Shown: positions 1 through 64,000, counted from the stretch's first letter. The stretch is DNA of 64,000 bases from Oleiphilaceae bacterium (GCA_965230795.1 OZ246020.1:1554585-1618584); one strand, 5' to 3'. Translations and numbers: made by a program. The notes: generated from the letters alone by a model not told the origin.

Positions 1-326
1 GGTTAAACATCTCTACCATTTCCTGTAGCGCTTTGCCGGCAATGACGTGCGCAAAAATCCACTCGAATAGAAGCGTCATAATCAGCCACAGCACTCCGAT
101 GGCAATAGCGACAGGGGAACGCTGTCTGTTGGCGACCATCCAATCAAGACTCAGTCGAGTGATGACTACAATCACCATACTCAAGACGATACCGCTAAGA
201 GGTAGTGCCAGTGATTCTCCCAGATATGGAGTGACTATGAACTCCCTAAGCGCCCCGTTCAGCACCGCGAACACGGCAATCAGTAACCAGATTCCACAGG
301 CCCGCAAGGCAATCGTCCAGCCATAG
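1..326 (-). CDS. hypothetical integral membrane protein, N-terminal part (gene continues past window start)
   Basis: Reverse strand reads ATG at 326-324 -> MSYGWTIALRACGIWLLIAVFAVLNGALREFIVTPYLGESLALPLSGIVLSMVIVVITRL..., hydrophobic TM segments. No stop before position 1. It lies 2 nt downstream of the response-regulator stop, so it is likely the last gene of that operon. The plus-strand ORF 33..326 is its shadow. Confidence 0.4.
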
Positions 327-327
327 C

Positions 328-1020
328 TCATCGGCTAATCTCGAACTTGTAACCGACGCCATAAATGGAGTGAATCAGCTCCTGATCGCTCACGACAGAG
401 TGAATTTTCTGGCGCAGTTTTTTAATGTGGCTGTCGATGGTCCGATCACTGACCACACGATGCTCGCTGTAGATCTGTTGCATCAGTTGTTCCCGATTAA
501 ACAGCCGGCCCGGTTCGCGGGCAAGGGTCGCCAGCAAACGAAACTCGACGGCAGTGAGATCGAGTGCTTGACCTTGCCACCGGGCCTCATATTTGGATTC
601 ATCCAACGATAGAGGCCCTGATTTCGATTCTGTTTGGCGCGCTGCGGAGTGTGTCGAAACGCGACGCAGAATTGCCTGAACCCGCGCGACCACCTCCCGA
701 TAGCTGAAGGGTTTGCAGACGTAATCATCGGCGCCGGCTTCCAGCCCGAGCAGTCGGTCAATTTCTTCTACTCGTGCCGTGGCCATGATGATAGGGATAT
801 CAGAAAAAGTTCTGACTTCACGGCACACGGCCATGCCGTCTTTGCCGGGAAGCATCAGATCCAGAATCATGAGGTCGACAGGGGTCTGTCTGATCCAATC
901 CGCCACCTCCAGACCATTGCCGATAATATGCGTTTGAAAGCCGGCCTGCTTCAGATAGTCGCTCATCAGCTCGGCCAGTTTGGGTTCGTCTTCGACGATT
1001 AGAATGTGTTGTTCCGTCAC
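328..1020 (-). CDS. OmpR-family two-component response regulator (BaeR/CusR/CpxR-like)
   Basis: N-terminal receiver (LIVEDEPKLAELMSDYL...DLMILDLMLPGKDG...DDYVCKPF) and C-terminal winged-helix trans_reg_C (LTAVEFRLLATLAREPGRLFNREQLMQQIY). It follows the kinase gene on the same strand. Confidence 0.9.
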   Translation of the reverse strand: MTEQHILIVEDEPKLAELMSDYLKQAGFQTHIIGNGLEVADWIRQTPVDLMILDLMLPGKDGMAVCREVRTFSDIPIIMATARVEEIDRLLGLEAGADDYVCKPFSYREVVARVQAILRRVSTHSAARQTESKSGPLSLDESKYEARWQGQALDLTAVEFRLLATLAREPGRLFNREQLMQQIYSEHRVVSDRTIDSHIKKLRQKIHSVVSDQELIHSIYGVGYKFEISR

Positions 1021-1094
1021 GAGGAAAGGGTCCGCTTATGAAGTGTCCGGGTCTGTCATTGGTTCCGGCATTGATTCCCTGAAAAAGTGTAGCG

Positions 1095-2822
1095 CTAAAC
1101 CCTGGATAACGGCAGTTCAATATGAATCGCGAGGCCTCCGAGCGAAGACGGCGCAGCATGTATGGTGCCGCCATGGGCGAGGACAATCTGTTTACAAATA
1201 CCCAGCCCCAAACCCGAGCCACCACTTTTACGATTGCGTGAGGCGTCGACCCGAAACAGCGGATCAAAAAGTTTTTCCAGATACCGGCTGGCAACACCCG
1301 GCGCTGAATCATCAATCATTACATGGATTTTTTCCTGATCAGCATCGACCCGGATCCGGATTTGACCGGGTGCATCGGTGTACTTGATGGCATTGGTGAG
1401 CAGATTTCTGATCAGTTGCTTCAATCGGTGAGGGTCCGCCCACACCGGTATCGCCTGACTAGCACTTTCCAGCGTCACGGTGAGTCCCTGGTCAGAGGCC
1501 ACGCTTTCAAAATGGTGGACTTCATGCTCCAGCAAGGCCCGCAGATCAAGCTCGGTCTTCTGATATTGAAGTGCGCCGAGTTCAGCGCTGCTGAATTCAT
1601 ACAGGTCATTGATCAAATGATGCAGATGTTTGATCTCGTCATGGGCAGACTGCAGGTTTTCGGTGCTGGCCGGACGCACACCATCGATCATGGCTTCGAG
1701 CTCGCCACTCGCCACTGACAGCGGTGTTCTGAGTTCATGGGAAATATCAGCAAACCATCGCCTGCGCGTACTTTCGTTTTCTTCCAGTGTTTTAGCCAGT
1801 TCATTGAAGTCGCGACTCAGCTGTCCCAGTTCATCGCTGGATGTCACCTTGAGCCGATGGGAAAATTCACCTTTGGCAACTTGTCGTGTGGCGGTTGCCA
1901 GATGTTTGATACGCCTCAACAAAAGGTAACTCAGGGGAAGGGCCAGGGCGGCAGACAGCAGTAACATCACCAGACTGATGCTGAGAAAGCCGGTTTGCAG
2001 CTCTTCCGCCAGAGCCAGATCAAAATCCTCACTGAGACGATCCGGTGGCGTGAAGGCAAACCAGCCAATTACTGTGTCGCCCTGATCCAGCGTGATGGGG
2101 GTCAGGCGGGTGTCATCATTGTCTGGATCAAACTCACCGACCACCGCCTGCTTCAGCAAATTCAGCACCGCAATGGGAGCCCGGGGTTCAAAAGCGGATG
2201 CATTGTCTGTCGGTTCCGGTCTCGGAGGGCCAAAACCGGGCCTTGCAGAAAAGGGAGACTGTTCTCGCAAGCCTCGTGGTGGCGGGCGTCGGGCCTCACC
2301 TTCGGAAAAACGCCGGGGAGGGGGCGGGCGTCGTGATTCGTCATGGGGTCGAAAGCTGCCTGGAGGTGGCTGCCCCACAGGCGCCGCATTCCGGGCCAGC
2401 CAGTCAATCAGTCGAGGATTGTTTTTGAGAAAGTCCCAGCTACCGTGGTTTTGATAGCCTACGGCCAGCTGCTCAATAATCTGCAAATGCGCCTGGTGTT
2501 CCCGCGTGTTGACGTATTTGAGCAGGCCCTTGTCGACGGTCCACTGAGTGAGCGCGTACATGCCTAGTACCAAGGCAGCGCAACTGCACAAAATAATGAG
2601 AAAGAGTTTGGACTGAATACGCACGCCCGATTTCCAACCGTTTGCCCTGAATGTGTTCGCACTATACGAGACTTCGTTCGCAAATTCATGGCTGCGCTGC
2701 AGCTTCCTCATTTGCTGCACATTTCCACCACAATTGCTGCCCATTTGCCTCGTAGCATTCCCTTCCAGCCACCGGATTGCATCGTGATGATGTGCTGATC
2801 CGGATTTTCGAGACAGCCTCAA
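1095..2822 (-). CDS. sensor histidine kinase (BaeS/CusS-like) with Pro/Arg-rich periplasmic domain
   Basis: Two TM segments; HAMP; HisKA H-box ISHELRTPLSV; HATPase_c G-boxes (DDSAPGV, GGSGLGLGICKQIV). The periplasmic loop carries a low-complexity RRPPPPRRFSEGEARRPPPRGL...PRPEP segment. The true start is probably internal, near MRKLQRSH at about 2708; the long-ORF start is not trusted. Confidence 0.85.
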   Translation of the reverse strand: MRLSRKSGSAHHHDAIRWLEGNATRQMGSNCGGNVQQMRKLQRSHEFANEVSYSANTFRANGWKSGVRIQSKLFLIILCSCAALVLGMYALTQWTVDKGLLKYVNTREHQAHLQIIEQLAVGYQNHGSWDFLKNNPRLIDWLARNAAPVGQPPPGSFRPHDESRRPPPPRRFSEGEARRPPPRGLREQSPFSARPGFGPPRPEPTDNASAFEPRAPIAVLNLLKQAVVGEFDPDNDDTRLTPITLDQGDTVIGWFAFTPPDRLSEDFDLALAEELQTGFLSISLVMLLLSAALALPLSYLLLRRIKHLATATRQVAKGEFSHRLKVTSSDELGQLSRDFNELAKTLEENESTRRRWFADISHELRTPLSVASGELEAMIDGVRPASTENLQSAHDEIKHLHHLINDLYEFSSAELGALQYQKTELDLRALLEHEVHHFESVASDQGLTVTLESASQAIPVWADPHRLKQLIRNLLTNAIKYTDAPGQIRIRVDADQEKIHVMIDDSAPGVASRYLEKLFDPLFRVDASRNRKSGGSGLGLGICKQIVLAHGGTIHAAPSSLGGLAIHIELPLSRV

Positions 2823-2858
2823 GGGGCAACTATCTTTGGTAAATAAGGGGAGTCGATC

Positions 2859-4457
2859 ATGATCACACCACGCGGTTTTTCGCTACTGATTCATGCTACC
2901 AGCCTGGCTTGGTTGATATGCGTCTCAGGCTTGGTCTTTTCCATATCCGGGTGCTCGTCGGGCAGCAGCAATAGCAGCGACAGCGACACACTTGTCGAAT
3001 CCGACGACTCCGGTATGGAGACCGATCCAGATGAGGAGCCCAGTGCTTTGGATCTGGCGCTTCAGGAGATCATTGATGATTTTGGCCTGGCGACGCCGGT
3101 CGCGACCGATCATCTGCCCAGTATTGAAGAGGCGCTTCCGCAACTGGGTATGAAGCTGTTCTATAGCAAGAGTCTGGGGGGCGATTTTGATGCGGCTTGT
3201 GTCAGCTGCCATCACCCGGCATTGGGTGGCGCTGATGGCCTGTCGTTGCCTGTCGGTGTGGATGCATTGAATCCTGATCTGTTGGGCCCCGGGCGTGTGA
3301 ATGAAGAGGGCATCCCGCTGGTACCACGCAATTCACCCACGGTCTTCAACGCCGGTTTGTGGGACACCGGCCTGTTCTGGGACTCAAGGGTTGAGAGTAT
3401 TGGCAAGGAGCCCGCTACGAACGGAGCCGTGTCGGGCATTCGCACCCCGGACAGCGAGTTTCTTGTCGCAGATCCTGATGCCGGTGCCAATCTGGCAGCC
3501 GCGCAGGCCCGTTTTCCGGTCACTTCAGAAACTGAGATGCAGACAGATCGTTTCGAGATCGGTTCGGATAATGACACGGTGCGCGCGCATCTGGCCGCAC
3601 GGATTGGTGATTACGGTGTCGGAGAAGGCGAGTTGGATGAGAACAATTGGCTGGAGGCGTTTCAGGAGGCCTTTGGTGTCTCGGCGGATGCAGAATCCCT
3701 GGTGACCTTTGATGCCATTGCGCAGGCTATCGGTGAATATGAGCGCTCCATGGTGTTTATTGACAGCCCATGGCGGCAGTATCTGGAGGGGGATCTGGAT
3801 GCGCTCAGCGAGGATGCCAAAGCAGGAGCCCTGCTGTTTTTTACTCCGGTGGCCCAGGGTGGAGCAGGTTGCGGAGCCTGCCATAACGGGCCGCTGTTCA
3901 GCGATGGACAGCACCATACACTTGCCTTTCCCCAGGCCGGACCCGGGGCAGGGGATGCCGACAACGATGATTTTGCCCGCGAGCGTGAAACCGGGAACTC
4001 GGATGACCGCTATCGTTTCCGTACTCCTTCGTTGCTGAATATCGCCCAGACAGCTCCCTATGGGCATGCGGGGGTATATGAATCGCTGACTGAGGTGGTG
4101 CGACACTATGTGAATCCGGGACGGGCCGTCAATGACTTTTTTAACTCCGGAGGTTTGTGTGGCAATGCCCAATTTGCCGATGTCGATGATTGCGAGTCAC
4201 TGTACCCGGACAATGAAGCCAACTCGGCTAAAGCGCTTGCCAAACTCCAGCAGGAAATCGATGCCGGTACCACGCGCTTCCAGCCGCCGCGATTGAACAA
4301 TACTGAAGTCGAGCAAGTAGTCGCCTTTCTTGAAGCCCTGAGCGACCCCTGCGTGCCTGACAGGGATTGCCTCGCGCCCTGGATACCCGACACTGCCGAC
4401 ACCGGCCCCGATGGTCAACAGCTGAATGCTGTGAATTCGGTTGGGGATTTTTTGTAG
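2859..4457 (+). CDS. di-haem cytochrome c peroxidase / MauG-family lipoprotein
   Basis: Lipoprotein signal (LVFSISGCSS). Two c-type haem motifs, CVSCHHP and CGACHNG. The overall CCP/MauG fold signature is present (PxxFNxxxxWDGR-like NSPTVFNAGLWDTGLFWDSR; RTPSLLNIAQTAPYGHAG). 532 aa with an N-terminal acidic extension. Confidence 0.8.
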   Translation: MITPRGFSLLIHATSLAWLICVSGLVFSISGCSSGSSNSSDSDTLVESDDSGMETDPDEEPSALDLALQEIIDDFGLATPVATDHLPSIEEALPQLGMKLFYSKSLGGDFDAACVSCHHPALGGADGLSLPVGVDALNPDLLGPGRVNEEGIPLVPRNSPTVFNAGLWDTGLFWDSRVESIGKEPATNGAVSGIRTPDSEFLVADPDAGANLAAAQARFPVTSETEMQTDRFEIGSDNDTVRAHLAARIGDYGVGEGELDENNWLEAFQEAFGVSADAESLVTFDAIAQAIGEYERSMVFIDSPWRQYLEGDLDALSEDAKAGALLFFTPVAQGGAGCGACHNGPLFSDGQHHTLAFPQAGPGAGDADNDDFARERETGNSDDRYRFRTPSLLNIAQTAPYGHAGVYESLTEVVRHYVNPGRAVNDFFNSGGLCGNAQFADVDDCESLYPDNEANSAKALAKLQQEIDAGTTRFQPPRLNNTEVEQVVAFLEALSDPCVPDRDCLAPWIPDTADTGPDGQQLNAVNSVGDFL

Positions 4458-4461
4458 CGCA

Positions 4462-4484
4462 AGACCAGGGATGGTCTTTTTTTA
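4462..4484 (+). terminator. rho-independent terminator after the peroxidase gene
   Basis: Perfect stem AGACCA-ggga-TGGTCT followed by a T7 run (4462-4484), immediately after the stop at 4457. Confidence 0.6.
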
Positions 4485-4845
4485 TGAATACTGGCACAGC
4501 GCCGAATCCGGTGCTTCCTGCAATGACGTTGTCTCAGCTAGTTTATTGACCGGTTGTGACGACGTATCGCGGGGCTCTCTCATACTTGCCCTCAGTACTC
4601 TTCCTCGTTTTGTCTTACATGCAAGCTGGCCTTCTTCCCCGAACTGATCCGTTGTCGATTGCACACCGCTTGGGTCCATTGACTCAGTCTGCATTGTGTA
4701 TTTTTCCTTCCTGCTTTCACTGCTGCCTGCTCCGTTTGAAATAGTAATGAATCGTTACTGATCTATGAAATGCAGATGTAACGAAACATTGCTTTTGTCT
4801 TTTGTTGATTTCATAAAAACTATAAATATCAATTAGTTAAAAAGT

Positions 4846-4861
4846 TGGCACGCCCCTCGCT
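4846..4861 (+). promoter_or_regulatory. candidate sigma54 (-24/-12) promoter upstream of the RiPP precursor gene
   Basis: TGGCACGccccTCGCT: GG at 4847-4848 and GC at 4859-4860 with exact GG-N10-GC spacing. It lies about 95 bp upstream of the ATG at 4957, in an AT-rich intergenic region. An NtrC-family activator is encoded 4 kb downstream. Confidence 0.45.
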
Positions 4862-4956
4862 ATGTCTTAGGTGTATTTAGCAAATCGCTGTCGAAATCGT
4901 CCGATTCCGGGCAGCGGAACATTCAAACCTTTTGGTTAACTATAGAGAGAACGAGT

Positions 4957-5376
4957 ATGAAAAATGCAACTCTTAAAAACACTTTGACTGCCGCTATCGG
5001 TTCATTCGTTGTTACGGGTCTGGCAACTTCCGCCGCTGTTCAGGCCGACTCAAACCCATTTGCCGCGACAGAGCTTAGCAGCGGCTACATGCTGCTGGCC
5101 GAGGGCTCCTGTGGAGAGGGTAAATGTGGTGCCAATGCCACCCTGACCGAGAAAAAATCTGAAGGCGCCTGTGGCGAAGGCAAGTGTGGTGGCGATAGCC
5201 ACTCCAACAAAACCGCGGAAGGTGCCTGTGGTGAGGGCAAATGTGGCGGTGATGAAAAGGCAGCCAGCAAAACCTCTGAAGGCGCGTGTGGTGAAGGAAA
5301 ATGTGGCGGCGATGCGAAACCCGCAGGCAAAACCTCTGAAGGTGCCTGTGGCGAAGGCAAGTGTGGCCACGCCTAA
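4957..5376 (+). CDS. secreted Cys-rich RiPP precursor with five tandem EG[AS]CGEGKCG repeats (bufferin BUF_EGKCG / HvfA-like)
   Basis: Good RBS (agagagaacgagtATG). Sec signal MKNATLKNTLTAAIGSFVVTGLATSAAVQA. Core is 5 x (K)TSEGACGEGKCGGDxxxxxK with 10 Cys, all in an EGxCG context. It is encoded by drifting ~60-nt tandem DNA repeats and followed by DUF692-DUF2063-DoxX. Confidence 0.8.
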   Translation: MKNATLKNTLTAAIGSFVVTGLATSAAVQADSNPFAATELSSGYMLLAEGSCGEGKCGANATLTEKKSEGACGEGKCGGDSHSNKTAEGACGEGKCGGDEKAASKTSEGACGEGKCGGDAKPAGKTSEGACGEGKCGHA

Positions 5377-5480
5377 TCCTCCTTCAACGAATCATGTGGC
5401 GGGTTGCCGCCACATGCGACCCACACATTCGAGGACGCTGCAAGAGTGTCCTGCCATCAGGTTTTTAACCGGAGAATACA

Positions 5481-6386
5481 ATGACTCAATCACGTGATCA
5501 GGCGCATGAATTTACACCGTCAATCAAAGGTGCGGGCCTGGGTTTACGTCGTTCCTTATTGAATCAGCTTTCGAGTGAAGATGTCGCCTCCAGTTCATCA
5601 GATGTGTTGGACTTTTTTGAAGTGGCGCCGGAAAACTGGATCGGTGTCGGCGGACGTTTGGGTCGCCAGCTAAAGGAAATTAGCGAGAAAAAGACAGTGA
5701 TTGCCCATGGATTGTCCTTGTCTGTTGGTGGCATGTCACCCTTGAATATCGAGTTGGTCAAGGACATTAAGCACTTTCTCAATGAACACAATATGCCAGT
5801 TTACAGCGAGCATCTGAGCTACTCGGCGGATGACGGCAACTTGTACGATCTGCTGCCACTGCCATTCACCGGGGAAGCGGTGAAGCACGTATCGGCACGA
5901 ATCCGACAGGTTCAGGACATGCTTGAACGCCGCATCGCCATCGAAAACATTTCTTACTATCTGGATTTGTCCAAAACGGTTGCTGGCCACACCATGACCG
6001 AAGTGGAGTTTATCAATGCGGTCTTGCAGGAGGCTGACTGCGATCTCTTGCTCGACGTCAACAACGTCTATGTGAACAGCCAGAACCATGGCTATGATCC
6101 CTTGCAGTTCCTGGCGCAGCTCAATGCCAAACATGTCTCCTACATTCATGTGGCCGGGCACTATCAGGAAGACGATGGTTTTATCATCGATACCCATGGT
6201 GCCGAGGTGATTGACCCGGTGTGGTCACTGCTGGCGACCGCCTATGAACACTTTGGTGTACTGCCGACCTTGCTGGAACGCGATTTCAATTTGCCGGCCC
6301 TGGCCGATCTGAAAAGCGAACTGGCGATCATCAAAGATCTTCAGGCAGCAGCCTCCGTGCATCAGCAGAAGGGGGTTGCCGCATGA
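5481..6386 (+). CDS. DUF692-family multinuclear non-heme iron oxidase (MNIO; BufB/HvfB/MbnB-like)
   Basis: TIM-barrel DUF692 signature blocks (GLGLRRSL, DFFEVAPENWIGVGG, AHGLSLSVGG, PVYSEHLSYS, HVAGHYQEDDGFIIDTHG). Sits directly downstream of the precursor gene. Confidence 0.9.
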   Translation: MTQSRDQAHEFTPSIKGAGLGLRRSLLNQLSSEDVASSSSDVLDFFEVAPENWIGVGGRLGRQLKEISEKKTVIAHGLSLSVGGMSPLNIELVKDIKHFLNEHNMPVYSEHLSYSADDGNLYDLLPLPFTGEAVKHVSARIRQVQDMLERRIAIENISYYLDLSKTVAGHTMTEVEFINAVLQEADCDLLLDVNNVYVNSQNHGYDPLQFLAQLNAKHVSYIHVAGHYQEDDGFIIDTHGAEVIDPVWSLLATAYEHFGVLPTLLERDFNLPALADLKSELAIIKDLQAAASVHQQKGVAA

Positions 6387-7144
6387 GCGCCTTGAGTTTA
6401 AACCAGTACCAGGAAGATCTGGCACTGTACCTGCGAGACCCTGAAAACAAGGCAATGCCACAACATTTGGATGAGCGACGCGCAGGTGTGTATCGCGATC
6501 TCGTGTTTAACAACATCGAAAGTCAGCTTGCGTCAGCATTTCCGGTGATTCACAGTCTCTACGACAGCGAATCATGGCAAGTTCTGGTTCGTGAATTTTT
6601 GCGAGACTTCCGGGCGCAAACCCCGTATTTCACCCAGCTATCGAAGGAGTTTGTGAGCTTTCTGGCAACCCGGACTGAAGAGGAAACGAATACTGAAAAA
6701 CAGCCGGCCTTCCTGCTGGAACTCGCGCACTACGAGCGTGTGGAAATCGATCTTTTCATGCGCAATGAATCCTATGAACGCAAGGAGCTGGATGATCATG
6801 CCTTAGTGAATGAAGCGCTGGGACTGGTGTCTACCGTCCAGCTTCTGGCCTATGCCTACCCGGTGCACCGCATTGCTCCTGACTATCAACCGCAACAAGC
6901 GCCGGAGTCGCCGACCATGTTGTTGTTATTTCAGGATGAAGAGGGCGAGGTGCGCTTTTTTGAGTTGCAGACTTTGGCCTACGAGCTGGTTTCTGCATTG
7001 GCGGAGGGTAAGCCGGCGACAGGCTTTGCACTTCTTCGGGCTTTGGCAGAACGCTTTCAGCTTCCCTTTACGCCGGCATTTCAGCAGCAGGGCCTGCAAT
7101 TGCTGGCTCAACTTAACCGTTTGAAAGTATTGCGAATTCAGTAA
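6383..7144 (+). CDS. DUF2063-family partner protein of the MNIO (BufC/HvfC-like, precursor recognition)
   Basis: Start overlaps the DUF692 stop (ATGA), indicating translational coupling. The N-terminus (YQEDLALYLRDPENKAMPQHLDERRAGVYRDLVFNNIESQLASAFP) is typical of the DUF2063 putative DNA-binding-like domain found next to DUF692 genes. Confidence 0.8.
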   Translation: MSALSLNQYQEDLALYLRDPENKAMPQHLDERRAGVYRDLVFNNIESQLASAFPVIHSLYDSESWQVLVREFLRDFRAQTPYFTQLSKEFVSFLATRTEEETNTEKQPAFLLELAHYERVEIDLFMRNESYERKELDDHALVNEALGLVSTVQLLAYAYPVHRIAPDYQPQQAPESPTMLLLFQDEEGEVRFFELQTLAYELVSALAEGKPATGFALLRALAERFQLPFTPAFQQQGLQLLAQLNRLKVLRIQ

Positions 7145-7179
7145 CAGGATTCGTCCCACTTATTCTCAGGACTATAATC

Positions 7180-7782
7180 ATGATCACAGCAATTAATCGA
7201 CTACAGGATCTTTTTGATCATTCCAAACGCCTGGATTTTCTGGCACCTCTGCTATTGCGCATTTATCTGGTTCCTGTTTTCTGGATGGCAGGCATTCAGA
7301 AGCTCAGCCATTTTGACAACACCGTAGCCTGGTTCGGGAATGAGGATTGGGGGCTGGGCTTACCCTTTCCGTGGCTGATGGCCGCGCTGGCTGTGGCCGC
7401 TGAGCTTGGCGGTGCCGTGTTGCTGGCCATCGGTCTGGCGACGCGCTGGGTATCGATTCCCATGATGTTCACCATGTTTGTCGCGGCGGTGTCAGTGCAT
7501 TGGCAGAACGGCTGGCTGGCAATCTCTACCGGCTCCGGCGTCTTCGCAACAGAACGGACGGTGGGTGCCATTGAGCGCCTGGAACGTGCCAGAACGATCC
7601 TGCAACAGCATGGCAATTATGAATGGCTAACGGAGCACGGATCCATTGCAATTTTGAATAACGGTATCGAGTTTGCCGCCACCTATTTCATCATGTTGCT
7701 GGCGCTCCTGTTTATTGGTGCGGGACGTTATGTGAGTGCGGATTACTGGATCGCAAAGCGCTTTCGTCGCGCCGTCAACTAG
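7180..7782 (+). CDS. DoxX-family membrane protein
   Basis: Four predicted TM helices. The DoxX-like N-terminus (LAPLLLRIYLVPVFWMAGIQKL) is conserved as the fourth gene of DUF692/DUF2063 operons. Confidence 0.8.
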   Translation: MITAINRLQDLFDHSKRLDFLAPLLLRIYLVPVFWMAGIQKLSHFDNTVAWFGNEDWGLGLPFPWLMAALAVAAELGGAVLLAIGLATRWVSIPMMFTMFVAAVSVHWQNGWLAISTGSGVFATERTVGAIERLERARTILQQHGNYEWLTEHGSIAILNNGIEFAATYFIMLLALLFIGAGRYVSADYWIAKRFRRAVN

Positions 7783-7802
7783 AACATATCAGAGCTAAGG
7801 AC

Positions 7803-9164
7803 GTGCCAGCGATGTCAACTCGTGTTTTCTGCTTGAGGCAGTATACTCTTGATGGCGAACTGATAAACGAACATAAGGCTGATATGACAGCAGACACTTC
7901 TCAAACGGGCGAAGTCCTTTCCAATCTGGATCAGGAAAAAGCCATTGCCTCGCTGGCTGCACTGAGTTATCGGACAGGCGAGCTGGATGACTATTTAAAG
8001 CAGATATGTCAGGCCGTGTTGGATGTGCTGGGCGATGGGGCCGCGGCGGTCACCCTGTATCGCAATGGCAAGAAGAATGTCATTGCCCGGGTGCCGCACA
8101 GTCCAAAAGTCGGAATGCCTCTGGATGTGCATGGCCATCTGTCTACCTTCGTGGTGGAGAGCGGTAAACCGCTGCGGGTGTCCGATGCGATCGCACACCC
8201 GGAATATGGCAATCCACCTGAAGGCTTTTGTTCCTATCTGGGCATTCCATTAAAACTGCCAGACGGCAAAGTGGTAGGCACGCTCTGTTACTTCGATAAA
8301 TCAAAGCGTGATTATGGTACGAAAGATGAGCAGATCGCCAGCCTGTTTGCCGAGCGAATCGCCGTCGCCCTGGATAATTACGAGCTGTATTTGCAGTTGA
8401 AACATCACTCGGAAAATCTGGAAGCGCTTGTTGAAGAGCGCACCCGGGCCTTGATGGCAACGCAGCGGGAACTCATGCAGAAAGAGAAGCTGGCAGCGAT
8501 CGGTGAATTTGCCAGTCATCTGACCCATGAGATTCGTAATCCGCTGGCGACCATCAAATTGGCTCTTGAGTATTTTGAGCGTTTGGAGGATGCGCGCTCG
8601 GCAAAGCGCGCCAGTTTGGCATGTTCGGAAATTTCACGTCTGGAGCGCATGTTAAGTCAGGTACTCAGCTATGCGCGGCCAACCGAATTACATAGCACGG
8701 TCATCAATCTGAGCGAGTTCCTGGATGAGTTTATCGCCACCAACGATGCCATGCTGGCGGAAAAGGATCTGCGCTTTGTCGTTGAAAAAGATGCCAGCCC
8801 TCAGGTCAAAGTGGATGTTGATAAGTTTGCGCAAGTCTTGTTGAATCTGGCATGCAATGCGGTTGAAGCGGCGGGAGCGAAACAGTCGATTACCTGGCGT
8901 CTGGCCGGCACCAAAACGCATGCAGTGCTGAGTATTCATAACGGTGGCGACACCATACCCGAAGACAAGCTCGCTACGATTACCGACGCCTTTGTCAGTT
9001 CCAAAACCAAAGGCACCGGGCTGGGTCTGGCGATTGTGAAAAACCTGGTGGAAACACATCAGGGAGAGCTGGAAATCTGTTCCTCAGAAGCGTCCGGAAC
9101 ACTCGTTACCTTGCGGCTGCCCCGTTGGACCGGAGATCTCAGCCATGAAGAGGGAGCGCGCTGA
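7803..9164 (+). CDS. GAF-domain sensor histidine kinase
   Basis: N-terminal GAF-like region (ALSYRTGELDDYLKQICQAVLDVLGD...). HisKA H-box HLTHEIRNPLATI. HATPase_c (NLACNAVEA, GTGLGLAIVKNLVETHQGEL). No TM segments, so it is cytoplasmic. The start may be the internal ATG near 7885. Confidence 0.85.
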   Translation: MPAMSTRVFCLRQYTLDGELINEHKADMTADTSQTGEVLSNLDQEKAIASLAALSYRTGELDDYLKQICQAVLDVLGDGAAAVTLYRNGKKNVIARVPHSPKVGMPLDVHGHLSTFVVESGKPLRVSDAIAHPEYGNPPEGFCSYLGIPLKLPDGKVVGTLCYFDKSKRDYGTKDEQIASLFAERIAVALDNYELYLQLKHHSENLEALVEERTRALMATQRELMQKEKLAAIGEFASHLTHEIRNPLATIKLALEYFERLEDARSAKRASLACSEISRLERMLSQVLSYARPTELHSTVINLSEFLDEFIATNDAMLAEKDLRFVVEKDASPQVKVDVDKFAQVLLNLACNAVEAAGAKQSITWRLAGTKTHAVLSIHNGGDTIPEDKLATITDAFVSSKTKGTGLGLAIVKNLVETHQGELEICSSEASGTLVTLRLPRWTGDLSHEEGAR

Positions 9165-10526
9165 ATGAATGCTCGCATCTTGCTGGTTGAAGATGAACAG
9201 GCGCTCGCCCAGATGCTATCGATGCATTTTGAGGATGAAGGCCATGAGGTCTTTCATGCCAGCAATCTGGCTGAAGCTCGGGAGTTGGCGGAGCAGCAGC
9301 CAGACTTGATTTTGATGGATCAGGGGCTGCCTGATGGCAAGGGCTATGACCTGTTGTGTGAATTACAGGAGCAGGGAAGCGGTGCCCTGATGATTATGAT
9401 GACGGCGGAGCATGATCTTGAATTGGCAATCGCCGCCATCAAGGCCGGCGCCTTTAACTTCATCCACAAGCCGATAAAAACTGATGAACTCAACCACACG
9501 GTTATTAAAGCTCTTGAGCATCAAAAGCTGTCCCGTCAGGTCGAGGTGCTGAGCGCAAAGGATGATCCTGTTATTAATGAACCACGCTTGCTGGGTAAAA
9601 GTCAGGCCATGCTTGATATCAGCAAGGAAATCGCACTGGTGGCAGACAGTAACACCCGAGTATTGATAACAGGCGAAAGCGGGACCGGTAAGGAACTGAT
9701 TGCCCACGCCATTCATCACCATAGCCAACGGCCAGGGCCGTTTATGGCCATCAACTGTGCGGCCCTGGTGGATAATTTGCTGGAAAGCGAGCTGTTTGGT
9801 CACGAACGCGGCGCCTTTACCGGTGCGACCGACCGCAAGCCCGGCAAGTTTGAACTGGCTGAGAACGGAACCCTGTTTCTGGATGAGGTGGGCGAGATGG
9901 CGCTGCCTCTGCAGGCCAAGTTATTGCGCGTTTTGCAGGAAGGCAACTTTGAGCGGGTAGGAGGGAGTCAGCAGTTGTTCACCAATGCCAGGGTCATTGC
10001 CGCAACCAACCGAAACCTGCCGCAGGAAATCGAAAAAGGGCATTTTCGGGAAGATTTGTATTATCGGCTGAATGCCATGGAGATAAAGCTGCCACCACTT
10101 CGCCAGCGCAGTGAAGATATTCCCAGTCTGGTAGAGGGTTTGCTTGAACGCATCTGTCGGGCCGAAGGCAAAGGGCTGATGCAAATTACCCCTGCGGCGC
10201 TGAGCTTGCTTTTGCAATACAGCTGGCCGGGAAATATCCGAGAGTTGCACAATGTGCTCACCCAGGCCGTCATCCGTGCGCGTAGTCATTTTATTGGTCC
10301 GGGTGAACTGACTATTAAAGGTGATGAGTCGTGCCCGGACGAGGCATTTGTCTCGGAAAACAATGACCCCCTAAGCTTGGCCGACATGGAGGCCCGGCAT
10401 ATTCAGCATGTGCTGAATCACTGTCACGGCAACAAAGCGCAAACGGCCAAGCTACTGGATATTTCTCGACCGGCTCTGGATCGCAAAGTGGATAAGTATG
10501 GACTGGTGGTGGAAAAGGGCTTGTGA
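9165..10526 (+). CDS. sigma54-dependent response regulator (NtrC family)
   Basis: Receiver domain ([14 protein letters not shown]...[14 protein letters not shown]). Sigma54 AAA+ domain ([39 protein letters not shown] motif, arginine finger region). C-terminal Fis-type HTH ([20 protein letters not shown]). The start codon abuts the kinase stop. Confidence 0.9.
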
Positions 10527-10604
10527 CGCCAGTTCCGATTCAAGCGCCCCGAGTCAAAGCTCCGACTAAAGGCCCCATGAACGTTCTGGCAGAACAGGAC
10601 ATAC

Positions 10605-11372
10605 TCACGATGATTTTTTGCCGCTGCGTGGTTTTTTCACTGCGTCTCGGGGCTTTTTCACCACATACAGGGGCAACGAATCAAACAGTGATTTAATGCC
10701 TTCAGACCAGGCCAGACGCAAACGCGCGAAGTCCGGATCATTCTCGTCGACGCGGTAGGTTTCTTTCACCTTGTAGGCATCGTTGCGATAGATCAGGGCA
10801 TCGAGTGGCAAGCCCACCGAGAGGTTACTGCGCAAGGTTGAGTCCATGGAGATCAGTGCACACTGCAGACCTTTTTCCAGGCTGGTGTCGCTGCCCAGTA
10901 CCCGATCCAGAATGGGTTTGCCATACTTGCTTTCACCAATCTGGAAATAGGGAGTGTCGGTTCCGGCCTCAATAAAATTGCCTTCGGGATAGACATGAAA
11001 CAGGCGCACGGCTTCACCTTTGATCTGTCCCGAGACCAGGACATTGCAGCTGAAGTTTACACCCTGGGATTGGCCACTGTCGCGTTTGATGACCTCGCGG
11101 ATGGTATGACCCACCAACGCCGCGACATCAAACAAGCTGGTGGCGTTCATAACATGCCGCTCCGCCTGAGCAATCTGCTGCTCCATCAGGCTGATCACAC
11201 TCTGCGTGGTCGCCAGGTTGCCCGCCGTCTGAATAAAAATGACGCGCTCATCTTCTTTCTCGAAACGATGCAGCTTTTTAAAACTGGCAATATGATCAAC
11301 GCCCGCATTGGTGCGTGAATCCGAGGCCAGTACCAGCCCGTCTGTCAATTTGATGGCAACGCAATAGGTCAT
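10605..11372 (-). CDS. proteasome-type protease, Anbu-like (ancestral beta subunit family)
   Basis: N-terminal MTYCVAIKLTDGLVLASDSRTNAGVD with Thr directly after Met (Ntn-hydrolase nucleophile). Length 255 aa; pattern resembles bacterial Anbu/proteasome beta-like proteins. No HslU or other partner lies adjacent. Confidence 0.55.
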   Translation of the reverse strand: MTYCVAIKLTDGLVLASDSRTNAGVDHIASFKKLHRFEKEDERVIFIQTAGNLATTQSVISLMEQQIAQAERHVMNATSLFDVAALVGHTIREVIKRDSGQSQGVNFSCNVLVSGQIKGEAVRLFHVYPEGNFIEAGTDTPYFQIGESKYGKPILDRVLGSDTSLEKGLQCALISMDSTLRSNLSVGLPLDALIYRNDAYKVKETYRVDENDPDFARLRLAWSEGIKSLFDSLPLYVVKKPRDAVKKPRSGKKSS

Positions 11373-11658
11373 GTTTGAGCCTGCATATTGAAGGACGGTT
11401 TTCCATCCTTATAGCGAATCTGATGTCTGTCTACGGCTGAAGGCTTAAAAGGCGTCGTTGAACAGAATAGCTGGAAACCGAAAATCGATCCCGTCCGCTT
11501 AATATAGCCGTTTGCCGTGGTTGCGGGAAGTGATGCTAGCCAGTTTAGCGGGGACGTAAATCATAGGCCGCGTAGCGTAAATACAGCTTTTGCCAAACAG
11601 GGGATTGAGCATCTTCCGCCATCGCGATATCAACAATTTCTGCTAGCATCACGGATAG

Positions 11659-12345
11659 CTATTTCAGATTGGGGGCGGGGGAGAAGGCTGTATGCATTGG
11701 CCAGGGAGAGATCTTACCGGCTTCTGCAATACTCCCTGATAGCTTCAGTTTTTCGATTTCGAAATGCACCACGGGGGCAACGTCGGCATAGGTTCGAATG
11801 CGATTCGACTTGATCATGCCCAACAGCCTGGCAACATGATTGGAACCACTTATCCAATGGACTTTTTGAGGGTGATTTTCCAGGTAGCTACCTAAGGGTT
11901 CTTGATGGCTGGCGCCATCGACATCACCAATCAGTCCATCGCCCAGGCTTTCCAGGGATTCCAGTCCACTGTAGGTCCACGAATCATTGCGATTGACAAA
12001 AAAAGCCTCGTAAGGCGCCACCAGTGCGGTGTCCGGAAAGATGAAGGACGGTGCGTTCTCCCGGGCTACGGGTAGCAAGCCATGAAGCTTGCCTTCACGC
12101 ACCAGGTCCAGAGCGCGCGCGTAGGAGGAAATGGGCTGAAACTCCACCGAGTAACCCTCAGGTTCGAAAATCTCGCGAGTGAGTTCCACCATAATACCTT
12201 CAATACCATCCTGTTCCACATTGCAGATGAAAGGGCAGTATTCGTAGGTACCGAAGGTCAGTGTTTCTCCCCGGGTGCCACTGGAAAAGGCTAAAAGGGT
12301 GATGAGAAAAAACAGCGCCGCGGATTGAGATGACTTGGTTTCCAT
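11659..12345 (-). CDS. periplasmic solute-binding protein (family 3 / transporter substrate-binding domain-like)
   Basis: Signal peptide (LFFLITLLAFSSGTRG). Approximately 200-aa mature domain with the alpha/beta pattern typical of type 2 periplasmic binding proteins. Family assignment is weak. Confidence 0.45.
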   Translation of the reverse strand: METKSSQSAALFFLITLLAFSSGTRGETLTFGTYEYCPFICNVEQDGIEGIMVELTREIFEPEGYSVEFQPISSYARALDLVREGKLHGLLPVARENAPSFIFPDTALVAPYEAFFVNRNDSWTYSGLESLESLGDGLIGDVDGASHQEPLGSYLENHPQKVHWISGSNHVARLLGMIKSNRIRTYADVAPVVHFEIEKLKLSGSIAEAGKISPWPMHTAFSPAPNLK

Positions 12346-12476
12346 GATGGATCCGTTCGCCTTTCGAGACGATGAAGTATGGCGTCAACAATGCAGCTCA
12401 GTATAGGTTATCAAACAGTCGCCCGCATAGGTCCAAAGTGTTCAGGCCCGAAATACTTAACCTTCCGGGCAGATGT

Positions 12477-13418
12477 CTACGAAGCAAGGGATGTAATTAC
12501 CTGATGATACCAGGGAATACCGATGATCACGTTGAAGGGGAAGGTGATGCCCAGAGAGAGCAGCATAGCGAGCCCGATGTCCGCGTTGGGGATGGCGGTG
12601 CGGATCGCTGCCGGCGCAGCGATGTAGGAAGCACTCGCCGCCAGCGTTGCCAGAATCAGAATCGATCCCTGCGGTAAATCCATGGCGAAGCCGAGCAGGG
12701 CGCCGAGCATGGCCATGGTTGGTGGCGCGATAATGGCAAATACCAGTAGTCGCCACTTTTCCCATGGAATCGGACGCAGGGTTTCGGCGGCCGTCAGCCC
12801 CATTTCGAGAAGGAACAGAGCCAGCACCGCCTTGAAGGCACCGGTCAGTAATTCAGTGACACCCGCGCCGTCCTGGGGGCCATACATCCAGCCGATAATG
12901 ACACCGCCGACCAGCAGAATCACGCCGCGGTTGGTCAGGGTTTCATGCCACAATGCACTGGGTCGCTCAGAGCTGCTCGATGCAGAAAAGCGGCGATAAA
13001 GCATCAATGCGACCAGAATGGCCGGTAGTTCAAGCATCACCAAATAAAGCGTTGTTTGCGGTCCGAACAGGAGTGAGCGGGACTCCACATAGCTCAGCAC
13101 CACCGCGAAAGTCCCGGCGCTGACCGAACCATAGTGCGCAGCAATACTGGCGCTATTGGCCATGGAGAGTCCAGTGGCATAGCGCAGCACCGGGATCAGC
13201 AGTAGCGGCAGTACCGCACCGAGCAGGGCGACGGCCAGTAACTCGCCCGCCAGGGACCAGGACAGACTGCCATGCAGGGCCATTCCGCCTTTCAGACCGA
13301 TGGTAAGCATCAGCAACAGGCTGAGCGTGTCATAGGCCGCTTTCGGAATTTCCAGATCTGATTTCACCAGACCGGCGAGCAGGCCCAGCAGAAAAAACAT
13401 GACAACTATATCCGGCAC
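12477..13418 (-). CDS. polytopic membrane permease (DUF897 / sodium-dependent bicarbonate transporter SbtA-like)
   Basis: 313 aa with about 10 TM helices. The N-terminus (MPDIVVMFFLLGLLAGLVKSDLEIPKAAYDTLSLLLMLTIGLKGG) resembles SbtA-like permeases. It lies downstream of pycAB. Function assignment is tentative. Confidence 0.45.
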   Translation of the reverse strand: MPDIVVMFFLLGLLAGLVKSDLEIPKAAYDTLSLLLMLTIGLKGGMALHGSLSWSLAGELLAVALLGAVLPLLLIPVLRYATGLSMANSASIAAHYGSVSAGTFAVVLSYVESRSLLFGPQTTLYLVMLELPAILVALMLYRRFSASSSSERPSALWHETLTNRGVILLVGGVIIGWMYGPQDGAGVTELLTGAFKAVLALFLLEMGLTAAETLRPIPWEKWRLLVFAIIAPPTMAMLGALLGFAMDLPQGSILILATLAASASYIAAPAAIRTAIPNADIGLAMLLSLGITFPFNVIIGIPWYHQVITSLAS

Positions 13419-13479
13419 AGAATGCCCTCCTGTGTGCAGCGATGATTCACGTGATAACGGTGTCTGAATTCAGACCGTA

Positions 13480-15273
13480 TCAGCCTATTTCCATCAGGAC
13501 TTCTCCTGGCGTCACCCGGTCGCCTTTTTTGACATGAATGGCCTTCACTTCGCCCGCAATGCCGGCATGGATTTCTGTTTCCATTTTCATGGCTTCCGCA
13601 ATCATGACAGCCTGACCGGCTTCTACGGTATCGCCTTCCTCGACCAAGACCTCAACCACGTTGCCGGGCATAGCGGCACTGACATGTCCCGGATCGCTGG
13701 CCCGTTTGCGGCCCTGTTTGGCTTCCGGTTCGTATTCGTTCAGCGATTCAAACACCACTTCTTCCGGCATGCCGTCCAGTGACACGTATAGCTTGCGTTT
13801 GCCGCCGCCAAAATCACCGACACCGGTGATCGCCACTTCGTAGGTTTCGCCGCGTACATCGACGGTAAATTCCGTGGCCATGCCAGTGGATGCGGGTTTA
13901 CCTTCGGGTGTCGGAGGTAGCAGTGGTTCCGGTTGCAGAGTGCCTTCGGCGCGTTGCTTGAGATAGTCGCGCGCCAGATCCGGGAACATGGCGAAGGTCA
14001 GCACATCTTCATCGCCGGTGGCGAGGGAACCTATGTCTTCGCGCAGCTTGTCCAGCTCCGGTTTCAGTGCATCGGCGGGACGTGCGTCGCTGACGGCCTC
14101 ATTGCCGATGGCCTGTTTGCGCAGCGCCTCGTTGATTTCTCCATGAGGTTTGCCGTAGCCACCCTGCAGGTAGCGCTTCACTTCATTAGTGATGGTCTTG
14201 TAGCGTTCACCTGCGAGCACGTTGTATACCGCCTGTGTGCCGACAATCTGTGATGTCGGCGTGACCAGCGGCGGGTAGCCCAGGTCCTTGCGCACAGCAG
14301 GGATCTCGTCGAAGACCTGCTGGATCTTGTCGAGTGCATTCTGCTCCTTGAGCTGATTTGCCAGGTTGGACATCATGCCGCCCGGTACCTGGTTAATCTG
14401 TACCGAAACGTTTTCGCCGGTGAATTCGCTCTCAAACTGGTGATATTTTTTACGAACTTCGCGGAAGTAATCAGCAATCTCCGACAGCAACTCCAGATCC
14501 AGACCCGTGTCCCACTCTGTTCCACGGAAGGCCGCCACCTGGGATTCGGTGGAGGGGTGACTGGTGCCGCCGGAGAATGAAGAAATCGCCGTATCAATGC
14601 GATCGGCTCCCGCTTCAACTGCTTTCATTTGGCATTGCGGCGACAGCCCGGCAGTACTATGACTATGGATGACCAACGGCAGGTCGACCGCATCTTTGAT
14701 GGCTTTGGTCAGTTCATAGGCCGCATAGGGTGTCAGCAATCCGGCCATGTCTTTGATGGCAATGGAATCGGCGCCCATGTCACGCATGTCTTTGGCCTGT
14801 TGTACAAAGAGTTCTGCGGTGTGCACGGGGCTGGTGGTATAACAGATAGTGCCCTGGGCATGCTTGCCGGACTCTTTCACTGCCTTCATGGCAACTTCGA
14901 TATTGCGCAGATCGTTGAGGGCGTCGAATACGCGGAACACGTCGATGCCGTTTTCGGCAGCTTTGGCGACGAAGGCCCTGACGACGTCATCCGCATAATG
15001 GCGATATCCCAGCAGGTTCTGCCCCCGCAATAGCATTTGCAGGCGCGTGTTGGGCAGGGCGGCGCGCAGTTGTCGCAGGCGCTCCCAGGGGTCTTCCTTT
15101 AGGAAGCGCACACAGGCATCGAAGGTCGCGCCTCCCCAGACCTCCATGGACCAATAGCCCACCTTGTCCATCATTTCACAGATGGGAAGCATGTCTTCGG
15201 TACGCATGCGCGTGGCGATCAGTGACTGGTGTGCGTCGCGCAGGGTGAGGTCAGTGACTTGCAGTTTCTTCAT
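13480..15273 (-). CDS. pycB: pyruvate carboxylase subunit B / oxaloacetate decarboxylase alpha-like carboxyltransferase with biotinyl domain
   Basis: N-terminal HMGL-like TIM barrel (DLTLRDAHQSLIATRM...EVWGGATFD). C-terminal biotinyl-lipoyl domain with the AMKMETEI motif. Confidence 0.9.
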   Translation of the reverse strand: MKKLQVTDLTLRDAHQSLIATRMRTEDMLPICEMMDKVGYWSMEVWGGATFDACVRFLKEDPWERLRQLRAALPNTRLQMLLRGQNLLGYRHYADDVVRAFVAKAAENGIDVFRVFDALNDLRNIEVAMKAVKESGKHAQGTICYTTSPVHTAELFVQQAKDMRDMGADSIAIKDMAGLLTPYAAYELTKAIKDAVDLPLVIHSHSTAGLSPQCQMKAVEAGADRIDTAISSFSGGTSHPSTESQVAAFRGTEWDTGLDLELLSEIADYFREVRKKYHQFESEFTGENVSVQINQVPGGMMSNLANQLKEQNALDKIQQVFDEIPAVRKDLGYPPLVTPTSQIVGTQAVYNVLAGERYKTITNEVKRYLQGGYGKPHGEINEALRKQAIGNEAVSDARPADALKPELDKLREDIGSLATGDEDVLTFAMFPDLARDYLKQRAEGTLQPEPLLPPTPEGKPASTGMATEFTVDVRGETYEVAITGVGDFGGGKRKLYVSLDGMPEEVVFESLNEYEPEAKQGRKRASDPGHVSAAMPGNVVEVLVEEGDTVEAGQAVMIAEAMKMETEIHAGIAGEVKAIHVKKGDRVTPGEVLMEIG

Positions 15274-15288
15274 GGTTATCTCTCCTGT

Positions 15289-16701
15289 TTACCAGCCAGC
15301 ATGCGCGGCAATGGCTGTGGCCAGAACCAGTGCAATTTCAGTGGGATGACGTTTGTCGGAATAGCGAAGCAGTTCGGGGTGTTCCGGAACAAAACTGGTG
15401 TTGAATTCGCCTTTCTGGAAATCCGGATGCGCCAGAATTTCCTGATAGTAATTGGCAGTGGTTTGAATGCCGTGCAGGCGCATATCGTCGAGGGCGCGTC
15501 GCCCCCGGGCAATTGCATCGTCCCAATTCAGGGCCCAGACGATCAGCTTCAGGCACATTGAGTCATAGTAGGGCGGGATGTCGTAGCCGGTGAAGATCGC
15601 CGTATCGACGCGCACGCCCGGGCCGCCCGGCGCATAGTAGTGAGTGACCCTTCCAAAGCTGGGAAGAAAATCGTTCTTCGGGTCTTCAGCGTTGATGCGG
15701 AACTGCAAGGCATAGCCCCGGTACTGGATGTCTTCCTGTCGATAACGCAAGGCTTCACCGGCAGCAATGCGCAATTGCTCCTGAACAATGTCAACACCGG
15801 TAATCTGTTCGGTGATGGTGTGCTCGACCTGGACTCGGGTGTTCATTTCCATGAAATAGACTTCGTTACCGGTGAGCAAAAACTCCACCGTACCGGCATT
15901 CTCATAGTCCACGGCTTTGGCGGCACGCACGGCCAGATCACCGATGTACTGGCGTTGTTCCGGTGTCAGCTGCGGGCTGGGTGCGATCTCGATCAGTTTC
16001 TGGTTGCGACGCTGAATGGAGCAGTCGCGCTCGTAGAGATGGATCACATTACCGTGTGAGTCGCCGAGAATCTGGGCTTCGATGTGGCGTGGGTTAACGA
16101 TGCACTTTTCCATGAACACTTCGGCGGAGCCAAAGGCCTTGCTGGCTTCGGAAATAACCCGGGGATAGAGCTGTTTGAGTTCTTCGGCGGAATCACAGCG
16201 GCGAATACCCCGGCCACCGCCGCCCGAGGTGGCTTTGAGCATCACCGGATAGCCAATCTCTTCAGCCAGGGCCAGAGCTTCCTCAACATTTTCCAGATTG
16301 TCATCAGAGCCCGGCGTCACCGGTACACCGGCTGCACGCATGCTTTTGCGGGCCTCGGTTTTGTCGCCCATTTTGCGAATTACTTCGGATTTGGGACCGA
16401 TAAAGACAATGCCTTTCTGTTCACAGAGTTCGGCAAAGTCAGCGTTCTCCGAGAGAAAGCCATAACCGGGATGGATCGCGTCACAGCCGAATTGCTTGGC
16501 CAGACTGACAATGCGCTGGTGGTCCAGATAGGCCAGTGGATCTTCCCCCAGAGAGTGGGATTCATCGGCGCGTTTGACGTGCAGACCGTAGCGGTCCGGT
16601 TCGGTGTAGATGGCGACGGAACGGATATTGGCCTCGGCACAGGCGCGAATAATCCGGACCGCAATTTCACCACGGTTGGCTATGAGTACCTTTTTGAGCA
16701 T
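15289..16701 (-). CDS. pycA: pyruvate carboxylase subunit A (biotin carboxylase)
   Basis: MLKKVLIANRGEIAVRIIRAC...; ATP-grasp and biotin-carboxylase C-terminal blocks (EMNTRVQVEHTITE). Adjacent to pycB on the same strand. Confidence 0.9.
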   Translation of the reverse strand: MLKKVLIANRGEIAVRIIRACAEANIRSVAIYTEPDRYGLHVKRADESHSLGEDPLAYLDHQRIVSLAKQFGCDAIHPGYGFLSENADFAELCEQKGIVFIGPKSEVIRKMGDKTEARKSMRAAGVPVTPGSDDNLENVEEALALAEEIGYPVMLKATSGGGGRGIRRCDSAEELKQLYPRVISEASKAFGSAEVFMEKCIVNPRHIEAQILGDSHGNVIHLYERDCSIQRRNQKLIEIAPSPQLTPEQRQYIGDLAVRAAKAVDYENAGTVEFLLTGNEVYFMEMNTRVQVEHTITEQITGVDIVQEQLRIAAGEALRYRQEDIQYRGYALQFRINAEDPKNDFLPSFGRVTHYYAPGGPGVRVDTAIFTGYDIPPYYDSMCLKLIVWALNWDDAIARGRRALDDMRLHGIQTTANYYQEILAHPDFQKGEFNTSFVPEHPELLRYSDKRHPTEIALVLATAIAAHAGW

Positions 16702-16815
16702 GGATGCGTCCTCCCAACGTCGCTGCAGGGAAGATAGATCAGCATCGATATAATTAAAAATTAATACATTTTATATATACTATAAACAATTACTTATGAT
16801 TCGAGCGTATCACTC

Positions 16816-17781
16816 ATGCCATTAACCGTACAAAAATTGATTCGCCGCCTGACCCTGCGCCAGCTACAGGTATTTCAGGCGGTGTACCAGCAGCAGGGTT
16901 ACGGGAGGGCTGCGGACCTGCTGGGGCTAACGCAGCCTGCCGTGAGTGCCCAGATTAAGCAATTGGAACAAGCCCTGGGTTTGAAGCTGTTTGAGATAGT
17001 CGGTCGCAAGGTTTACTGCACTGCGGCTGGTGAAATGGTGGCAGACAGTGTGGCCATCATTTTTGAGCAGCTACGAGTGTTGCAGAATGATATTCATGCC
17101 CTGGAAGGACAGATTTCCGGCGATCTCAGAATCGCTGCCGTGAATACGGCCCAGTATGTTGTGCCGTATCTGCTCAAGCCCTTCCGTGAGCGCTATCCGG
17201 AAGTGAACATCAGCCTGCACGTGGTCAATCGTGCCAAGGCGATTCAGCGACTCAACGAAAATAAAGATGACCTGGTTGTTATGGGGATCGTGCCGACGGA
17301 ACGACCGCTCACCTCCATCCCTTTTCTGGACAATGAACTGGTGCCGGTGGTCGCGCCCGAGCATACGCTGGCGAAACAGCAGGCGAGTCAGGAGCGCGTG
17401 ACCCTGGCTGACTTTCTTGCCGCCGATGTACTGGTCCGGGAGCCCGGTTCCGGTAGCCGGCTGGCACTGGAACAGCACTGTCATCAGGTGCGCCATACCT
17501 TGCTGCCAGCCATGGAAATCGGCTCCAATGATGCCTTGAAGCATGCCGTGATCGCGGGCCTTGGCGTTGCGGTATTGCCGCGTCTCGGTATTCTGCCGGA
17601 GCTGCGCACTGGTGCGTTGACGGTATTGGATATCGAGGGCTTTCCGCTGCGGCGTTCCTGGTGTCTGGTGTATCCCTCCGGAAAAAGCCCCAGTCCGGCC
17701 AGTCAGCGATTTATCGACTATGTGCAAAGCCATCTTAAGGAGATCAAAAACAGCTTTTCAGAACGGCAGCAGATGGGCTAA
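16816..17781 (+). CDS. LysR-family transcriptional regulator (divergent from pycAB; PycR-like)
   Basis: N-terminal HTH (LRQLQVFQAVYQQQGYGRAADLLGLTQPAVSAQIKQLEQALGLKLF) plus a LysR substrate-binding domain. Divergent AT-rich promoter region at 16702-16815. Confidence 0.9.
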   Translation: MPLTVQKLIRRLTLRQLQVFQAVYQQQGYGRAADLLGLTQPAVSAQIKQLEQALGLKLFEIVGRKVYCTAAGEMVADSVAIIFEQLRVLQNDIHALEGQISGDLRIAAVNTAQYVVPYLLKPFRERYPEVNISLHVVNRAKAIQRLNENKDDLVVMGIVPTERPLTSIPFLDNELVPVVAPEHTLAKQQASQERVTLADFLAADVLVREPGSGSRLALEQHCHQVRHTLLPAMEIGSNDALKHAVIAGLGVAVLPRLGILPELRTGALTVLDIEGFPLRRSWCLVYPSGKSPSPASQRFIDYVQSHLKEIKNSFSERQQMG

Positions 17782-17833
17782 ATTCTGTGATTCCGAAAAC
17801 CCCATAGCTGATCGTTTAGTTAGCGAGACCCAC

Positions 17834-18577
17834 ATGGAACTCTATTCGCTCGAAACCTCTCCCGAGTATATCCACCTGCAGACTGAAATGATCTGGTTGC
17901 AGCAAAGCCTGCATTCCCAGGGCAAGCGTCTGATGATTATTTTCGAAGGGCGTGACACGGCCGGGAAGGGCGGTGCGATCATGCGTTTCGTTCGCTTCCT
18001 GAACCCGCGACACTATCGCGTAGTCGCCTTGTCCAAACCCACCGAGGAAGAGGTCAGACAGTGGTATTTCCAACGTTATATCAGTCACTTGCCTGCTCCC
18101 GGACACATGGCCTTGTTTGATCGCAGCTGGTACAACCGTGCCGTAGTAGAGCCGGTGATGGGTTTTTGCAGTGAGCAGCAGTACCAGCTCTTTTTAAAGC
18201 AGGTGGTGCAGTTGGAGGAAATGCTGACGGAAGATGGCCTGCCCATTGTGAAGTTCTGGTTTTCCATCGATTTCAAAGAGCAGGAGAGCCGATTGCGGGA
18301 GCGCCAGAGTAATCCGCTCAAACAATGGAAACTGAGCACCGTGGATGCTCAGGCGCAGGCGCGTTTCCACGATTTCACCTCTTACAAGGACGCTATGTTT
18401 CAGCACACCTCTACAGACTTCGCTCCCTGGGTGATCGTTAAAGGTGAGGATCGGGATCGTGCGCGGCTGGAGTCCATGCGCTATGTTTTGAACCTGATGG
18501 ATTACGAACGCAAGGGTGAAACCGGCGAAAGGCTGGAGCCGGATGCAGAGGTGTTATCCGTATTCAAAGCGGGATGA
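17834..18577 (+). CDS. ppk2: polyphosphate kinase 2 (PPK2) family protein
   Basis: Walker A GRDTAGKGG, plus the PPK2 lid/Walker B region (LFDRSWYNRAVVEPVMGF). The long-ORF start at 17720 overlaps lysR, so the start was placed at the MELYSLE ATG. Confidence 0.8.
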   Translation: MELYSLETSPEYIHLQTEMIWLQQSLHSQGKRLMIIFEGRDTAGKGGAIMRFVRFLNPRHYRVVALSKPTEEEVRQWYFQRYISHLPAPGHMALFDRSWYNRAVVEPVMGFCSEQQYQLFLKQVVQLEEMLTEDGLPIVKFWFSIDFKEQESRLRERQSNPLKQWKLSTVDAQAQARFHDFTSYKDAMFQHTSTDFAPWVIVKGEDRDRARLESMRYVLNLMDYERKGETGERLEPDAEVLSVFKAG

Positions 18578-18606
18578 TCCGGATGGGTAGATGGCAGTGA
18601 TGCGCG

Positions 18607-19392
18607 ATGACACAGCGAAAGCAGGATAAGATCGGTGCGCCTGAACTAATGCTCAGCTATCGGCCGGGTATTCTGGCCATGCTGGGTCCCATGGCCGATC
18701 TTGACGCGCACCGTCATCATGCCTTGCAGGTCGTATTTCCGCTTTCTCCAATGAGCAGTCTTGAGGTGAATGGCGAAGCGCGGGTCCTGTCTGAAGCCAT
18801 GCTGATTCTCCCCGATACAGCCCATTGTTTTCGCAGTGACCGGGCCGGAGTATTGTTGATCAACGCGGAATCTCAGGCCGCGAGTGAGTTGCTGGAAGGC
18901 TTGGATTCAGGGTCATCGAATTGTTCTGAGGATGCCTCACCAATCTATTGCATTGAATTGCCTGACCGCTTGCATGAGGCCCTGTCCATCGACTCCTTTA
19001 TTGAAAACTTTCTGAGCGCCTATGTTCCCAAGGCCTGCCTCCATTACCACGGTGATGCGCAGTTCGAGGCGCTTTTCGCCACCATTCAGCGGCGTATTGA
19101 AAGTGGACAGCTGATGGAAATTGATCTGGACTGGGCCTGTGCGCAGGTGCATGTATCCCCCGGTCGTTTTATGCACCGTTTTAAGGAACTGACGGGGATT
19201 CCCTGGCGACCCTTTTTGCTTTGGTCCCGACTGCTGTCCGCGGTGTTGCAGTTAAAACATGGGGGGGCACTGACCGAGGTGGCGATGGCAGCCGGCTTTG
19301 CGGACAGCGCGCATTTTTCCCGCACCTTTAAAGCCAATTTCGGCATCACACCCTCAAAGGTGATGCAATACAGCAGGTTTATTCAAGCCTGA
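18607..19392 (+). CDS. AraC-family transcriptional regulator
   Basis: C-terminal double HTH (ACAQVHVSPGRFMHRFKELTGIPWRPFLLWSRLL...SAHFSRTFKANFGITPSKV). Confidence 0.8.
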   Translation: MTQRKQDKIGAPELMLSYRPGILAMLGPMADLDAHRHHALQVVFPLSPMSSLEVNGEARVLSEAMLILPDTAHCFRSDRAGVLLINAESQAASELLEGLDSGSSNCSEDASPIYCIELPDRLHEALSIDSFIENFLSAYVPKACLHYHGDAQFEALFATIQRRIESGQLMEIDLDWACAQVHVSPGRFMHRFKELTGIPWRPFLLWSRLLSAVLQLKHGGALTEVAMAAGFADSAHFSRTFKANFGITPSKVMQYSRFIQA

Positions 19393-19443
19393 CGCAGGTA
19401 TAGTCATATACGCTTCTATCACTGCGAAACAAAGGAGCAAATT

Positions 19444-20196
19444 ATGATGACTGACAAGCATACTCTGCAAGCGACAACCATTCTGGACTACCAGAATCCA
19501 GCCATTCAGGCACTGATCGATTCGCGCAGCTGGCGGGAGCTTGATCCCTATGAGCGGATTGGCGAGGCTTATGACTTTGTGCGCAACGAGATTGTCTTTG
19601 GTTACAACCGCTCGGATGATCTGCCTGCCAGTGAAGTGCTGAAAGATGGCTATGGTCAATGCAATACCAAAGGCAGTCTGTTGATGGCGCTGTTGCGAGC
19701 GCTGGAGATTCCCTGCCGCTTTCATGGCTTTACCATTTTTAATGCCCTGCAAAAGGGAGCGATTCCCGGCTATGTGTTCTGGTTGGCGCCGAAGCGTATT
19801 TTACACAGCTGGGTAGAGATCGAGTGGCAGGGAGAATGGTTGAATCTCGAGGGCTTTATTCTGGATCAGCGCTACCTGAGCTCGGTGCAGCAGCGATTTG
19901 GCAATCGTGATCGAGCCTTTTCCGGCTATGGGATTGCCACCACCTGCTTACAGCAGCCCGAAGTGGAGTGGCAAGGCAAGAACACTTATATCCAGAAGGA
20001 AGGTATTGCTGATGATTTCGGGATCTATGATTCGCCCGATACCTTCTATCGCGAGCACGGTACAAATCTTAGGGGAATTAAACGGCTGGTCTATCGCTAT
20101 CTGATTCGTCATGTGATGAACTGGAATGTGGCGCGTATTCGTAAACAGGTGCCGGAGAGTGGGTCGTCGGGCACAGGTCTCTGTCAGGGTTCCTGA
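19444..20196 (+). CDS. transglutaminase-like cysteine peptidase superfamily protein
   Basis: Cys-containing core GYGQCNTKGSLLMALLRALEIPCRFHGF with downstream His/Asp region. Strong RBS (aaaggagcaaattATG). Confidence 0.7.
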   Translation: MMTDKHTLQATTILDYQNPAIQALIDSRSWRELDPYERIGEAYDFVRNEIVFGYNRSDDLPASEVLKDGYGQCNTKGSLLMALLRALEIPCRFHGFTIFNALQKGAIPGYVFWLAPKRILHSWVEIEWQGEWLNLEGFILDQRYLSSVQQRFGNRDRAFSGYGIATTCLQQPEVEWQGKNTYIQKEGIADDFGIYDSPDTFYREHGTNLRGIKRLVYRYLIRHVMNWNVARIRKQVPESGSSGTGLCQGS

Positions 20197-20272
20197 CGGT
20201 GACAAAACCAGCACGGAACGGGGATCGGCGACTACACTGAATGCGAAGACATAATTGCCAAGGAGCCGCCCG

Positions 20273-20869
20273 GTGCTGACGGAACTGATCAACGACTACC
20301 TCAAACTGCTGTTTATCATGACGCCGTTTTTTGTCCTGTCATCGTTTATCACCATGACGGTGGGGATGGGGGAAACCGCCCGTCGGGGTATCGCCGTCAA
20401 GGTGACCATTGCGGTCTTGCTCGCCTGTTTCGCCATGTTCTTCTTCGGCAAATACATTTTTGAGCTCTTTGGTATTACCCTGGATGCCTTTCGTATTGGT
20501 GCTGGATCCATGCTGTTTCTCAGTGCGGTGTCACTGGTGAATGGCAGTCGGAAAGTCTCGGTGGATAGTGATAATGAAGACATTGCCGTGGTGCCGCTGG
20601 CGATCCCCATTACCGTTGGTCCCGGCGCTATTGGTGTGATGATGGTGATGGGGGCCGAGCCCCGGGAAACCATGTCGTTGCTGGTGTTCTGTATTGCACT
20701 CACCGCCGCCGCCTTCAGTATTGGCGGCATGCTCTGGTCATCCAACTGGCTACAGCGCTATTTGAGCCCACAAAGCCTGTCGGTGATGCAGAAGATCACC
20801 GGGCTCTTTGTCGCTGCCATCGCCGCGCAGATTATCTTTACCGGCATTCGGAATTTTATGCTGCCATAA
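20273..20869 (+). CDS. MarC-family (UPF0056) integral membrane protein
   Basis: Six TM helices. N-terminus LTELINDYLKLLFIMTPFFVLSSF is typical of MarC. Start set at the GTG at 20273, which lies 7 nt after an AAGGAG RBS; the listed 20255 start is TTG. Confidence 0.8.
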   Translation: MLTELINDYLKLLFIMTPFFVLSSFITMTVGMGETARRGIAVKVTIAVLLACFAMFFFGKYIFELFGITLDAFRIGAGSMLFLSAVSLVNGSRKVSVDSDNEDIAVVPLAIPITVGPGAIGVMMVMGAEPRETMSLLVFCIALTAAAFSIGGMLWSSNWLQRYLSPQSLSVMQKITGLFVAAIAAQIIFTGIRNFMLP

Positions 20870-20890
20870 AAGAAAAAATGAAAAACGACT

Positions 20891-23210
20891 TTAAGCCACC
20901 TTGGTCGTACCTCGTTTCTCAGCAGCCTTCTCAATCACCTCGATACGTGCCGGGATGAATTTGTGCCAGGGGGTGCCGGCGAGAAAATCCCGACGCTGGT
21001 TGTCGGTAAATTCATTGGGCGCAAGCCCCAATTGAATGGCTTCGCCATGCTCGTCGGTGTATTGGATACCAGTGCCGTTGGGTAGGGAAACGTGTCCGGG
21101 TTGCATCATGTCGTTCACTTCGATACACACCTCGCCGCTGGCGCGTTCCGTGCTCAGGCGGACAATGTCGCCTGTTTCACTTCCCAGCTTCTCGGCATCT
21201 GCCGGGCTGATCCGCAGGGCTGCATACAGGCCTTTCTTGTGCCAGCGGGGATTGCGCACCGCGGTATTGGCAGTTTCGCTGCGGCGTTCGCCGGCGGACA
21301 AAATAAAGGGGTAGTCGGAGTCGTCCTGATCCAGTCCTTTTTGCAGGCTGTCCAGCTCGGGAATGAGCTCCGGAATATGCAGATTGATGCGCTGGCCGGG
21401 TTGTCGAATGGCCTGCCAGCTTTCTTCAAAATTGCTGCGGGCATAGACCACGCCCGAGGGTGAATTCAAAATCGATTTGAATAGTTTATTGGCTGCTAAT
21501 GGCAATGGGCCGCCAAAACCGGCGCGCTTCGCCGCCTCGGGCGAGGCCTGAATATACATCAGACACAGTCCCCATATGACTGCGGCATTCTCCATGCCTT
21601 GCGGCAGAGTGGGGCCCAATGTGCGGTAAAGCATCACGCTGACATACTTCATGAGTTTGGAAGAGACGGCTGCCTGCGCCATAAACGCGGCGGTAAAGGC
21701 TGGTAAGCCGGCTTTCGCCGCCAGTCGCAAGACACGATAATCCTTGTCACTGAGCTCATCCATGGCTTCGAGCAGACGCGCATTGATTTCCGCCTCCGTT
21801 AAGGTTCCCGCTTTGGGTGGAAACAGTGGATGACGCAGGTGAAAGGCGTTGTCCGGGAATTCCAGATTGAAGAAAGTCGCTTCGGCTTTTTCGAACTGGC
21901 TGGAGCAGGGCAAAACGTAGTCTGCCTCACGCGCGGTTTCCGTCATGGCGACATCGAATACCAGTGAGAAATCCAGTGCACGCATGGCTTCTCGCATACG
22001 TTGGCTGTCGGCAAGGGAATGGAGAGGGTTGCCGCTGTCTACAATCATGGCTCGAAAACGATCGGGGTGATCAGTCAGGATTTCATCGGGAATGACATTG
22101 CAGGGAATCAGACCAATGATAATTTTGGAGCCGGTAACAGGTGAGGTTTTCGAGCGGCTACCGCCACTGCCGCGTTTACCGGTTTCACCTTTGCTGGCTT
22201 TGCCCAGTGACAGGAAGGGTACAAACGCATTGCTGGTGCCGGGTTTGCCGTAGTTGCCGGTGGTCAGCCAGATCAGGCGTTGCAGGTAACTGCCCAGTGT
22301 GGAGTGTCGTGACATTTGCAGGCCCAGGTCTTCAAATACGCTGACCGATGAGGCTTTGGCAATGCGCTCTGCTGCCTTCACCAGTTGAGCAGTGGCGATG
22401 CCGCAAACTTCGGCATAGTGTTCCACATCAATATCACGGAAATGCGCTTCGATGTCTTCAAAGCCTCGGGTATGCTGCGCCATCCAGTCGTGGTCGACCC
22501 AGTCGTTCTGGATCAATATGGCAATCAGTGCTGCCAGCAGCCAGGCGTCGGTGCCGGGTTTCAGTTGCAGGTGGATGTCGGCTTTTTTTGCGGTCTCGCT
22601 GCGGCGCGGATCAATGACAATCATGCTGCGTTGGGGATCTTTCTCGATCTCGCGGATCACGGCACGGGCTCTGGCAAAGCCATGGGATTGCCATGGATTC
22701 TTGCCGAGAAACACGGAGACTTCGGCGTGCTCAAAATCACCGTGAGCACCCGCGGCGAGCATTTTACCGCCCACCCAGAACTCACCGGTTTTTTCCTGGG
22801 CCAGGGCGTTGGAACGATAACGTACGCCCAGTGCTTTCAGTAGCGCGTCGGTATAAGCACCACCAAGGTGATTGCCCTGACCGCCACCGCCATAAAACAG
22901 AATTCGCTCGCCGCCATGTTTGGCCTTCACGGCCTGAAGTTTTTCCGCAACCTCGCGGATGGCTGTGTCCCAGCTCACCGCTTCATAGCTGCCATCGGCC
23001 TTTCGACGCATGGGGGAGCTCAGTCTATCGGCACCATTCTGGTAGTAGTCAATGCGTTGCGCTTTTTCGCAGACATAGCCTTGCGATATCGGGTGCGCCT
23101 TGTCGCCCACTACCTTGTTGATATGGCCGTTTTTGGTTTGCACCTTGAGGCCACAATTGATTGAGCAGAGCATGCAGGCGGTGTGTTGCCATTCGTTGGT
23201 GGTTGCCATG
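20891..23210 (-). CDS. molybdopterin-dependent oxidoreductase (molybdopterin-oxidoreductase Fe4S4 domain at N-terminus)
   Basis: Start placed at MATTNEWQHTACMLCSINCGL (ATG 23210, GGAGG RBS), with a CxxCxxxC Fe-S motif followed by molybdopterin-binding domains. The upstream 86 codons of the long ORF have no RBS and carry odd composition. Confidence 0.85.
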
Positions 23211-23263
23211 ACGAGCCTCCGTGATGGGCTGGGGTAGGGAGATGAAACGGGGACAGATCCGTA

Positions 23264-23275
23264 TATGATGATCAT
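23264..23275. promoter_or_regulatory. 12-bp perfect palindrome CATAATATTATG in the tetR/Mo-oxidoreductase divergent intergenic region (candidate TetR operator)
   Basis: Perfect dyad between divergent starts at 23210 (-) and 23340 (+). Confidence 0.35.
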
Positions 23276-23339
23276 AATATTATGGGTATAATATGAGTCA
23301 AGTATTATCGCATTTTGAATCTCTGGAAAAGGCTGTTCC

Positions 23340-23945
23340 ATGAAAGACAAGCAGCAAAAGAACATACCAGGTGAGCGCAAGCAGGCGGTCGGCACTCGTC
23401 TGACCAAAGCGGCTGCAAGGCAATTGCGTGAGCATGGTCCATCGGGTATTTCGGTCAAGTCGGTCATGGCCCAGGAGGGTATGACGGTCGGGGGCTTCTA
23501 TGCGCATTTTGAAAACAAGGAGGCTTTGGTGATTGCAGCCCTGGAAGAGGCCTTTGCCGAAACCCACAGGCGAGCGCCAACAGAGCCCATTGATCTGAAC
23601 TACCTCAAGGGCTTTCTCAGGAACTATCTCAGTGAGGCCCATCGGGATCATCCCGGTTTTAGTTGTCCTATTGCCAGTTTGGCGACGGATATGCCCCGGG
23701 AGAGTGAGGCGGTGCGGCGTGTGTATCAAAGTGGCCTGCAATCTCTGATCGCCGCACTGTCCAAGGCCTTGCCATTTGACAAGCCGGAGAAGGCGGAGCG
23801 TCTGGCAATGAGCATGGCGGCCACTGCGATTGGAGGGCTGCAACTGGCGCGAGCGGTACCCGATTCTGACTATTCAAAACAGATTCTGGATGACTGTTTG
23901 AATTCCTTGTTTAGCCTGCTCGACAGGGCTATAGGCGATGAGTGA
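23340..23945 (+). CDS. TetR-family transcriptional regulator
   Basis: N-terminal TetR HTH (GTRLTKAAARQLREHGPSGISVKSVMAQEGMTVGGFYAHFENKEAL). Confidence 0.85.
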   Translation: MKDKQQKNIPGERKQAVGTRLTKAAARQLREHGPSGISVKSVMAQEGMTVGGFYAHFENKEALVIAALEEAFAETHRRAPTEPIDLNYLKGFLRNYLSEAHRDHPGFSCPIASLATDMPRESEAVRRVYQSGLQSLIAALSKALPFDKPEKAERLAMSMAATAIGGLQLARAVPDSDYSKQILDDCLNSLFSLLDRAIGDE

Positions 23946-24078
23946 GCTCTGGATCTGCCGAGTGTGATGCTTTTCTCATCACGATGGCTTATCCCCCATT
24001 TGTAGGAGATCTTTTCTGATTTCAGCGGCGTAGCATGTAAAGCCTCAATGCCCCCAAACAAATATAAGGAAGAGGCCC

Positions 24079-25740
24079 ATGCCAACTCAAACCCAAAGGG
24101 ACGCTCAGCGTTCCCGTTCCTCGTTCGTTTCACGTTCTTTGCGCTCGCTGGGCCTCTGTGCTTTGGCGGGCAGCGTGCTCGGTGCCAGCATGTCAGCAAG
24201 CGCTGCACCGGTCGATGCCAGTCATATGACGATTAATGGTGTCTCGCTTCAGTCGTTACTGGATTCAGAAGGACAGGTGCCGACGCCCGCCAGTGTGAAA
24301 CAGAAGTTTCGCTATACCGGTTATGGTCAGACCTGTAGCGATGCCGAGTGGTACATCAAGCTAGACGGTGCCAGCGAATGGGAAAATTTTGATGGCACCA
24401 AGTACGCAGAAAAGGTCATCCATCGCGCCGGTACGCATCAGCTCAAACTGACTGTGGATGGGTATAACAACTGGTTTACCTTCTGCTTTCATGCGGGGGA
24501 ATATTCCGAGACGGTGGTTGATTTGAAAGTCAGCACTCCCGGATATACCCAGACGCAGTATCCCATTATGGTGGTTCCCGGCGTACTGGCCTTTGACAAT
24601 ATCAATCTGCTGTTCGTGAACAACGAGTACTTCTTTGGCGTGGCAGATGCCATTGGCGAGAACTCGGACCAGCAGGTGCATACCTTTGCCCTGAATCCCT
24701 GGGAAGACACCGTTCCCCGCGGAGAAGATCTGGCTGGCCAGATTATCGAAACCATTATTAACTCGGCGCAGGAAGATCATGTTCCTTTTGACAAGGTGAA
24801 TCTGCTTGCGCATAGCCATGGTTCCACGACTGCAAGGGTTGCCATCAACTGGCTGAAGCAGCAGGGGCTGGATAATGTCGCGTCACTGACGACTGTGGCA
24901 GGCCCGCATTACGGCACGCCCACTGCGGATGGCGCCAAGTACGCCATGAATAACTGGGGCTGGACCGGCGACTTGCTGACGATGACGCTGATTCCCGGCT
25001 TTGAGCTTTTGGGCGATATTCTCTCCATTGTCAGCGGTAACCCGGAATACTATGGCGAAGGAGACTTGATGTCGGTGCTGCTCGACTTTACTCAGGAAGG
25101 GATGTACGAGTTTAACCAGGATTACCCCAGTTATGGTTTGCCCCAGGGCGGCAAGTATTACTCCAATGAAATTGCTGATGCGTCGGTGACGACGGATACC
25201 TTCTACGAAGCTTATGGACGCGGCGTCTATGAGGACTGGATTGGCGGAGCCCAGCAGAGCTATGACGTGGTGCAGGCAGATGGCACGGTTGTGACGCAGA
25301 ATCTGGTGATTGGCAATGGTCTCGGGCAGCAAGCAGATATTAACGCTAACGATGCGGTGCAATACTATTCCTTCGGTGGAACAGGTTCCTGGAATACCAT
25401 GCCCATCGCAGCATTGGGAGGTTTCCCCGGCGACTTGCTTGATCCGGTGCTGGCCATATTCAACTCCTTCTATGGCGTGCTTTACAACAACAATCTGAGC
25501 ATTCCTGAGGCGTCGGATTTTCCAGCGGGCTCGCCTGAGTTCATTCCCCATGATGCGTTTATTCCCGAATCCAGCTCGCGCTTTGGTCGATACATTGCCA
25601 CCCATTACTGGAATCACGTGGATGAGCAGAATGCCTTGATGGGTCTGGTGCCCAGTGAAGATCCTGAAGGTAATGCGGTAGCGAGCCCCATCAGTGTTTA
25701 TCGCACCCATGCCAACCGTTTGCAGAAGGCGGGCTTGTAA
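24079..25740 (+). CDS. secreted triacylglycerol lipase (alpha/beta hydrolase, GxSxG)
   Basis: RBS aggaag. Signal peptide (LGLCALAGSVLGASMSASAAP). Nucleophile elbow LLAHSHGS. Followed by a lipase-foldase gene. Confidence 0.8.
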   Translation: MPTQTQRDAQRSRSSFVSRSLRSLGLCALAGSVLGASMSASAAPVDASHMTINGVSLQSLLDSEGQVPTPASVKQKFRYTGYGQTCSDAEWYIKLDGASEWENFDGTKYAEKVIHRAGTHQLKLTVDGYNNWFTFCFHAGEYSETVVDLKVSTPGYTQTQYPIMVVPGVLAFDNINLLFVNNEYFFGVADAIGENSDQQVHTFALNPWEDTVPRGEDLAGQIIETIINSAQEDHVPFDKVNLLAHSHGSTTARVAINWLKQQGLDNVASLTTVAGPHYGTPTADGAKYAMNNWGWTGDLLTMTLIPGFELLGDILSIVSGNPEYYGEGDLMSVLLDFTQEGMYEFNQDYPSYGLPQGGKYYSNEIADASVTTDTFYEAYGRGVYEDWIGGAQQSYDVVQADGTVVTQNLVIGNGLGQQADINANDAVQYYSFGGTGSWNTMPIAALGGFPGDLLDPVLAIFNSFYGVLYNNNLSIPEASDFPAGSPEFIPHDAFIPESSSRFGRYIATHYWNHVDEQNALMGLVPSEDPEGNAVASPISVYRTHANRLQKAGL

Positions 25741-25829
25741 GGTTCCGGTCCTGAGGGATGTCGGCGAGCGTTCCTTGCGCTCGTCGGCGTCATCTATCTG
25801 GCAGTCGCATTAGCAGGAAGACAATCAGC

Positions 25830-26954
25830 ATGACCAAAAAGTGGAATATCGTAGCGATGACCGTCACGGCGAGCCTGGTACTTGCCTTGCTGTGGCAGAA
25901 CGAGCGTGAACGCGCGGCTGAATCTGCAAGGCCATCGGATTCATTGATTCCGGGAGCAATGGCGCCATCGGCCTTGAACTCGGGAGGTGCAGCGGATTCA
26001 GATGTTGTAGCGACCGAGGCTCCTGTTGAGGATGTGCCCTACCAGGGCCCCGCGGACGAGCTGGTTCAGCCGATTCAGATGAGTATGCAGCAGTACTTGA
26101 TGCAGTCAGCTTACGGCGCATTCCCAGCTAGTTTGCAAGGCTCGAGTATTCCGGCCTTGTTCGTGGATGCTTCCGGACAATTGCGAGTGGATAAGACGCT
26201 GTCGCACTTTTTCGAGTATTTTCTCTCTGCTGCTCGGGAAGAAGGACAGGCGCAAGTGCAGGCGCGCATTGAGGAATATCTGGTGCTGGCGCTGCCAGAC
26301 ACAGCCCAGGCGCAGGCATTGGCGTTGATGGATCGATATCTTGATTATCGCTCCCGGCTCAAAGGTTTTGTGCCTTCGGAGCTGGCACAGAATGATGACA
26401 ATCGCTATCTGGCGGAATTGGAGGCGAGTCTTGAAGGTCGTCGGGTCTTGCGTCGAGAGGTGCTTGGAGAGTCTGTCGCGCAGGCGATGTTTGATGAGCA
26501 TGAGCGCTATGAGCACTACAACCTGAACAAGGTGCGGGTGCAACTGGATGACTCGCTGAGTGCTGACCGGCGCGACCGGGAGCTGGCGCAGCTGGAAGAG
26601 TCATTGCCCGCGCACATTCGTGACCGGATTCGTTATCAGCGCGAGAAGGAGAACGTTGAGCGGGAGATTCAGGCTCTGAAGATGCAGGGAAACCGGGATG
26701 ATGAGATCTATGCCCTAAGACGGGATTTTTACGGCGAAACCGTGGCGAAGCGCTGGGCCTTTATGGAGGCACAATCATCCCAATGGCAGGCCCGTGTGTC
26801 CGCCTTTCATCAAAGCAAGGCATCGATCCTTGCCAGCGTCATGTTGACGGAAGAGCAGAAAACTCAACAGATCAATGAACTCAGGGACCGGGAGTTCACC
26901 GAGGAAGAGAAGCTGAAAATGGCCTGGCAAAGTTTGCAGGCCTCTGCCAACTGA
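25830..26954 (+). CDS. lipase-specific foldase / lipase chaperone (Lif family)
   Basis: N-terminal TM anchor (MTKKWNIVAMTVTASLVLALLW), then a long helical domain (RYLDYRSRLKGFVP...LRDREFTEEEKL) typical of Lif. The start was taken at the internal MTKKW ATG, which has an aggaag RBS. Confidence 0.75.
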   Translation: MTKKWNIVAMTVTASLVLALLWQNERERAAESARPSDSLIPGAMAPSALNSGGAADSDVVATEAPVEDVPYQGPADELVQPIQMSMQQYLMQSAYGAFPASLQGSSIPALFVDASGQLRVDKTLSHFFEYFLSAAREEGQAQVQARIEEYLVLALPDTAQAQALALMDRYLDYRSRLKGFVPSELAQNDDNRYLAELEASLEGRRVLRREVLGESVAQAMFDEHERYEHYNLNKVRVQLDDSLSADRRDRELAQLEESLPAHIRDRIRYQREKENVEREIQALKMQGNRDDEIYALRRDFYGETVAKRWAFMEAQSSQWQARVSAFHQSKASILASVMLTEEQKTQQINELRDREFTEEEKLKMAWQSLQASAN

Positions 26955-26959
26955 TTCAC

Positions 26960-27701
26960 TTAGCCTGTGCCGGAGAACAGGCTGCGATAGAGAATCAGCA
27001 GTGCCGCCAGAGAGGAGACGCTGAGTACTGCGGGGCGTATGACCGCCGCTGGCAGGCGTCGATTCAAGTGCCCCGACAGCCAGTAACCCAGTGCAATGCT
27101 GGGTATCAGACTGGCACCCAGAACAAATTCTTCAGGTCCGAATTTGTCTGCCGAATACAGTGCGGTTAACGACAGGATGCCGCCGGGAACAAAGATGGCG
27201 GAAAGCGTGCCCGGCAATCGCGGGCCGCTGACTTTTTGGAACACCAGTGACAGGGGTGGTCCGCCGATGGCAGTAATGGTTCCCATAAACCCGGACAAGG
27301 CTGCGGCCGTGCCGATGTAGGGTGGTCGCGGATCCGGAAATTCCCGCAGCAGGCTGATGCCGACGCTGACCAGTACCAATGTCCCCAGAAACACTCCCAG
27401 CCCCTTTGGCGAGATCCATTCGATCACCAATGCCGCGGCGAAGGTCCCGACGGCGAGCCCTGGAAGCGCCCAGAGAATATCCCGTTTGATGACGGCTTTA
27501 TGATCGCGGAAGACGATCATCAGTGGCAGCAGCATGCCGATCATGATCAGGGGGGCAGGGATAAAACCCGGATAAATCAGATACAAAAGCGGTACGCCAA
27601 ACACGCCGATGCCATAGCCGATGATGCCCTGAACCGTTGAAGCAAGAACAATGACGAGGCTGGCGAGAAGCCAGTCGCTTGCTGAAATCGGAAAGTCCAT
27701 T
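26960..27701 (-). CDS. TauE/SafE-family sulfite/anion exporter membrane protein
   Basis: MDFPISASDWLLASLVIVLASTVQGIIGYGIGVFGVPLL... About 8 TM helices; the duplicated 4-TM repeat pattern of TauE/SafE is present. Confidence 0.75.
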
Positions 27702-27825
27702 CTCGGTGGTGGGGCCTTTTTGTCAGAGTGGTTTGAAAGTTGAGAAGACCTGGGTGAATATACCGGACAGATCAGTCGAGATATTTCCGGACTCTCACAC
27801 AATTTTCACTAATGGTGCCAGCACA

Positions 27826-28536
27826 ATGACGGATCAGCAATCGCTTCCAAAATTTAAACAAACCTACGAAAGAGCCGTGGAGAGAAAGGGGGGGAAGCAG
27901 GCGCTGGAAAAGTTATTACGCACGCCCGATTCGCCGGACGACATTCGCGCTATCCCCGAAGATCGCTTTCTGTCCACCATGACCAAGTGTATTAACCAGG
28001 CGGGATTCAGTTGGAAGGTAATCGAGCAGAAGTGGCCAGAGTTCGAAGAAGCCTTTTTTGGTTTTAAGGTGGATACCCTGAGTTTGTTATCGGATGAGCA
28101 GTGGGAAGCCTATACCCAGGATCGGCGTGTTGTACGCAGCTGGCAGAAGATCAAGGCGCTGAAGGAAAATGTTGCCTGGCTCTACGAAGAAAAGACGGCA
28201 AGGGATGGTATCGCCGAGTTGATTGCGGCCTGGCCGGATGAGGATTACGTGGGCTTGCTGGCTTATCTCAAGAAGCATGGTTCACGCCTGGGTGGAAACA
28301 GCGGTCAGCGTTTTCTGCGCTACATGGGCAAGGACAGTTTTGTGTTGTCAAAGGATGTGGTGACCTGTCTGATCGGCTGTGGTCTGGATCTCAAACCTGA
28401 ACCTTCCAGCAAGCGGGAAATGGAGCTGATTCAGGCTACCTTTAACGCCTGGAAGCAGGAGAGTGGCCGCCCCTTTGTTCAGCTTAGTCAGATAGCGGCC
28501 TTTTCCGTTGGGGATAATGTGGTGGGTTTGGTCTAG
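27826..28536 (+). CDS. DNA-3-methyladenine glycosylase I (Tag)-like protein
   Basis: Core CINQAGFSWKVIEQKWPEFEEAFFGFKVDTLS...GGNSGQRFLRYMGKDSFVL...VVTCL resembles the Tag HhH glycosylase. Start set at MTDQQSL. Confidence 0.6.
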   Translation: MTDQQSLPKFKQTYERAVERKGGKQALEKLLRTPDSPDDIRAIPEDRFLSTMTKCINQAGFSWKVIEQKWPEFEEAFFGFKVDTLSLLSDEQWEAYTQDRRVVRSWQKIKALKENVAWLYEEKTARDGIAELIAAWPDEDYVGLLAYLKKHGSRLGGNSGQRFLRYMGKDSFVLSKDVVTCLIGCGLDLKPEPSSKREMELIQATFNAWKQESGRPFVQLSQIAAFSVGDNVVGLV

Positions 28537-28561
28537 TGATAGCCGGACCTGCTCGGTTATT

Positions 28562-28600
28562 CAGATGGCATTGGATTCTGACTACTTCCTGAGCTATCCA
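28562..28600. repeat. left copy of imperfect ~38-bp direct repeat (displaced 3' end of hxlR); left boundary of island 1
   Basis: AGATGGCATTGGATTCtGACtAcTTCCTGAGCT matches 43883-43920 at about 33 of 37 positions. The right copy encodes the C-terminus ...[12 protein letters not shown] of hxlR, whereas this copy has stops. A GC drop and AT-rich tracts begin here. Confidence 0.6.
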
Positions 28601-28890
28601 GGGGTATCAAGTGTCGAGCTGAATAATTCTGTGTGACTTGTATCGGCTTTTTTTGTTTTGATTGCTTTCCTTTCTGTTTTTTTTGCTAACTTAATTGCGC
28701 TGCTCGCAGCTTTCCAGGGATGAATTGCCTGTCTGAAAACACGGATGTACTTGATCTTGATTTGTTATTTTTAGTTTTCATCGTATTCGGTCATTTTTTA
28801 TAGCGGGTGCTCCCCTTTTATATGTCCAGTAGAATGCGCTCATTAAAAATTACATGTAAAATGTTGAAATATTACATGTAATAAAATATA

Positions 28891-29556
28891 GTGGTTTCCA
28901 TGAAAGCAAAATCATCTGCACATTATCAGCGTGAATATCGCAAACGCCTGCGAGAGCAGGGTTTGGTTAAAAAGGAGGTGTGGATACTTCCGGAAAACGC
29001 GAAGCGCCTTTCTGCCTACGAGAAAGTGCTTCGGTCGCGTGTTTCGGGGGAGTCTGCCCAGTTTGATTTTCAATTAGGAGTGAGTGGAATGAGCAATGAT
29101 TCAGATAGTGTCTTGAAAGCCTGGACGACTGAGGGCTTGTTGGATGCCTTGGGTAAGGAGTCCTTGGTTAGCAGTGGCCAGGCAAGGATAGAATTAATTG
29201 ATGGGTTGGAGTCAACGCTGCTGATCGAGATGAAAGAGTATGGAGACCTTCCTGTATTTCTGACGGTTTCCGGTGAGCAGATTATTGTTGAGGCTGTCAT
29301 GTGGTCAGTGGATGAAGTGACCGATGTGGCCGCATTTAACGATGCGATTCTGCGGACTCATAAATTTTTTCCTTTATCCACAATCAGTTTGGACAAGGTC
29401 GGTGAAGAAGGAGATTACTATCACATGTTCGGGGCGTTGAGCTCGACATCTCTGCTCTCCAACGTGGTGTTTGAAATTGAAGTTTTGGCAAGCAACGTAA
29501 TTCAGGCAACAGAAGCTTATAGTGAGTTTTTGTCCGTCCCTGTGGCCGCTAACTGA
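28891..29556 (+). CDS. hypothetical protein, first gene of the PspA-flotillin cluster (possibly DUF2170/YjfI-like)
   Basis: 221 aa, acidic, no TM. It directly precedes a PspA-like gene, as yjfI precedes yjfJ in E. coli. The basic N-terminus (HYQREYRKRLREQGLVKKEV) could bind nucleic acid. Confidence 0.45.
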   Translation: MVSMKAKSSAHYQREYRKRLREQGLVKKEVWILPENAKRLSAYEKVLRSRVSGESAQFDFQLGVSGMSNDSDSVLKAWTTEGLLDALGKESLVSSGQARIELIDGLESTLLIEMKEYGDLPVFLTVSGEQIIVEAVMWSVDEVTDVAAFNDAILRTHKFFPLSTISLDKVGEEGDYYHMFGALSSTSLLSNVVFEIEVLASNVIQATEAYSEFLSVPVAAN

Positions 29557-29574
29557 TAGCGAAGGAGTGATTAA

Positions 29575-30267
29575 ATGAATATATGGGCGAAAATGATGAC
29601 TGCGCTTCGTGGAGGTGTTAACGAGGCGGGTGAGGCTCTGGTGGACAGTCAGGCCCTAAGGATTCTGGACCAGGAAGTTCGTGAGGCTTCGCAGGCTTTA
29701 CAGGATTCCAAGAACAGCTTGGCTGAGATTATGGCTCGTCAAAAGGTCGCCGAAGAGAAGTGTGCGTCCTTTAAAAAACAGATCAAAGAACACGAGGGTT
29801 ATGCTATCAAAGCGCTCGAGAAGGCGGACGAGAGGCTGGCTCGTGAAGTGGCAGAAAAAATTGCTGATTTGGAAAGCCAGTGTAGTCAAGAGCAGGAGTC
29901 TGCTGATGGCTTTGCTGCAAGTGCAGAGAAGATGCGAATGGCCATCAAGCAAACAGAGCGTAACCTTAAGCGTTTGAAGCAACAGGTTGATACGGTCAAA
30001 GCCACTGAGAATGTTCAGCGGGCGCAGGCAGCAGTGGCTGAGCGTCACAGTGGCTCGCACTCAAAAATGAGGACAGCAATGGATTCACTTGATCGGATCA
30101 AAGATAAACAAGCGCTGAAGGCAGCGCAGATGGCTGCGGCGAGTGAGTTGGCAGAACAGACCTCCGACGTCTCGCTGCAGGCGAAACTTGAAGAAGCTGG
30201 CATCGCTGGAAGTGGCAGTAGTGCCGACGATATTCTGGAGCGCTTGAAGAGCAAAGCTTCTAAATAA
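29575..30267 (+). CDS. PspA/IM30-family protein (ESCRT-III superfamily)
   Basis: MNIWAKMMTALRGGVNEAGEALVDSQALRILDQEVREASQALQDSKNSLAEIMARQKVAEEK... An all-helical coiled-coil of 230 aa typical of PspA/YjfJ. Confidence 0.8.
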   Translation: MNIWAKMMTALRGGVNEAGEALVDSQALRILDQEVREASQALQDSKNSLAEIMARQKVAEEKCASFKKQIKEHEGYAIKALEKADERLAREVAEKIADLESQCSQEQESADGFAASAEKMRMAIKQTERNLKRLKQQVDTVKATENVQRAQAAVAERHSGSHSKMRTAMDSLDRIKDKQALKAAQMAAASELAEQTSDVSLQAKLEEAGIAGSGSSADDILERLKSKASK

Positions 30268-30298
30268 AACGTGAAAAATCAATAAGGAGGAGTCGGGA

Positions 30299-30988
30299 AT
30301 GTTTGCGATATTTTTGATGGATGACATGGATCCGTTTTACCAGAACATTGCGTCATTTCCGACTGTAATTTTTACCTTTCTATTATTGCTCGTCGTGCTT
30401 TACTGGTTGGTGGCAGTTTTGGGATTGATAGACATCGATGTGCTCGATTTTGATATACCTGAAGCAGATGGAATGGACATCAATCCAGATACGGGCTTGA
30501 CTAATGCCAACGTGCTGGCCGGGCTCATGCTGCGTTTTGGACTTCATGGTGTTCCGGTAACGATTATTCTGTCGTTCATCGCGTTATTTGGCTGGTTTGT
30601 TTGTTACTACGCAGTTCATTTTCTCATGGGGATCATTCCGGAGGGCTTGCTCGCTTTTCTGGCGGGTATCCCGGTTTTTTTTGCATCCCTTTATGTTTCA
30701 GTAATGGTAACGGCATTAGTAATCAAACCGCTGCGGCCACTTTTCAGCAAGGCGTCTCAAGACACCTTGAAAAGGGTACTGGGTCAGACGGCGATCGTTC
30801 GTACCTCGCGTGTTGACAATAATTTTGGGGAAGCAATTCTCGAGGATGGTGGCGCTGGTTTACTTCTCAAAGTGAGAACGATTGGCGAGACAACTTTCTC
30901 AAGGGGAGACAGGGTTGTGCTGCTTGAATATGACAAAGAAAAAAATACTTACCGTGTAATTTCTGAAGAAGAATTTGCCGGTAGCTAA
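30299..30988 (+). CDS. NfeD-like membrane protein (YqiJ/YuaF-like, flotillin partner)
   Basis: Four or five TM helices, then a C-terminal OB-fold NfeD domain (GQTAIVRTSRVDNNFGEAILEDGGAGLLLKVRTIGETTFSRGDRVVLLEYDKEKNTYRV). It immediately precedes the flotillin gene. Confidence 0.7.
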   Translation: MFAIFLMDDMDPFYQNIASFPTVIFTFLLLLVVLYWLVAVLGLIDIDVLDFDIPEADGMDINPDTGLTNANVLAGLMLRFGLHGVPVTIILSFIALFGWFVCYYAVHFLMGIIPEGLLAFLAGIPVFFASLYVSVMVTALVIKPLRPLFSKASQDTLKRVLGQTAIVRTSRVDNNFGEAILEDGGAGLLLKVRTIGETTFSRGDRVVLLEYDKEKNTYRVISEEEFAGS

Positions 30989-31025
30989 CAATCAAAAAAT
31001 TTAATCTGGTAATGGAGTAACCGTT

Positions 31026-32975
31026 ATGACCGAGAGTTTGCCGTTGTTGATGCCTATTCTATTTGGCGTCGGAATTTTCTTTATCATTTTGATGGGGTTG
31101 GCCGCGCTCTTCAAAGCTTTCTATATCAAGGTAGAGCAGGGCACAGCCCTTATCGTAAACGACATGTCGTCGAAACCGAAAGTGCATTTCACCGGCGCAC
31201 TGGTATATCCGATCATTTACAAAAAAGAGTTGATGCGCATTTCGCTTATCACTCTGGAAATAGATCGTCGAGGCAAAGATGGTTTGATCTGCGCAGACAA
31301 TATGCGAGCGGATATCACTGTCGCATTCTATCTGCGGGTGAATGAAACCGCTGAGGACGTTTTAAAGGTTGCCAAATCAATCGGTTCAAGTCGTGCTTCC
31401 GATAAAGACGCGGTCAATGAGCTTTTTAACGCGAAGTTTTCTGAAGCCTTGAAGTCGGTTGGTAAGCAGGTTGAATTTGTCCAGCTGTTTGAAAACAGGC
31501 AAAAGCTGAGAGATTCAATTGTTGAGTGTATTGGCAACGATCTGAATGGTTATGTTCTTGAGGATGTGGCCATTGATTATCTGGAGCAAACACCCAAGTC
31601 CGCTCTGGATCCTCACAATATTCTTGATGCGGAAGGTATTCGCAAGATTACAGAGCTCACCGCCACACAAAATGTACAAACCAACAATTATGAGCGAGAT
31701 GAAGAACTCGCCATCAAGAAAAAGAACGTTGAGACAGTGGAAGCGATGTTATCACTGGAGCGTCAGCAGGCAGATGCGGAAGCCAAACAGGAGCGTGAGA
31801 TCGCTACGTTGCGTGCGCGCGAAGAAGCTGAAACCAAGAAAGTCCAGGAGGAGCAGCGCAAGATTGCAGAGGAAACCACAATCAAGGTGGAGCAGGAGTT
31901 GCAAGTTGCTGCAGAGAACCAGAAGCGGGAAATCGAAGTTGCGGAACAGAATCGTCTTCGCGCCGTCGCGATTGAAGAAGAAAAAGTGGTTCGTGCTAGA
32001 GATCTGGAAGTCGTCGACAGGGAGCGTCAGGTTGAGCTGGACAAAATCGCCGCTGAAAAAGCCCTGGAGGTTGAAAAGAAAGAAATTGCCAACGTTATCC
32101 GTGAGCGAGTTGCAGTAGACAAAACGGTTGCGGTTGAAGAGGAGCGTATAAAAGAAGTACGTGAAGTCTCAGAGGCAGATCGACAGAAGCAAACGCAGGT
32201 GCTGGCTGCGGAGGCTGCGGCTGAAGAAGATAAAGTCAAGCAAGTAAAAGCCGCAGAGGCAGAGGAAATCGCGGCGAAACACAAAGCAGTCGAGATCACG
32301 ACGATTGCTCAGGCGGAGCTCGAGGAAGCAGCCAAAAAAGCGGATGCGAAGAAGAAATTGGCCGAGGGTACACAGGCAGAAAGGGCCGCGCCAGGCTTGG
32401 CTGAAGCAAAAGTACAGGAAGCGAAAGCGGCTGCCCTGGAGAAAGAAGGACGTGCTGAAGCGGAAGTTATAAGAGCCAAAGGTGATGCAGAGGCGGATGC
32501 CTTGTCTGGTACAGGTAAGGCGCAGGCAGATGTGACCGCAGCACAGGGTGACGCTGAAGCACAAGCGGCCAGACAGTTAGGTCTCGCAAACGCAGAAGTT
32601 ACTCGTGAGCAGTTTAAAGCGGAAGCCGATGGTTTGGTTGAAAAGTTTGAGGCCATGAACACGATGAGTGAGGATGCTCGAGAGCACGAAGAGTACCGAA
32701 TGGGACTGGAGACTGCGCTGAAAGAGGCATTGGCATCTATCGAGGCTGGTAAAGATATCGCTAAAGAAAATGCCGAAGTGCTTGCCGTGGCCCTGCAGAA
32801 GGCGAAGATTGATATCGTTGGTGGTGAAGATCACTTCTTCGATAATTTCGCCAAGTCACTTTCAATTGGTAAGGCGGTAGATGGTCTGGCCGGTAAGAGT
32901 GATACGATTCAGTCACTGATCGATAGGGTGATTAGCGGCAAGAAGCCGACGGTTGTGGACGCAGAAAACGACTAG
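31026..32975 (+). CDS. flotillin-like SPFH/band-7 protein (FloT/YqiK-like) with long EA-rich coiled-coil
   Basis: N-terminal TM hairpin; SPFH domain (QGTALIVNDMSSKPKVHFTGALVYPIIYKKELMRISLITLEIDRRGKDGLICADNMRADITVAFYLRV). Extended flotillin E/A repeats follow (AEAKQEREIATLRAREEAETKK...). Confidence 0.85.
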   Translation: MTESLPLLMPILFGVGIFFIILMGLAALFKAFYIKVEQGTALIVNDMSSKPKVHFTGALVYPIIYKKELMRISLITLEIDRRGKDGLICADNMRADITVAFYLRVNETAEDVLKVAKSIGSSRASDKDAVNELFNAKFSEALKSVGKQVEFVQLFENRQKLRDSIVECIGNDLNGYVLEDVAIDYLEQTPKSALDPHNILDAEGIRKITELTATQNVQTNNYERDEELAIKKKNVETVEAMLSLERQQADAEAKQEREIATLRAREEAETKKVQEEQRKIAEETTIKVEQELQVAAENQKREIEVAEQNRLRAVAIEEEKVVRARDLEVVDRERQVELDKIAAEKALEVEKKEIANVIRERVAVDKTVAVEEERIKEVREVSEADRQKQTQVLAAEAAAEEDKVKQVKAAEAEEIAAKHKAVEITTIAQAELEEAAKKADAKKKLAEGTQAERAAPGLAEAKVQEAKAAALEKEGRAEAEVIRAKGDAEADALSGTGKAQADVTAAQGDAEAQAARQLGLANAEVTREQFKAEADGLVEKFEAMNTMSEDAREHEEYRMGLETALKEALASIEAGKDIAKENAEVLAVALQKAKIDIVGGEDHFFDNFAKSLSIGKAVDGLAGKSDTIQSLIDRVISGKKPTVVDAEND

Positions 32976-33065
32976 GGGTAATCCTCCTGAACTGTCCGAA
33001 TGGCAAGTTGGGTGTCTTTGAGATTCTCGACTTGTTTCCACCATCGTTAAAAAAGGAAAAAGTTC

Positions 33066-36000
33066 ATGGAACAGCATGATCTGTCGGCTGACAATGGAGC
33101 CAATTTAGTTGATCAAGCCGTTGCAGAAGGTGGTGCTTACGAAGTAATCCGCAAGCGCCTGGTTCAACAAAGCAAGCAGTTGTCAGATGTTACCTCTGCG
33201 TTAAATGCCGGTCGCCTGAATGAGTTCGGCAGTTCGGACATGGAAGTGATCGGTCGAGTACGGGTGCGTACCGAGAATAACTGCATCGCCAGGGATATTG
33301 TTCAGGTGGGGCCTCACCTGCTGTTCGGATATAACGTTTTCATCGGATTGAAAAAAGAAACTGCGGTTAGTGATGTATTTGCTCTTTTTGATGTCAAACA
33401 GACGGAGCAGGGTTTTGATCTCGAATCTGTCGACTTGGATAATTCTTTCCTGGCACATCCGGGGTTCGTCAACGACTTTGATGAACTGTATCGCTATTAC
33501 AAAAATACGCGCTTAATCCAGTTGCGGGTCAAGGACGGAAAGCTGCTCGCGGGTTTCCAGATTGGTGAGCGTCTCAGTGATGTGCGGGTTTTTCGCTGGG
33601 CTTTGTCTCCTGATGGCCAGGTTGAATATATTGACAATCGTGGTGAAAGGGATCTTGAGTTACCTTCACCCTACGATTTTGAATGGACGTTTACAACAAG
33701 GGATGACAGCGTTCAGGGGCGCCATCCCCATATTAATGTGCTCGATACGGTTTTTGTTGAGACCACTGATGGCGATTTGACCATTAAGGTAGAAAATAAC
33801 ACGGAAAATGGTCTAGGGATTTATAGCGAGCCTGTGGAAGACAAAACCCAATCTTTGGATGATGCCCAGATTGCCTATGCGAGCGTAGGCGGATTGATAC
33901 TTCTGAAGATAAGACCCTATCGGGAGGAGGCTTGGCGTTATCTTATTTTTAACACTGTCACTCAGGAAGTCGTGCGACAGGATGCGATTGGTGAATCATG
34001 CGTCCAGTTACCTGAGGATCACGGCATCATTTTCCCAGGCGGTTATTATTTGCAGTCGGGTGAGAAGAAGGCGTTTGATGATGGTGTGACGGGGCTTAAA
34101 TTCAAAAGAGTGCTGCGGTCTCCCAACGGCGAGGACGTGTTATACGTCTTTTACCAACCGGAAGAGGGTATGGTCGGTCTTTTCGCCTACAACCTGATCG
34201 AAAAGCAATTACAGAATCCGGTTTATGGACACGGCTATGCCTTGGCAGAGGACGGTAGCCTGGTTATTTTTCAAGCTGAGGAAGAACCAACCAGAGTGCA
34301 TCCCATGCAGATCTGGAAAACCCCGTATGAGAGTGTGGAGCATGCGAGTAAAGCTCCTCCAAGTCAGACGTTTTTCGGGCGTATCGGTAACGCAGAGCTG
34401 GTTCGTGGAATCTCCGATCTCTACAGTATTTGTCGTCTGGTCGACAATCAGTCAGTGTCGCTGCGGCAATACGAAGAGCTAAGCAGAGCGGCGAAAAAAA
34501 TCTTCGATGATCATTACTGGTTGGAGGAGGCTGAGACCAGTAAGATCGCTTCATGTGTCAGGGATATATGTGCTACTTCGGAGCTGGTCATTGATGAGTT
34601 TGAGAAGGTTGAGAGCATTCGGGAACAGTCTGCCAAAACCATGTCTGAAGCTTTTCACGATCAGGAGACGCTGCTCGCCGAAGCGCGGCCCGATAACTGG
34701 GAGCTTGCAGAAGAGTATGTGGATGCGTTGAGCAAAGTGCGTAAACAGCGCGGTCATTTGGTGGGTATCAAATCGCTGCGCTACATCGATGTTGCGCGCA
34801 TCGAGGCGATGGAGAATGAGCTGACAGAGAGGGAGCATGAGCTCACGCAGGCGACGGTTGAGTTTCTGTCTGATGAAAAAGCCCTTAATCCCTATCATGA
34901 AAAAATTGCGGGTCTCCAGGCCGATATTGATAAATCCGAGACCAAGGCTGAGTTGTCCCCGTTAATCGAGGCCGTTGAAAAAACTGCCGCGGGTCTGGAT
35001 CTGCTCTCGGAAATCATGGGGGCACTTAAGGTAGATGATGCGACTGTTCGAACTCGCATCATTGATGCTGTCACTGAGGTTTACGCAAAGCTAAACCAAA
35101 CTAAAGCCGCTGCAACGCGGAAGAGCAAATCTCTTGGTTCGTCGGAAGCGGTTGCCCAGTTTTCTGCTCAGTTCAAACTTTTTTCACAGACCATTGCCAA
35201 TGCACTTGGGGTTTCCAACACTCCTGAAAAGTGCGATGAACAGTTATCGCGCCTGTTAATTCAACTAGAGGAATTTGAAAGTCAATTCAGTGATCATGAC
35301 CAGTTTCTCGCGGACATCATGGAGAAGCGGGAAGAGGTCTATGAATCCTTCGAATCCCATAAACAGCAACTCTTGGATGAGCGACAGCGCAAGGCTCAGA
35401 CCCTGGCCGATGCGGCAAACCGTATTCTGGGCAACATAGAAAAGCGCTCGCTGAAGTTCACCGAGAAAGACGATTTAAATACCTATTTCGCTTCAGATGC
35501 CCTGGTTATCAAAGTGCGCGAGCTGGTTTCTGAATTGCGGAATTTGGACAATGCAGTCAAAGCTGACGATTTGGAATCTCGTTTCAAGGCGATCAAAGAA
35601 CAGTCACTACGATCCCTGCGCGACAAAACAGAGATCTATGAGGCGGGTGGAAATGTCATCAAGTTGGGGCCTAGACATCGCTTTTCCGTGAATACCCAAG
35701 ACCTGGATCTTACCATCATTCCACGTAATGGGATTCTCAATATCCACCTGACCGGTACGGATTATTTTGAAGCTATTCATTATTCAGAACTGATGCAGCT
35801 CAAAGACTATTGGGACATGTCGCTCGAGTCTGAAACATCAGCAGTGTATCGTAGTGAGTACCTGGCATATCGTGTCATAGAGGCAGCACAGAACAACCAG
35901 CAGGGATTGAGCATGCCAGCTTTGATGCAGTCTATCAAAGATGATGAGTTTTCGGGCCTGGTGAAGGACTTTGCTGCCCCGCGCTATAAGGAAGGCTACG

Positions 36001-38468
36001 AAAAAGGCATTCACGATTATGATGCGACCTTGATACTAAAAGCCTTGCTGCCTTCTTTGCATATGGCAGAGCTGTTGAAGTATGACTCGACAAGCAGAGC
36101 CGTGGCACAGGTTTTCTGGTCCCACACGACTCGAGCTATAAAGGATAACAAAGATCGAAGAGTCCATGACCAATCCGCAGATGTCTGGTTGAAAACAGCC
36201 GTGACGTGGCCAGTCCGTGCCCGAGCTGCTATGCAGCTGAATAGCAGTCTGTCCAGTCGTAAAGCTGTAGATCTGTTGGCTCAGGAGATTCTTGATTACC
36301 TCAAGTCGTTTTTAGAAAAACATCCAATCGAAATTCCGAATCATACTATTAGACAGGCTGCTTACTATCTGGTTGACGAGTATGGTCGGGACGACTTTGC
36401 GTTCGTTACAAGTCAGTATGGTTTGGATTTGGTAGAAGAGCTGAAGCGCAGCACGAATGACTTAGCCTGGAATACCTTTGTAGCTTCTCTGCGTGAACTG
36501 GATTCAAACCCTGCCGAAAAGTGGAAAGTCGCTGAGGCTTGGCTGCAGGCGATGGTCGATTCGTTGCCACAAGACAACGAAACTCAGGCTAAGAAAGGTC
36601 GTTATCTTGCCGAGGCGATAGCTCTTCTTGTTGAGCCTGATAGCGTTCCGCGCCGGACCAGCAATGTGGAGCTTGAACTGCTTGTCGAAGGCTTGCTTGG
36701 CGAGCATGCTCGCATATCCAAACAGCGTATGGCTGTCGGAGTTGACGATTTTCTGTCCCGGATGAAACATCATTGTGAGGAAGTAATACCGGCCTATCAG
36801 CACTATCTTCGTACCCGTCAGGAGGTCATCTCAAAAGAGAGAGAGGCTTTGAGGCTGGAAGAGTTCAAAGCGCGGCCACTAAGTTCATTTGTACGCAACC
36901 GCTTGATCAATGAATCCTATCTTCCCTTGATCGGCGATAATCTGGCTAAACAAATGGGAACGGTCGGAGAAAACAAACGATCCGATTTGATGGGTCTGCT
37001 AATGATGATTTCGCCACCAGGTTATGGCAAAACGACATTGATGGAGTATGTCGCCAATCGCCTGGGCTTGATTTTCATGAAGATCAATTGCCCTTCCTTG
37101 GGGCATGATGTGTTGTCTCTGGACCCCCAGCAGGCTCCGAACGCAACGGCAAGACAAGAGCTCGAAAAGCTCAACCTGGCGCTGGAGATGGGAAATAATG
37201 TGATGCTTTATCTGGATGATATTCAGCATACTCATCCAGAATTTCTGCAGAAATTTATCTCCCTGTGTGATGGCACCAGACGTATTGAAGGTGTCTGGAA
37301 AGGGAAAACCAAAACCTATGATATGCGCGGACGCAAGTTCTGTGTGGTAATGGCAGGTAATCCCTACACGGAATCTGGTGAAGCCTTCAAAGTACCCGAC
37401 ATGCTGGCAAACCGGGCAGATATCTACAACCTTGGCGATATTCTAGGCGGCATGGATGAACAGTTTGCGCTCAGTTATGTGGAGAATGCTCTGACTTCAA
37501 ATGCTGTATTGGCGCCTCTTGCAGTCAGGGAAATGGGGGATGTTTACAAACTGATTGATATGGCAAAGGGCAAAGAAATTGCAACCACTGATCTGAGCCA
37601 CCAATACAGCGGTGCTGAAATTAGTGAAATCACAGAAGTTTTGAAAAAGATGTTTGTGATTCAGGACGTGGTTCTCAAGATCAATAAACAATACATAGCA
37701 TCCGCTGCTCAAAACGATAAGTACCGGACTGAACCCAGCTTCAAGTTACAGGGCAGCTATCGCAATATGAACAAAATGAGTGAGAAGCTTTCGGCTGTCA
37801 TGAACGATGCAGAGCTTATGCAGATGATTGAAGATCATTATCTAGGGGAAGCCCAGCTGCTGACTTCAGGCGCAGAAGATAATCTTTTGAAGCTTGCTGA
37901 ATTGCGCGGAAATATGACAGATGAGCAGTCAGCCCGCTGGCAAGAAATCAAACGTGATTTTCTTCGTGATAAAGCTATGGGAGGCGATAGCGCTGATGTG
38001 GGAGCAAAAGTCGTCGCTCAGCTCGTAGACATCGTAAGTGGACTGCGAGATCTCAAGGCTGTCGCGCAAGAGGCGGTTGAACGTGGTGACACAAAAGACG
38101 CGGAACAGGTGAATGAGACTCCGCGGCAGGACATGCTAACCCTGGAGCAGCTTTCTCGAGAAATGGACAAACTGGTTGGTGCTCTAAAGAGCCACCGACC
38201 AAACGTGGAAGTGGTAAACCAGCCGGTACCCGGCATCGACAAGATTCTTTCTGTATTGGCAGATTCCATTGAGCATAGTTTGATGCCCGTTGTTAAGAGC
38301 ATGGACAAGAAGCTCGATATTGATTTGCGAACGCATTACAAGTTGAGAGATGTGTCTGAACAGCTGAGGAATCTTGAGCATGCTATAGGGCTTGAGGATC
38401 ACAAGTCCGGAACAAGTTCTCTGCGCACGGATACGGAAGATTCGGATCTCCAAAGCCGGGAAGAATAG
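33066..38468 (+). CDS. giant (1800 aa) multidomain protein with AAA+ ATPase of the AAA_5 (MoxR/dynein/McrB-like) type near the C-terminal third
   Basis: RBS aaaaggaaaaagttcATG. Walker A MMISPPGYGKTTLMEYV; Walker B VMLYLDDIQHTHPEF; sensor/arginine region FCVVMAGNPYTESGEAFKVPDMLANRADIYNL. The N-terminal ~450 aa are a beta-rich globular region, followed by about 700 aa of helical and coiled-coil sequence. No TM segments. Confidence 0.7.
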   Translation: MEQHDLSADNGANLVDQAVAEGGAYEVIRKRLVQQSKQLSDVTSALNAGRLNEFGSSDMEVIGRVRVRTENNCIARDIVQVGPHLLFGYNVFIGLKKETAVSDVFALFDVKQTEQGFDLESVDLDNSFLAHPGFVNDFDELYRYYKNTRLIQLRVKDGKLLAGFQIGERLSDVRVFRWALSPDGQVEYIDNRGERDLELPSPYDFEWTFTTRDDSVQGRHPHINVLDTVFVETTDGDLTIKVENNTENGLGIYSEPVEDKTQSLDDAQIAYASVGGLILLKIRPYREEAWRYLIFNTVTQEVVRQDAIGESCVQLPEDHGIIFPGGYYLQSGEKKAFDDGVTGLKFKRVLRSPNGEDVLYVFYQPEEGMVGLFAYNLIEKQLQNPVYGHGYALAEDGSLVIFQAEEEPTRVHPMQIWKTPYESVEHASKAPPSQTFFGRIGNAELVRGISDLYSICRLVDNQSVSLRQYEELSRAAKKIFDDHYWLEEAETSKIASCVRDICATSELVIDEFEKVESIREQSAKTMSEAFHDQETLLAEARPDNWELAEEYVDALSKVRKQRGHLVGIKSLRYIDVARIEAMENELTEREHELTQATVEFLSDEKALNPYHEKIAGLQADIDKSETKAELSPLIEAVEKTAAGLDLLSEIMGALKVDDATVRTRIIDAVTEVYAKLNQTKAAATRKSKSLGSSEAVAQFSAQFKLFSQTIANALGVSNTPEKCDEQLSRLLIQLEEFESQFSDHDQFLADIMEKREEVYESFESHKQQLLDERQRKAQTLADAANRILGNIEKRSLKFTEKDDLNTYFASDALVIKVRELVSELRNLDNAVKADDLESRFKAIKEQSLRSLRDKTEIYEAGGNVIKLGPRHRFSVNTQDLDLTIIPRNGILNIHLTGTDYFEAIHYSELMQLKDYWDMSLESETSAVYRSEYLAYRVIEAAQNNQQGLSMPALMQSIKDDEFSGLVKDFAAPRYKEGYEKGIHDYDATLILKALLPSLHMAELLKYDSTSRAVAQVFWSHTTRAIKDNKDRRVHDQSADVWLKTAVTWPVRARAAMQLNSSLSSRKAVDLLAQEILDYLKSFLEKHPIEIPNHTIRQAAYYLVDEYGRDDFAFVTSQYGLDLVEELKRSTNDLAWNTFVASLRELDSNPAEKWKVAEAWLQAMVDSLPQDNETQAKKGRYLAEAIALLVEPDSVPRRTSNVELELLVEGLLGEHARISKQRMAVGVDDFLSRMKHHCEEVIPAYQHYLRTRQEVISKEREALRLEEFKARPLSSFVRNRLINESYLPLIGDNLAKQMGTVGENKRSDLMGLLMMISPPGYGKTTLMEYVANRLGLIFMKINCPSLGHDVLSLDPQQAPNATARQELEKLNLALEMGNNVMLYLDDIQHTHPEFLQKFISLCDGTRRIEGVWKGKTKTYDMRGRKFCVVMAGNPYTESGEAFKVPDMLANRADIYNLGDILGGMDEQFALSYVENALTSNAVLAPLAVREMGDVYKLIDMAKGKEIATTDLSHQYSGAEISEITEVLKKMFVIQDVVLKINKQYIASAAQNDKYRTEPSFKLQGSYRNMNKMSEKLSAVMNDAELMQMIEDHYLGEAQLLTSGAEDNLLKLAELRGNMTDEQSARWQEIKRDFLRDKAMGGDSADVGAKVVAQLVDIVSGLRDLKAVAQEAVERGDTKDAEQVNETPRQDMLTLEQLSREMDKLVGALKSHRPNVEVVNQPVPGIDKILSVLADSIEHSLMPVVKSMDKKLDIDLRTHYKLRDVSEQLRNLEHAIGLEDHKSGTSSLRTDTEDSDLQSREE

Positions 38469-38479
38469 GGCATTCCAGA

Positions 38480-39073
38480 ATGTTCCCCGGTCTTTGGCTC
38501 AAATTCAGGCTGCTCATTTGTTTGTTAGCGGTCATGATTGGGGTTCATGCGGTGAATATGACGCTGGACGGACAGCTTATTCAATACGGGATTATTCCAA
38601 GGTCAGAGGAACATTGGTTTCATGTGTTCATCTCACCTTTCATTCATGTTGATCACGTTCATTTGCTTAACAATTTGTTCGGGCTGGCAATATTCAGCGT
38701 TCTTTGCCTAATGCGTTCGGTAGGACTGTATATCCTCTGCAGTATTTTTGTTATCACCTCAACAGGTTTATTGGTGTGGTTGTTCGCTCGCAGCGCCATT
38801 CACCTTGGTGCTAGTGGTTGGATATTTGGTTTATGGAGTTTTGCCATTGCGATTGCCTGGTTTGATCGGAAATTGATAAACATTGTTTCCAGTTTTCTGG
38901 TGGTCTTTTTATATGGGGGGATGATTTACGGCGTATTGCCTAGTGATCCAAATGTTTCTTTTGAAGCTCATCTTTTTGGCGCTTTGTCAGGTGCGTTGTT
39001 TGCATTTTTTTATTCAGTGTATGTGAAAGCCACGCGGCGTTCTCAATCACGGTCTTCAGTGGCGGGGAACTGA
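38480..39073 (+). CDS. rhomboid-family intramembrane serine protease
   Basis: Six TM helices; catalytic GxSG (IHLGASGWIFGL) in TM4 and His (AHLFGALSGALFAFF) in TM6. Confidence 0.75.
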   Translation: MFPGLWLKFRLLICLLAVMIGVHAVNMTLDGQLIQYGIIPRSEEHWFHVFISPFIHVDHVHLLNNLFGLAIFSVLCLMRSVGLYILCSIFVITSTGLLVWLFARSAIHLGASGWIFGLWSFAIAIAWFDRKLINIVSSFLVVFLYGGMIYGVLPSDPNVSFEAHLFGALSGALFAFFYSVYVKATRRSQSRSSVAGN

Positions 39074-39075
39074 AA

Positions 39076-39924
39076 GTGCTTGCTTGGCTGATTGAAAAGA
39101 TAAAAGACTATTCCTCGTTCACCGATTCCAAGGTGATCATTCAGTGGCAGGCTGGATGGTCTGACTTTTTGAGTGAAACGGTAACGTTTTATCGAACGCT
39201 AGACTCCGAGGACAAGAGAGTGTTCGAGGAACGCGCTCGACTGTTTCTGGAAACCACGACTATTGAAGCTGGACAGTTTGAAGTGAGTGATGAAGATCGC
39301 TTGCTGGTTGCGTCGAGTGCGGTGATTCCTGTTTGGGGTTTTCCGGATTGGCATTACTTTAATGTCAGTAAGGTGTTTCTATTGCCTGCATCGTTTAACG
39401 AGCGTTTCGAATGTGGTCAGCCCGATTCTGTGATCACCGGAATGGTGGGTAGCGGCCCTATGTCGGGAAAGCTTGCTCTGAGCCGTGCTGCTTTGCATCA
39501 GGGTTTCAAGAATGACGAGGACAAGCACAACGTGGGCATTCATGAGTTTGTGCATCTGGTGGACATGGCCGATGGCGATTGCGATGGGTTCCCGGAGCGG
39601 CTTAAGAAATATGCCTACTCGATTCCATGGTTTGAGCTTGTAGAGAAGAAAATTAGCGGGATCGAGACGCGTCGTAGCAATATTCGCGACTATGGTGCTA
39701 CCAACAAAGCAGAGTTTTTGGCCGTCGCATCAGAGTACTTTTTTGAACGGCCCGAAATGATGCAGAAAAAGCATCCTGAGCTTTATCAGGCACTGTCCGA
39801 TTTCTACCAACAGGATGTAATGCGAATTGCTTTGGATATCAGGCCCAGAAAGAAGGCTACTTGTCCATGTGGGAGCGGTAAGAAATATAAACACTGTTGC
39901 ATGAAAAAAATTCAGCGCAAGTAA
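39076..39924 (+). CDS. MtfA-like zinc metallopeptidase (peptidase M90) fused to C-terminal SEC-C zinc-binding motif
   Basis: HExxH (GIHEFVHLVDMADGDCDGFPE) and an MtfA-type C-terminal block (AEFLAVASEYFFERPE...LYQALSDFYQQD). The final residues CPCGSGKKYKHCCMKK are a canonical SEC-C motif. GTG start directly after the rhomboid stop. Confidence 0.8.
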   Translation: MLAWLIEKIKDYSSFTDSKVIIQWQAGWSDFLSETVTFYRTLDSEDKRVFEERARLFLETTTIEAGQFEVSDEDRLLVASSAVIPVWGFPDWHYFNVSKVFLLPASFNERFECGQPDSVITGMVGSGPMSGKLALSRAALHQGFKNDEDKHNVGIHEFVHLVDMADGDCDGFPERLKKYAYSIPWFELVEKKISGIETRRSNIRDYGATNKAEFLAVASEYFFERPEMMQKKHPELYQALSDFYQQDVMRIALDIRPRKKATCPCGSGKKYKHCCMKKIQRK

Positions 39925-39956
39925 TGGTGGCAACAAATACTCTAAAGGAGACGGTG

Positions 39957-40502
39957 ATGAAATGTCCCCAATGCAAAGGTTATGAGCTTGAGCCGAAAGA
40001 ACTGGAGCCAGGTCTGATTGTTGGTGCCTGTTCGAAATGTAATGGTACCTTGGTATCACTGATGAACTATCGCTATTGGGCGGATCAGCAGGGCAGTCAC
40101 GCGTTAGCTGAGCCGCTCGAAAACGATGACGTATCGGAAGCTGAAGATAATGCAAAGGCTCAGGTCTGTCCCAAATGTGCCAAGTTGATGACAAAGTTTC
40201 AGATCGGTGCGGAATCTTCGAACCGCTTGGACCTTTGTACGGGATGTGATGAGGCATGGCTCGATAAGGGTGAATGGAAGTTATTGAAGCAACTGGATCT
40301 GGCAGATAAATTGCCCTCAATTTTTACCGACGCCTGGCAACGTAATATCCGGTTGGCGAGGCAGGAAAAACTGCACAAGCGACGATACGAAAAATTGTTG
40401 GGAACTGATGACTTCACAAAACTGAATGAATTCAAACAATGGCTCGAACTGCATCCTGAAAGAGAACAAATTAAGCAGTATTTGATAACGAAACTGGATT
40501 AG
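39957..40502 (+). CDS. double zinc-ribbon protein
   Basis: CPQCKG...CSKCNG and CPKCAK...CTGCDE pairs, each CxxC-N17-18-CxxC, with a helical C-terminus. Start at the ATG 6 nt after AAGGAG. Confidence 0.55.
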   Translation: MKCPQCKGYELEPKELEPGLIVGACSKCNGTLVSLMNYRYWADQQGSHALAEPLENDDVSEAEDNAKAQVCPKCAKLMTKFQIGAESSNRLDLCTGCDEAWLDKGEWKLLKQLDLADKLPSIFTDAWQRNIRLARQEKLHKRRYEKLLGTDDFTKLNEFKQWLELHPEREQIKQYLITKLD

Positions 40503-40524
40503 CGGATTAAACAGGCAAAGCGAA

Positions 40525-40821
40525 ATGATTGAACTCAGAGAGTGGGTGTCTGCCATCATTTTCTGTACGGGCGTTGCAGGTATCTGTGTGCTTGTTGCCA
40601 ACGAACTGACTTGGTCACTTGTTTGGGCTAGCGTACTGTGCTTTGTATTGGCTTATTTGATCTGGCCAAGCAAAAGGAAAGGGCAGCGGCATGATGACAA
40701 TCGGTTGGCTGACATACTCGAAATACTGATTGAGTTTCCCATGGAGCTTTTTAGTTGGTTGATTCGCTTTTTGGGACGTCTTCTCGGCAGCAAAGGCGAA
40801 GGTATCGATATTGACATTTAA
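40525..40821 (+). CDS. small two-TM membrane protein
   Basis: 98 aa with two hydrophobic helices, between the zinc-ribbon and PLD genes on the same strand. Confidence 0.35.
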   Translation: MIELREWVSAIIFCTGVAGICVLVANELTWSLVWASVLCFVLAYLIWPSKRKGQRHDDNRLADILEILIEFPMELFSWLIRFLGRLLGSKGEGIDIDI

Positions 40822-40838
40822 AAGGATCATTCTGCGTT

Positions 40839-41537
40839 TTGAGTAAACATACGAGAATTGAAGAGTTCCTTTGCGTTTCGTTTGAAGATTTCAAGCTCTC
40901 CCAGGGCGAGAAATATTCGTTGAGAGAGCTTTTGGATAACTTGGGAGACAATGAGCTGTTGTCGTTTGCCCGTAATAAGGCCTTTGATTTATATCGGGAG
41001 TACCATATTGCCGAGTCTGGGGATTCTCTGCAGGGTCTCAACTGGTTGGAGAAAGTTATCAAAACGATCGATAACGTCAGGCTAAACAGCATCGAGTCCA
41101 ACTCTTACGCGTATTTTAGTCCAGGTCCTGAATGCGCCAGGCAGATCATCAACTGCTTGCATGGCGCAAGAGAAACCATTGATATATGCGTGTTTACGAT
41201 CTCCGACAATCATATTACTGACGCGATTCTATCAGCACACGAGACTGGGAAGAGTGTTCGCATCGTGAGTGATAATGATAAAGCAAAAGATAGTGGCTCC
41301 GATATTTACTATCTGGCTGAAAAAGGTGTGCCGGTCCGGCTAGATAAAAGTCCCTACCATATGCATCATAAGTTCGCGATTTTTGACCAAAATCTGCTGA
41401 TCAATGGCAGCTTTAATTGGACTCGAAGTGCCACCATGAAGAACGAAGAAAATATAACCGTTCTGCATGATTCAGGCTTGATCGGCTCTTTTTTATCTTC
41501 CTTTGAGGAATTGTGGTCAGAGTCGAAAGATATATAG
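40839..41537 (+). CDS. phospholipase D-like (single HKD motif, Nuc/endonuclease-type) protein
   Basis: HMHHKFAIFDQNLLINGSFNWTRSA is a canonical HxK(x)4D(x)6GSxN motif present in one copy (dimeric Nuc-like). The listed start is TTG; the real start is uncertain. Confidence 0.7.
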   Translation: MSKHTRIEEFLCVSFEDFKLSQGEKYSLRELLDNLGDNELLSFARNKAFDLYREYHIAESGDSLQGLNWLEKVIKTIDNVRLNSIESNSYAYFSPGPECARQIINCLHGARETIDICVFTISDNHITDAILSAHETGKSVRIVSDNDKAKDSGSDIYYLAEKGVPVRLDKSPYHMHHKFAIFDQNLLINGSFNWTRSATMKNEENITVLHDSGLIGSFLSSFEELWSESKDI

Positions 41538-41561
41538 ATCGACCTGTACAAGGGAGCGTAT

Positions 41562-41831
41562 ATGAAAACCAAATTGACTCTAATTGTTTTATTGGTCGCG
41601 TTACTATCTGGATGCGACAAAATAAACCGGGCTAGCCGCACTATGGATACAGTGCTTGGTGGTGATTTCAAAGTCTACGTGTTGGGGATCGATAAACCAT
41701 TTGTCGTCAACAATGGAAAAGTAACGTCGATACCGGAAAAGGGTTACTACGTTTTTTACCCGGTGATCGATGGTAGGGAACGCTTGGTACAATCCCCCAT
41801 TCAGATTACGACCATTGTAAAAATGGACTAA
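41562..41831 (+). CDS. small lipoprotein
   Basis: Lipobox LLVALLSGCDK; 89 aa. Confidence 0.5.
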   Translation: MKTKLTLIVLLVALLSGCDKINRASRTMDTVLGGDFKVYVLGIDKPFVVNNGKVTSIPEKGYYVFYPVIDGRERLVQSPIQITTIVKMD

Positions 41832-41893
41832 TGTAAGTCACCGGGAACGTGTATGATCTTGTCGTATGTCTTGCTCAAAAGAGAATTCCTAAA

Positions 41894-42484
41894 TTATGGG
41901 TTCATCTCTTTTTGACTGGTTTTATATTGTTCTACCGGAATGATCCGGTACCCGTCTGCAATGTCTTTAATCAATACACCCATGTTGCTAATTTTCTTCA
42001 TGCTGTAAATGTATGCGATCAGAAGCACCAGAGCCAATATGCATAGCCCCGCAATGGAAATGACTATCCACAGTTCAATTTTGGAAACTAGCGGAGATAT
42101 CGTTTCTTCTTTTATCTGAGCTAGTGAGTTTTGCAGTATCTTTGCAGCGGGTTTTTCAGTCTCTCTGATTGTGTTGGGAAGATTGTGTATTGTTGCATTG
42201 AGCTGCTTGCTGATGGCACCAACTTTATCCGCAAGTTCATTGATCAGTAAAAGTTGTTCGGGTGAACGGTCTCCCAGGTCTGCGGATATAGTGTTCAATG
42301 CTGTAGCAAGTTCATTGGTCGCTTTCCTGAGAATCACTCCGGATTCTTTGAGTTCCTTTATCTCGATATGGATCGATACGTATTTAGCTTCATCGTTTCC
42401 TTCGATCATGTTGCCATTACTTTCCGCTATAGAGCTGATGGATACAAAAGTCAGCGCTACCAGCATCAGGTGTTTCTTGATCAT
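41894..42484 (-). CDS. hypothetical exported protein with C-terminal TM anchor
   Basis: Signal peptide, helical periplasmic region, and a C-terminal TM (ELWIVISIAGLCILALVLLIAYIY). Confidence 0.4.
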   Translation of the reverse strand: MIKKHLMLVALTFVSISSIAESNGNMIEGNDEAKYVSIHIEIKELKESGVILRKATNELATALNTISADLGDRSPEQLLLINELADKVGAISKQLNATIHNLPNTIRETEKPAAKILQNSLAQIKEETISPLVSKIELWIVISIAGLCILALVLLIAYIYSMKKISNMGVLIKDIADGYRIIPVEQYKTSQKEMNP

Positions 42485-42501
42485 TGAGAATGCTCCGTTG
42501 T

Positions 42502-43662
42502 TTACGCTGGATTGAAAGAGCGGGAATCATCGACCGTTATTGTGCCTAGTGCTGGCGTGGAAAGGTCTAAACCTTCGCTGATTGAGGCGGCATAAACCGC
42601 TTCGTTCACTTTATAGACTGATCCCATTAAGTGTTTCCGTATTTTGGCCGTAACTTTGGTGTTGGGGATGCGCTCTAGGTAAATCCAAAGCGTATATTCG
42701 AGAGCGAAATCTCCCGCATTGGTCATTGCCCATTCGAAGCCTCGACTGGAGTTAACAGTTATGTCGGGCTTCTCCTTGCTGGCCTTCTGGGCCTGAGTGA
42801 ACATACGATCAACTCGCGAGGTGAATGCCATTAGTTGCTTACTTCTTTCTTCTTTGCTTTGACCTTCAAATGTTGGGTAGCCGATTTTGTATTTGAGAGC
42901 CTGGCGAATACCATCTGTACTGGCAATGCGACTCAAGTTGTCGATCTTATTGCGAATAAACTGGTTGTTACGTATCAGCGTTCTGTGATTGTTTCTTACG
43001 TCATACAGAATGACATAGATAAGTGTCACTTTGCTGATAACGTATTCGTCGGGATGGCCATCAACAAGAACGACATCGCCATCTACCAGCATTTCGGTAT
43101 TGAGAATAATGAGCCCGCTAATGATATCTGGTGCCCAAATGCTGCTGGTAAAGGCGAGAAAAGCGAAGACGATACCGAAAATTCCGGTTGTTTCCAGCAT
43201 GCTGTCAGCACCCCATATTTTTATCAGGGTGTATATCGTCGTAAGTACGATGACCATCAATAGAATGATGTCGACCAGACGACTGCTGTAACTGTCCAAA
43301 TACATGGTAGTGCCATCAAGGCTTTTTTCTATTCCGAAGCGTTTGCGCGACAGGTAGCAGCAAAGGCTATAAGCGAACAAACCGCCATACACTGTCATCA
43401 GGCTGAGGCCCACACGGATGAAGTAATGCTCGTAGCTTTTGTTCAGGCCCAGAAAAGTGAGATCGATGGCGTGGAGAATTAATACCAGAATATTAAGAGC
43501 TCTGAAGATACTGACTTTGGTCTCGTTTTCCTTGTCAGGATCGATGAGTCTCACGATAGGGCGAGCGCAAACCAGCAAGCCAATATTCAGGAGAAATACT
43601 GTGAGGTGCAGCAGCCATTGAGTATGACTCAGAGAAGGCAGAAAATCGGTAAGTGTATCCAA
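42502..43662 (-). CDS. MscS-family mechanosensitive channel
   Basis: N-terminal TM helices plus the MscS pore/beta domain (GIVFAFLAFTSSIWAPDIISGLIILNTEMLVDGDVVLVDGHPDEYVISKVTLIYVILYDVRNNHRTLIRNNQFIRN). Confidence 0.8.
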   Translation of the reverse strand: MDTLTDFLPSLSHTQWLLHLTVFLLNIGLLVCARPIVRLIDPDKENETKVSIFRALNILVLILHAIDLTFLGLNKSYEHYFIRVGLSLMTVYGGLFAYSLCCYLSRKRFGIEKSLDGTTMYLDSYSSRLVDIILLMVIVLTTIYTLIKIWGADSMLETTGIFGIVFAFLAFTSSIWAPDIISGLIILNTEMLVDGDVVLVDGHPDEYVISKVTLIYVILYDVRNNHRTLIRNNQFIRNKIDNLSRIASTDGIRQALKYKIGYPTFEGQSKEERSKQLMAFTSRVDRMFTQAQKASKEKPDITVNSSRGFEWAMTNAGDFALEYTLWIYLERIPNTKVTAKIRKHLMGSVYKVNEAVYAASISEGLDLSTPALGTITVDDSRSFNPA

Positions 43663-43880
43663 AACTTCAAAGCTCCTTGTTTTTGTAAATCACAGTATTC
43701 CTTTTGGAAGCTGGGCGCAGTAGTGAGTAAGGTCCTGCATGTCCCGCTGTCTTTATCATTACCCGTTTACTCTTGCATCGTTGAGACATAGCGCTTTTAA
43801 AAGTCGATAAACAAGGTGATATCGAAGGCTGGTTTTGGTTTATCTAAATTAGACAAAAACGCTAGACCACAAAAATTATC

Positions 43881-44237
43881 TTAGATGGCATTGGATTCCG
43901 ACCATTCCCTGAGCTGCTCCAAAATGTCGAGGGCGGAGCGACCGAAGTCGCTTAATTCGTAGGTGACGGCCACAGGTCGCTCGTTGATGACTTTTCGAAT
44001 CACCATGTTTCTGGCTTCCAGTTCTTTCAGACGCTGATCAATCATTTTCTTGCTGGCGCCGCCCAGCATGCGGGTCAGATCATTGAATCGCACCGGTCCG
44101 TCTTTGAGGTGATAGATGATGGAGCCGGTCCACTTACCGCCGATAATGCGCATACCACGCTCGACCGAGCAGGGTTCCATGCAGGCGTTCAAAACTTTTT
44201 TTCGTCCTTTACTATCTGTTTCTACTCGAGATTTCAA
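43881..44237 (-). CDS. HxlR-family transcriptional regulator
   Basis: [36 protein letters not shown]...; winged-helix HxlR signature. Divergent from mdaB. Confidence 0.85.
43883..43920. repeat. right copy of ~38-bp direct repeat (functional 3' end of hxlR); right boundary of island 1
   Basis: See 28562-28600. It lies inside the last 13 codons of hxlR. Confidence 0.6.
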
Positions 44238-44254
44238 CGAAATTCCCTCATAAG

Positions 44255-44267
44255 TAACCAGGTTACC
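44255..44267. promoter_or_regulatory. 13-bp perfect palindrome GTAACCaGGTTAC in the hxlR-mdaB divergent region (candidate HxlR operator)
   Basis: Inverted repeat with a 1-nt spacer. A second GGTAACC...GGTTGAC half-site pair lies about 35 bp downstream. Confidence 0.35.
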
Positions 44268-44358
44268 AAAAGTATACTAATTGATTTAGATCTACAGGTA
44301 ACCAAAATATACCACTGGTTGACGAGATATTCCATGTTCAATAATCGAGGACAATCTA

Positions 44359-44942
44359 TGAGTAACATTCTGATCATCAACGCCCACCATCACTATCCCT
44401 TTTCCGAAGGCAAGCTGAATGCGGCGCTCGTTAATACGGCGCAGGAACTGTTGAAAGCCTCGGGGCACTCGACGCGGTTGGTGACGATTGATGAGGGCTG
44501 GCAAGTGGAACAGGAGCTGGAAAATCATCGCTGGGCGGATGTGGTGCTGTTGCAGACGCCGGTGAACTGGATGGGGGTTCCGTGGACCTTCAAGAAGTAC
44601 ATGGATGAAGTCTATACCGCAGGGATGGATGGGACGCTGTGCCACGGTGATGGCCGTAACTCGGATTCGCCCAAACAAAATTACGGCACCGGTGGCACCT
44701 TGAAGGGTAAGAAGTACATGTTGTCACTGACCTTTAACGCGCCGGAAGAAGCATTTAACGATCCACAGGAATATCTGTTTCAGGGTAAGAGTGTGGATGA
44801 TCTGTTTTTTCCCATGCATATGAATTTCCGCTTTTTCAATATGGAAGCGCTGGAGACTTTCGTCTGCTACGACGTGATGAAAAACGCGGATACGGAAAAC
44901 GACATGAAGCGTTTTGCTGGTCACCTTCAAGCGCACTTTTAA
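44359..44942 (+). CDS. mdaB: MdaB-type NAD(P)H:quinone oxidoreductase (flavodoxin-like fold)
   Basis: [24 protein letters not shown]...[27 protein letters not shown]...[22 protein letters not shown] aligns along its length with E. coli MdaB. The ATG at 44359 has a gagg RBS; the upstream ORF extension is rejected. Confidence 0.85.
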
Positions 44943-45026
44943 TTCCAGAAGGGATAGCGGCTCAGCATCTGTGAGCCGGATTGAGAGCAAGTCTGAATAA
45001 CATTTGAAGACCAACAGGACATTTAG

Positions 45027-45583
45027 ATGTTTACCTACCATGGTTTGAATTCTGCCCCGGAGCAATCCCGACCACTTGTCGAGCAGTCACTAAAAGGCTT
45101 CGGGATGTTGCCCAATCTGCACAGGATTCTGGCGGAAGCACCGGCCACCTATCAGGCCTATATCACAACATTTGAGCTGTTTATGAAGCAGACAACACTC
45201 AGCCCATTGGAGCAGCAGGTGGTATTCATGACTGCCAATTTTGAAAACAACTGCCATTACTGTGTGCCAGGACATACCGGATGATGCACGCGGGTAAGAT
45301 GCCGGAAGCCGTCATTGAAGCACTTCGGGAGGGGACACCAATATCGGACGAGAAATTACAGGCTCTGCATGATTTTGCCAAAGCCCTGCTGGACCAACGT
45401 GGTCATATCGGAGATGACAAGCTTCAAGCATTCTTAGATGCCGGCTACAGCAAGCGACAGGCTTTGGAAGTATTGACCGGTCTGGCCGCGAAACTCATTT
45501 CCAGCTTCACCAATGCCCTGGCGCATACGAAGCCGGACCAGGTATTTCAGCAATATGCCTGCACGCATCCGAGTGAGCGATAA
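45027..45583 (+). pseudogene. AhpD-like carboxymuconolactone decarboxylase family gene interrupted by a frameshift near 45280
   Basis: Two abutting ORFs (45027-45284 ending ...NCHYCVPGHTG*, and 45281-45583 starting MMHAGKMPEAVIEALREG) together reconstitute one AhpD-fold protein with its Cys-x-x-Cys/His motif. They are 1 nt out of frame. Confidence 0.55.
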
Positions 45584-46002
45584 CAGATCATCTGTTGGCA
45601 GGCAACGAGAAGAGTAGGGTGATGAGCGATACAACACCAATGCGATGGGCTGGAAGCTGGTATCCCAATTATTGTACCGCAAATTGCAATGGCGACCAGT
45701 TATCGGAAGCGCTGCAATCCAACGCCCACTTTTTCTATGATCGGAGGGTAGTCGATATTGATGACGAGCTGCCGAAACGGGGGTGAAGGACAAGCGGGGA
45801 TGTGGGCATCCATATCCTTGAGATAAGTACTGCTTGAACTATTTGTACGGTAACTGTGGTAACACCAGGAAACTTGAACTTGATCAAAACAGAATTTCTT
45901 TCACTTTTGTAACATAAGGCCCGCTTGCAGTTGGCTCCGCTATTCGGTGTCTAAAGGACGAGCAATAACAATAACCAGGATGACCGAATGTAAGGGGAGA
46001 TT

Positions 46003-46845
46003 ATGCGGTTCCTATTCCTTTCTTTTTTTATGCCTTTCTTTTTTGCTCTGACTGCCTGTAGCGGTGGTGGAGGCGGGAGCTCAGACAACAGTAATGCAGT
46101 GAAAACTGATACCGCTGTGCGCTTCCAGGGGCCGGCAAATGAACCGGCATTGATCCAGCAAAATTTTACATACAACGATATGCCCGTAGAGCTGAACTCT
46201 CGCACGCTGGGCTTTATTTATGATCAGGAAAGAAGGTCTTTGAGTTTTGAAGCGGATAAATCGGGTACGGTTGCCATTGTCCTGTCGAGCGACGCGGAAG
46301 ACTTGGATCTGGAAATCACGTCGTTTGATCTACAGAAATACAGCTATTCCTTCACTTCCGATGAAGCAGTGGTGTTTGAGGCAAAAGCGGGCACTGTATA
46401 CAGCATCGTGATTACATCATTTAATGGCGGGGGTAATTATTCGCTAAAGGTCGTACAAGGTAATCGAGAATCGTTAGGTTTGCGCGACAACGAGTTATAT
46501 GTACTTGCTTCGGGTAATGGAGAAGAGTCCTGTATATACGGTGATGGAAGAAGAGAAGTCTACCCATTCATTGCAACCTACGACTATATCTTCAATTTAG
46601 AAACGGGAGCGCTAAGGTTCTATTCAGAAGTATTGGACTATGATGTCGAACCGGAAGGCACCTTCGAGTATTACGGGTGGAGTGAGTATCCGGAATCTTT
46701 GCAGGGTTACAGGCTATATCAATACGCCGCTGAGCAGGGGTTTCATGGGCAGGAATTCTGGGTTTACTCTTATGATGGAGCAGTGCCGGAGGAGACAGTA
46801 GAGTGCATGGGTGAGGCATCATTTTCCGCCGACACCTTGCTCTGA
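46003..46845 (+). CDS. hypothetical lipoprotein (Gly-rich linker, beta-rich domain)
   Basis: Lipobox FFALTACSGGGGGSS; 280 aa; no recognisable catalytic motif. Confidence 0.45.
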   Translation: MRFLFLSFFMPFFFALTACSGGGGGSSDNSNAVKTDTAVRFQGPANEPALIQQNFTYNDMPVELNSRTLGFIYDQERRSLSFEADKSGTVAIVLSSDAEDLDLEITSFDLQKYSYSFTSDEAVVFEAKAGTVYSIVITSFNGGGNYSLKVVQGNRESLGLRDNELYVLASGNGEESCIYGDGRREVYPFIATYDYIFNLETGALRFYSEVLDYDVEPEGTFEYYGWSEYPESLQGYRLYQYAAEQGFHGQEFWVYSYDGAVPEETVECMGEASFSADTLL

Positions 46846-46930
46846 CAATCCGTCGATAATCAAGCCTAGCCGGGAGGTTGTGCAAAGTAGCTAGTTCGTT
46901 GCTTCGATTGCTACCATCCACTCTTGCGAC

Positions 46931-46984
46931 AAGCCCCGAACGGTATACGAGGCTTATTTTGTTCTTGGTAGCAAGGGGCGGATT
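46931..46984 (-). repeat. att-like repeat copy A: 35-nt tRNA 3'-flank plus 19 nt of tRNA-Met 3' end (CCA-acceptor-T stem)
   Basis: Matches 47171-47224 at 53 of 54 positions, then diverges. Confidence 0.55.
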
Positions 46985-47205
46985 ACTCGGGTCTGTGACC
47001 ATCGCCCTTCGGGCCATCGTCACTGCGTTCCGATGTTGTCTCGCAGTCTTTAAAATCAAGACTGCTCGGCTCGAACACTCCGGCCGAGAATCGTAGATTT
47101 TCGTCGTTCGACTGCACGTAAAGCTTTGCTTTGCTTTACAGGCGTTTGTCTAACCCTTCGTCGGTTCTCATCCGCATGCAAAAACAAAAAAGCCCCGTAC
47201 GGTAT

Positions 47206-47251
47206 ACGAGGCTTATTTTGTTCTTGGTAGCAAGGGGCGGATTCGAACCGC
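47206..47251 (-). repeat. att repeat copy B: 46-nt 3' fragment of tRNA-Met(CAU), running from anticodon loop to CCA, followed on the minus strand by a hairpin plus T-run terminator
   Basis: Reverse complement CTCATAATGCTGGGGTCGGCGGTTCGAATCCGCCCCTTGCTACCA contains anticodon loop CUCAUAA, T-arm GGCGG-TTCGAAT-CCGCC, and an acceptor 3' strand with A73-CCA. No matching 5' half is adjacent. It is identical to 54309-54354. Confidence 0.7.
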
Positions 47252-47578
47252 CGACCCCAGCATTATGAGTTTTAATTTGAAAACATAACTTTTTGATATT
47301 TATAGTTTTAGGTTGTGGCGATCGTACCAACTAACTGGAACTTACAGCAACGAGCTGCAGCGCTAACCCGCAAAATTCACGCATGAATTTGGGAATCCTC
47401 TTGGTTCTATAATTAAGATATCGAGTTATTCCTTGATATAAATCCTAGAAGCTTTTTTCTGTTGTTTTGACACCTGAGAAAATCATCTTTTTTGAAGTGT
47501 GCCAATTACTTGGTTGGTCTATCCATTGATCGGTCATATCCATACTTCGCTCTCGACTAGGGCATTGTAAACGAAGTG

Positions 47579-48082
47579 CTAAAACCGATAACTCATTGCC
47601 ACCTGGATACCATCTTCTTTAGGAGCGACTCTGACTTTTTTAGAGTTGATCTTTTTCCCTGTAATCTTTTCGATCGCCCATGAAGTTATAGCCATTCCAT
47701 GCCAATAGACCATGTTCTTTTGGAAACGCTCACGTTTGGAGTATTTAGGCTTCTTGAGCTCCCAGGCATTGTATTGGGCCATACTTAAAAACGATGTTCC
47801 CATTATTATGCTCTGTGTTTCGTTCTCGCCCGCGGCAAAGGCGAGAGGAGAGAGTAGGGTGCATACCCAACCGTAACCCTCTGGATGAGAGGCTGCCGAG
47901 GCAGCGTTGGCGGCTATGATCCCCTCCATTAGCGTGAACCCCAGTATGGCTTGTGGCAGGGAGAGTTCTTGCTTTTCTTGTCCGTTCGCCCAAGACGATG
48001 AACCAAAGAAAATCACCACAATAAGAAAAATATGTTTCATACAGACCTCATGAGAGTGTGAGACCCGGTGTTGCGGCCTCAC
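47579..48082 (-). CDS. hypothetical secreted protein
   Basis: Signal peptide (IFLIVVIFFGSSSWANG); 167 aa. Confidence 0.4.
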   Translation of the reverse strand: MRPQHRVSHSHEVCMKHIFLIVVIFFGSSSWANGQEKQELSLPQAILGFTLMEGIIAANAASAASHPEGYGWVCTLLSPLAFAAGENETQSIIMGTSFLSMAQYNAWELKKPKYSKRERFQKNMVYWHGMAITSWAIEKITGKKINSKKVRVAPKEDGIQVAMSYRF

Positions 48083-48094
48083 AATTAGATGTTT

Positions 48095-48790
48095 TCAAGA
48101 AGGGAGACGGGATTTGTGCTTCAGCCGCTCAAGGACAGCTTGTGCATCATGTTTTCCAGAGCGTATACCGGCCGATTTGACGCGTTGGTCCAAATCTTCT
48201 CCTTCGAGAGATTGGTCCACAGCGAGTAGCGCGTTGTTCAATGTTTGGTTTCGATGCTGTCGCTCTTGAATCGAACGAAGAGATTCATTGAGTTCAGTCA
48301 AAGCGCCATTTAAGCCCACCTGGCTTTTGCCATAGTTAAAACCAGATAATCGTTGCATCTCATTTGCCTTCAAAAGAACAAGATGTTGCTGATGGTTCCG
48401 GGTGACTCTGACCGCGTTCTTCAGATCTTTCTCTGTCCGATCTTCTAGAGCGTGAAGCTGCGAAAGTCGGTTTCTCATACTGCCAAGCGCGTCTTCGTCT
48501 TCAGCGATTTGCTCTGCCAAGGCATGGGCGAGCTCTGTGTCTTTCTCCAGCGCTTCCAGAGTTTGGGATTCGCGTCTTACGATTTCTGCCTCCTTTTCCT
48601 CTATTGAATCTTGTACGAGCGATATATCCGCTTTAATAGATGCCAGGTAATGTTTGCTCTGTTTGATCAGCGCTAAGGTCTCCCGTATTTCCTGCTCGAA
48701 GATCGGTATATCATTTCGGTTAATGAGCTCACGGACGGGCTCTTCCACTTTAGTTCGCATTAACAGTCTGAGTTTTGAATAGGTCGTCAT
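48095..48790 (-). CDS. PspA/IM30-family protein (second paralog, island-borne)
   Basis: 231-aa helical protein. The N-terminus (MTTYSKLRLLMRTKVEEPVRELINRNDIPIFEQEIRETLALIKQ) and overall heptad pattern match PspA/LiaH. Confidence 0.7.
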   Translation of the reverse strand: MTTYSKLRLLMRTKVEEPVRELINRNDIPIFEQEIRETLALIKQSKHYLASIKADISLVQDSIEEKEAEIVRRESQTLEALEKDTELAHALAEQIAEDEDALGSMRNRLSQLHALEDRTEKDLKNAVRVTRNHQQHLVLLKANEMQRLSGFNYGKSQVGLNGALTELNESLRSIQERQHRNQTLNNALLAVDQSLEGEDLDQRVKSAGIRSGKHDAQAVLERLKHKSRLPS

Positions 48791-48793
48791 GGT

Positions 48794-49063
48794 TTACTCC
48801 GAATACTCTTTCATTAGTTGTTGGGCTTTAGCATCTGAGATGCGGTTAATGAGTCTCTCGCTCTCGTGCTGATCACGCATGGTCTTTGATAGGGTGATTG
48901 TGCTGCTGACAAGGAACAGTGCACACAAGGAAAAATAGGCCTTGACGATAAAGTCGATCGGGCTCAGAACTATACCGCCCAGCATCGCGCATAAAGCGAT
49001 AGCGAAAGATGCTTTGACGAAGAACAGCCATCCGGCTGAATTGCTTTGGATTTGTTCGTTCAT
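48794..49063 (-). CDS. YiaA/YiaB-like two-helix membrane protein
   Basis: MNEQIQSNSAGWLFFVKASFAIALCAMLGGIVLSPIDFIVKAYFSLCALFLVSSTITLSKTMRDQHE has two TM helices with the YiaAB-type pattern. It lies 4 nt downstream of pspA-like. The start was chosen at the internal MNEQ. Confidence 0.5.
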   Translation of the reverse strand: MNEQIQSNSAGWLFFVKASFAIALCAMLGGIVLSPIDFIVKAYFSLCALFLVSSTITLSKTMRDQHESERLINRISDAKAQQLMKEYSE

Positions 49064-49197
49064 GGTTGTGTTGTCTCCTCTAATTGACAGGTTTAAGGTA
49101 TTTATATGCAGGACGTAATCCAACAAAAAGGAAAAATGGAGCGCTAGAAGCTACAATAGGTATTGAAATACGATACCTATGAGGCGATGAAGACAAT

Positions 49198-49947
49198 ATG
49201 GCGCAAACGACGACGATGCTCCGGGCATTAAAGCGTCTTCTTAAGCGACACGGCTACCGGTATTCAGATGTAGCGAATACGCTCAAAATCAGTGAATCAC
49301 GCGTGAAATACCTTTTTTCTCAGGAAGACTTTTCACTTAGACGCATAGACGCGATCTGTCAGATGATGGGGATAGAAATGAGTGATGTATTTGCCGAGAT
49401 GAGAGAGTCGGAACAGATCAAGTCACTCACTATGGAACAAGAAAGAGAACTAGTTTCAGACACGTCCCTATTGCTTGTGGCGAATAGTGTCCTGAATCTA
49501 TGGAGCTTCGAAGACATTGTTGGCACCTACAATTTTGAAGAAGCAGAGTTGATTCAGCATCTAGCGAAACTAGACCGTCTTAAGCTGATTCATTTGTTGC
49601 CAAAGAATCGAATCAAGCTACTTGTGGGACGCAATTTTAGTTGGATAAAGAATGGACCTATCAATCAGTTCTTTGAGGAGCAAGTGAGAAAAGAGTTCTT
49701 TGATTCGCGTTTCAACGGGCCGGGAGAGAAACGCATGTTTTTGGTAGGGATGCTTTCCAGAGAATCGAATGCCATTTTTCAGAGGAAATTGAACAACCTC
49801 TCTGATGAATTTCATTCGTTGCACTATGAGGATGAAAAGCTACCCGTATCCGAACGTTTTGGAACCAGTGTTGTTGTGGGTATGAGGCTATGGGAGCCTG
49901 CGGAATTTGAAGCGCGAAGGAAAAATAAAGATGTTCGTGAATTCTGA
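49198..49947 (+). CDS. HTH (XRE/Cro-like) domain transcriptional regulator
   Basis: N-terminal HTH (LKRHGYRYSDVANTLKISESRVKYLFSQEDFSLRRIDAICQMMGI) plus a 170-aa C-terminal domain. Divergent from the pspA-like operon. Confidence 0.5.
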   Translation: MAQTTTMLRALKRLLKRHGYRYSDVANTLKISESRVKYLFSQEDFSLRRIDAICQMMGIEMSDVFAEMRESEQIKSLTMEQERELVSDTSLLLVANSVLNLWSFEDIVGTYNFEEAELIQHLAKLDRLKLIHLLPKNRIKLLVGRNFSWIKNGPINQFFEEQVRKEFFDSRFNGPGEKRMFLVGMLSRESNAIFQRKLNNLSDEFHSLHYEDEKLPVSERFGTSVVVGMRLWEPAEFEARRKNKDVREF

Positions 49948-50153
49948 CTCAATAGTTGCGCAAGATCTGTTGGTACATGTCGTGACTATAAATTTGTAGA
50001 AGCTTTTTTAGTCAGCAGTTGAAAGACTTTGAGCGAGTAATTTGACCGTTTGGTTTTTCCATTTTGAACTCCGACACAAGAGCGAAAACGCGAAAGTGCT
50101 AATCTTCTTCATGATATTTTTGTCGGAAAACTGAAGCGGGAGTTTAGCAAAAC

Positions 50154-50915
50154 GTGAACAAGGGAATCGCAAATCTGATAAGGATCATTGTTTTTTTGGT
50201 GTTTGCCTGGGGATCAACGTTGGCCTATGCGTCAAGCGAAAAGGGTGCAGACTCTGAGACGGAAACCGATCGAGCTGAAGCATTGGCTAACAAAAAAGCC
50301 TCGCTGGAAAAGCAGTACGGAGCGCACGCAAATAAGGTTTCCAAAGAGTTTGTTTTGGAGCGTGATCAGGAGGGCATGAAAGGTTATTGCCGAACGAACA
50401 CGAAGTCTGGCTTTAAATACTGCAAAATTGAGGCATTGTTGGAGACAACGGTAGACGAATTGATGGGCATCAACACCGATCCTGAAGGCCTTAAGGAATG
50501 GATGACTACCGTGGCGTATTCTAATCAGATCGAGAGGCTGAGCGATACCAACTATGTGAATCATCTCCGCTATGATGTTCCATGGCCATTCCAAGACAGA
50601 GAGTCGGCGACCCGTTCCATTATCAAAGGATTCGGTAATGGAGGAAAAAGAATCGAATTCAAAACAGTCAAAAATGCCATCGATGTTTTGCCGAATAACG
50701 TGGAAATGGAGTTGGTCATCGGCTACTGGCAGTTTGAGCCAGTAGATCAAGGAGTGGTCAATGTTGAATATGCAACAATGGTAAATCCTGGGGGAAATCT
50801 AGAACCGATTTTCTACAATCTCGAGGCATTGAATATTGCCTGGGAGACCATGAAAGGGTTGAAGCGAGTGATTGACAGCGGAAAGTATAAGAATCAGAGA
50901 TTGGTTCGAAAGTAA
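50154..50915 (+). CDS. exported START/SRPBCC-like lipid-binding domain protein
   Basis: Signal peptide, then about 200 aa with a START-like pattern (YCRTNTKSGFKYCKIEALLETTVDELMGINTDPEGLKEWMTT...RYDVPWPFQDRESATRS). GTG start. Confidence 0.4.
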   Translation: MNKGIANLIRIIVFLVFAWGSTLAYASSEKGADSETETDRAEALANKKASLEKQYGAHANKVSKEFVLERDQEGMKGYCRTNTKSGFKYCKIEALLETTVDELMGINTDPEGLKEWMTTVAYSNQIERLSDTNYVNHLRYDVPWPFQDRESATRSIIKGFGNGGKRIEFKTVKNAIDVLPNNVEMELVIGYWQFEPVDQGVVNVEYATMVNPGGNLEPIFYNLEALNIAWETMKGLKRVIDSGKYKNQRLVRK

Positions 50916-51018
50916 TTTGTTTTTTGAACGTTTGTAATGACCTAGAGAACATACACACAACCGTATAGCACATTCAATAGTTTTACTCTGCACGCATTGC
51001 AGTTGAGGCTTCCATTAA

Positions 51019-51603
51019 TTAAAGATCTTCGATATTTTTTCTTAACTCAATCAGCTGATCAAATAGTTCCTCTCTGAGACATAGAGCTTTTGACTTTAGA
51101 TCTTGCAATTCTTTTGTGTTCTCAAGGTCAACCGGATTAATCGGCGCGAGGGCTTTCCGAATGTGTTCAAATTTGTCAATGACGGGAGGTGAAAAATAGA
51201 CTCTTACATACGCACCATATTTGCTAATACCAGCACTTAAAGCACGGGCGTCGGCCGCCAGCTTTTGAATTTGCGATTCCGAGCGGTCAGGCGAATTCTT
51301 GATTAGAATAATTTTCTCACAATGATCTATAAACTGGGAAATTGTGGCGATTAGTTCAGAGGAAGATTCGATTTTTTTGTCAAAATATTTACTGCTTTGT
51401 TCGCTCTCAAATTTGAGTTGCCAATATTGGTAGTTTAAAACACCTAGTACCATCCCCGTGAATAGAACTAGGATTGATTTTTCGATCAACATTTTGCCGA
51501 TTTCGTAAAATCTTTCATCTGATTCGGAAAGCAGATCCGCAAACCTGTAAATTTGCGTTTTTATTCTAGAAAATTGAGCGTTTACCCTGTCAAATAGTGT
51601 CAT
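51019..51603 (-). CDS. hypothetical protein
   Basis: 194-aa ORF with one TM helix; no recognisable motif. Confidence 0.35.
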   Translation of the reverse strand: MTLFDRVNAQFSRIKTQIYRFADLLSESDERFYEIGKMLIEKSILVLFTGMVLGVLNYQYWQLKFESEQSSKYFDKKIESSSELIATISQFIDHCEKIILIKNSPDRSESQIQKLAADARALSAGISKYGAYVRVYFSPPVIDKFEHIRKALAPINPVDLENTKELQDLKSKALCLREELFDQLIELRKNIEDL

Positions 51604-51773
51604 ACTGGTTTCTCAATTCTGTTTTGTTTGACCATCAAAAAATGATGACATTAGTGTTTTTCATTTAATCCAGTTATCCAAGAATATACAGATATACCGT
51701 GACCTCCCCCCGAAAAATAGAACCATGACATGGATGAGATTTCCGGTTACTTTAGCCAAAAGGAAATCTCAAT

Positions 51774-52040
51774 ATGAAGAAAAAGCGTTACACAGAAGAA
51801 CAGATCATTGGTGCGATCAAAGAGCATGAGTCGGGCGTAAAAGTTGACGACATATGCCGCCGTATGAATATCTCCACGGGCACGTTTTACAACTGGCGGT
51901 CCAAGTATGCCGGCCTGGAAGTGAACGAAGCCAAGCGATTAAAAGAGCTGGAAACGGAGAATAACAAGCTCAAGAAACTGCTCGCGGAGAAGCTCTTAGA
52001 GAACGAGGCCATGAAAGATGTGCTCTCAAAAAAGTGGTAA
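51774..52040 (+). CDS. IS3-family transposase OrfA (HTH, leucine zipper)
   Basis: MKKKRYTEEQIIGAIKEHESGVKV...FYNWRSKYAGLEVNEAKRLKELETENNKLKKLLAEK. Confidence 0.85.
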   Translation: MKKKRYTEEQIIGAIKEHESGVKVDDICRRMNISTGTFYNWRSKYAGLEVNEAKRLKELETENNKLKKLLAEKLLENEAMKDVLSKKW

Positions 52041-52852
52041 AGCCTGCGAGCCGTAAAGGCATTGCGACTCATCTGGTCTCGGTACATCGACTGAGCGAGC
52101 GGCGCGCTTGTTGGCTTGCGAGTATTAGCCGAACAGCCTATCGCTATAACCCGATACCGCGGACGGATCAAGCGCTCAGAGCACGTTTGATTGAGCTTGC
52201 AGGCAAACATCAGGGACTCGGTTATGAGATGCTGCATGGCATGCTCAGGAACGAAGGACTCGTCATCAACGAGAAGCGCACCTATCGGCTTTACAAGGAG
52301 GAAAACCTTCAGCTACGTATCCGCAAGAGAAAGAAGCTGAAACGACCACGACAGCCTATCATGGTTCCGATTTACCCTAATGTCCGCTGGTCGATGGATT
52401 TTGTTTCAGACCAGCTTAGCAACGGGCGAAGGTTTCGCGTGCTGAATGTAAAAGACGATTATTCAAAGGAACTCATTGGTCAGCTGACAGCGTACTCGAT
52501 TTCTGGCCAGCAGGTTGCCAGGTTCCTTGATCAGCTCATCGACCAACGTGCAGCACCGGACCAAATCACGTGTGATAACGGGACCGAGTTTACCTGCAAG
52601 GCGATGTTCTTCTGGCAGAAAGAATCAGGGGTAAAGCTGGCATTTATCCAGCCAGGAAAGCCAACACAAAATGCGTTTGTAGAAAGCTTGAACGGAAAAT
52701 TTAGAAACGAGTGTCTCAACAGGCATTGGTTTCGGAGCTTGGACGAAGCGAAAGAAATCATCGATGAGTGGCGACACCATTACAACCATGAGCGACCACA
52801 TAGCGCTCTAAATTTTATGCCTCCGGCAGTGTTTGCAGCGAGGGCAGCATGA
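52034..52852 (+). CDS. IS3-family transposase OrfB (DDE integrase core), expressed by -1 frameshift from orfA
   Basis: rve domain (WSMDFVSDQL...ITCDNGTEFTC...YNHERPHSAL). In the -1 frame relative to orfA, downstream of AAAAAAG. Confidence 0.85.
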   Translation: MVKPASRKGIATHLVSVHRLSERRACWLASISRTAYRYNPIPRTDQALRARLIELAGKHQGLGYEMLHGMLRNEGLVINEKRTYRLYKEENLQLRIRKRKKLKRPRQPIMVPIYPNVRWSMDFVSDQLSNGRRFRVLNVKDDYSKELIGQLTAYSISGQQVARFLDQLIDQRAAPDQITCDNGTEFTCKAMFFWQKESGVKLAFIQPGKPTQNAFVESLNGKFRNECLNRHWFRSLDEAKEIIDEWRHHYNHERPHSALNFMPPAVFAARAA

Positions 52853-52930
52853 TGGAAATTTCATCCAAAGCGTGGTTCTAAACAGGGGTGGAGGTCAAGT
52901 GGTGCCCAAGTAAAGCGGGAAGTCGAAATA

Positions 52931-53292
52931 TGAAGCATTCTAATTTAGCTCCCAGAATACTTCGGGTTCGCGATGCCAGAAATTACTGTGGGATGTGCGA
53001 GCGATTGTTTAATCGGCTAATTAGGCCCTATCTCACTGAAATTGTGATCGGAATTCAGGGCGTTGGTTTTGATCGTATTGAATTGGATTGCGTACTGGAG
53101 GATTATATTCAGCGGTACGGTCGCCCTCCTAAAGCGAGACTTGAGGAGAACGACAAATGCAGAAAAGAAAACAAGCAATTGCTGGCCTATACAAAAGGAA
53201 AGGTGTCTGGCACATCGACAAAACGATTGGTGGAGTCAGAATTTGCGAAAGCGCTAGAACGAGTAAAAAGGAAGAGGCCGAACGTTTCTTAG
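52931..53292 (+). CDS. putative AlpA/excisionase-like small DNA-binding protein (overlaps integrase start; extent uncertain)
   Basis: LRVRDARNYCGMCERLFNRLIRPYLTEIVIGIQGVGFDRIELDCVLEDYI resembles AlpA/Xis-type HTH proteins and sits immediately upstream of int. The 3' 135 nt overlap int in another frame. Confidence 0.35.
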
Positions 53293-54281
53293 CAAAACGG
53301 ATGGAAGAGCATCGTCTGGCAAGCGTTTATGGTGTGCGTCCCAAGCGGGTGTTCAGGCAGGCTGCGACATACTATTTGAATGAGCATGCTCACAAGAAGA
53401 GTATTGATCGTGATGCCCAAGACTTGAAGTTGCTTGATCCTTGGATAGGTGAACTTGAACTTCCGAAAATCCATGATGGAACGCTTAAAGCATTCATCGA
53501 CGAAAGGAAAAAGCAGGGAGTAAAGTCTCTTACCGTTAGGCGAAGTCTAGCCGTGGTTCGAAGGATACTAAACCTAGCTGCGATGAAGTGGAGAGACGAA
53601 TACGGTTTGACTTGGTTGGAAGCTCCGCCGATGCTGACTTTTCCTGATTGGGGGGATAGGAGAGAGCCTCACCCGATCACATGGGAAGAGCAAACATTAT
53701 TCTTCGAAGCTCTGCCAGAGCATCTTCGTGAGATGTGTTTGTATAAGGTGAACACTGGCTGCAGGGAGCAAGAAGTGTGTCAGCTTCGTTGGGATTGGGA
53801 GTTTGAGATTCCAGAGTTAAACACATCTGTGTTCGTGCTTCCGGGCTCGTTAACTAAGAATAACAAGGAGCGTGTTGTGGTTCTTAACTCGGTCGCTCGG
53901 GCCGTCATTAATCGACAGCGAGGTAAACATCCGGACCGGGTGTTTACCTATAAGGGAAGGCCCACCAATTCCATGAAGAATTCAAGTTGGAAACGAATTC
54001 GGAGTGAGCTGGGTTTGGAGGCGGTGAGATTACACGATCTTCGCCATACGGCAGGTCGCCGGTTAAGGGCGGCAGGGGTTTCTCTGGAGACCCGTAAAGA
54101 TATATTGGGACATGAGGGTGGCAATATCACCACGCACTATTCGATGCCTGAAATTCAGGAGTTGATTGATGCGGTGGAGAAGATTGCATTTGAGCCAAAG
54201 CACTCAACGCCATCCCTTCGAGTAATTCGTATCGGGGGAATGTCCCGCAAAACTCCCGCAAGGGAAATAAAAAAGGCCTAG
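53157..54281 (+). CDS. int: tyrosine site-specific integrase (phage/P4-type)
   Basis: N-terminal arm-binding-like GLYKRKGVWHID. Catalytic region (HDLRHTAGRRLRAAGVSLETRKDILGHEGGNITTHYS) with the R...HxxR...Y arrangement. Its 3' end lies 27 bp from the tRNA-Met att repeat. Confidence 0.9.
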   Translation: MQKRKQAIAGLYKRKGVWHIDKTIGGVRICESARTSKKEEAERFLAKRMEEHRLASVYGVRPKRVFRQAATYYLNEHAHKKSIDRDAQDLKLLDPWIGELELPKIHDGTLKAFIDERKKQGVKSLTVRRSLAVVRRILNLAAMKWRDEYGLTWLEAPPMLTFPDWGDRREPHPITWEEQTLFFEALPEHLREMCLYKVNTGCREQEVCQLRWDWEFEIPELNTSVFVLPGSLTKNNKERVVVLNSVARAVINRQRGKHPDRVFTYKGRPTNSMKNSSWKRIRSELGLEAVRLHDLRHTAGRRLRAAGVSLETRKDILGHEGGNITTHYSMPEIQELIDAVEKIAFEPKHSTPSLRVIRIGGMSRKTPAREIKKA

Positions 54282-54308
54282 CCGAATGGGCTAAGCCTTT
54301 GAATCTCG

Positions 54309-54354
54309 TGGTAGCAAGGGGCGGATTCGAACCGCCGACCCCAGCATTATGAGT
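54309..54354 (-). repeat. att repeat copy C: 46-nt tRNA-Met(CAU) 3' fragment identical to 47206-47251
   Basis: Exact 46-nt identity with copy B; flanks differ on both sides; adjacent to the int 3' end. Confidence 0.7.
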
Positions 54355-54548
54355 AACACGGGTCTACGTAAGTAGTTGATTTATATAAAGCGGGATGCCG
54401 CGAACCATACCAACTATCAACAACTAACGATAACCGCACATAACAAAATCACGCAGAATTAACGCAAGAGGTTTTAGCGCGAAGCATCGTTACAGGCGAA
54501 TGCAGTGCCGCGGAATGAGTTAAGCATCAGAGCCATGTTAGGTTTTAT

Positions 54549-55022
54549 TTAAGTCGCCCAGAAAATTTCTTGTAGATCTATATCTAAATCCGCATCCCTC
54601 GGTCGATCATTTACTGTTCCAGTAAATATAATCTTAGAGCCTACTTTCAGTTGATGAAGCAGTTTTAAGACCTGAGGCTCTTTGACATGTAAATCTATAA
54701 CCGTGTCGTCGGATATGACCTTTATTTTGTGATCAGACAAAGGGCTCTGTTCTTCGTATATAGCAGCCTTCCATGTAACGTTTTTTCCATTAAATTTTGC
54801 TGGTTCTCTGACGTTCTTTCTAATCAACTCAGGACTTAGCTCACTAAACTTAACTTGGCTAATATCCTTCAAGAGAATATGTTCTCCTATAACAAAGTGA
54901 CGAATTTCAGATATAGACGAAATCAAGCTTCCAGTACCAATGATAATGCCTGCAATCAATGCCACGGCCGCGATCGGTTTTATATTTAGCAACCGATTTA
55001 CCATCTGTTCCTTTTTATCCAT
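54549..55022 (-). CDS. hypothetical membrane-anchored protein
   Basis: N-terminal TM (IAAVALIAGIIIGTGSLIS), 157 aa. Confidence 0.4.
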   Translation of the reverse strand: MDKKEQMVNRLLNIKPIAAVALIAGIIIGTGSLISSISEIRHFVIGEHILLKDISQVKFSELSPELIRKNVREPAKFNGKNVTWKAAIYEEQSPLSDHKIKVISDDTVIDLHVKEPQVLKLLHQLKVGSKIIFTGTVNDRPRDADLDIDLQEIFWAT

Positions 55023-55137
55023 AAGTAAAATCCCTCTTAGTCTGTTATCGAAACCAATAACTCCTAGCTTATAGGAGCATCATAAAAAGCCCGGAGCGTA
55101 GGCGATTCCTGTGCAGCCAATTGTTAGATTGCATATC

Positions 55138-55255
55138 TGACCTCCATCCCGGTTTAGAACCACGCTTTGGATGAAATTTCCATCAAGCTGCCTTGGCTGC
55201 GAACACAGCCGGAGGCAAAAAATTAGAGAGCTGTGCGGACCCGCATGCAGGGTGT
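55138..55255 (-). mobile_element. remnant of the right end (about 118 bp) of an IS3-family element related to the IS at 51700-52897
   Basis: TGACCTCCATCCCGGTTTAGAACCACGCTTTGGATGAAATTTCCATCAAGCTGCC...CCGGAGGCAAAAAATTAGAG is about 85% identical to the reverse complement of 52780-52897 (IRR plus the orfB 3' end), truncated. Confidence 0.6.
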
Positions 55256-55292
55256 TGTGGGGACCGGGGGCTAGATACCCCCGGTTACCCGA

Positions 55293-56162
55293 TTAACACG
55301 GCAGCAGAGCCGCCAAACCGGAAAGGAATGGCGTGAAAACAGTAATGTGTGAAGATATATTTTGCATGAAGTCCTTGTATACTTCCGAAAAATTACCATT
55401 CTCATGCGCAACTGCCAACGCCTGCGTATTATCTATAAGCTTTTGCGAATCTTCATCTCGAAGCCCAGCAGATTTAATAGCCTGGATCATTTCACTGAAA
55501 ATTTCAGGTTCATTGTAAGACTGACTAACTGTAGCAGTAGCATTATCTGAATTGATATTAATGCTTGATCCTGAGACCCCTGATACGTTGATCGTTTGCT
55601 GTTTATCACCCATGATTTCGATTCCATTTTCTAGTTTGTATAGATTGCTAGACTTGAGTAAGTTTAATGTAACTCTTATTGCCGCCAGAACTTTCTCTTG
55701 CTTTTTAAAAAGATGATACATTTGGTCGACAGACCAAAGCCTAACGTCATTCTTTTTACAAACTTCTACGGCTATGTCAGGTATTTGTTCATCGTAATTG
55801 CCAAATACCCAAGTACCATCAAATCCTTCAACTACAGAAGTCAACGTGGGGAACCTGCTGAAGTCATAGTTTATTTCAGCCAATGTTCCTTCCATATAGA
55901 TAGCCATATCACGCCCTGTACTATATAGGGCTTCAACTTTGTATCTTTCCGTATGCGGAACTCTAGATATAAATCTGAAATCTTCCTGATTCTTGAGGTG
56001 ACTCCAGAACTTGTTGTGCTCTGAAAACTCCTTAGAAAACGACAGCAATCTGGCTATATATGAAGACACTTCTTCAAAGTCTTTTCTGATTTCCAATTCA
56101 TGCCTCAAATTTCGTATTAGTGTTAACAGTGTGTTTAACGGACCCTTCGGTCCGCTAAACAC
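55293..56162 (-). CDS. hypothetical protein (start uncertain; N-terminal codons overlap a palindromic repeat)
   Basis: 289-aa ORF with no recognisable motif. The first ~12 codons are encoded by the 42-bp repeat element, so the true start is probably downstream. Confidence 0.35.
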   Translation of the reverse strand: MFSGPKGPLNTLLTLIRNLRHELEIRKDFEEVSSYIARLLSFSKEFSEHNKFWSHLKNQEDFRFISRVPHTERYKVEALYSTGRDMAIYMEGTLAEINYDFSRFPTLTSVVEGFDGTWVFGNYDEQIPDIAVEVCKKNDVRLWSVDQMYHLFKKQEKVLAAIRVTLNLLKSSNLYKLENGIEIMGDKQQTINVSGVSGSSININSDNATATVSQSYNEPEIFSEMIQAIKSAGLRDEDSQKLIDNTQALAVAHENGNFSEVYKDFMQNISSHITVFTPFLSGLAALLPC

Positions 56163-56165
56163 TTT
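56124..56165. repeat. 42-bp palindromic repeat element, copy 1 (14-bp stem, CTTC loop)
   Basis: TAACAGTGTGTTTAACGGACCCTTCGGTCCGCTAAACACTTT is identical to 58262-58303. The stem GTGTTTAACGGACC/GGTCCGCTAAACAC has one mismatch and is followed here by a T5 run. Confidence 0.6.
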
Positions 56166-57352
56166 TTAGGAGCTGCTTGGCTTCTGATATGAACACTTTT
56201 ACATTCCACAAAAGCTTTACACCTTTCCAGTAAGTTGTAGTCAAATAACTCAGGTTTTCCTGAACTTCCCTTTAAGAGGGTGATTAGCTCCCGGAAGTCT
56301 AACAAATTGAAAAAGGCACCGGTTGATTGAATGGCATCAATGAGCAGGTTCTCTACTTCACTCCAGTCACCTGAGTGATGCAACTCTGTTACCAATACAA
56401 TGCAGTGGGGAGCGTTTTCCCTCTCGATATTAAGCTCGTTTCCTTCCGCATCAAAGATTGCATCCCCTCTGGCAATAGCTTTGTAAGCTCCGACCAGCTG
56501 ACCAATGGCTTTCTTAGCCTGTTTTTGAACACCAAGCACTCTCCTTTCTAGGCTTCTATCTAAACCCATCCTTAGTATAGATAAGTCCTTAGCTTCAATC
56601 AGAAAGCTGCCATATTGGTAAAAAGCAAGCACATCTGTAAGCTCTCGTGTCTTTTCCCCTATTTTTACCTGTGGGCTCTTGTATAAGGTTAATGGAAAAA
56701 CAGATTCAAGTGATGCCCATATAGCCCTTTCAAAGATTTCACCTTCTTCTGGCTCATTTAGAACTACAGAATGACTTTCTCGAAAGCCAATGAAAGTATT
56801 ATTGTTAATTCTCCAAGGCTCGATGCTTAAAGATATTGTTGAGAATGGAATTTCTACAGCATTAGGGCACGTTCTTGTTTTGTCAGTAGAATAATCAAAA
56901 CAGTCTAATGACAAGGAGCATGCGTTATCAAAACTGCCCACGTACAATGCTTCTATATCACCGAGTAATTTTTTTGCTCTATCTGAATCACTATCTGTGA
57001 CTGAGACGTTACTCCAGGCAACACATACATCCATTTCATTAAAAAGAAAAACTGGCGAGGATCTCGCTTCCAGAAACTGCTCTATAGCTTGATGCTCCTC
57101 TTCATGTCGCACTGCACCAGATATGAATAATGCAGCATCAGGAATATCAAAAATTCGAATTCCTGAACACAGGTAGGAGTCTTTCAAACCAAATATAATT
57201 TCTGCACTACATCCTTCCAAGAGGGCCTTTATTGATGGTGTTGGTGCTTTTATTAATATTGCTATCTCTCTCCCATCATTTGCAGGAACAACCCATAGAG
57301 AGGCCGCCTCTGAACGCATTTCTTTATGAACTCTTTCACTTGGCATATGCAT
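56135..57352 (-). CDS. hypothetical protein (405 aa)
   Basis: Long ORF with lower-GC codon usage consistent with island cargo; no recognisable catalytic motif. Confidence 0.4.
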   Translation of the reverse strand: MHMPSERVHKEMRSEAASLWVVPANDGREIAILIKAPTPSIKALLEGCSAEIIFGLKDSYLCSGIRIFDIPDAALFISGAVRHEEEHQAIEQFLEARSSPVFLFNEMDVCVAWSNVSVTDSDSDRAKKLLGDIEALYVGSFDNACSLSLDCFDYSTDKTRTCPNAVEIPFSTISLSIEPWRINNNTFIGFRESHSVVLNEPEEGEIFERAIWASLESVFPLTLYKSPQVKIGEKTRELTDVLAFYQYGSFLIEAKDLSILRMGLDRSLERRVLGVQKQAKKAIGQLVGAYKAIARGDAIFDAEGNELNIERENAPHCIVLVTELHHSGDWSEVENLLIDAIQSTGAFFNLLDFRELITLLKGSSGKPELFDYNLLERCKAFVECKSVHIRSQAAPKKCLADRRVR

Positions 57353-57431
57353 GCAACTGATGGGCTCCTAACGCCCGCATTTGCGGCTAGCTTGAAGCGC
57401 AGCGTAAAGCCAGTCAGACAACATGCGTTTG

Positions 57432-58241
57432 TTAGGCATTTTCTATCTTATTTCTCGGAATAAATCTTAATTCGATATCAGCAGGACACCGATCAGTTTT
57501 CTTCTTCATCATGTGCTTAACTTTTGAAAGTTCTGCCTCATCAAAATAGTAAACCACTGCGAGAATTAGCTTGAATTTTGACTCAAAGAATCTATCGGCA
57601 ATGACTGCCTGATACAAAATCCTATCTAGAATCATCATTAAGGAATGCGGGGTTCTGAGAGCCTTAACCTCCAAGAAGGTAAATTTACCGGAAGGTGCTT
57701 GTAAAAATGCGTCAAAGTTTGCTTCAGTTTCGCCAATACCAACATTATTTTCTGCTTCAACTTTTAGTTCCGCTGCAATTTTATTTATAACTGCACTTTC
57801 TATATTCTTGAGCTCTTCTCGGAATTCACGATGTGATTGCTGGCGTGTCTCTCTTTCAGAGTCATCTGGGCTACGACTTTCTTGTTGAGGTCTAGAATTG
57901 TTTTCTGTAGTAGTTTCACCAAGGGATTCGGAAACTTCTTTTTCAAGCTTTTCCTCTTGCTCTTCAGGCGAGAGGGTTCTTAAAAAAGATTTGTCATCTT
58001 TGAAGTCGCCTGGTGCGTAGAGTTTTCCATGATGATTAGTCACTAATTTATAAAAAGTAATCAGCACTAAAATCGGGAAAACCACAATAAAAATAATTAT
58101 TGGCCATCTCTCAGCCACAGTAAGCTTATCTGCTGCTGAATCCAATAACAGGCTAGCAAAGCCATAAATCAGAGATATGAATAATGCAATGATTCCCAGC
58201 GGGTTTCTTGCAAAATCCTTAGCTCCTTTTAGAAAATCCAT
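57432..58241 (-). CDS. hypothetical membrane protein (two N-terminal TM helices, acidic/charged C-terminal domain)
   Basis: LGIIALFISLIYGFASLLL and WPIIIFIVVFPILVLITFY TM segments, then a charged helical region. Confidence 0.4.
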   Translation of the reverse strand: MDFLKGAKDFARNPLGIIALFISLIYGFASLLLDSAADKLTVAERWPIIIFIVVFPILVLITFYKLVTNHHGKLYAPGDFKDDKSFLRTLSPEEQEEKLEKEVSESLGETTTENNSRPQQESRSPDDSERETRQQSHREFREELKNIESAVINKIAAELKVEAENNVGIGETEANFDAFLQAPSGKFTFLEVKALRTPHSLMMILDRILYQAVIADRFFESKFKLILAVVYYFDEAELSKVKHMMKKKTDRCPADIELRFIPRNKIENA

Positions 58242-58261
58242 ACTTTAATCCTAGTGATGCC

Positions 58262-58303
58262 TAACAGTGTGTTTAACGGACCCTTCGGTCCGCTAAACAC
58301 TTT
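58262..58303. repeat. 42-bp palindromic repeat element, copy 2
   Basis: Identical to 56124-56165; lies just upstream of the minus-strand gene start at 58241. Confidence 0.6.
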
Positions 58304-58561
58304 ATCTACGTTTTTCTCAGTTTAAGTTATTCTCAATATTATCAGGTGTTTATCCAAGCCGGTGAAACATTCATCATTGGAAAAGGCGGACCCTTTTAAA
58401 AAGATGTAGTACAAACAAAGCTACTGACGCAAATGCGATACGAAATACTGCCTGCTTCTCGATTAGGTGCGTTTTGTCACAGTGTTTGGGTGACCTATGC
58501 AAAGGACTTCCATCTATCAGCTTGATAGGGTGGAGAACCACAAATCAAATGGAGATTGATC

Positions 58562-58759
58562 ATGGAACACGGAAAGCTCGCACTCACTCGAAAACCCAAT
58601 CAAACCGTTTCTCTTCAATACAAAGACGAGACCGGCACCCTTCAAGAAATCACTGTTGCTATTAGCGATGTTCGCGGTAACCAGATCCGCATGGATATTG
58701 ATGCTCCGAAATCTGTGACGATTTTGCGCGGAGAGTTGCTAGAGCGTCAGCTGACTTAA
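58562..58759 (+). CDS. CsrA-family RNA-binding protein homolog (island-encoded)
   Basis: MEHGKLALTRKPNQTVSL...ITVAISDVRGNQIRMDIDAPKSVTILRGEL parallels CsrA ([48 protein letters not shown]). GGAGA RBS 6 nt upstream. Confidence 0.6.
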   Translation: MEHGKLALTRKPNQTVSLQYKDETGTLQEITVAISDVRGNQIRMDIDAPKSVTILRGELLERQLT

Positions 58760-58937
58760 CACTTTAGTCAACGCAAGAAAAATTGCCCTAAAATTAAGTG
58801 CTTATCCGTGAAGAGGTATTCACTTTTACGGCACGGATCGTGCCTCTTGTGCTCTCGCAGGGAAAATTGCCGTAGGATGCTGGCCTGACCATCTTTGTTT
58901 TCCTTGTACCAATAATTAAAAACAGGGAGTACAAAAG

Positions 58938-59612
58938 ATGAAAAAAACCTTCATAGCGCTTGCGCTAATTCTTCAAGCCTCGTTTTCTCATGCGATCATA
59001 ATTGATGGGAAGGAATGGCGGCACTTAATGCCCGACCCAACGTTTACGATACCTGGTGCCTACGGCTTTACTTGGAATGACTATGACGAATCGTTCAGCT
59101 CTGTAACCGGTCACTGTGAAGCAAACGATTGTATTGTTCGGGGCATTGATTACACCGGCTGGATATGGGCATCAATAGCGGAAGTAGATGCATTCATAAC
59201 AACTTTCTATCCTGAAGGTGGATACTTCAGCGATACCGTTAGTTATGTTAATGCACCAGATGCTTCATTTCATGCCCTGCAAGCCGAAGATGTTGTCGGA
59301 AATACTTTCGAGTCAACATACGCCGGTGATGGGTTGCCGGACAAAGGACTTTTTATTAGTTCCGGACTTACTCGAGACACGAGCCCTACAGACTCAAACG
59401 TTGGTGGACGAGTGCAGGTGAGCGCATATTTTCATCCTCTAGATGGAACTGCGCATTCACAAAAACAATACGGGTATGTACCGAAAGACATGCCAGTAGA
59501 TTCTATCGGAGCATGGTTTTACAAGCCGGTAGACGTACCTGAACCGGGTATGGTTTCTTTGTTCTTGTTAGGTTTGCTTGCCACTCGATCTATTCGAAAA
59601 AGAATGGTCTAG
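58938..59612 (+). CDS. PEP-CTERM sorting-domain secreted protein
   Basis: Signal peptide (ALALILQASFSHA). The C-terminus VPEPGMVSLFLLGLLATRSIRKR is a PEP motif plus TM plus basic tail, the exosortase recognition signal. Confidence 0.7.
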   Translation: MKKTFIALALILQASFSHAIIIDGKEWRHLMPDPTFTIPGAYGFTWNDYDESFSSVTGHCEANDCIVRGIDYTGWIWASIAEVDAFITTFYPEGGYFSDTVSYVNAPDASFHALQAEDVVGNTFESTYAGDGLPDKGLFISSGLTRDTSPTDSNVGGRVQVSAYFHPLDGTAHSQKQYGYVPKDMPVDSIGAWFYKPVDVPEPGMVSLFLLGLLATRSIRKRMV

Positions 59613-59728
59613 GGAATTGTTAACCCTTTGTATCGAACCATTTCCAGGTCAGGCTAATGGGAAGGGGTTGGTGCAGAGGGAAGAGCGAGTAGAAAGGCGG
59701 GTGATCGGTCGGTTGTCCGCCTTTTGCG

Positions 59729-60187
59729 TTAGAGCGCTTTACGGACAACGGCATAGAGCCATACTAACGGTAATAGAACCAGACATCCGGCGAGAACCAG
59801 CAGAGAAAGCATTGTCAGAGCGATATCGTTGCCTCGTCGATATCGAGCCCTACGTTCCCATTCATAAGCCTTCCTGCAGTGATCTCGGCCATCTAATGGT
59901 CTAAAGGTTTCATTGATGATCTTCTCGAGAACAAGCCAATATGGATTCGCCTTTGTCATCGCGAAATAGCCAACCCGGGCGCTGATTGTTGCCTGGTAAT
60001 GACCTCCCACCAATGCGTTTCCTAAACGGTCCAGATTAAGCAGAATCATAACCAATGACTCAGACGAAAAAACGGCGAGCAGAGCCCGCCACAGGTTGTT
60101 TTTGTACATGCCCATTACCTCACTAAGAGTAGAAATTAACGGTTTCGATATCGCTAGTTGCGCCAGTGAACTCTGGATTAAAGCCAA
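59729..60187 (-). CDS. hypothetical small protein with C-terminal TM (phage tail-region associated)
   Basis: 152 aa with a C-terminal hydrophobic helix (LTMLSLLVLAGCLVLLPLVWLYAVV); directly downstream of the J-like gene. Confidence 0.35.
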   Translation of the reverse strand: MALIQSSLAQLAISKPLISTLSEVMGMYKNNLWRALLAVFSSESLVMILLNLDRLGNALVGGHYQATISARVGYFAMTKANPYWLVLEKIINETFRPLDGRDHCRKAYEWERRARYRRGNDIALTMLSLLVLAGCLVLLPLVWLYAVVRKAL

Positions 60188-63053
60188 TGTCGTTTTGGGT
60201 AAATATGTAAACGGTTAAATCGTCGCCAGACAGGTACAAAGGCGCGCCTATTTGGGAACGCTTGACCGTGCGGTTACCACTGCCTCCAGAACTAGTTCCA
60301 GTGATAAATAGCTTTTCAAAGGGATGGTTGGATGTCGTGTCGCCTTCAAACGCGATAGTTAACGTGCTTGCCTGGTTCGTATAGATTCCTGCGAGAGTGG
60401 CACCTCCAACCGATGTATTGGACAGAGTGCCATTTGCACCGTCTGAGTGTGATGCGGTAGTTGCGCCAACTCTGTCATTCCCACCAGAGGTCCACTCAGC
60501 AAGCGTCACGCTGACAGAATCTGATGTTGCCTGGGAAAGCCTCAGATAGATTCCGCCATTTCCACCAGGTGATAGTTGTGAGCCAAAGAGCGAACCAACG
60601 TCATATACCAATCTCCACCGATCTCCCAGCACATCTTGTTGGCCGCTGCTATTTTGCGTGATGCTCTGCCAAGGGTCTGAGGTATTCCAGCGATACTCGA
60701 CGCCCTCAATAATGTTGGGATCCAGCATGCTGGTAAATGCCAGGTAAAGCTGTGTTGCGCCATCCCCAATCGCATAACACTGAGCCAGGGTGGCACCAAA
60801 GATACTTGTCGCGGATAGAGTCCCTTGAGGCGGTGACTTGTCGTCATTTGTATCATCACCAAGGAAGGTGACATAGTTGTTTGTTGTAAACGCGCCATGG
60901 AATTTCGATGTGAAAATCCCAGATCTGGTGATCGTATCGCTAACAATATCGACAAGCTGCAACGTTCCGCCTGGTGTAGCGGAAACTGTGGCGATCGCCG
61001 CATTTACGCTGTAGTTTCGGCTGTCATCCCTTGCTTTGACGAAAAAAATGGCCTCTGATGCCGGCGTAAATCCAAGGTAGTATTTGCTGTGGCTGACCAA
61101 TCCGGAGTGCAGTTTGACGGCGTCTTCCCAGGTTGCGTCAGTATTGTCCGCATAGCGCACTTCGAACCCAGCCAAATCCAAAGGCTCGTTTTCATAGGTC
61201 CATTCGAGCACGCCATTGTTGAACGTCAGTGAGGAAACGTCGGGTGGTGCAGCAGCTTTTCCTTCGATCAGCACATTGGATTCAGTAATCCAGTCCGAGA
61301 CCCATCCAATGTTATTGACGCCGCGCACTCTGAAATCATAGGTATCCGGTACGATATCTTCGTAGCGATATTCGCTGGAAGGAAAGCCGCCATCCAGAAC
61401 GATCCAGTTTGAATCTGCAGAGAGCTTGTATTGAATCTCGTATTCCTGGAGACGATCAGCCGGTTCTGTAAATGAAATGATGGCCCTGGTCTTGATCGCA
61501 TTACCGTTGTTTGTGCTGTAGAGCTCTTCGGTAATCGACAAGGTAAGAGGCGGGACCGGACTGGGATTGGGCAAGTTAACTGCCGGTGGTGGTGTTACTT
61601 CCTTGGCTTCGCCCAGGGACCAATCGTATATCGCACTGGCGTCTTCCTGGAGCTGAACGGCAATGCCGCCTTCCAGGCTCAGACCAACGTCCAGAACAAT
61701 GTATGTTTTATTTCCCAAGGGGCCGATATCGAGGTTGATTCGCTGTCCTGCCTGCAGTTTCCATGCTCGGAATTTAAAGCTAGCCACCATTGAAAGACCA
61801 TACCGACTGCGCTCAATCTCGATCTTGGCCAGTCGCTGGCATTGATAAGGGGAATCGACGAAATTGAGATCAAGGTTGCGGCTCAGTGTTTCCTTATCGT
61901 CAGTTACATAAGTGGAGACAGAGAACTCCGGGAACTCCGTTCGCTCGAAGCTGGTACCATCGATGTAGACGCCACGAATGGTGTTGATACGACCGTGTTT
62001 TGATGACGAGGGGCTAAATGATATGCCGCCAATGAGATCTGACTCAGTGAACGAATCGACCGGAGTGGTGTATTTAGCCGGGATGATTCGCCACATGCCC
62101 TGGCTACAATTGATCAGTGCGCCTCCGGATTTCCTCAGCTCTTCCAGGTGTTCAAGTGGCGCCCGGTCGATTGATAGCACTCCGGCCACGGTAAATCGTT
62201 TTTCATCGGGACTTGAGGCGACAGTAGGGACGGTTTCGTCATCGTAGTCTGCCGAATCTTCAAAGCTCTGCATGTTGATTTCCGCGTCAGGGATATTCAT
62301 GCCATCGACATGGCGCATGTAATCCAGCACACACAGGCTGTAATTATCGGTATAGCCGGTGCTGTCGTCCCTTGGATCGTAGATATCGTCTTTGCCATCA
62401 AGCTCGACAGTGATTTGAGGAATACCACTGCGATACTCGTCTCGATCATATTTGAGGCGTAAGTAAAGATAGGTGCAGCCGGTGAGGGCATGGTCGACGG
62501 TCCAGCTGGCGGGAGCGTAATCAGTAATCTCGGTCGGTGCAGAGGTACCTCCATTAACCACGCCAACAGCGTAAAGGAGGCTCGGTTTATTCGCAGTGAA
62601 TACCTGGACAGGCTTACCGATAGAAGCACCTGCTACCGATTCACCGTTGAAATAGATGTTGTGTATCTCCCGGCAGGGATGGTTTGCCAGTAAGACAATC
62701 AGGTGGAGAAATTTGTCGTTGCTTCCACTGCTCTCAAGATAAACGACTGTACCGCCTTTCTTCACATGACCATACACAATCTCTCGACTTGCAATCGTGT
62801 TCCTGGCTGTTTGAAGTCGATCCTCAAAGACCGGGCTTGTTTGATCCGGTTTGTACTTCTCTCTCCAATACCCGAGATCATATTTATTGGATTGACCAAG
62901 GGTTATGAGTCCGAGACCGCCTTTAAATGCGTCTTCGACCAGGCCTCCGATGGCATCCAGAGGATTGTGGAAGATACTGTCAACGGTATCGCTAACCCAA
63001 TCTACTGCGTCCTCGACAATGTCCTTCACATCGTCAATTGGATTCCAGCCCAT
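60123..63053 (-). CDS. phage tail host-specificity protein (lambda J-like central tail fibre), 976 aa
   Basis: Region YSLCVLDYMRHVDGMNIPDAEIN parallels lambda J (NMAWCLWDMLTHPRYGMG). FN3-like beta repeats; large size; tail-gene context on the same strand. Confidence 0.6.
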   Translation of the reverse strand: MGWNPIDDVKDIVEDAVDWVSDTVDSIFHNPLDAIGGLVEDAFKGGLGLITLGQSNKYDLGYWREKYKPDQTSPVFEDRLQTARNTIASREIVYGHVKKGGTVVYLESSGSNDKFLHLIVLLANHPCREIHNIYFNGESVAGASIGKPVQVFTANKPSLLYAVGVVNGGTSAPTEITDYAPASWTVDHALTGCTYLYLRLKYDRDEYRSGIPQITVELDGKDDIYDPRDDSTGYTDNYSLCVLDYMRHVDGMNIPDAEINMQSFEDSADYDDETVPTVASSPDEKRFTVAGVLSIDRAPLEHLEELRKSGGALINCSQGMWRIIPAKYTTPVDSFTESDLIGGISFSPSSSKHGRINTIRGVYIDGTSFERTEFPEFSVSTYVTDDKETLSRNLDLNFVDSPYQCQRLAKIEIERSRYGLSMVASFKFRAWKLQAGQRINLDIGPLGNKTYIVLDVGLSLEGGIAVQLQEDASAIYDWSLGEAKEVTPPPAVNLPNPSPVPPLTLSITEELYSTNNGNAIKTRAIISFTEPADRLQEYEIQYKLSADSNWIVLDGGFPSSEYRYEDIVPDTYDFRVRGVNNIGWVSDWITESNVLIEGKAAAPPDVSSLTFNNGVLEWTYENEPLDLAGFEVRYADNTDATWEDAVKLHSGLVSHSKYYLGFTPASEAIFFVKARDDSRNYSVNAAIATVSATPGGTLQLVDIVSDTITRSGIFTSKFHGAFTTNNYVTFLGDDTNDDKSPPQGTLSATSIFGATLAQCYAIGDGATQLYLAFTSMLDPNIIEGVEYRWNTSDPWQSITQNSSGQQDVLGDRWRLVYDVGSLFGSQLSPGGNGGIYLRLSQATSDSVSVTLAEWTSGGNDRVGATTASHSDGANGTLSNTSVGGATLAGIYTNQASTLTIAFEGDTTSNHPFEKLFITGTSSGGSGNRTVKRSQIGAPLYLSGDDLTVYIFTQNDIGFNPEFTGATSDIETVNFYS

Positions 63054-63631
63054 TACTTGTTTACCTCAAACCATTTAGCTGCCGGCCAAATCACTTCCTT
63101 GTTGGCAATCGATTCCACAAAGTCGAATCCTTTGTCGGATGGGTAACTCACTTGCTGGTCCTGCTTCGTGTAGCGTCTTACCTTTGGCCGGTTCCAAAGC
63201 ACTAGGCGATCATTCAATGTCAGGCTGATTGAAGACGTTCTTCCGTAGGTGATATCGAGTGACGCAATGAGTCCATCAAAGTGGAGAATAGGATCGCCTA
63301 TGATGTTGTCACTCTCATCCAGAATGGCGATGTAAACCAATCCTCGCCGGTTCAGATAGTTCTCGCCTAGAATGGCTGCTACAAGCGTCTGATTGACCCC
63401 GGACAGGGAAATAGAAATTGATGCAGGGTCGAGCTGTGTTGATTCCTGAACCGCTCCAACACGTCCCAGATTTCCAAGACCTACGAAGGTTTTTGAATCA
63501 ACCACATAGTTTTTGAGAGCACCATTGAATGCGATCGTACCGCTATCCATTTGGATCTCGACCATATACATAAATCGGACGGTAGGATCAGATAGCGCTG
63601 CGAGCGTATCGGCATGAATCGTTCTAGACAT
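63053..63631 (-). CDS. putative phage tail/baseplate-associated protein
   Basis: 192-aa ORF whose stop overlaps the J-like gene start (ATGA-type coupling). Confidence 0.4.
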   Translation of the reverse strand: MSRTIHADTLAALSDPTVRFMYMVEIQMDSGTIAFNGALKNYVVDSKTFVGLGNLGRVGAVQESTQLDPASISISLSGVNQTLVAAILGENYLNRRGLVYIAILDESDNIIGDPILHFDGLIASLDITYGRTSSISLTLNDRLVLWNRPKVRRYTKQDQQVSYPSDKGFDFVESIANKEVIWPAAKWFEVNK

Positions 63632-64000
63632 TCAGGGCCTCAATACAATCGAAGGTCACGCTATAAACGTTTGCTTGGGACAGCTGAAATTGCGCTTGGG
63701 AGTCGTTCACGAGGCGCATCACACAGGCAGGACGATTAACCGTTAAAGGGTCAGAATTCGGCGGAGAGTCATTGAGATTTGGTGAAAAGATGAGCGTGCA
63801 GTTTCCTGAGCCATCTGTCACAGCATCCTCAGATAGCATTTTGAGCTCATCATTCACACCGAACCAGTCGCCAGCCTGAAGAACGGTTGAATTGATTCCC
63901 CAGCCATCGGTGACCAGAGTTCCACCGGTTTGACTGGCACCATTTACAGATCCGACCGGCGTGAGTGAGGATGCGGAGTCAGTCGGTGACAAATAGAAAC
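63624..64000 (-). CDS. phage tail-region protein, C-terminal part (gene start beyond window end)
   Basis: ORF open to the window edge on the minus strand, overlapping the downstream gene start by 8 nt. Confidence 0.3.
   Translation of the reverse strand, partial: FYLSPTDSASSLTPVGSVNGASQTGGTLVTDGWGINSTVLQAGDWFGVNDELKMLSEDAVTDGSGNCTLIFSPNLNDSPPNSDPLTVNRPACVMRLVNDSQAQFQLSQANVYSVTFDCIEALNV

Follow-up and report, generated by a model that had tools for sequence, protein, structure and literature searches.

P4-type integrases use the T-loop of a tRNA gene as crossover point, and the stacking of several islands in a single tRNA gene is known from tandem islands of the Islander/TIGER type. In the sublocation classes of tRNA-targeting integrases that Williams is said to have set out in 2002, crossover in the anticodon loop is reportedly one class, and the T-loop reportedly the second classical position. 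Another kind of tRNA-linked repeat is found in E. coli, where the repeats at tyrT and tyrV are 178 bp long and the tRNA and RtT are co-transcribed at tyrT. RtT repeats (rttR, Rfam RF00391) follow tyrT and tyrV (Bösl & Kersten 1991, as cited in PMC3318445).

The window analysed here is a stretch of 64,000 nt from an Oleiphilaceae bacterium (GCA_965230795.1, OZ246020.1:1554585-1618584). The evidence supports two phage-derived integrative elements inserted in tandem into a single elongator tRNA-Met(CAU) gene, with 46-nt copies of the tRNA 3' end as att cores. Together with an RtT-like unit in the native trailer this makes up our joint explanation, to which we assign a probability of roughly 0.8. 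The tandem elements are a textbook arrangement, and the RtT-like unit is one modest twist.

tRNA-Met fragments in the window

The window holds three repeat copies, all of them real and far above chance expectation: the 19-mer TGGTAGCAAGGGGCGGATT occurs three times against 0.03 expected, and the 27-mer continuing from it twice against 0 expected. The two long copies and the trailer of the first are as follows.

47225-47270, minus strand: 46-nt tRNA-Met(CAU) 3' fragment, anticodon loop to CCA; displaced chromosomal copy, B-core-P' junction type
54309-54354, minus strand: second 46-nt tRNA-Met fragment; attP-like hybrid flanked by the P arm of island 1 and, on the opposite side, by the P' arm of prophage 2
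47180-47214, minus strand: native intrinsic terminator of the tRNA-Met gene, 11-bp hairpin plus TTTTGTTTTT, from a terminator scan

The long copies agree at 46 of 46 positions (100%), and no further copy of the 46-mer was found in the window. A first-pass annotation had already reported this exact identity, but placed the first copy at 47206-47251, which is 19 nt off. The shorter copy (46931-46984) agrees with 47190-47243 in 53 of its 54 nt and is composed of 35 nt of tRNA trailer and the 19 nt of the tRNA 3' end, as had been described. The native trailer is 92% identical to that of the intact tRNA-Met in the Oleiphilaceae MAG L020.

No tRNA was detected in the window by ARAGORN, or by an Rfam scan at the gathering threshold, in line with the earlier statement that no copy is a complete tRNA. 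Of 22 matches to the 46-mer in other (gammaproteobacterial) genomes, 21 coincide exactly with the 3' end of an intact 77-nt tRNA-Met(CAT); the remaining match, a displaced partial copy, shares its contig with one of the 21. The best E. coli matches are annotated tRNA-Met, i.e. the elongator, and read directly, the anticodon stem is without the three G-C pairs of the initiator. The elongator-type identity first proposed is thereby confirmed.

Two elements and their attachment sites

Between the two long copies lies a discrete segment with its own integrase.

47271-54308: island 1, 7,038 bp, bounded by the 46-nt repeats
51718-52880, plus strand: IS3-family insertion sequence, orfA 51774-52040 and orfB 52034-52852
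52888-53292, plus strand: phage-family ORF (phrog_13517), directly 5' of the integrase gene, whose start it overlaps
53157-54281, plus strand: tyrosine integrase int1, 374 aa (Pfam PF00589, phrog_1)
54272-54300, minus strand: element-borne terminator-like hairpin (12 bp) with T-tail, just 3' of the tRNA fragment and overlapping the integrase stop codon

Besides these, island 1 encodes a 167-aa ORF, a PspA-like protein, YiaAB, an HTH repressor-like protein (49198-49947) and two unknown ORFs. None of its ORFs is a structural or replication gene, and it is therefore a prophage remnant or a satellite-like island; the evidence supports a discrete 7.0-kb element of this kind. The first reading of a discrete island with repeat bounds and its own integrase was thus right in kind, while its limits of 47252-54308 (7.1 kb) had to be corrected. 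The IS3 element consists of orfA (HTH_Tnp_1) and orfB (rve) within terminal inverted repeats of 27 nt that are 81% matched, and no clean target duplication was seen at its ends. The phrog_13517 segment is conserved 5' of the integrase homologues, and we consider this ORF a candidate directionality factor.

The int1 protein scores 67.1 bits against Pfam PF00589 (curated cut-off 27.1) and E = 6e-49 against the phrog_1 integrase. When aligned to the XerA-like structure PDB 4A8E its TGCR, K..K.R, HDLRH, GHE and THY motifs all align, and judged by sequence int1 is catalytically complete, with the R-K-H-R-H-Y set present. As first noted, the gene is convergent with the tRNA fragment, its stop codon ending at 54281, 27 nt before the copy at 54309. 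Homologues with 60-82% identity are convergent on an intact tRNA-Met at four loci (L014, L028, L029 and L030), where this tRNA is situated 3' of ychF-pth-rplY. The int1 clade counts about 4,000 homologues, mainly from marine and environmental metagenome sources, and we know of no characterised member; the closest integrases of cultured phages are only 42-45% identical to int1.

Further, both long copies are flanked by arms with paired repeats.

47271-47400: P' arm of island 1, paired repeats CCCGCAA (47367) and CACGCAT (47378), 11 bp apart
54244-54261, plus strand: P-arm paired repeats CCCGCAA (54244, 54255), 11 bp apart, within the integrase 3' end
54355-54480: P' arm of prophage 2, paired repeats CACGCAG (54450) and AACGCAA (54461), 11 bp apart

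The 47271-47400 arm can be aligned both with its counterpart beyond 54354 and with the arm of the attP in phage contig L025, which has the order int, attP with a tRNA-Met 3' fragment starting at the anticodon loop, and tail genes. Mean column identity in this three-way alignment is 75%, with numerous differences between the two window arms. Pairs of (C/A)(C/A)CGCA (CNCGCA) are found on both window P' arms about 97-107 nt from the core, against a motif background of 0.94 per kb; there are none on the native (trailer) side of the core. The same paired repeats recur at equivalent places in L025 and L014, both of which also have a P-arm pair upstream of the core. Conserved arm motifs at fixed distances from the core suggest a lambda-type attP with putative arm sites.

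The DNA to the right of the second copy carries phage genes.

54549-59904: accessory (moron-like) region of prophage 2, including the phrog_30399 and phrog_26238 ORFs
60123-63053, minus strand: J-like central tail fibre of prophage 2, PHROG match
63053-63631, minus strand: tail protein of prophage 2, PHROG match
63624-63992, minus strand: distal tail protein of prophage 2, PHROG match

The phrog_30399 and phrog_26238 ORFs are bracketed by a 42-nt perfect hairpin repeat (56124-56165 and 58262-58303). The tail genes of L025 are homologous to window positions 60966-63947, and the prophage 2 tail proteins are collinear with, and 42-60% identical to, these genes beside the L025 attP. This supports the assignment of 54355-64000 to the tail-gene end of a second prophage, as suggested at first. 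A further integrase, P0002, shares 70% identity with int1 and 77% with the integrase of L025; it is probably the second integrase, and its place would be at the far end of prophage 2, outside the window.

We propose the following history. The tRNA-Met gene would lie on the minus strand, and each element would have been inserted by a tyrosine integrase crossing over at the anticodon loop. As each element would carry its own copy of the last 46 nt, the tRNA would be rebuilt at the integrase-proximal end, and the earlier 3' piece would be pushed downstream with each insertion. On the plus strand the order is native trailer, core 47225-47270, P' arm, island 1 (7.0 kb, with the IS3), int1, core 54309-54354, P' arm, prophage 2 accessory genes and its tail genes, among them the J-like fibre gene. 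Outside the window there would follow the remainder of prophage 2, the second integrase and a core joined to the tRNA 5' half; the geometry of the four related loci and of one phage attP likewise points to an intact tRNA beyond 64 kb. Island 1 was perhaps inserted before prophage 2, and the elements may be able to excise.

The RtT-like unit and the short third copy

The native trailer carries a further structured sequence, on the same strand as the tRNA fragment and directly 3' of it and its terminator.

46966-47189, minus strand: RtT-like unit, 224 nt, running from 47189 to 46966 (Rfam RF00391 and nhmmer profiles)
46966-46984, minus strand: copy of the last 19 nt of tRNA-Met, AATCCGCCCCTTGCTACCA, from T-loop to CCA, at the 3' end of the RtT-like unit
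46931-46955, minus strand: second trailer-hairpin copy AAGCCTCGTATACCGTTCGGGGCTT, within the 54-nt repeat; its stem has a single mismatch, and a T-run is lacking on this strand

RtT (RF00391) is the top Rfam match of the window and falls here. Its 39.8 bits remain below the gathering cut-off (45), with an E-value of 4.6e-6 for a 901-nt segment and of 3.4e-4 when all of the window is searched. For comparison we used contig L036 (IMG/VR UViG_2521172693_000001, Pseudomonas-like), in which a displaced tRNA-Ser fragment and a trailer hairpin are found with four tandem RtT units; an array this regular cannot be a set of integration scars. The nhmmer profiles built without the tRNA end gave E = 0.0058 (E. 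coli), 3.6e-4 (E. coli and L036) and 0.0017 (L036 only). With each profile the sole significant match ran from 47062/47044 to 46986/46985, ending 0-1 nt from the 19-mer and in register with it. The motif GGCCCGAAGGGCGA lies in the body 17 nt before AATCC, an offset equal to that in E. coli RtT, and the 12-mer CCCGAAGGGCGA and GAGT are also at offsets matching E. coli. It should be noted that pairwise similarity of the body to E. coli is modest (p ~0.003-0.04).

The MFE fold (z = -3.7) pairs GCA.GCGGAU with AUCCGC....UGC. In the Rfam alignment the 5' strand is placed elsewhere and these pairs of the outer helix are broken, owing to the extra length of the window unit (about 90 nt). The predicted closing helix tracks the tRNA type, being GGGGAAGGAU/AUCCUUCCCC for Tyr, GAGGGAU/AUCCCUC for Ser and GCGGAU/AUCCGC for Met. 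The 19 nt of RtT-type units start exactly at the T-loop crossover point.

A second 19-mer was absent from other genomes with the same tRNA-Met, and a scan of metagenomes and viral contigs with the junction 20-mer gave nothing relevant. On the plus strand the trailer-hairpin copy at 46931-46955 is followed by ATTTTGTTCTT, and hence it could terminate the convergent lipoprotein gene 46003-46845. In the joint explanation an RtT-like unit (~224 nt, structured) would sit immediately 3' of the native terminator and end in the 19-nt tRNA copy, with the second trailer hairpin next to it; this 19-nt end and the repeated hairpin together would give the 54-nt third copy 46931-46984. It seems that the short copy is the end of an RtT-like unit in the tRNA's own trailer, and is not best read as an integration scar.

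The first-pass annotation had read all three copies as att sites left by serial integrations into one tRNA gene. Two stacked elements are retained from this, but a third integration is not favoured. To keep it, a third element with a T-loop-type integrase and a 54-nt identity block would have to have decayed to 205 bp (46985-47189). The short copy does begin exactly in the T-loop (TTCGA|ATCC), the 54-nt direct repeat flanks a discrete segment, and tRNA-Met is clearly a hot spot of integration, both in this genome and in a MAG of Thiogranum. Yet the 205 bp are homologous to RtT bodies of E. coli and the Pseudomonas-like contig, in register with the 19-mer, and such relatives form regular tandem arrays of 3-4 units without an integrase. 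The native-type T-run, as in L020, is on the tRNA-proximal copy and not on the distal one, the opposite of what a T-loop crossover predicts. As neither an integrase nor arm-type repeats were found for a third element, and the phage search shows no phage with RtT-like sequence, we regard this reading as unlikely.

Still less probable, in our view, is a single element, or a tandem double lysogen of one phage in which island 1 arose from prophage 2 by duplication and deletion. The junction of int1, core, P' arm, accessory genes and J gene is collinear with the contiguous int-attP-tail segment of L025, and the integrases of both elements are from one family. But one prophage has just one P' arm and the window has two, and these have diverged (at the three-way mean column identity given above); the accessory genes beside each arm are unrelated, and the candidate second integrase P0002 is only 70% identical to int1. 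The first annotation had also named a generic dispersed repeat as the outcome to guard against. A dispersed repeat or chance match with no link to a tRNA gene draws its sole support from the fact that the window lacks an intact tRNA; chance alone would give zero matches, no extra copies occur in the window, and the 46-mer lies within intact tRNA-Met at 21 of its 22 genomic matches, the last being the displaced partial copy. We consider it effectively refuted by the chance expectation and the tRNA-Met context.

RtT-type cases have been seen at Tyr (E. coli), Ser (the Pseudomonas-like contig) and Met (the window), with a 5' strand that co-varies with the tRNA T-stem. We speculate, quite tentatively, that RtT-type units are a general tRNA-trailer module that in every case copies the last 19 nt of the adjoining tRNA, possibly as domesticated or decoy att-like sites or as products of T-loop-directed insertion. 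If true, they would be no enterobacterial tyrT curiosity, and in this genome stacked phage elements would have cut the RtT-like unit off from the tRNA promoter.

Comparison with known systems

The array shows no essential difference from integrative elements of the anticodon-loop class or from tandem islands. As in these known systems, the identity block runs from anticodon loop to CCA over 46 nt, and the integrase adjoins the tRNA-proximal att and is convergent on it. The native trailer likewise keeps the displaced 3' fragment, and a second element in the rebuilt tRNA gives an attP-like internal junction. The integrases of Pseudomonas phage phiPSA1 and Achromobacter phage CF418P1 are the closest from cultured phages and belong to the int1 family (42-45% identity over 95% of the length). 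In these phages, as in island 1, the integrase gene precedes a tRNA 3' fragment that is encoded on the other strand. Their fragment is from another tRNA, ending ...GTCCCGACCA, and that of island 1 is from tRNA-Met; target specificity has therefore shifted within the integrase family.

Like E. coli RtT, the window unit is directly 3' of the tRNA on the same strand and ends in exactly its last 19 nt including CCA. The body motifs GGAUGAGAAC, GCGAGA.A.C, CCCGAAGGGCGA and GAGUA are at matching offsets, the 5' strand is predicted to pair with the tRNA-derived end, and the trailer is repeated after the unit. In contrast to E. coli, the linked tRNA is Met and not Tyr, the unit is about 90 nt longer and scores below the Rfam cut-off, and there are 1.2 units here compared with 3.14 and a spacer copy. 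Unlike at tyrT, an intrinsic terminator sits between tRNA and unit, and the inserted elements part the unit from the tRNA promoter, which would be at least 17 kb away.

The layout of L036 is like that of the window: a phage-like integrative element, a tRNA 3' fragment (anticodon loop to CCA), a trailer hairpin and RtT units, each closing with the 19-nt tRNA end and then a hairpin. It differs in having four units that recur about every 184 nt, linked to tRNA-Ser in a genome of 64% G+C, and two of these units pass the Rfam cut-off at 54 bits, compared with 39.8 for the window unit.

Repeats of the tRNA-Met 3' end and the integrase that targets it

The 19-mer TGGTAGCAAGGGGCGGATT, which runs from the T-loop to the CCA end, occurs three times in the window (46966, 47225 and 54309) against 0.03 occurrences by chance, and the 27-mer adjoining it occurs twice (47244 and 54328) with 0 expected. 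The repeat finder returned a 46-49-nt pair (47222/47225-47270 and 54306/54309-54354), of which 46 nt are identical, along with a 54-nt pair (46931-46984 and 47190-47243) in which 53 of the 54 positions agree. The first-pass annotation had located the copies at 54309-54354 and 46931-46984 correctly, but its 47206-47251 was 19 nt too low and is 47225-47270. ARAGORN detected no tRNA in the window, nor did Rfam at the gathering threshold.

The minus-strand sequence of the 46-mer is ACTCATAATGCTGGGGTCGGCGGTTCGAATCCGCCCCTTGCTACCA. Scanning one genome per species gave 22 exact matches, 21 of them the 3'-terminal 46 nt of an intact 77-nt tRNA-Met(CAT) in hosts including Hahella, Marinobacter, Oleiphilaceae, Thiogranum and Thiohalobacter MAGs, which bears out the earlier reading of the repeats as a tRNA-Met(CAU) 3' end. 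The 22nd is a displaced partial copy downstream of an intact gene on a Thiogranum contig, and is another island occupying the same tRNA-Met site. In that genome (Thiogranum sp. BWSM_145, L008 and L012; JASBSS010000038, 33995-42194) the partial copy is 49 nt long and lies 8.1 kb past the intact gene; the sole integrase-like match between the two copies is distant (28% identity), hence a different element uses the same anticodon-loop site.

The full tRNA gene shares 84-89% identity with E. coli genes that are annotated as tRNA-Met, not fMet or Ile, and its anticodon stem (CAGCA/UGCUG) lacks the initiator signature, which identifies it as the elongator tRNA-Met. In most genomes it lies ~3.7 kb downstream of tRNA-Gln, after rplY-pth-ychF; the empty-site comparison found no flanking genes in common with the window among the 22 loci. 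The 46-mer has no exact match in IMG/VR, and the tRNA fragments of related phages are host-specific versions.

The plus-strand ORF at 53157-54281 (int1) encodes a tyrosine recombinase (Pfam PF00589, 67 bits; phrog_1 match); in an alignment with PDB 4A8E every catalytic residue has its counterpart. As first annotated, int1 and the tRNA fragment converge, with 27 nt between the int1 stop codon and the 54309 copy. Among its more than 4,000 homologues, those in four chromosomal loci (L014, L028 from Mangrovitalea sediminis, L029 and L030; 60-82% identity) all have an intact tRNA-Met at the end of the integrase gene. In the 41.6-kb phage-like contig L025, the integrase (68% identical to int1) is followed by a 45-nt tRNA-Met 3' fragment starting from the anticodon loop, CsrA, a J-like tail fibre and tail genes, and these tail genes match window positions 60966-63947 at 42-60% protein identity in the same order. 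The integrases of the cultured phages phiPSA1 and CF418P1 are more distant than that of L025 (42-45% identity), and their fragment is from a different tRNA. For a large uncharacterised integrase clade, most homologues of which come from marine and environmental metagenomes, this defines elongator tRNA-Met, at its anticodon loop, as the target and provides candidate arm sites.

The island adjoining the tRNA-Met integrase in L029 (217-9678) and L030 (1-9678) also carries an integron-type integrase (Phage_int_SAM_4 and PF00589) and a series of small cassette-like ORFs, including Hfx_Cass5, TIR_2 and Imm33.

Two stacked elements and the rest of the window

Features of the first element, island 1
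47271-54308 (7,038 bp): island 1, with the integrase, an upstream phage-family ORF, HTH repressor-like, PspA-like and YiaAB genes and several unknowns
51718-52880: IS3 element of island 1

Beyond the right-hand end of each 46-mer (from 47271 and from 54355), ~115 nt align with the attP arm of L025. Each such P' arm (the arm opposite the integrase) holds two (C/A)(C/A)CGCA repeats, spaced 11 bp apart at ~97-107 nt from the core. An integrase-side pair is found at 54244 and 54255, with counterparts in L025 and L014, while the native side (46900-47225) has none, against a background of 0.94 per kb per strand. From the arm alignment and the repeat pairs, 47225-47270 reads as a chromosome-core-P' junction and 54309-54354 as an attP-like P-core-P' junction, the product expected if a second integration had entered the rebuilt tRNA.

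The discrete island proposed earlier between the 46-mers stands, with its own integrase and P' arm, but begins at 47271, not 47252. No structural genes were found in it, and its gene content points to a prophage remnant or satellite-like island. The assignment of 54355 onward to a second, prophage element also holds: its own P' arm is followed by ~5.5 kb of accessory genes and then minus-strand tail genes, the DNA of which has no match in cultured phages. By the geometry of the integrase family, a second integrase and the intact tRNA are predicted beyond 64 kb. The database protein P0002 (70% identity to int1, 77% to the L025 integrase) would fit this second integrase, as the contig on which it is recorded has the length of the one with int1 (4,268,394 bp), and the intact 77-nt tRNA-Met(CAT) would read GGCAAGGTAGCTCAGTTGGTTAGAGCACAGC followed by the 46-mer. 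Clean boundaries are thereby set for the 7.0-kb island and the prophage, and positions are predicted for the functional tRNA-Met and second integrase.

Just past the CCA of the 54309 copy, the island-borne trailer (54291-54308) is similar to the native tRNA-Met trailers in MAGs of Thiogranum, Marinobacter and Thiohalobacter (92-95% over 61-64 nt, tRNA part included), and this likeness to other genera suggests that other hosts shaped the attP segment. Two ORFs of the prophage accessory region, phrog_30399 and phrog_26238, lie between the copies of a 42-nt perfect direct repeat with a long hairpin (56124-56165 and 58262-58303), which resembles a bidirectional terminator repeated on either side of a moron cassette.

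Left of the elements, G+C falls at 28 kb from ~0.55 to ~0.46 and stays low (~28000-46900). This region encodes BacA (DUF2170), PspA, two unknowns, an 1,800-aa DUF3686 AAA ATPase, a rhomboid protease, an M90 peptidase with a SEC-C motif, a zinc-ribbon protein and a PLD nuclease-like protein. Neither an integrase nor an att remnant was found in it, and the search for a fourth att remnant came up empty both at the 28-kb boundary and across the rest of the window; the region is possibly an older island at this same hot spot. A predicted lipoprotein at 46003-46845 (signal peptide and LTACS), left of the third copy, is an orphan with no homologue but itself among 5.8 billion protein clusters. Further left, 4957-7782 holds a complete HvfA/HvfB/HvfC/HvfX cluster for an oxazolone/thioamide RiPP metallophore, and the tandem DNA repeat at 5101-5366 is due to the KCGExKCG repeats of the Hvf precursor.

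The third copy of the tRNA end

Features left of the 47225 core
47189 to 46966 (224 nt), minus strand: RtT-like segment, the last 19 nt of which are the tRNA 3' end repeat
46965 to 46931, minus strand: second copy of the 10-nt spacer and hairpin, after the RtT-like segment

Left of 47225 lies the native trailer. Including its hairpin and T-run, it shares 92% identity with that of an intact tRNA-Met in an Oleiphilaceae MAG (L020), and it scans as an intrinsic terminator. The best Rfam match anywhere in the window is to the tRNA-linked repeat RtT (RF00391) at 46966-47124, minus strand, with E = 3.4e-4 (whole window, all families) and 39.8 bits, which is below the Rfam cut-off of 45. As the tRNA-like end could inflate this score, nhmmer profiles of RtT bodies were built without the 19 nt and searched against 128 kb. 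Their only significant match directly adjoins the 19-mer, and the end of the profile is in register with it; E is 0.0058 with the E. coli profile, 3.6e-4 with E. coli and the IMG/VR contig L036 combined, and 0.0017 with L036 by itself. In pairwise comparison with E. coli alone the similarity is modest; CCCGAAGGGCGA, preceded by GAGT, lies 17 nt before AATCC in both the window unit and E. coli RtT. In the predicted fold GCA.GCGGAU closes with AUCCGC....UGC (z = -3.7). The RNAalifold structure for E. coli and L036 units aligned with MAFFT was set aside, being unlike that of Rfam.

None of the 22 tRNA-Met loci has a second 19-mer, nor was there an RtT match in 7 of them. In metagenomes the junction 20-mer matched once, by chance, and in viral contigs not at all; blastn of the unit against E. 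coli genomes and phages returned nothing useful, and the only match of the E. coli RtT sequence to phages was a Salmonella genomic contig. Extension of the 54-nt repeat into a second decayed unit was not significant (p = 0.32).

The third copy had been counted as one more of the serial integrations. A decayed T-loop-type integration is the less likely reading: the 19 nt do begin in the T-loop, but the native-type T-run is then on the wrong copy. We consider an RtT-like tRNA-trailer repeat the better explanation on the basis of homology, so that serial integration holds for two of the three copies, those with cores and arms. It should be noted that a short tRNA 3'-end copy beside a tRNA-borne island is thus not automatically an att scar.

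Both ACTCGGGTCTG, after the 19-mer (46985-46995), and AACACGGGTCTAC, after the 46-mer at 54354 (54355-54368), contain CGGGTCT; for ACTCGGGTCTG the likeness is explained by RtT homology, for AACACGGGTCTAC it may be chance.

Comparison with known systems

Around tyrT/tyrV, E. coli K-12 carries four RtT units, all of which end in the 3'-terminal 19 nt of tRNA-Tyr. The predicted closing helix of the window unit parallels GGGGAAGGAU/AUCCUUCCCC of E. coli RtT; the window unit is ~90 nt longer and is preceded by a terminator. A motif scan of viral contigs led to L036 (UViG_2521172693_000001), from a genome of 64% G+C with Pseudomonas-type REP sequences. Its layout is the same as in the window: a phage-like element is followed by a 3' fragment that inspection identifies as tRNA-Ser, then by a trailer hairpin and RtT units. 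Four units stand in tandem, repeating every ~184 nt, and two of these score above the Rfam cut-off at 54 bits; every unit has AATCCCTCCCTCTCCGCCA and a hairpin at its end, and the 5' strand GAGGGAU matches its tRNA. Such a regular tandem array cannot be a set of integration scars. Past the tRNA-Ser-like fragment and the array, L036 (9930-12453) also has a minus-strand piece of another tRNA and a P4-type integrase, hence two islands face each other across the array.

Tandem integrative elements at tRNA genes, with anticodon-loop identity blocks, are reportedly well known from Williams 2002 and tandem-island surveys, and the window is a clean new example, from a poorly sampled gammaproteobacterium whose best housekeeping-protein homologues show 84% identity or less. 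By its sequence, the RtT-like unit appears to add a new member, divergent and tRNA-Met-linked, to an RNA family that is known but has been little studied, and along with the tRNA-Ser array it hints that this family is broader than its E. coli description.
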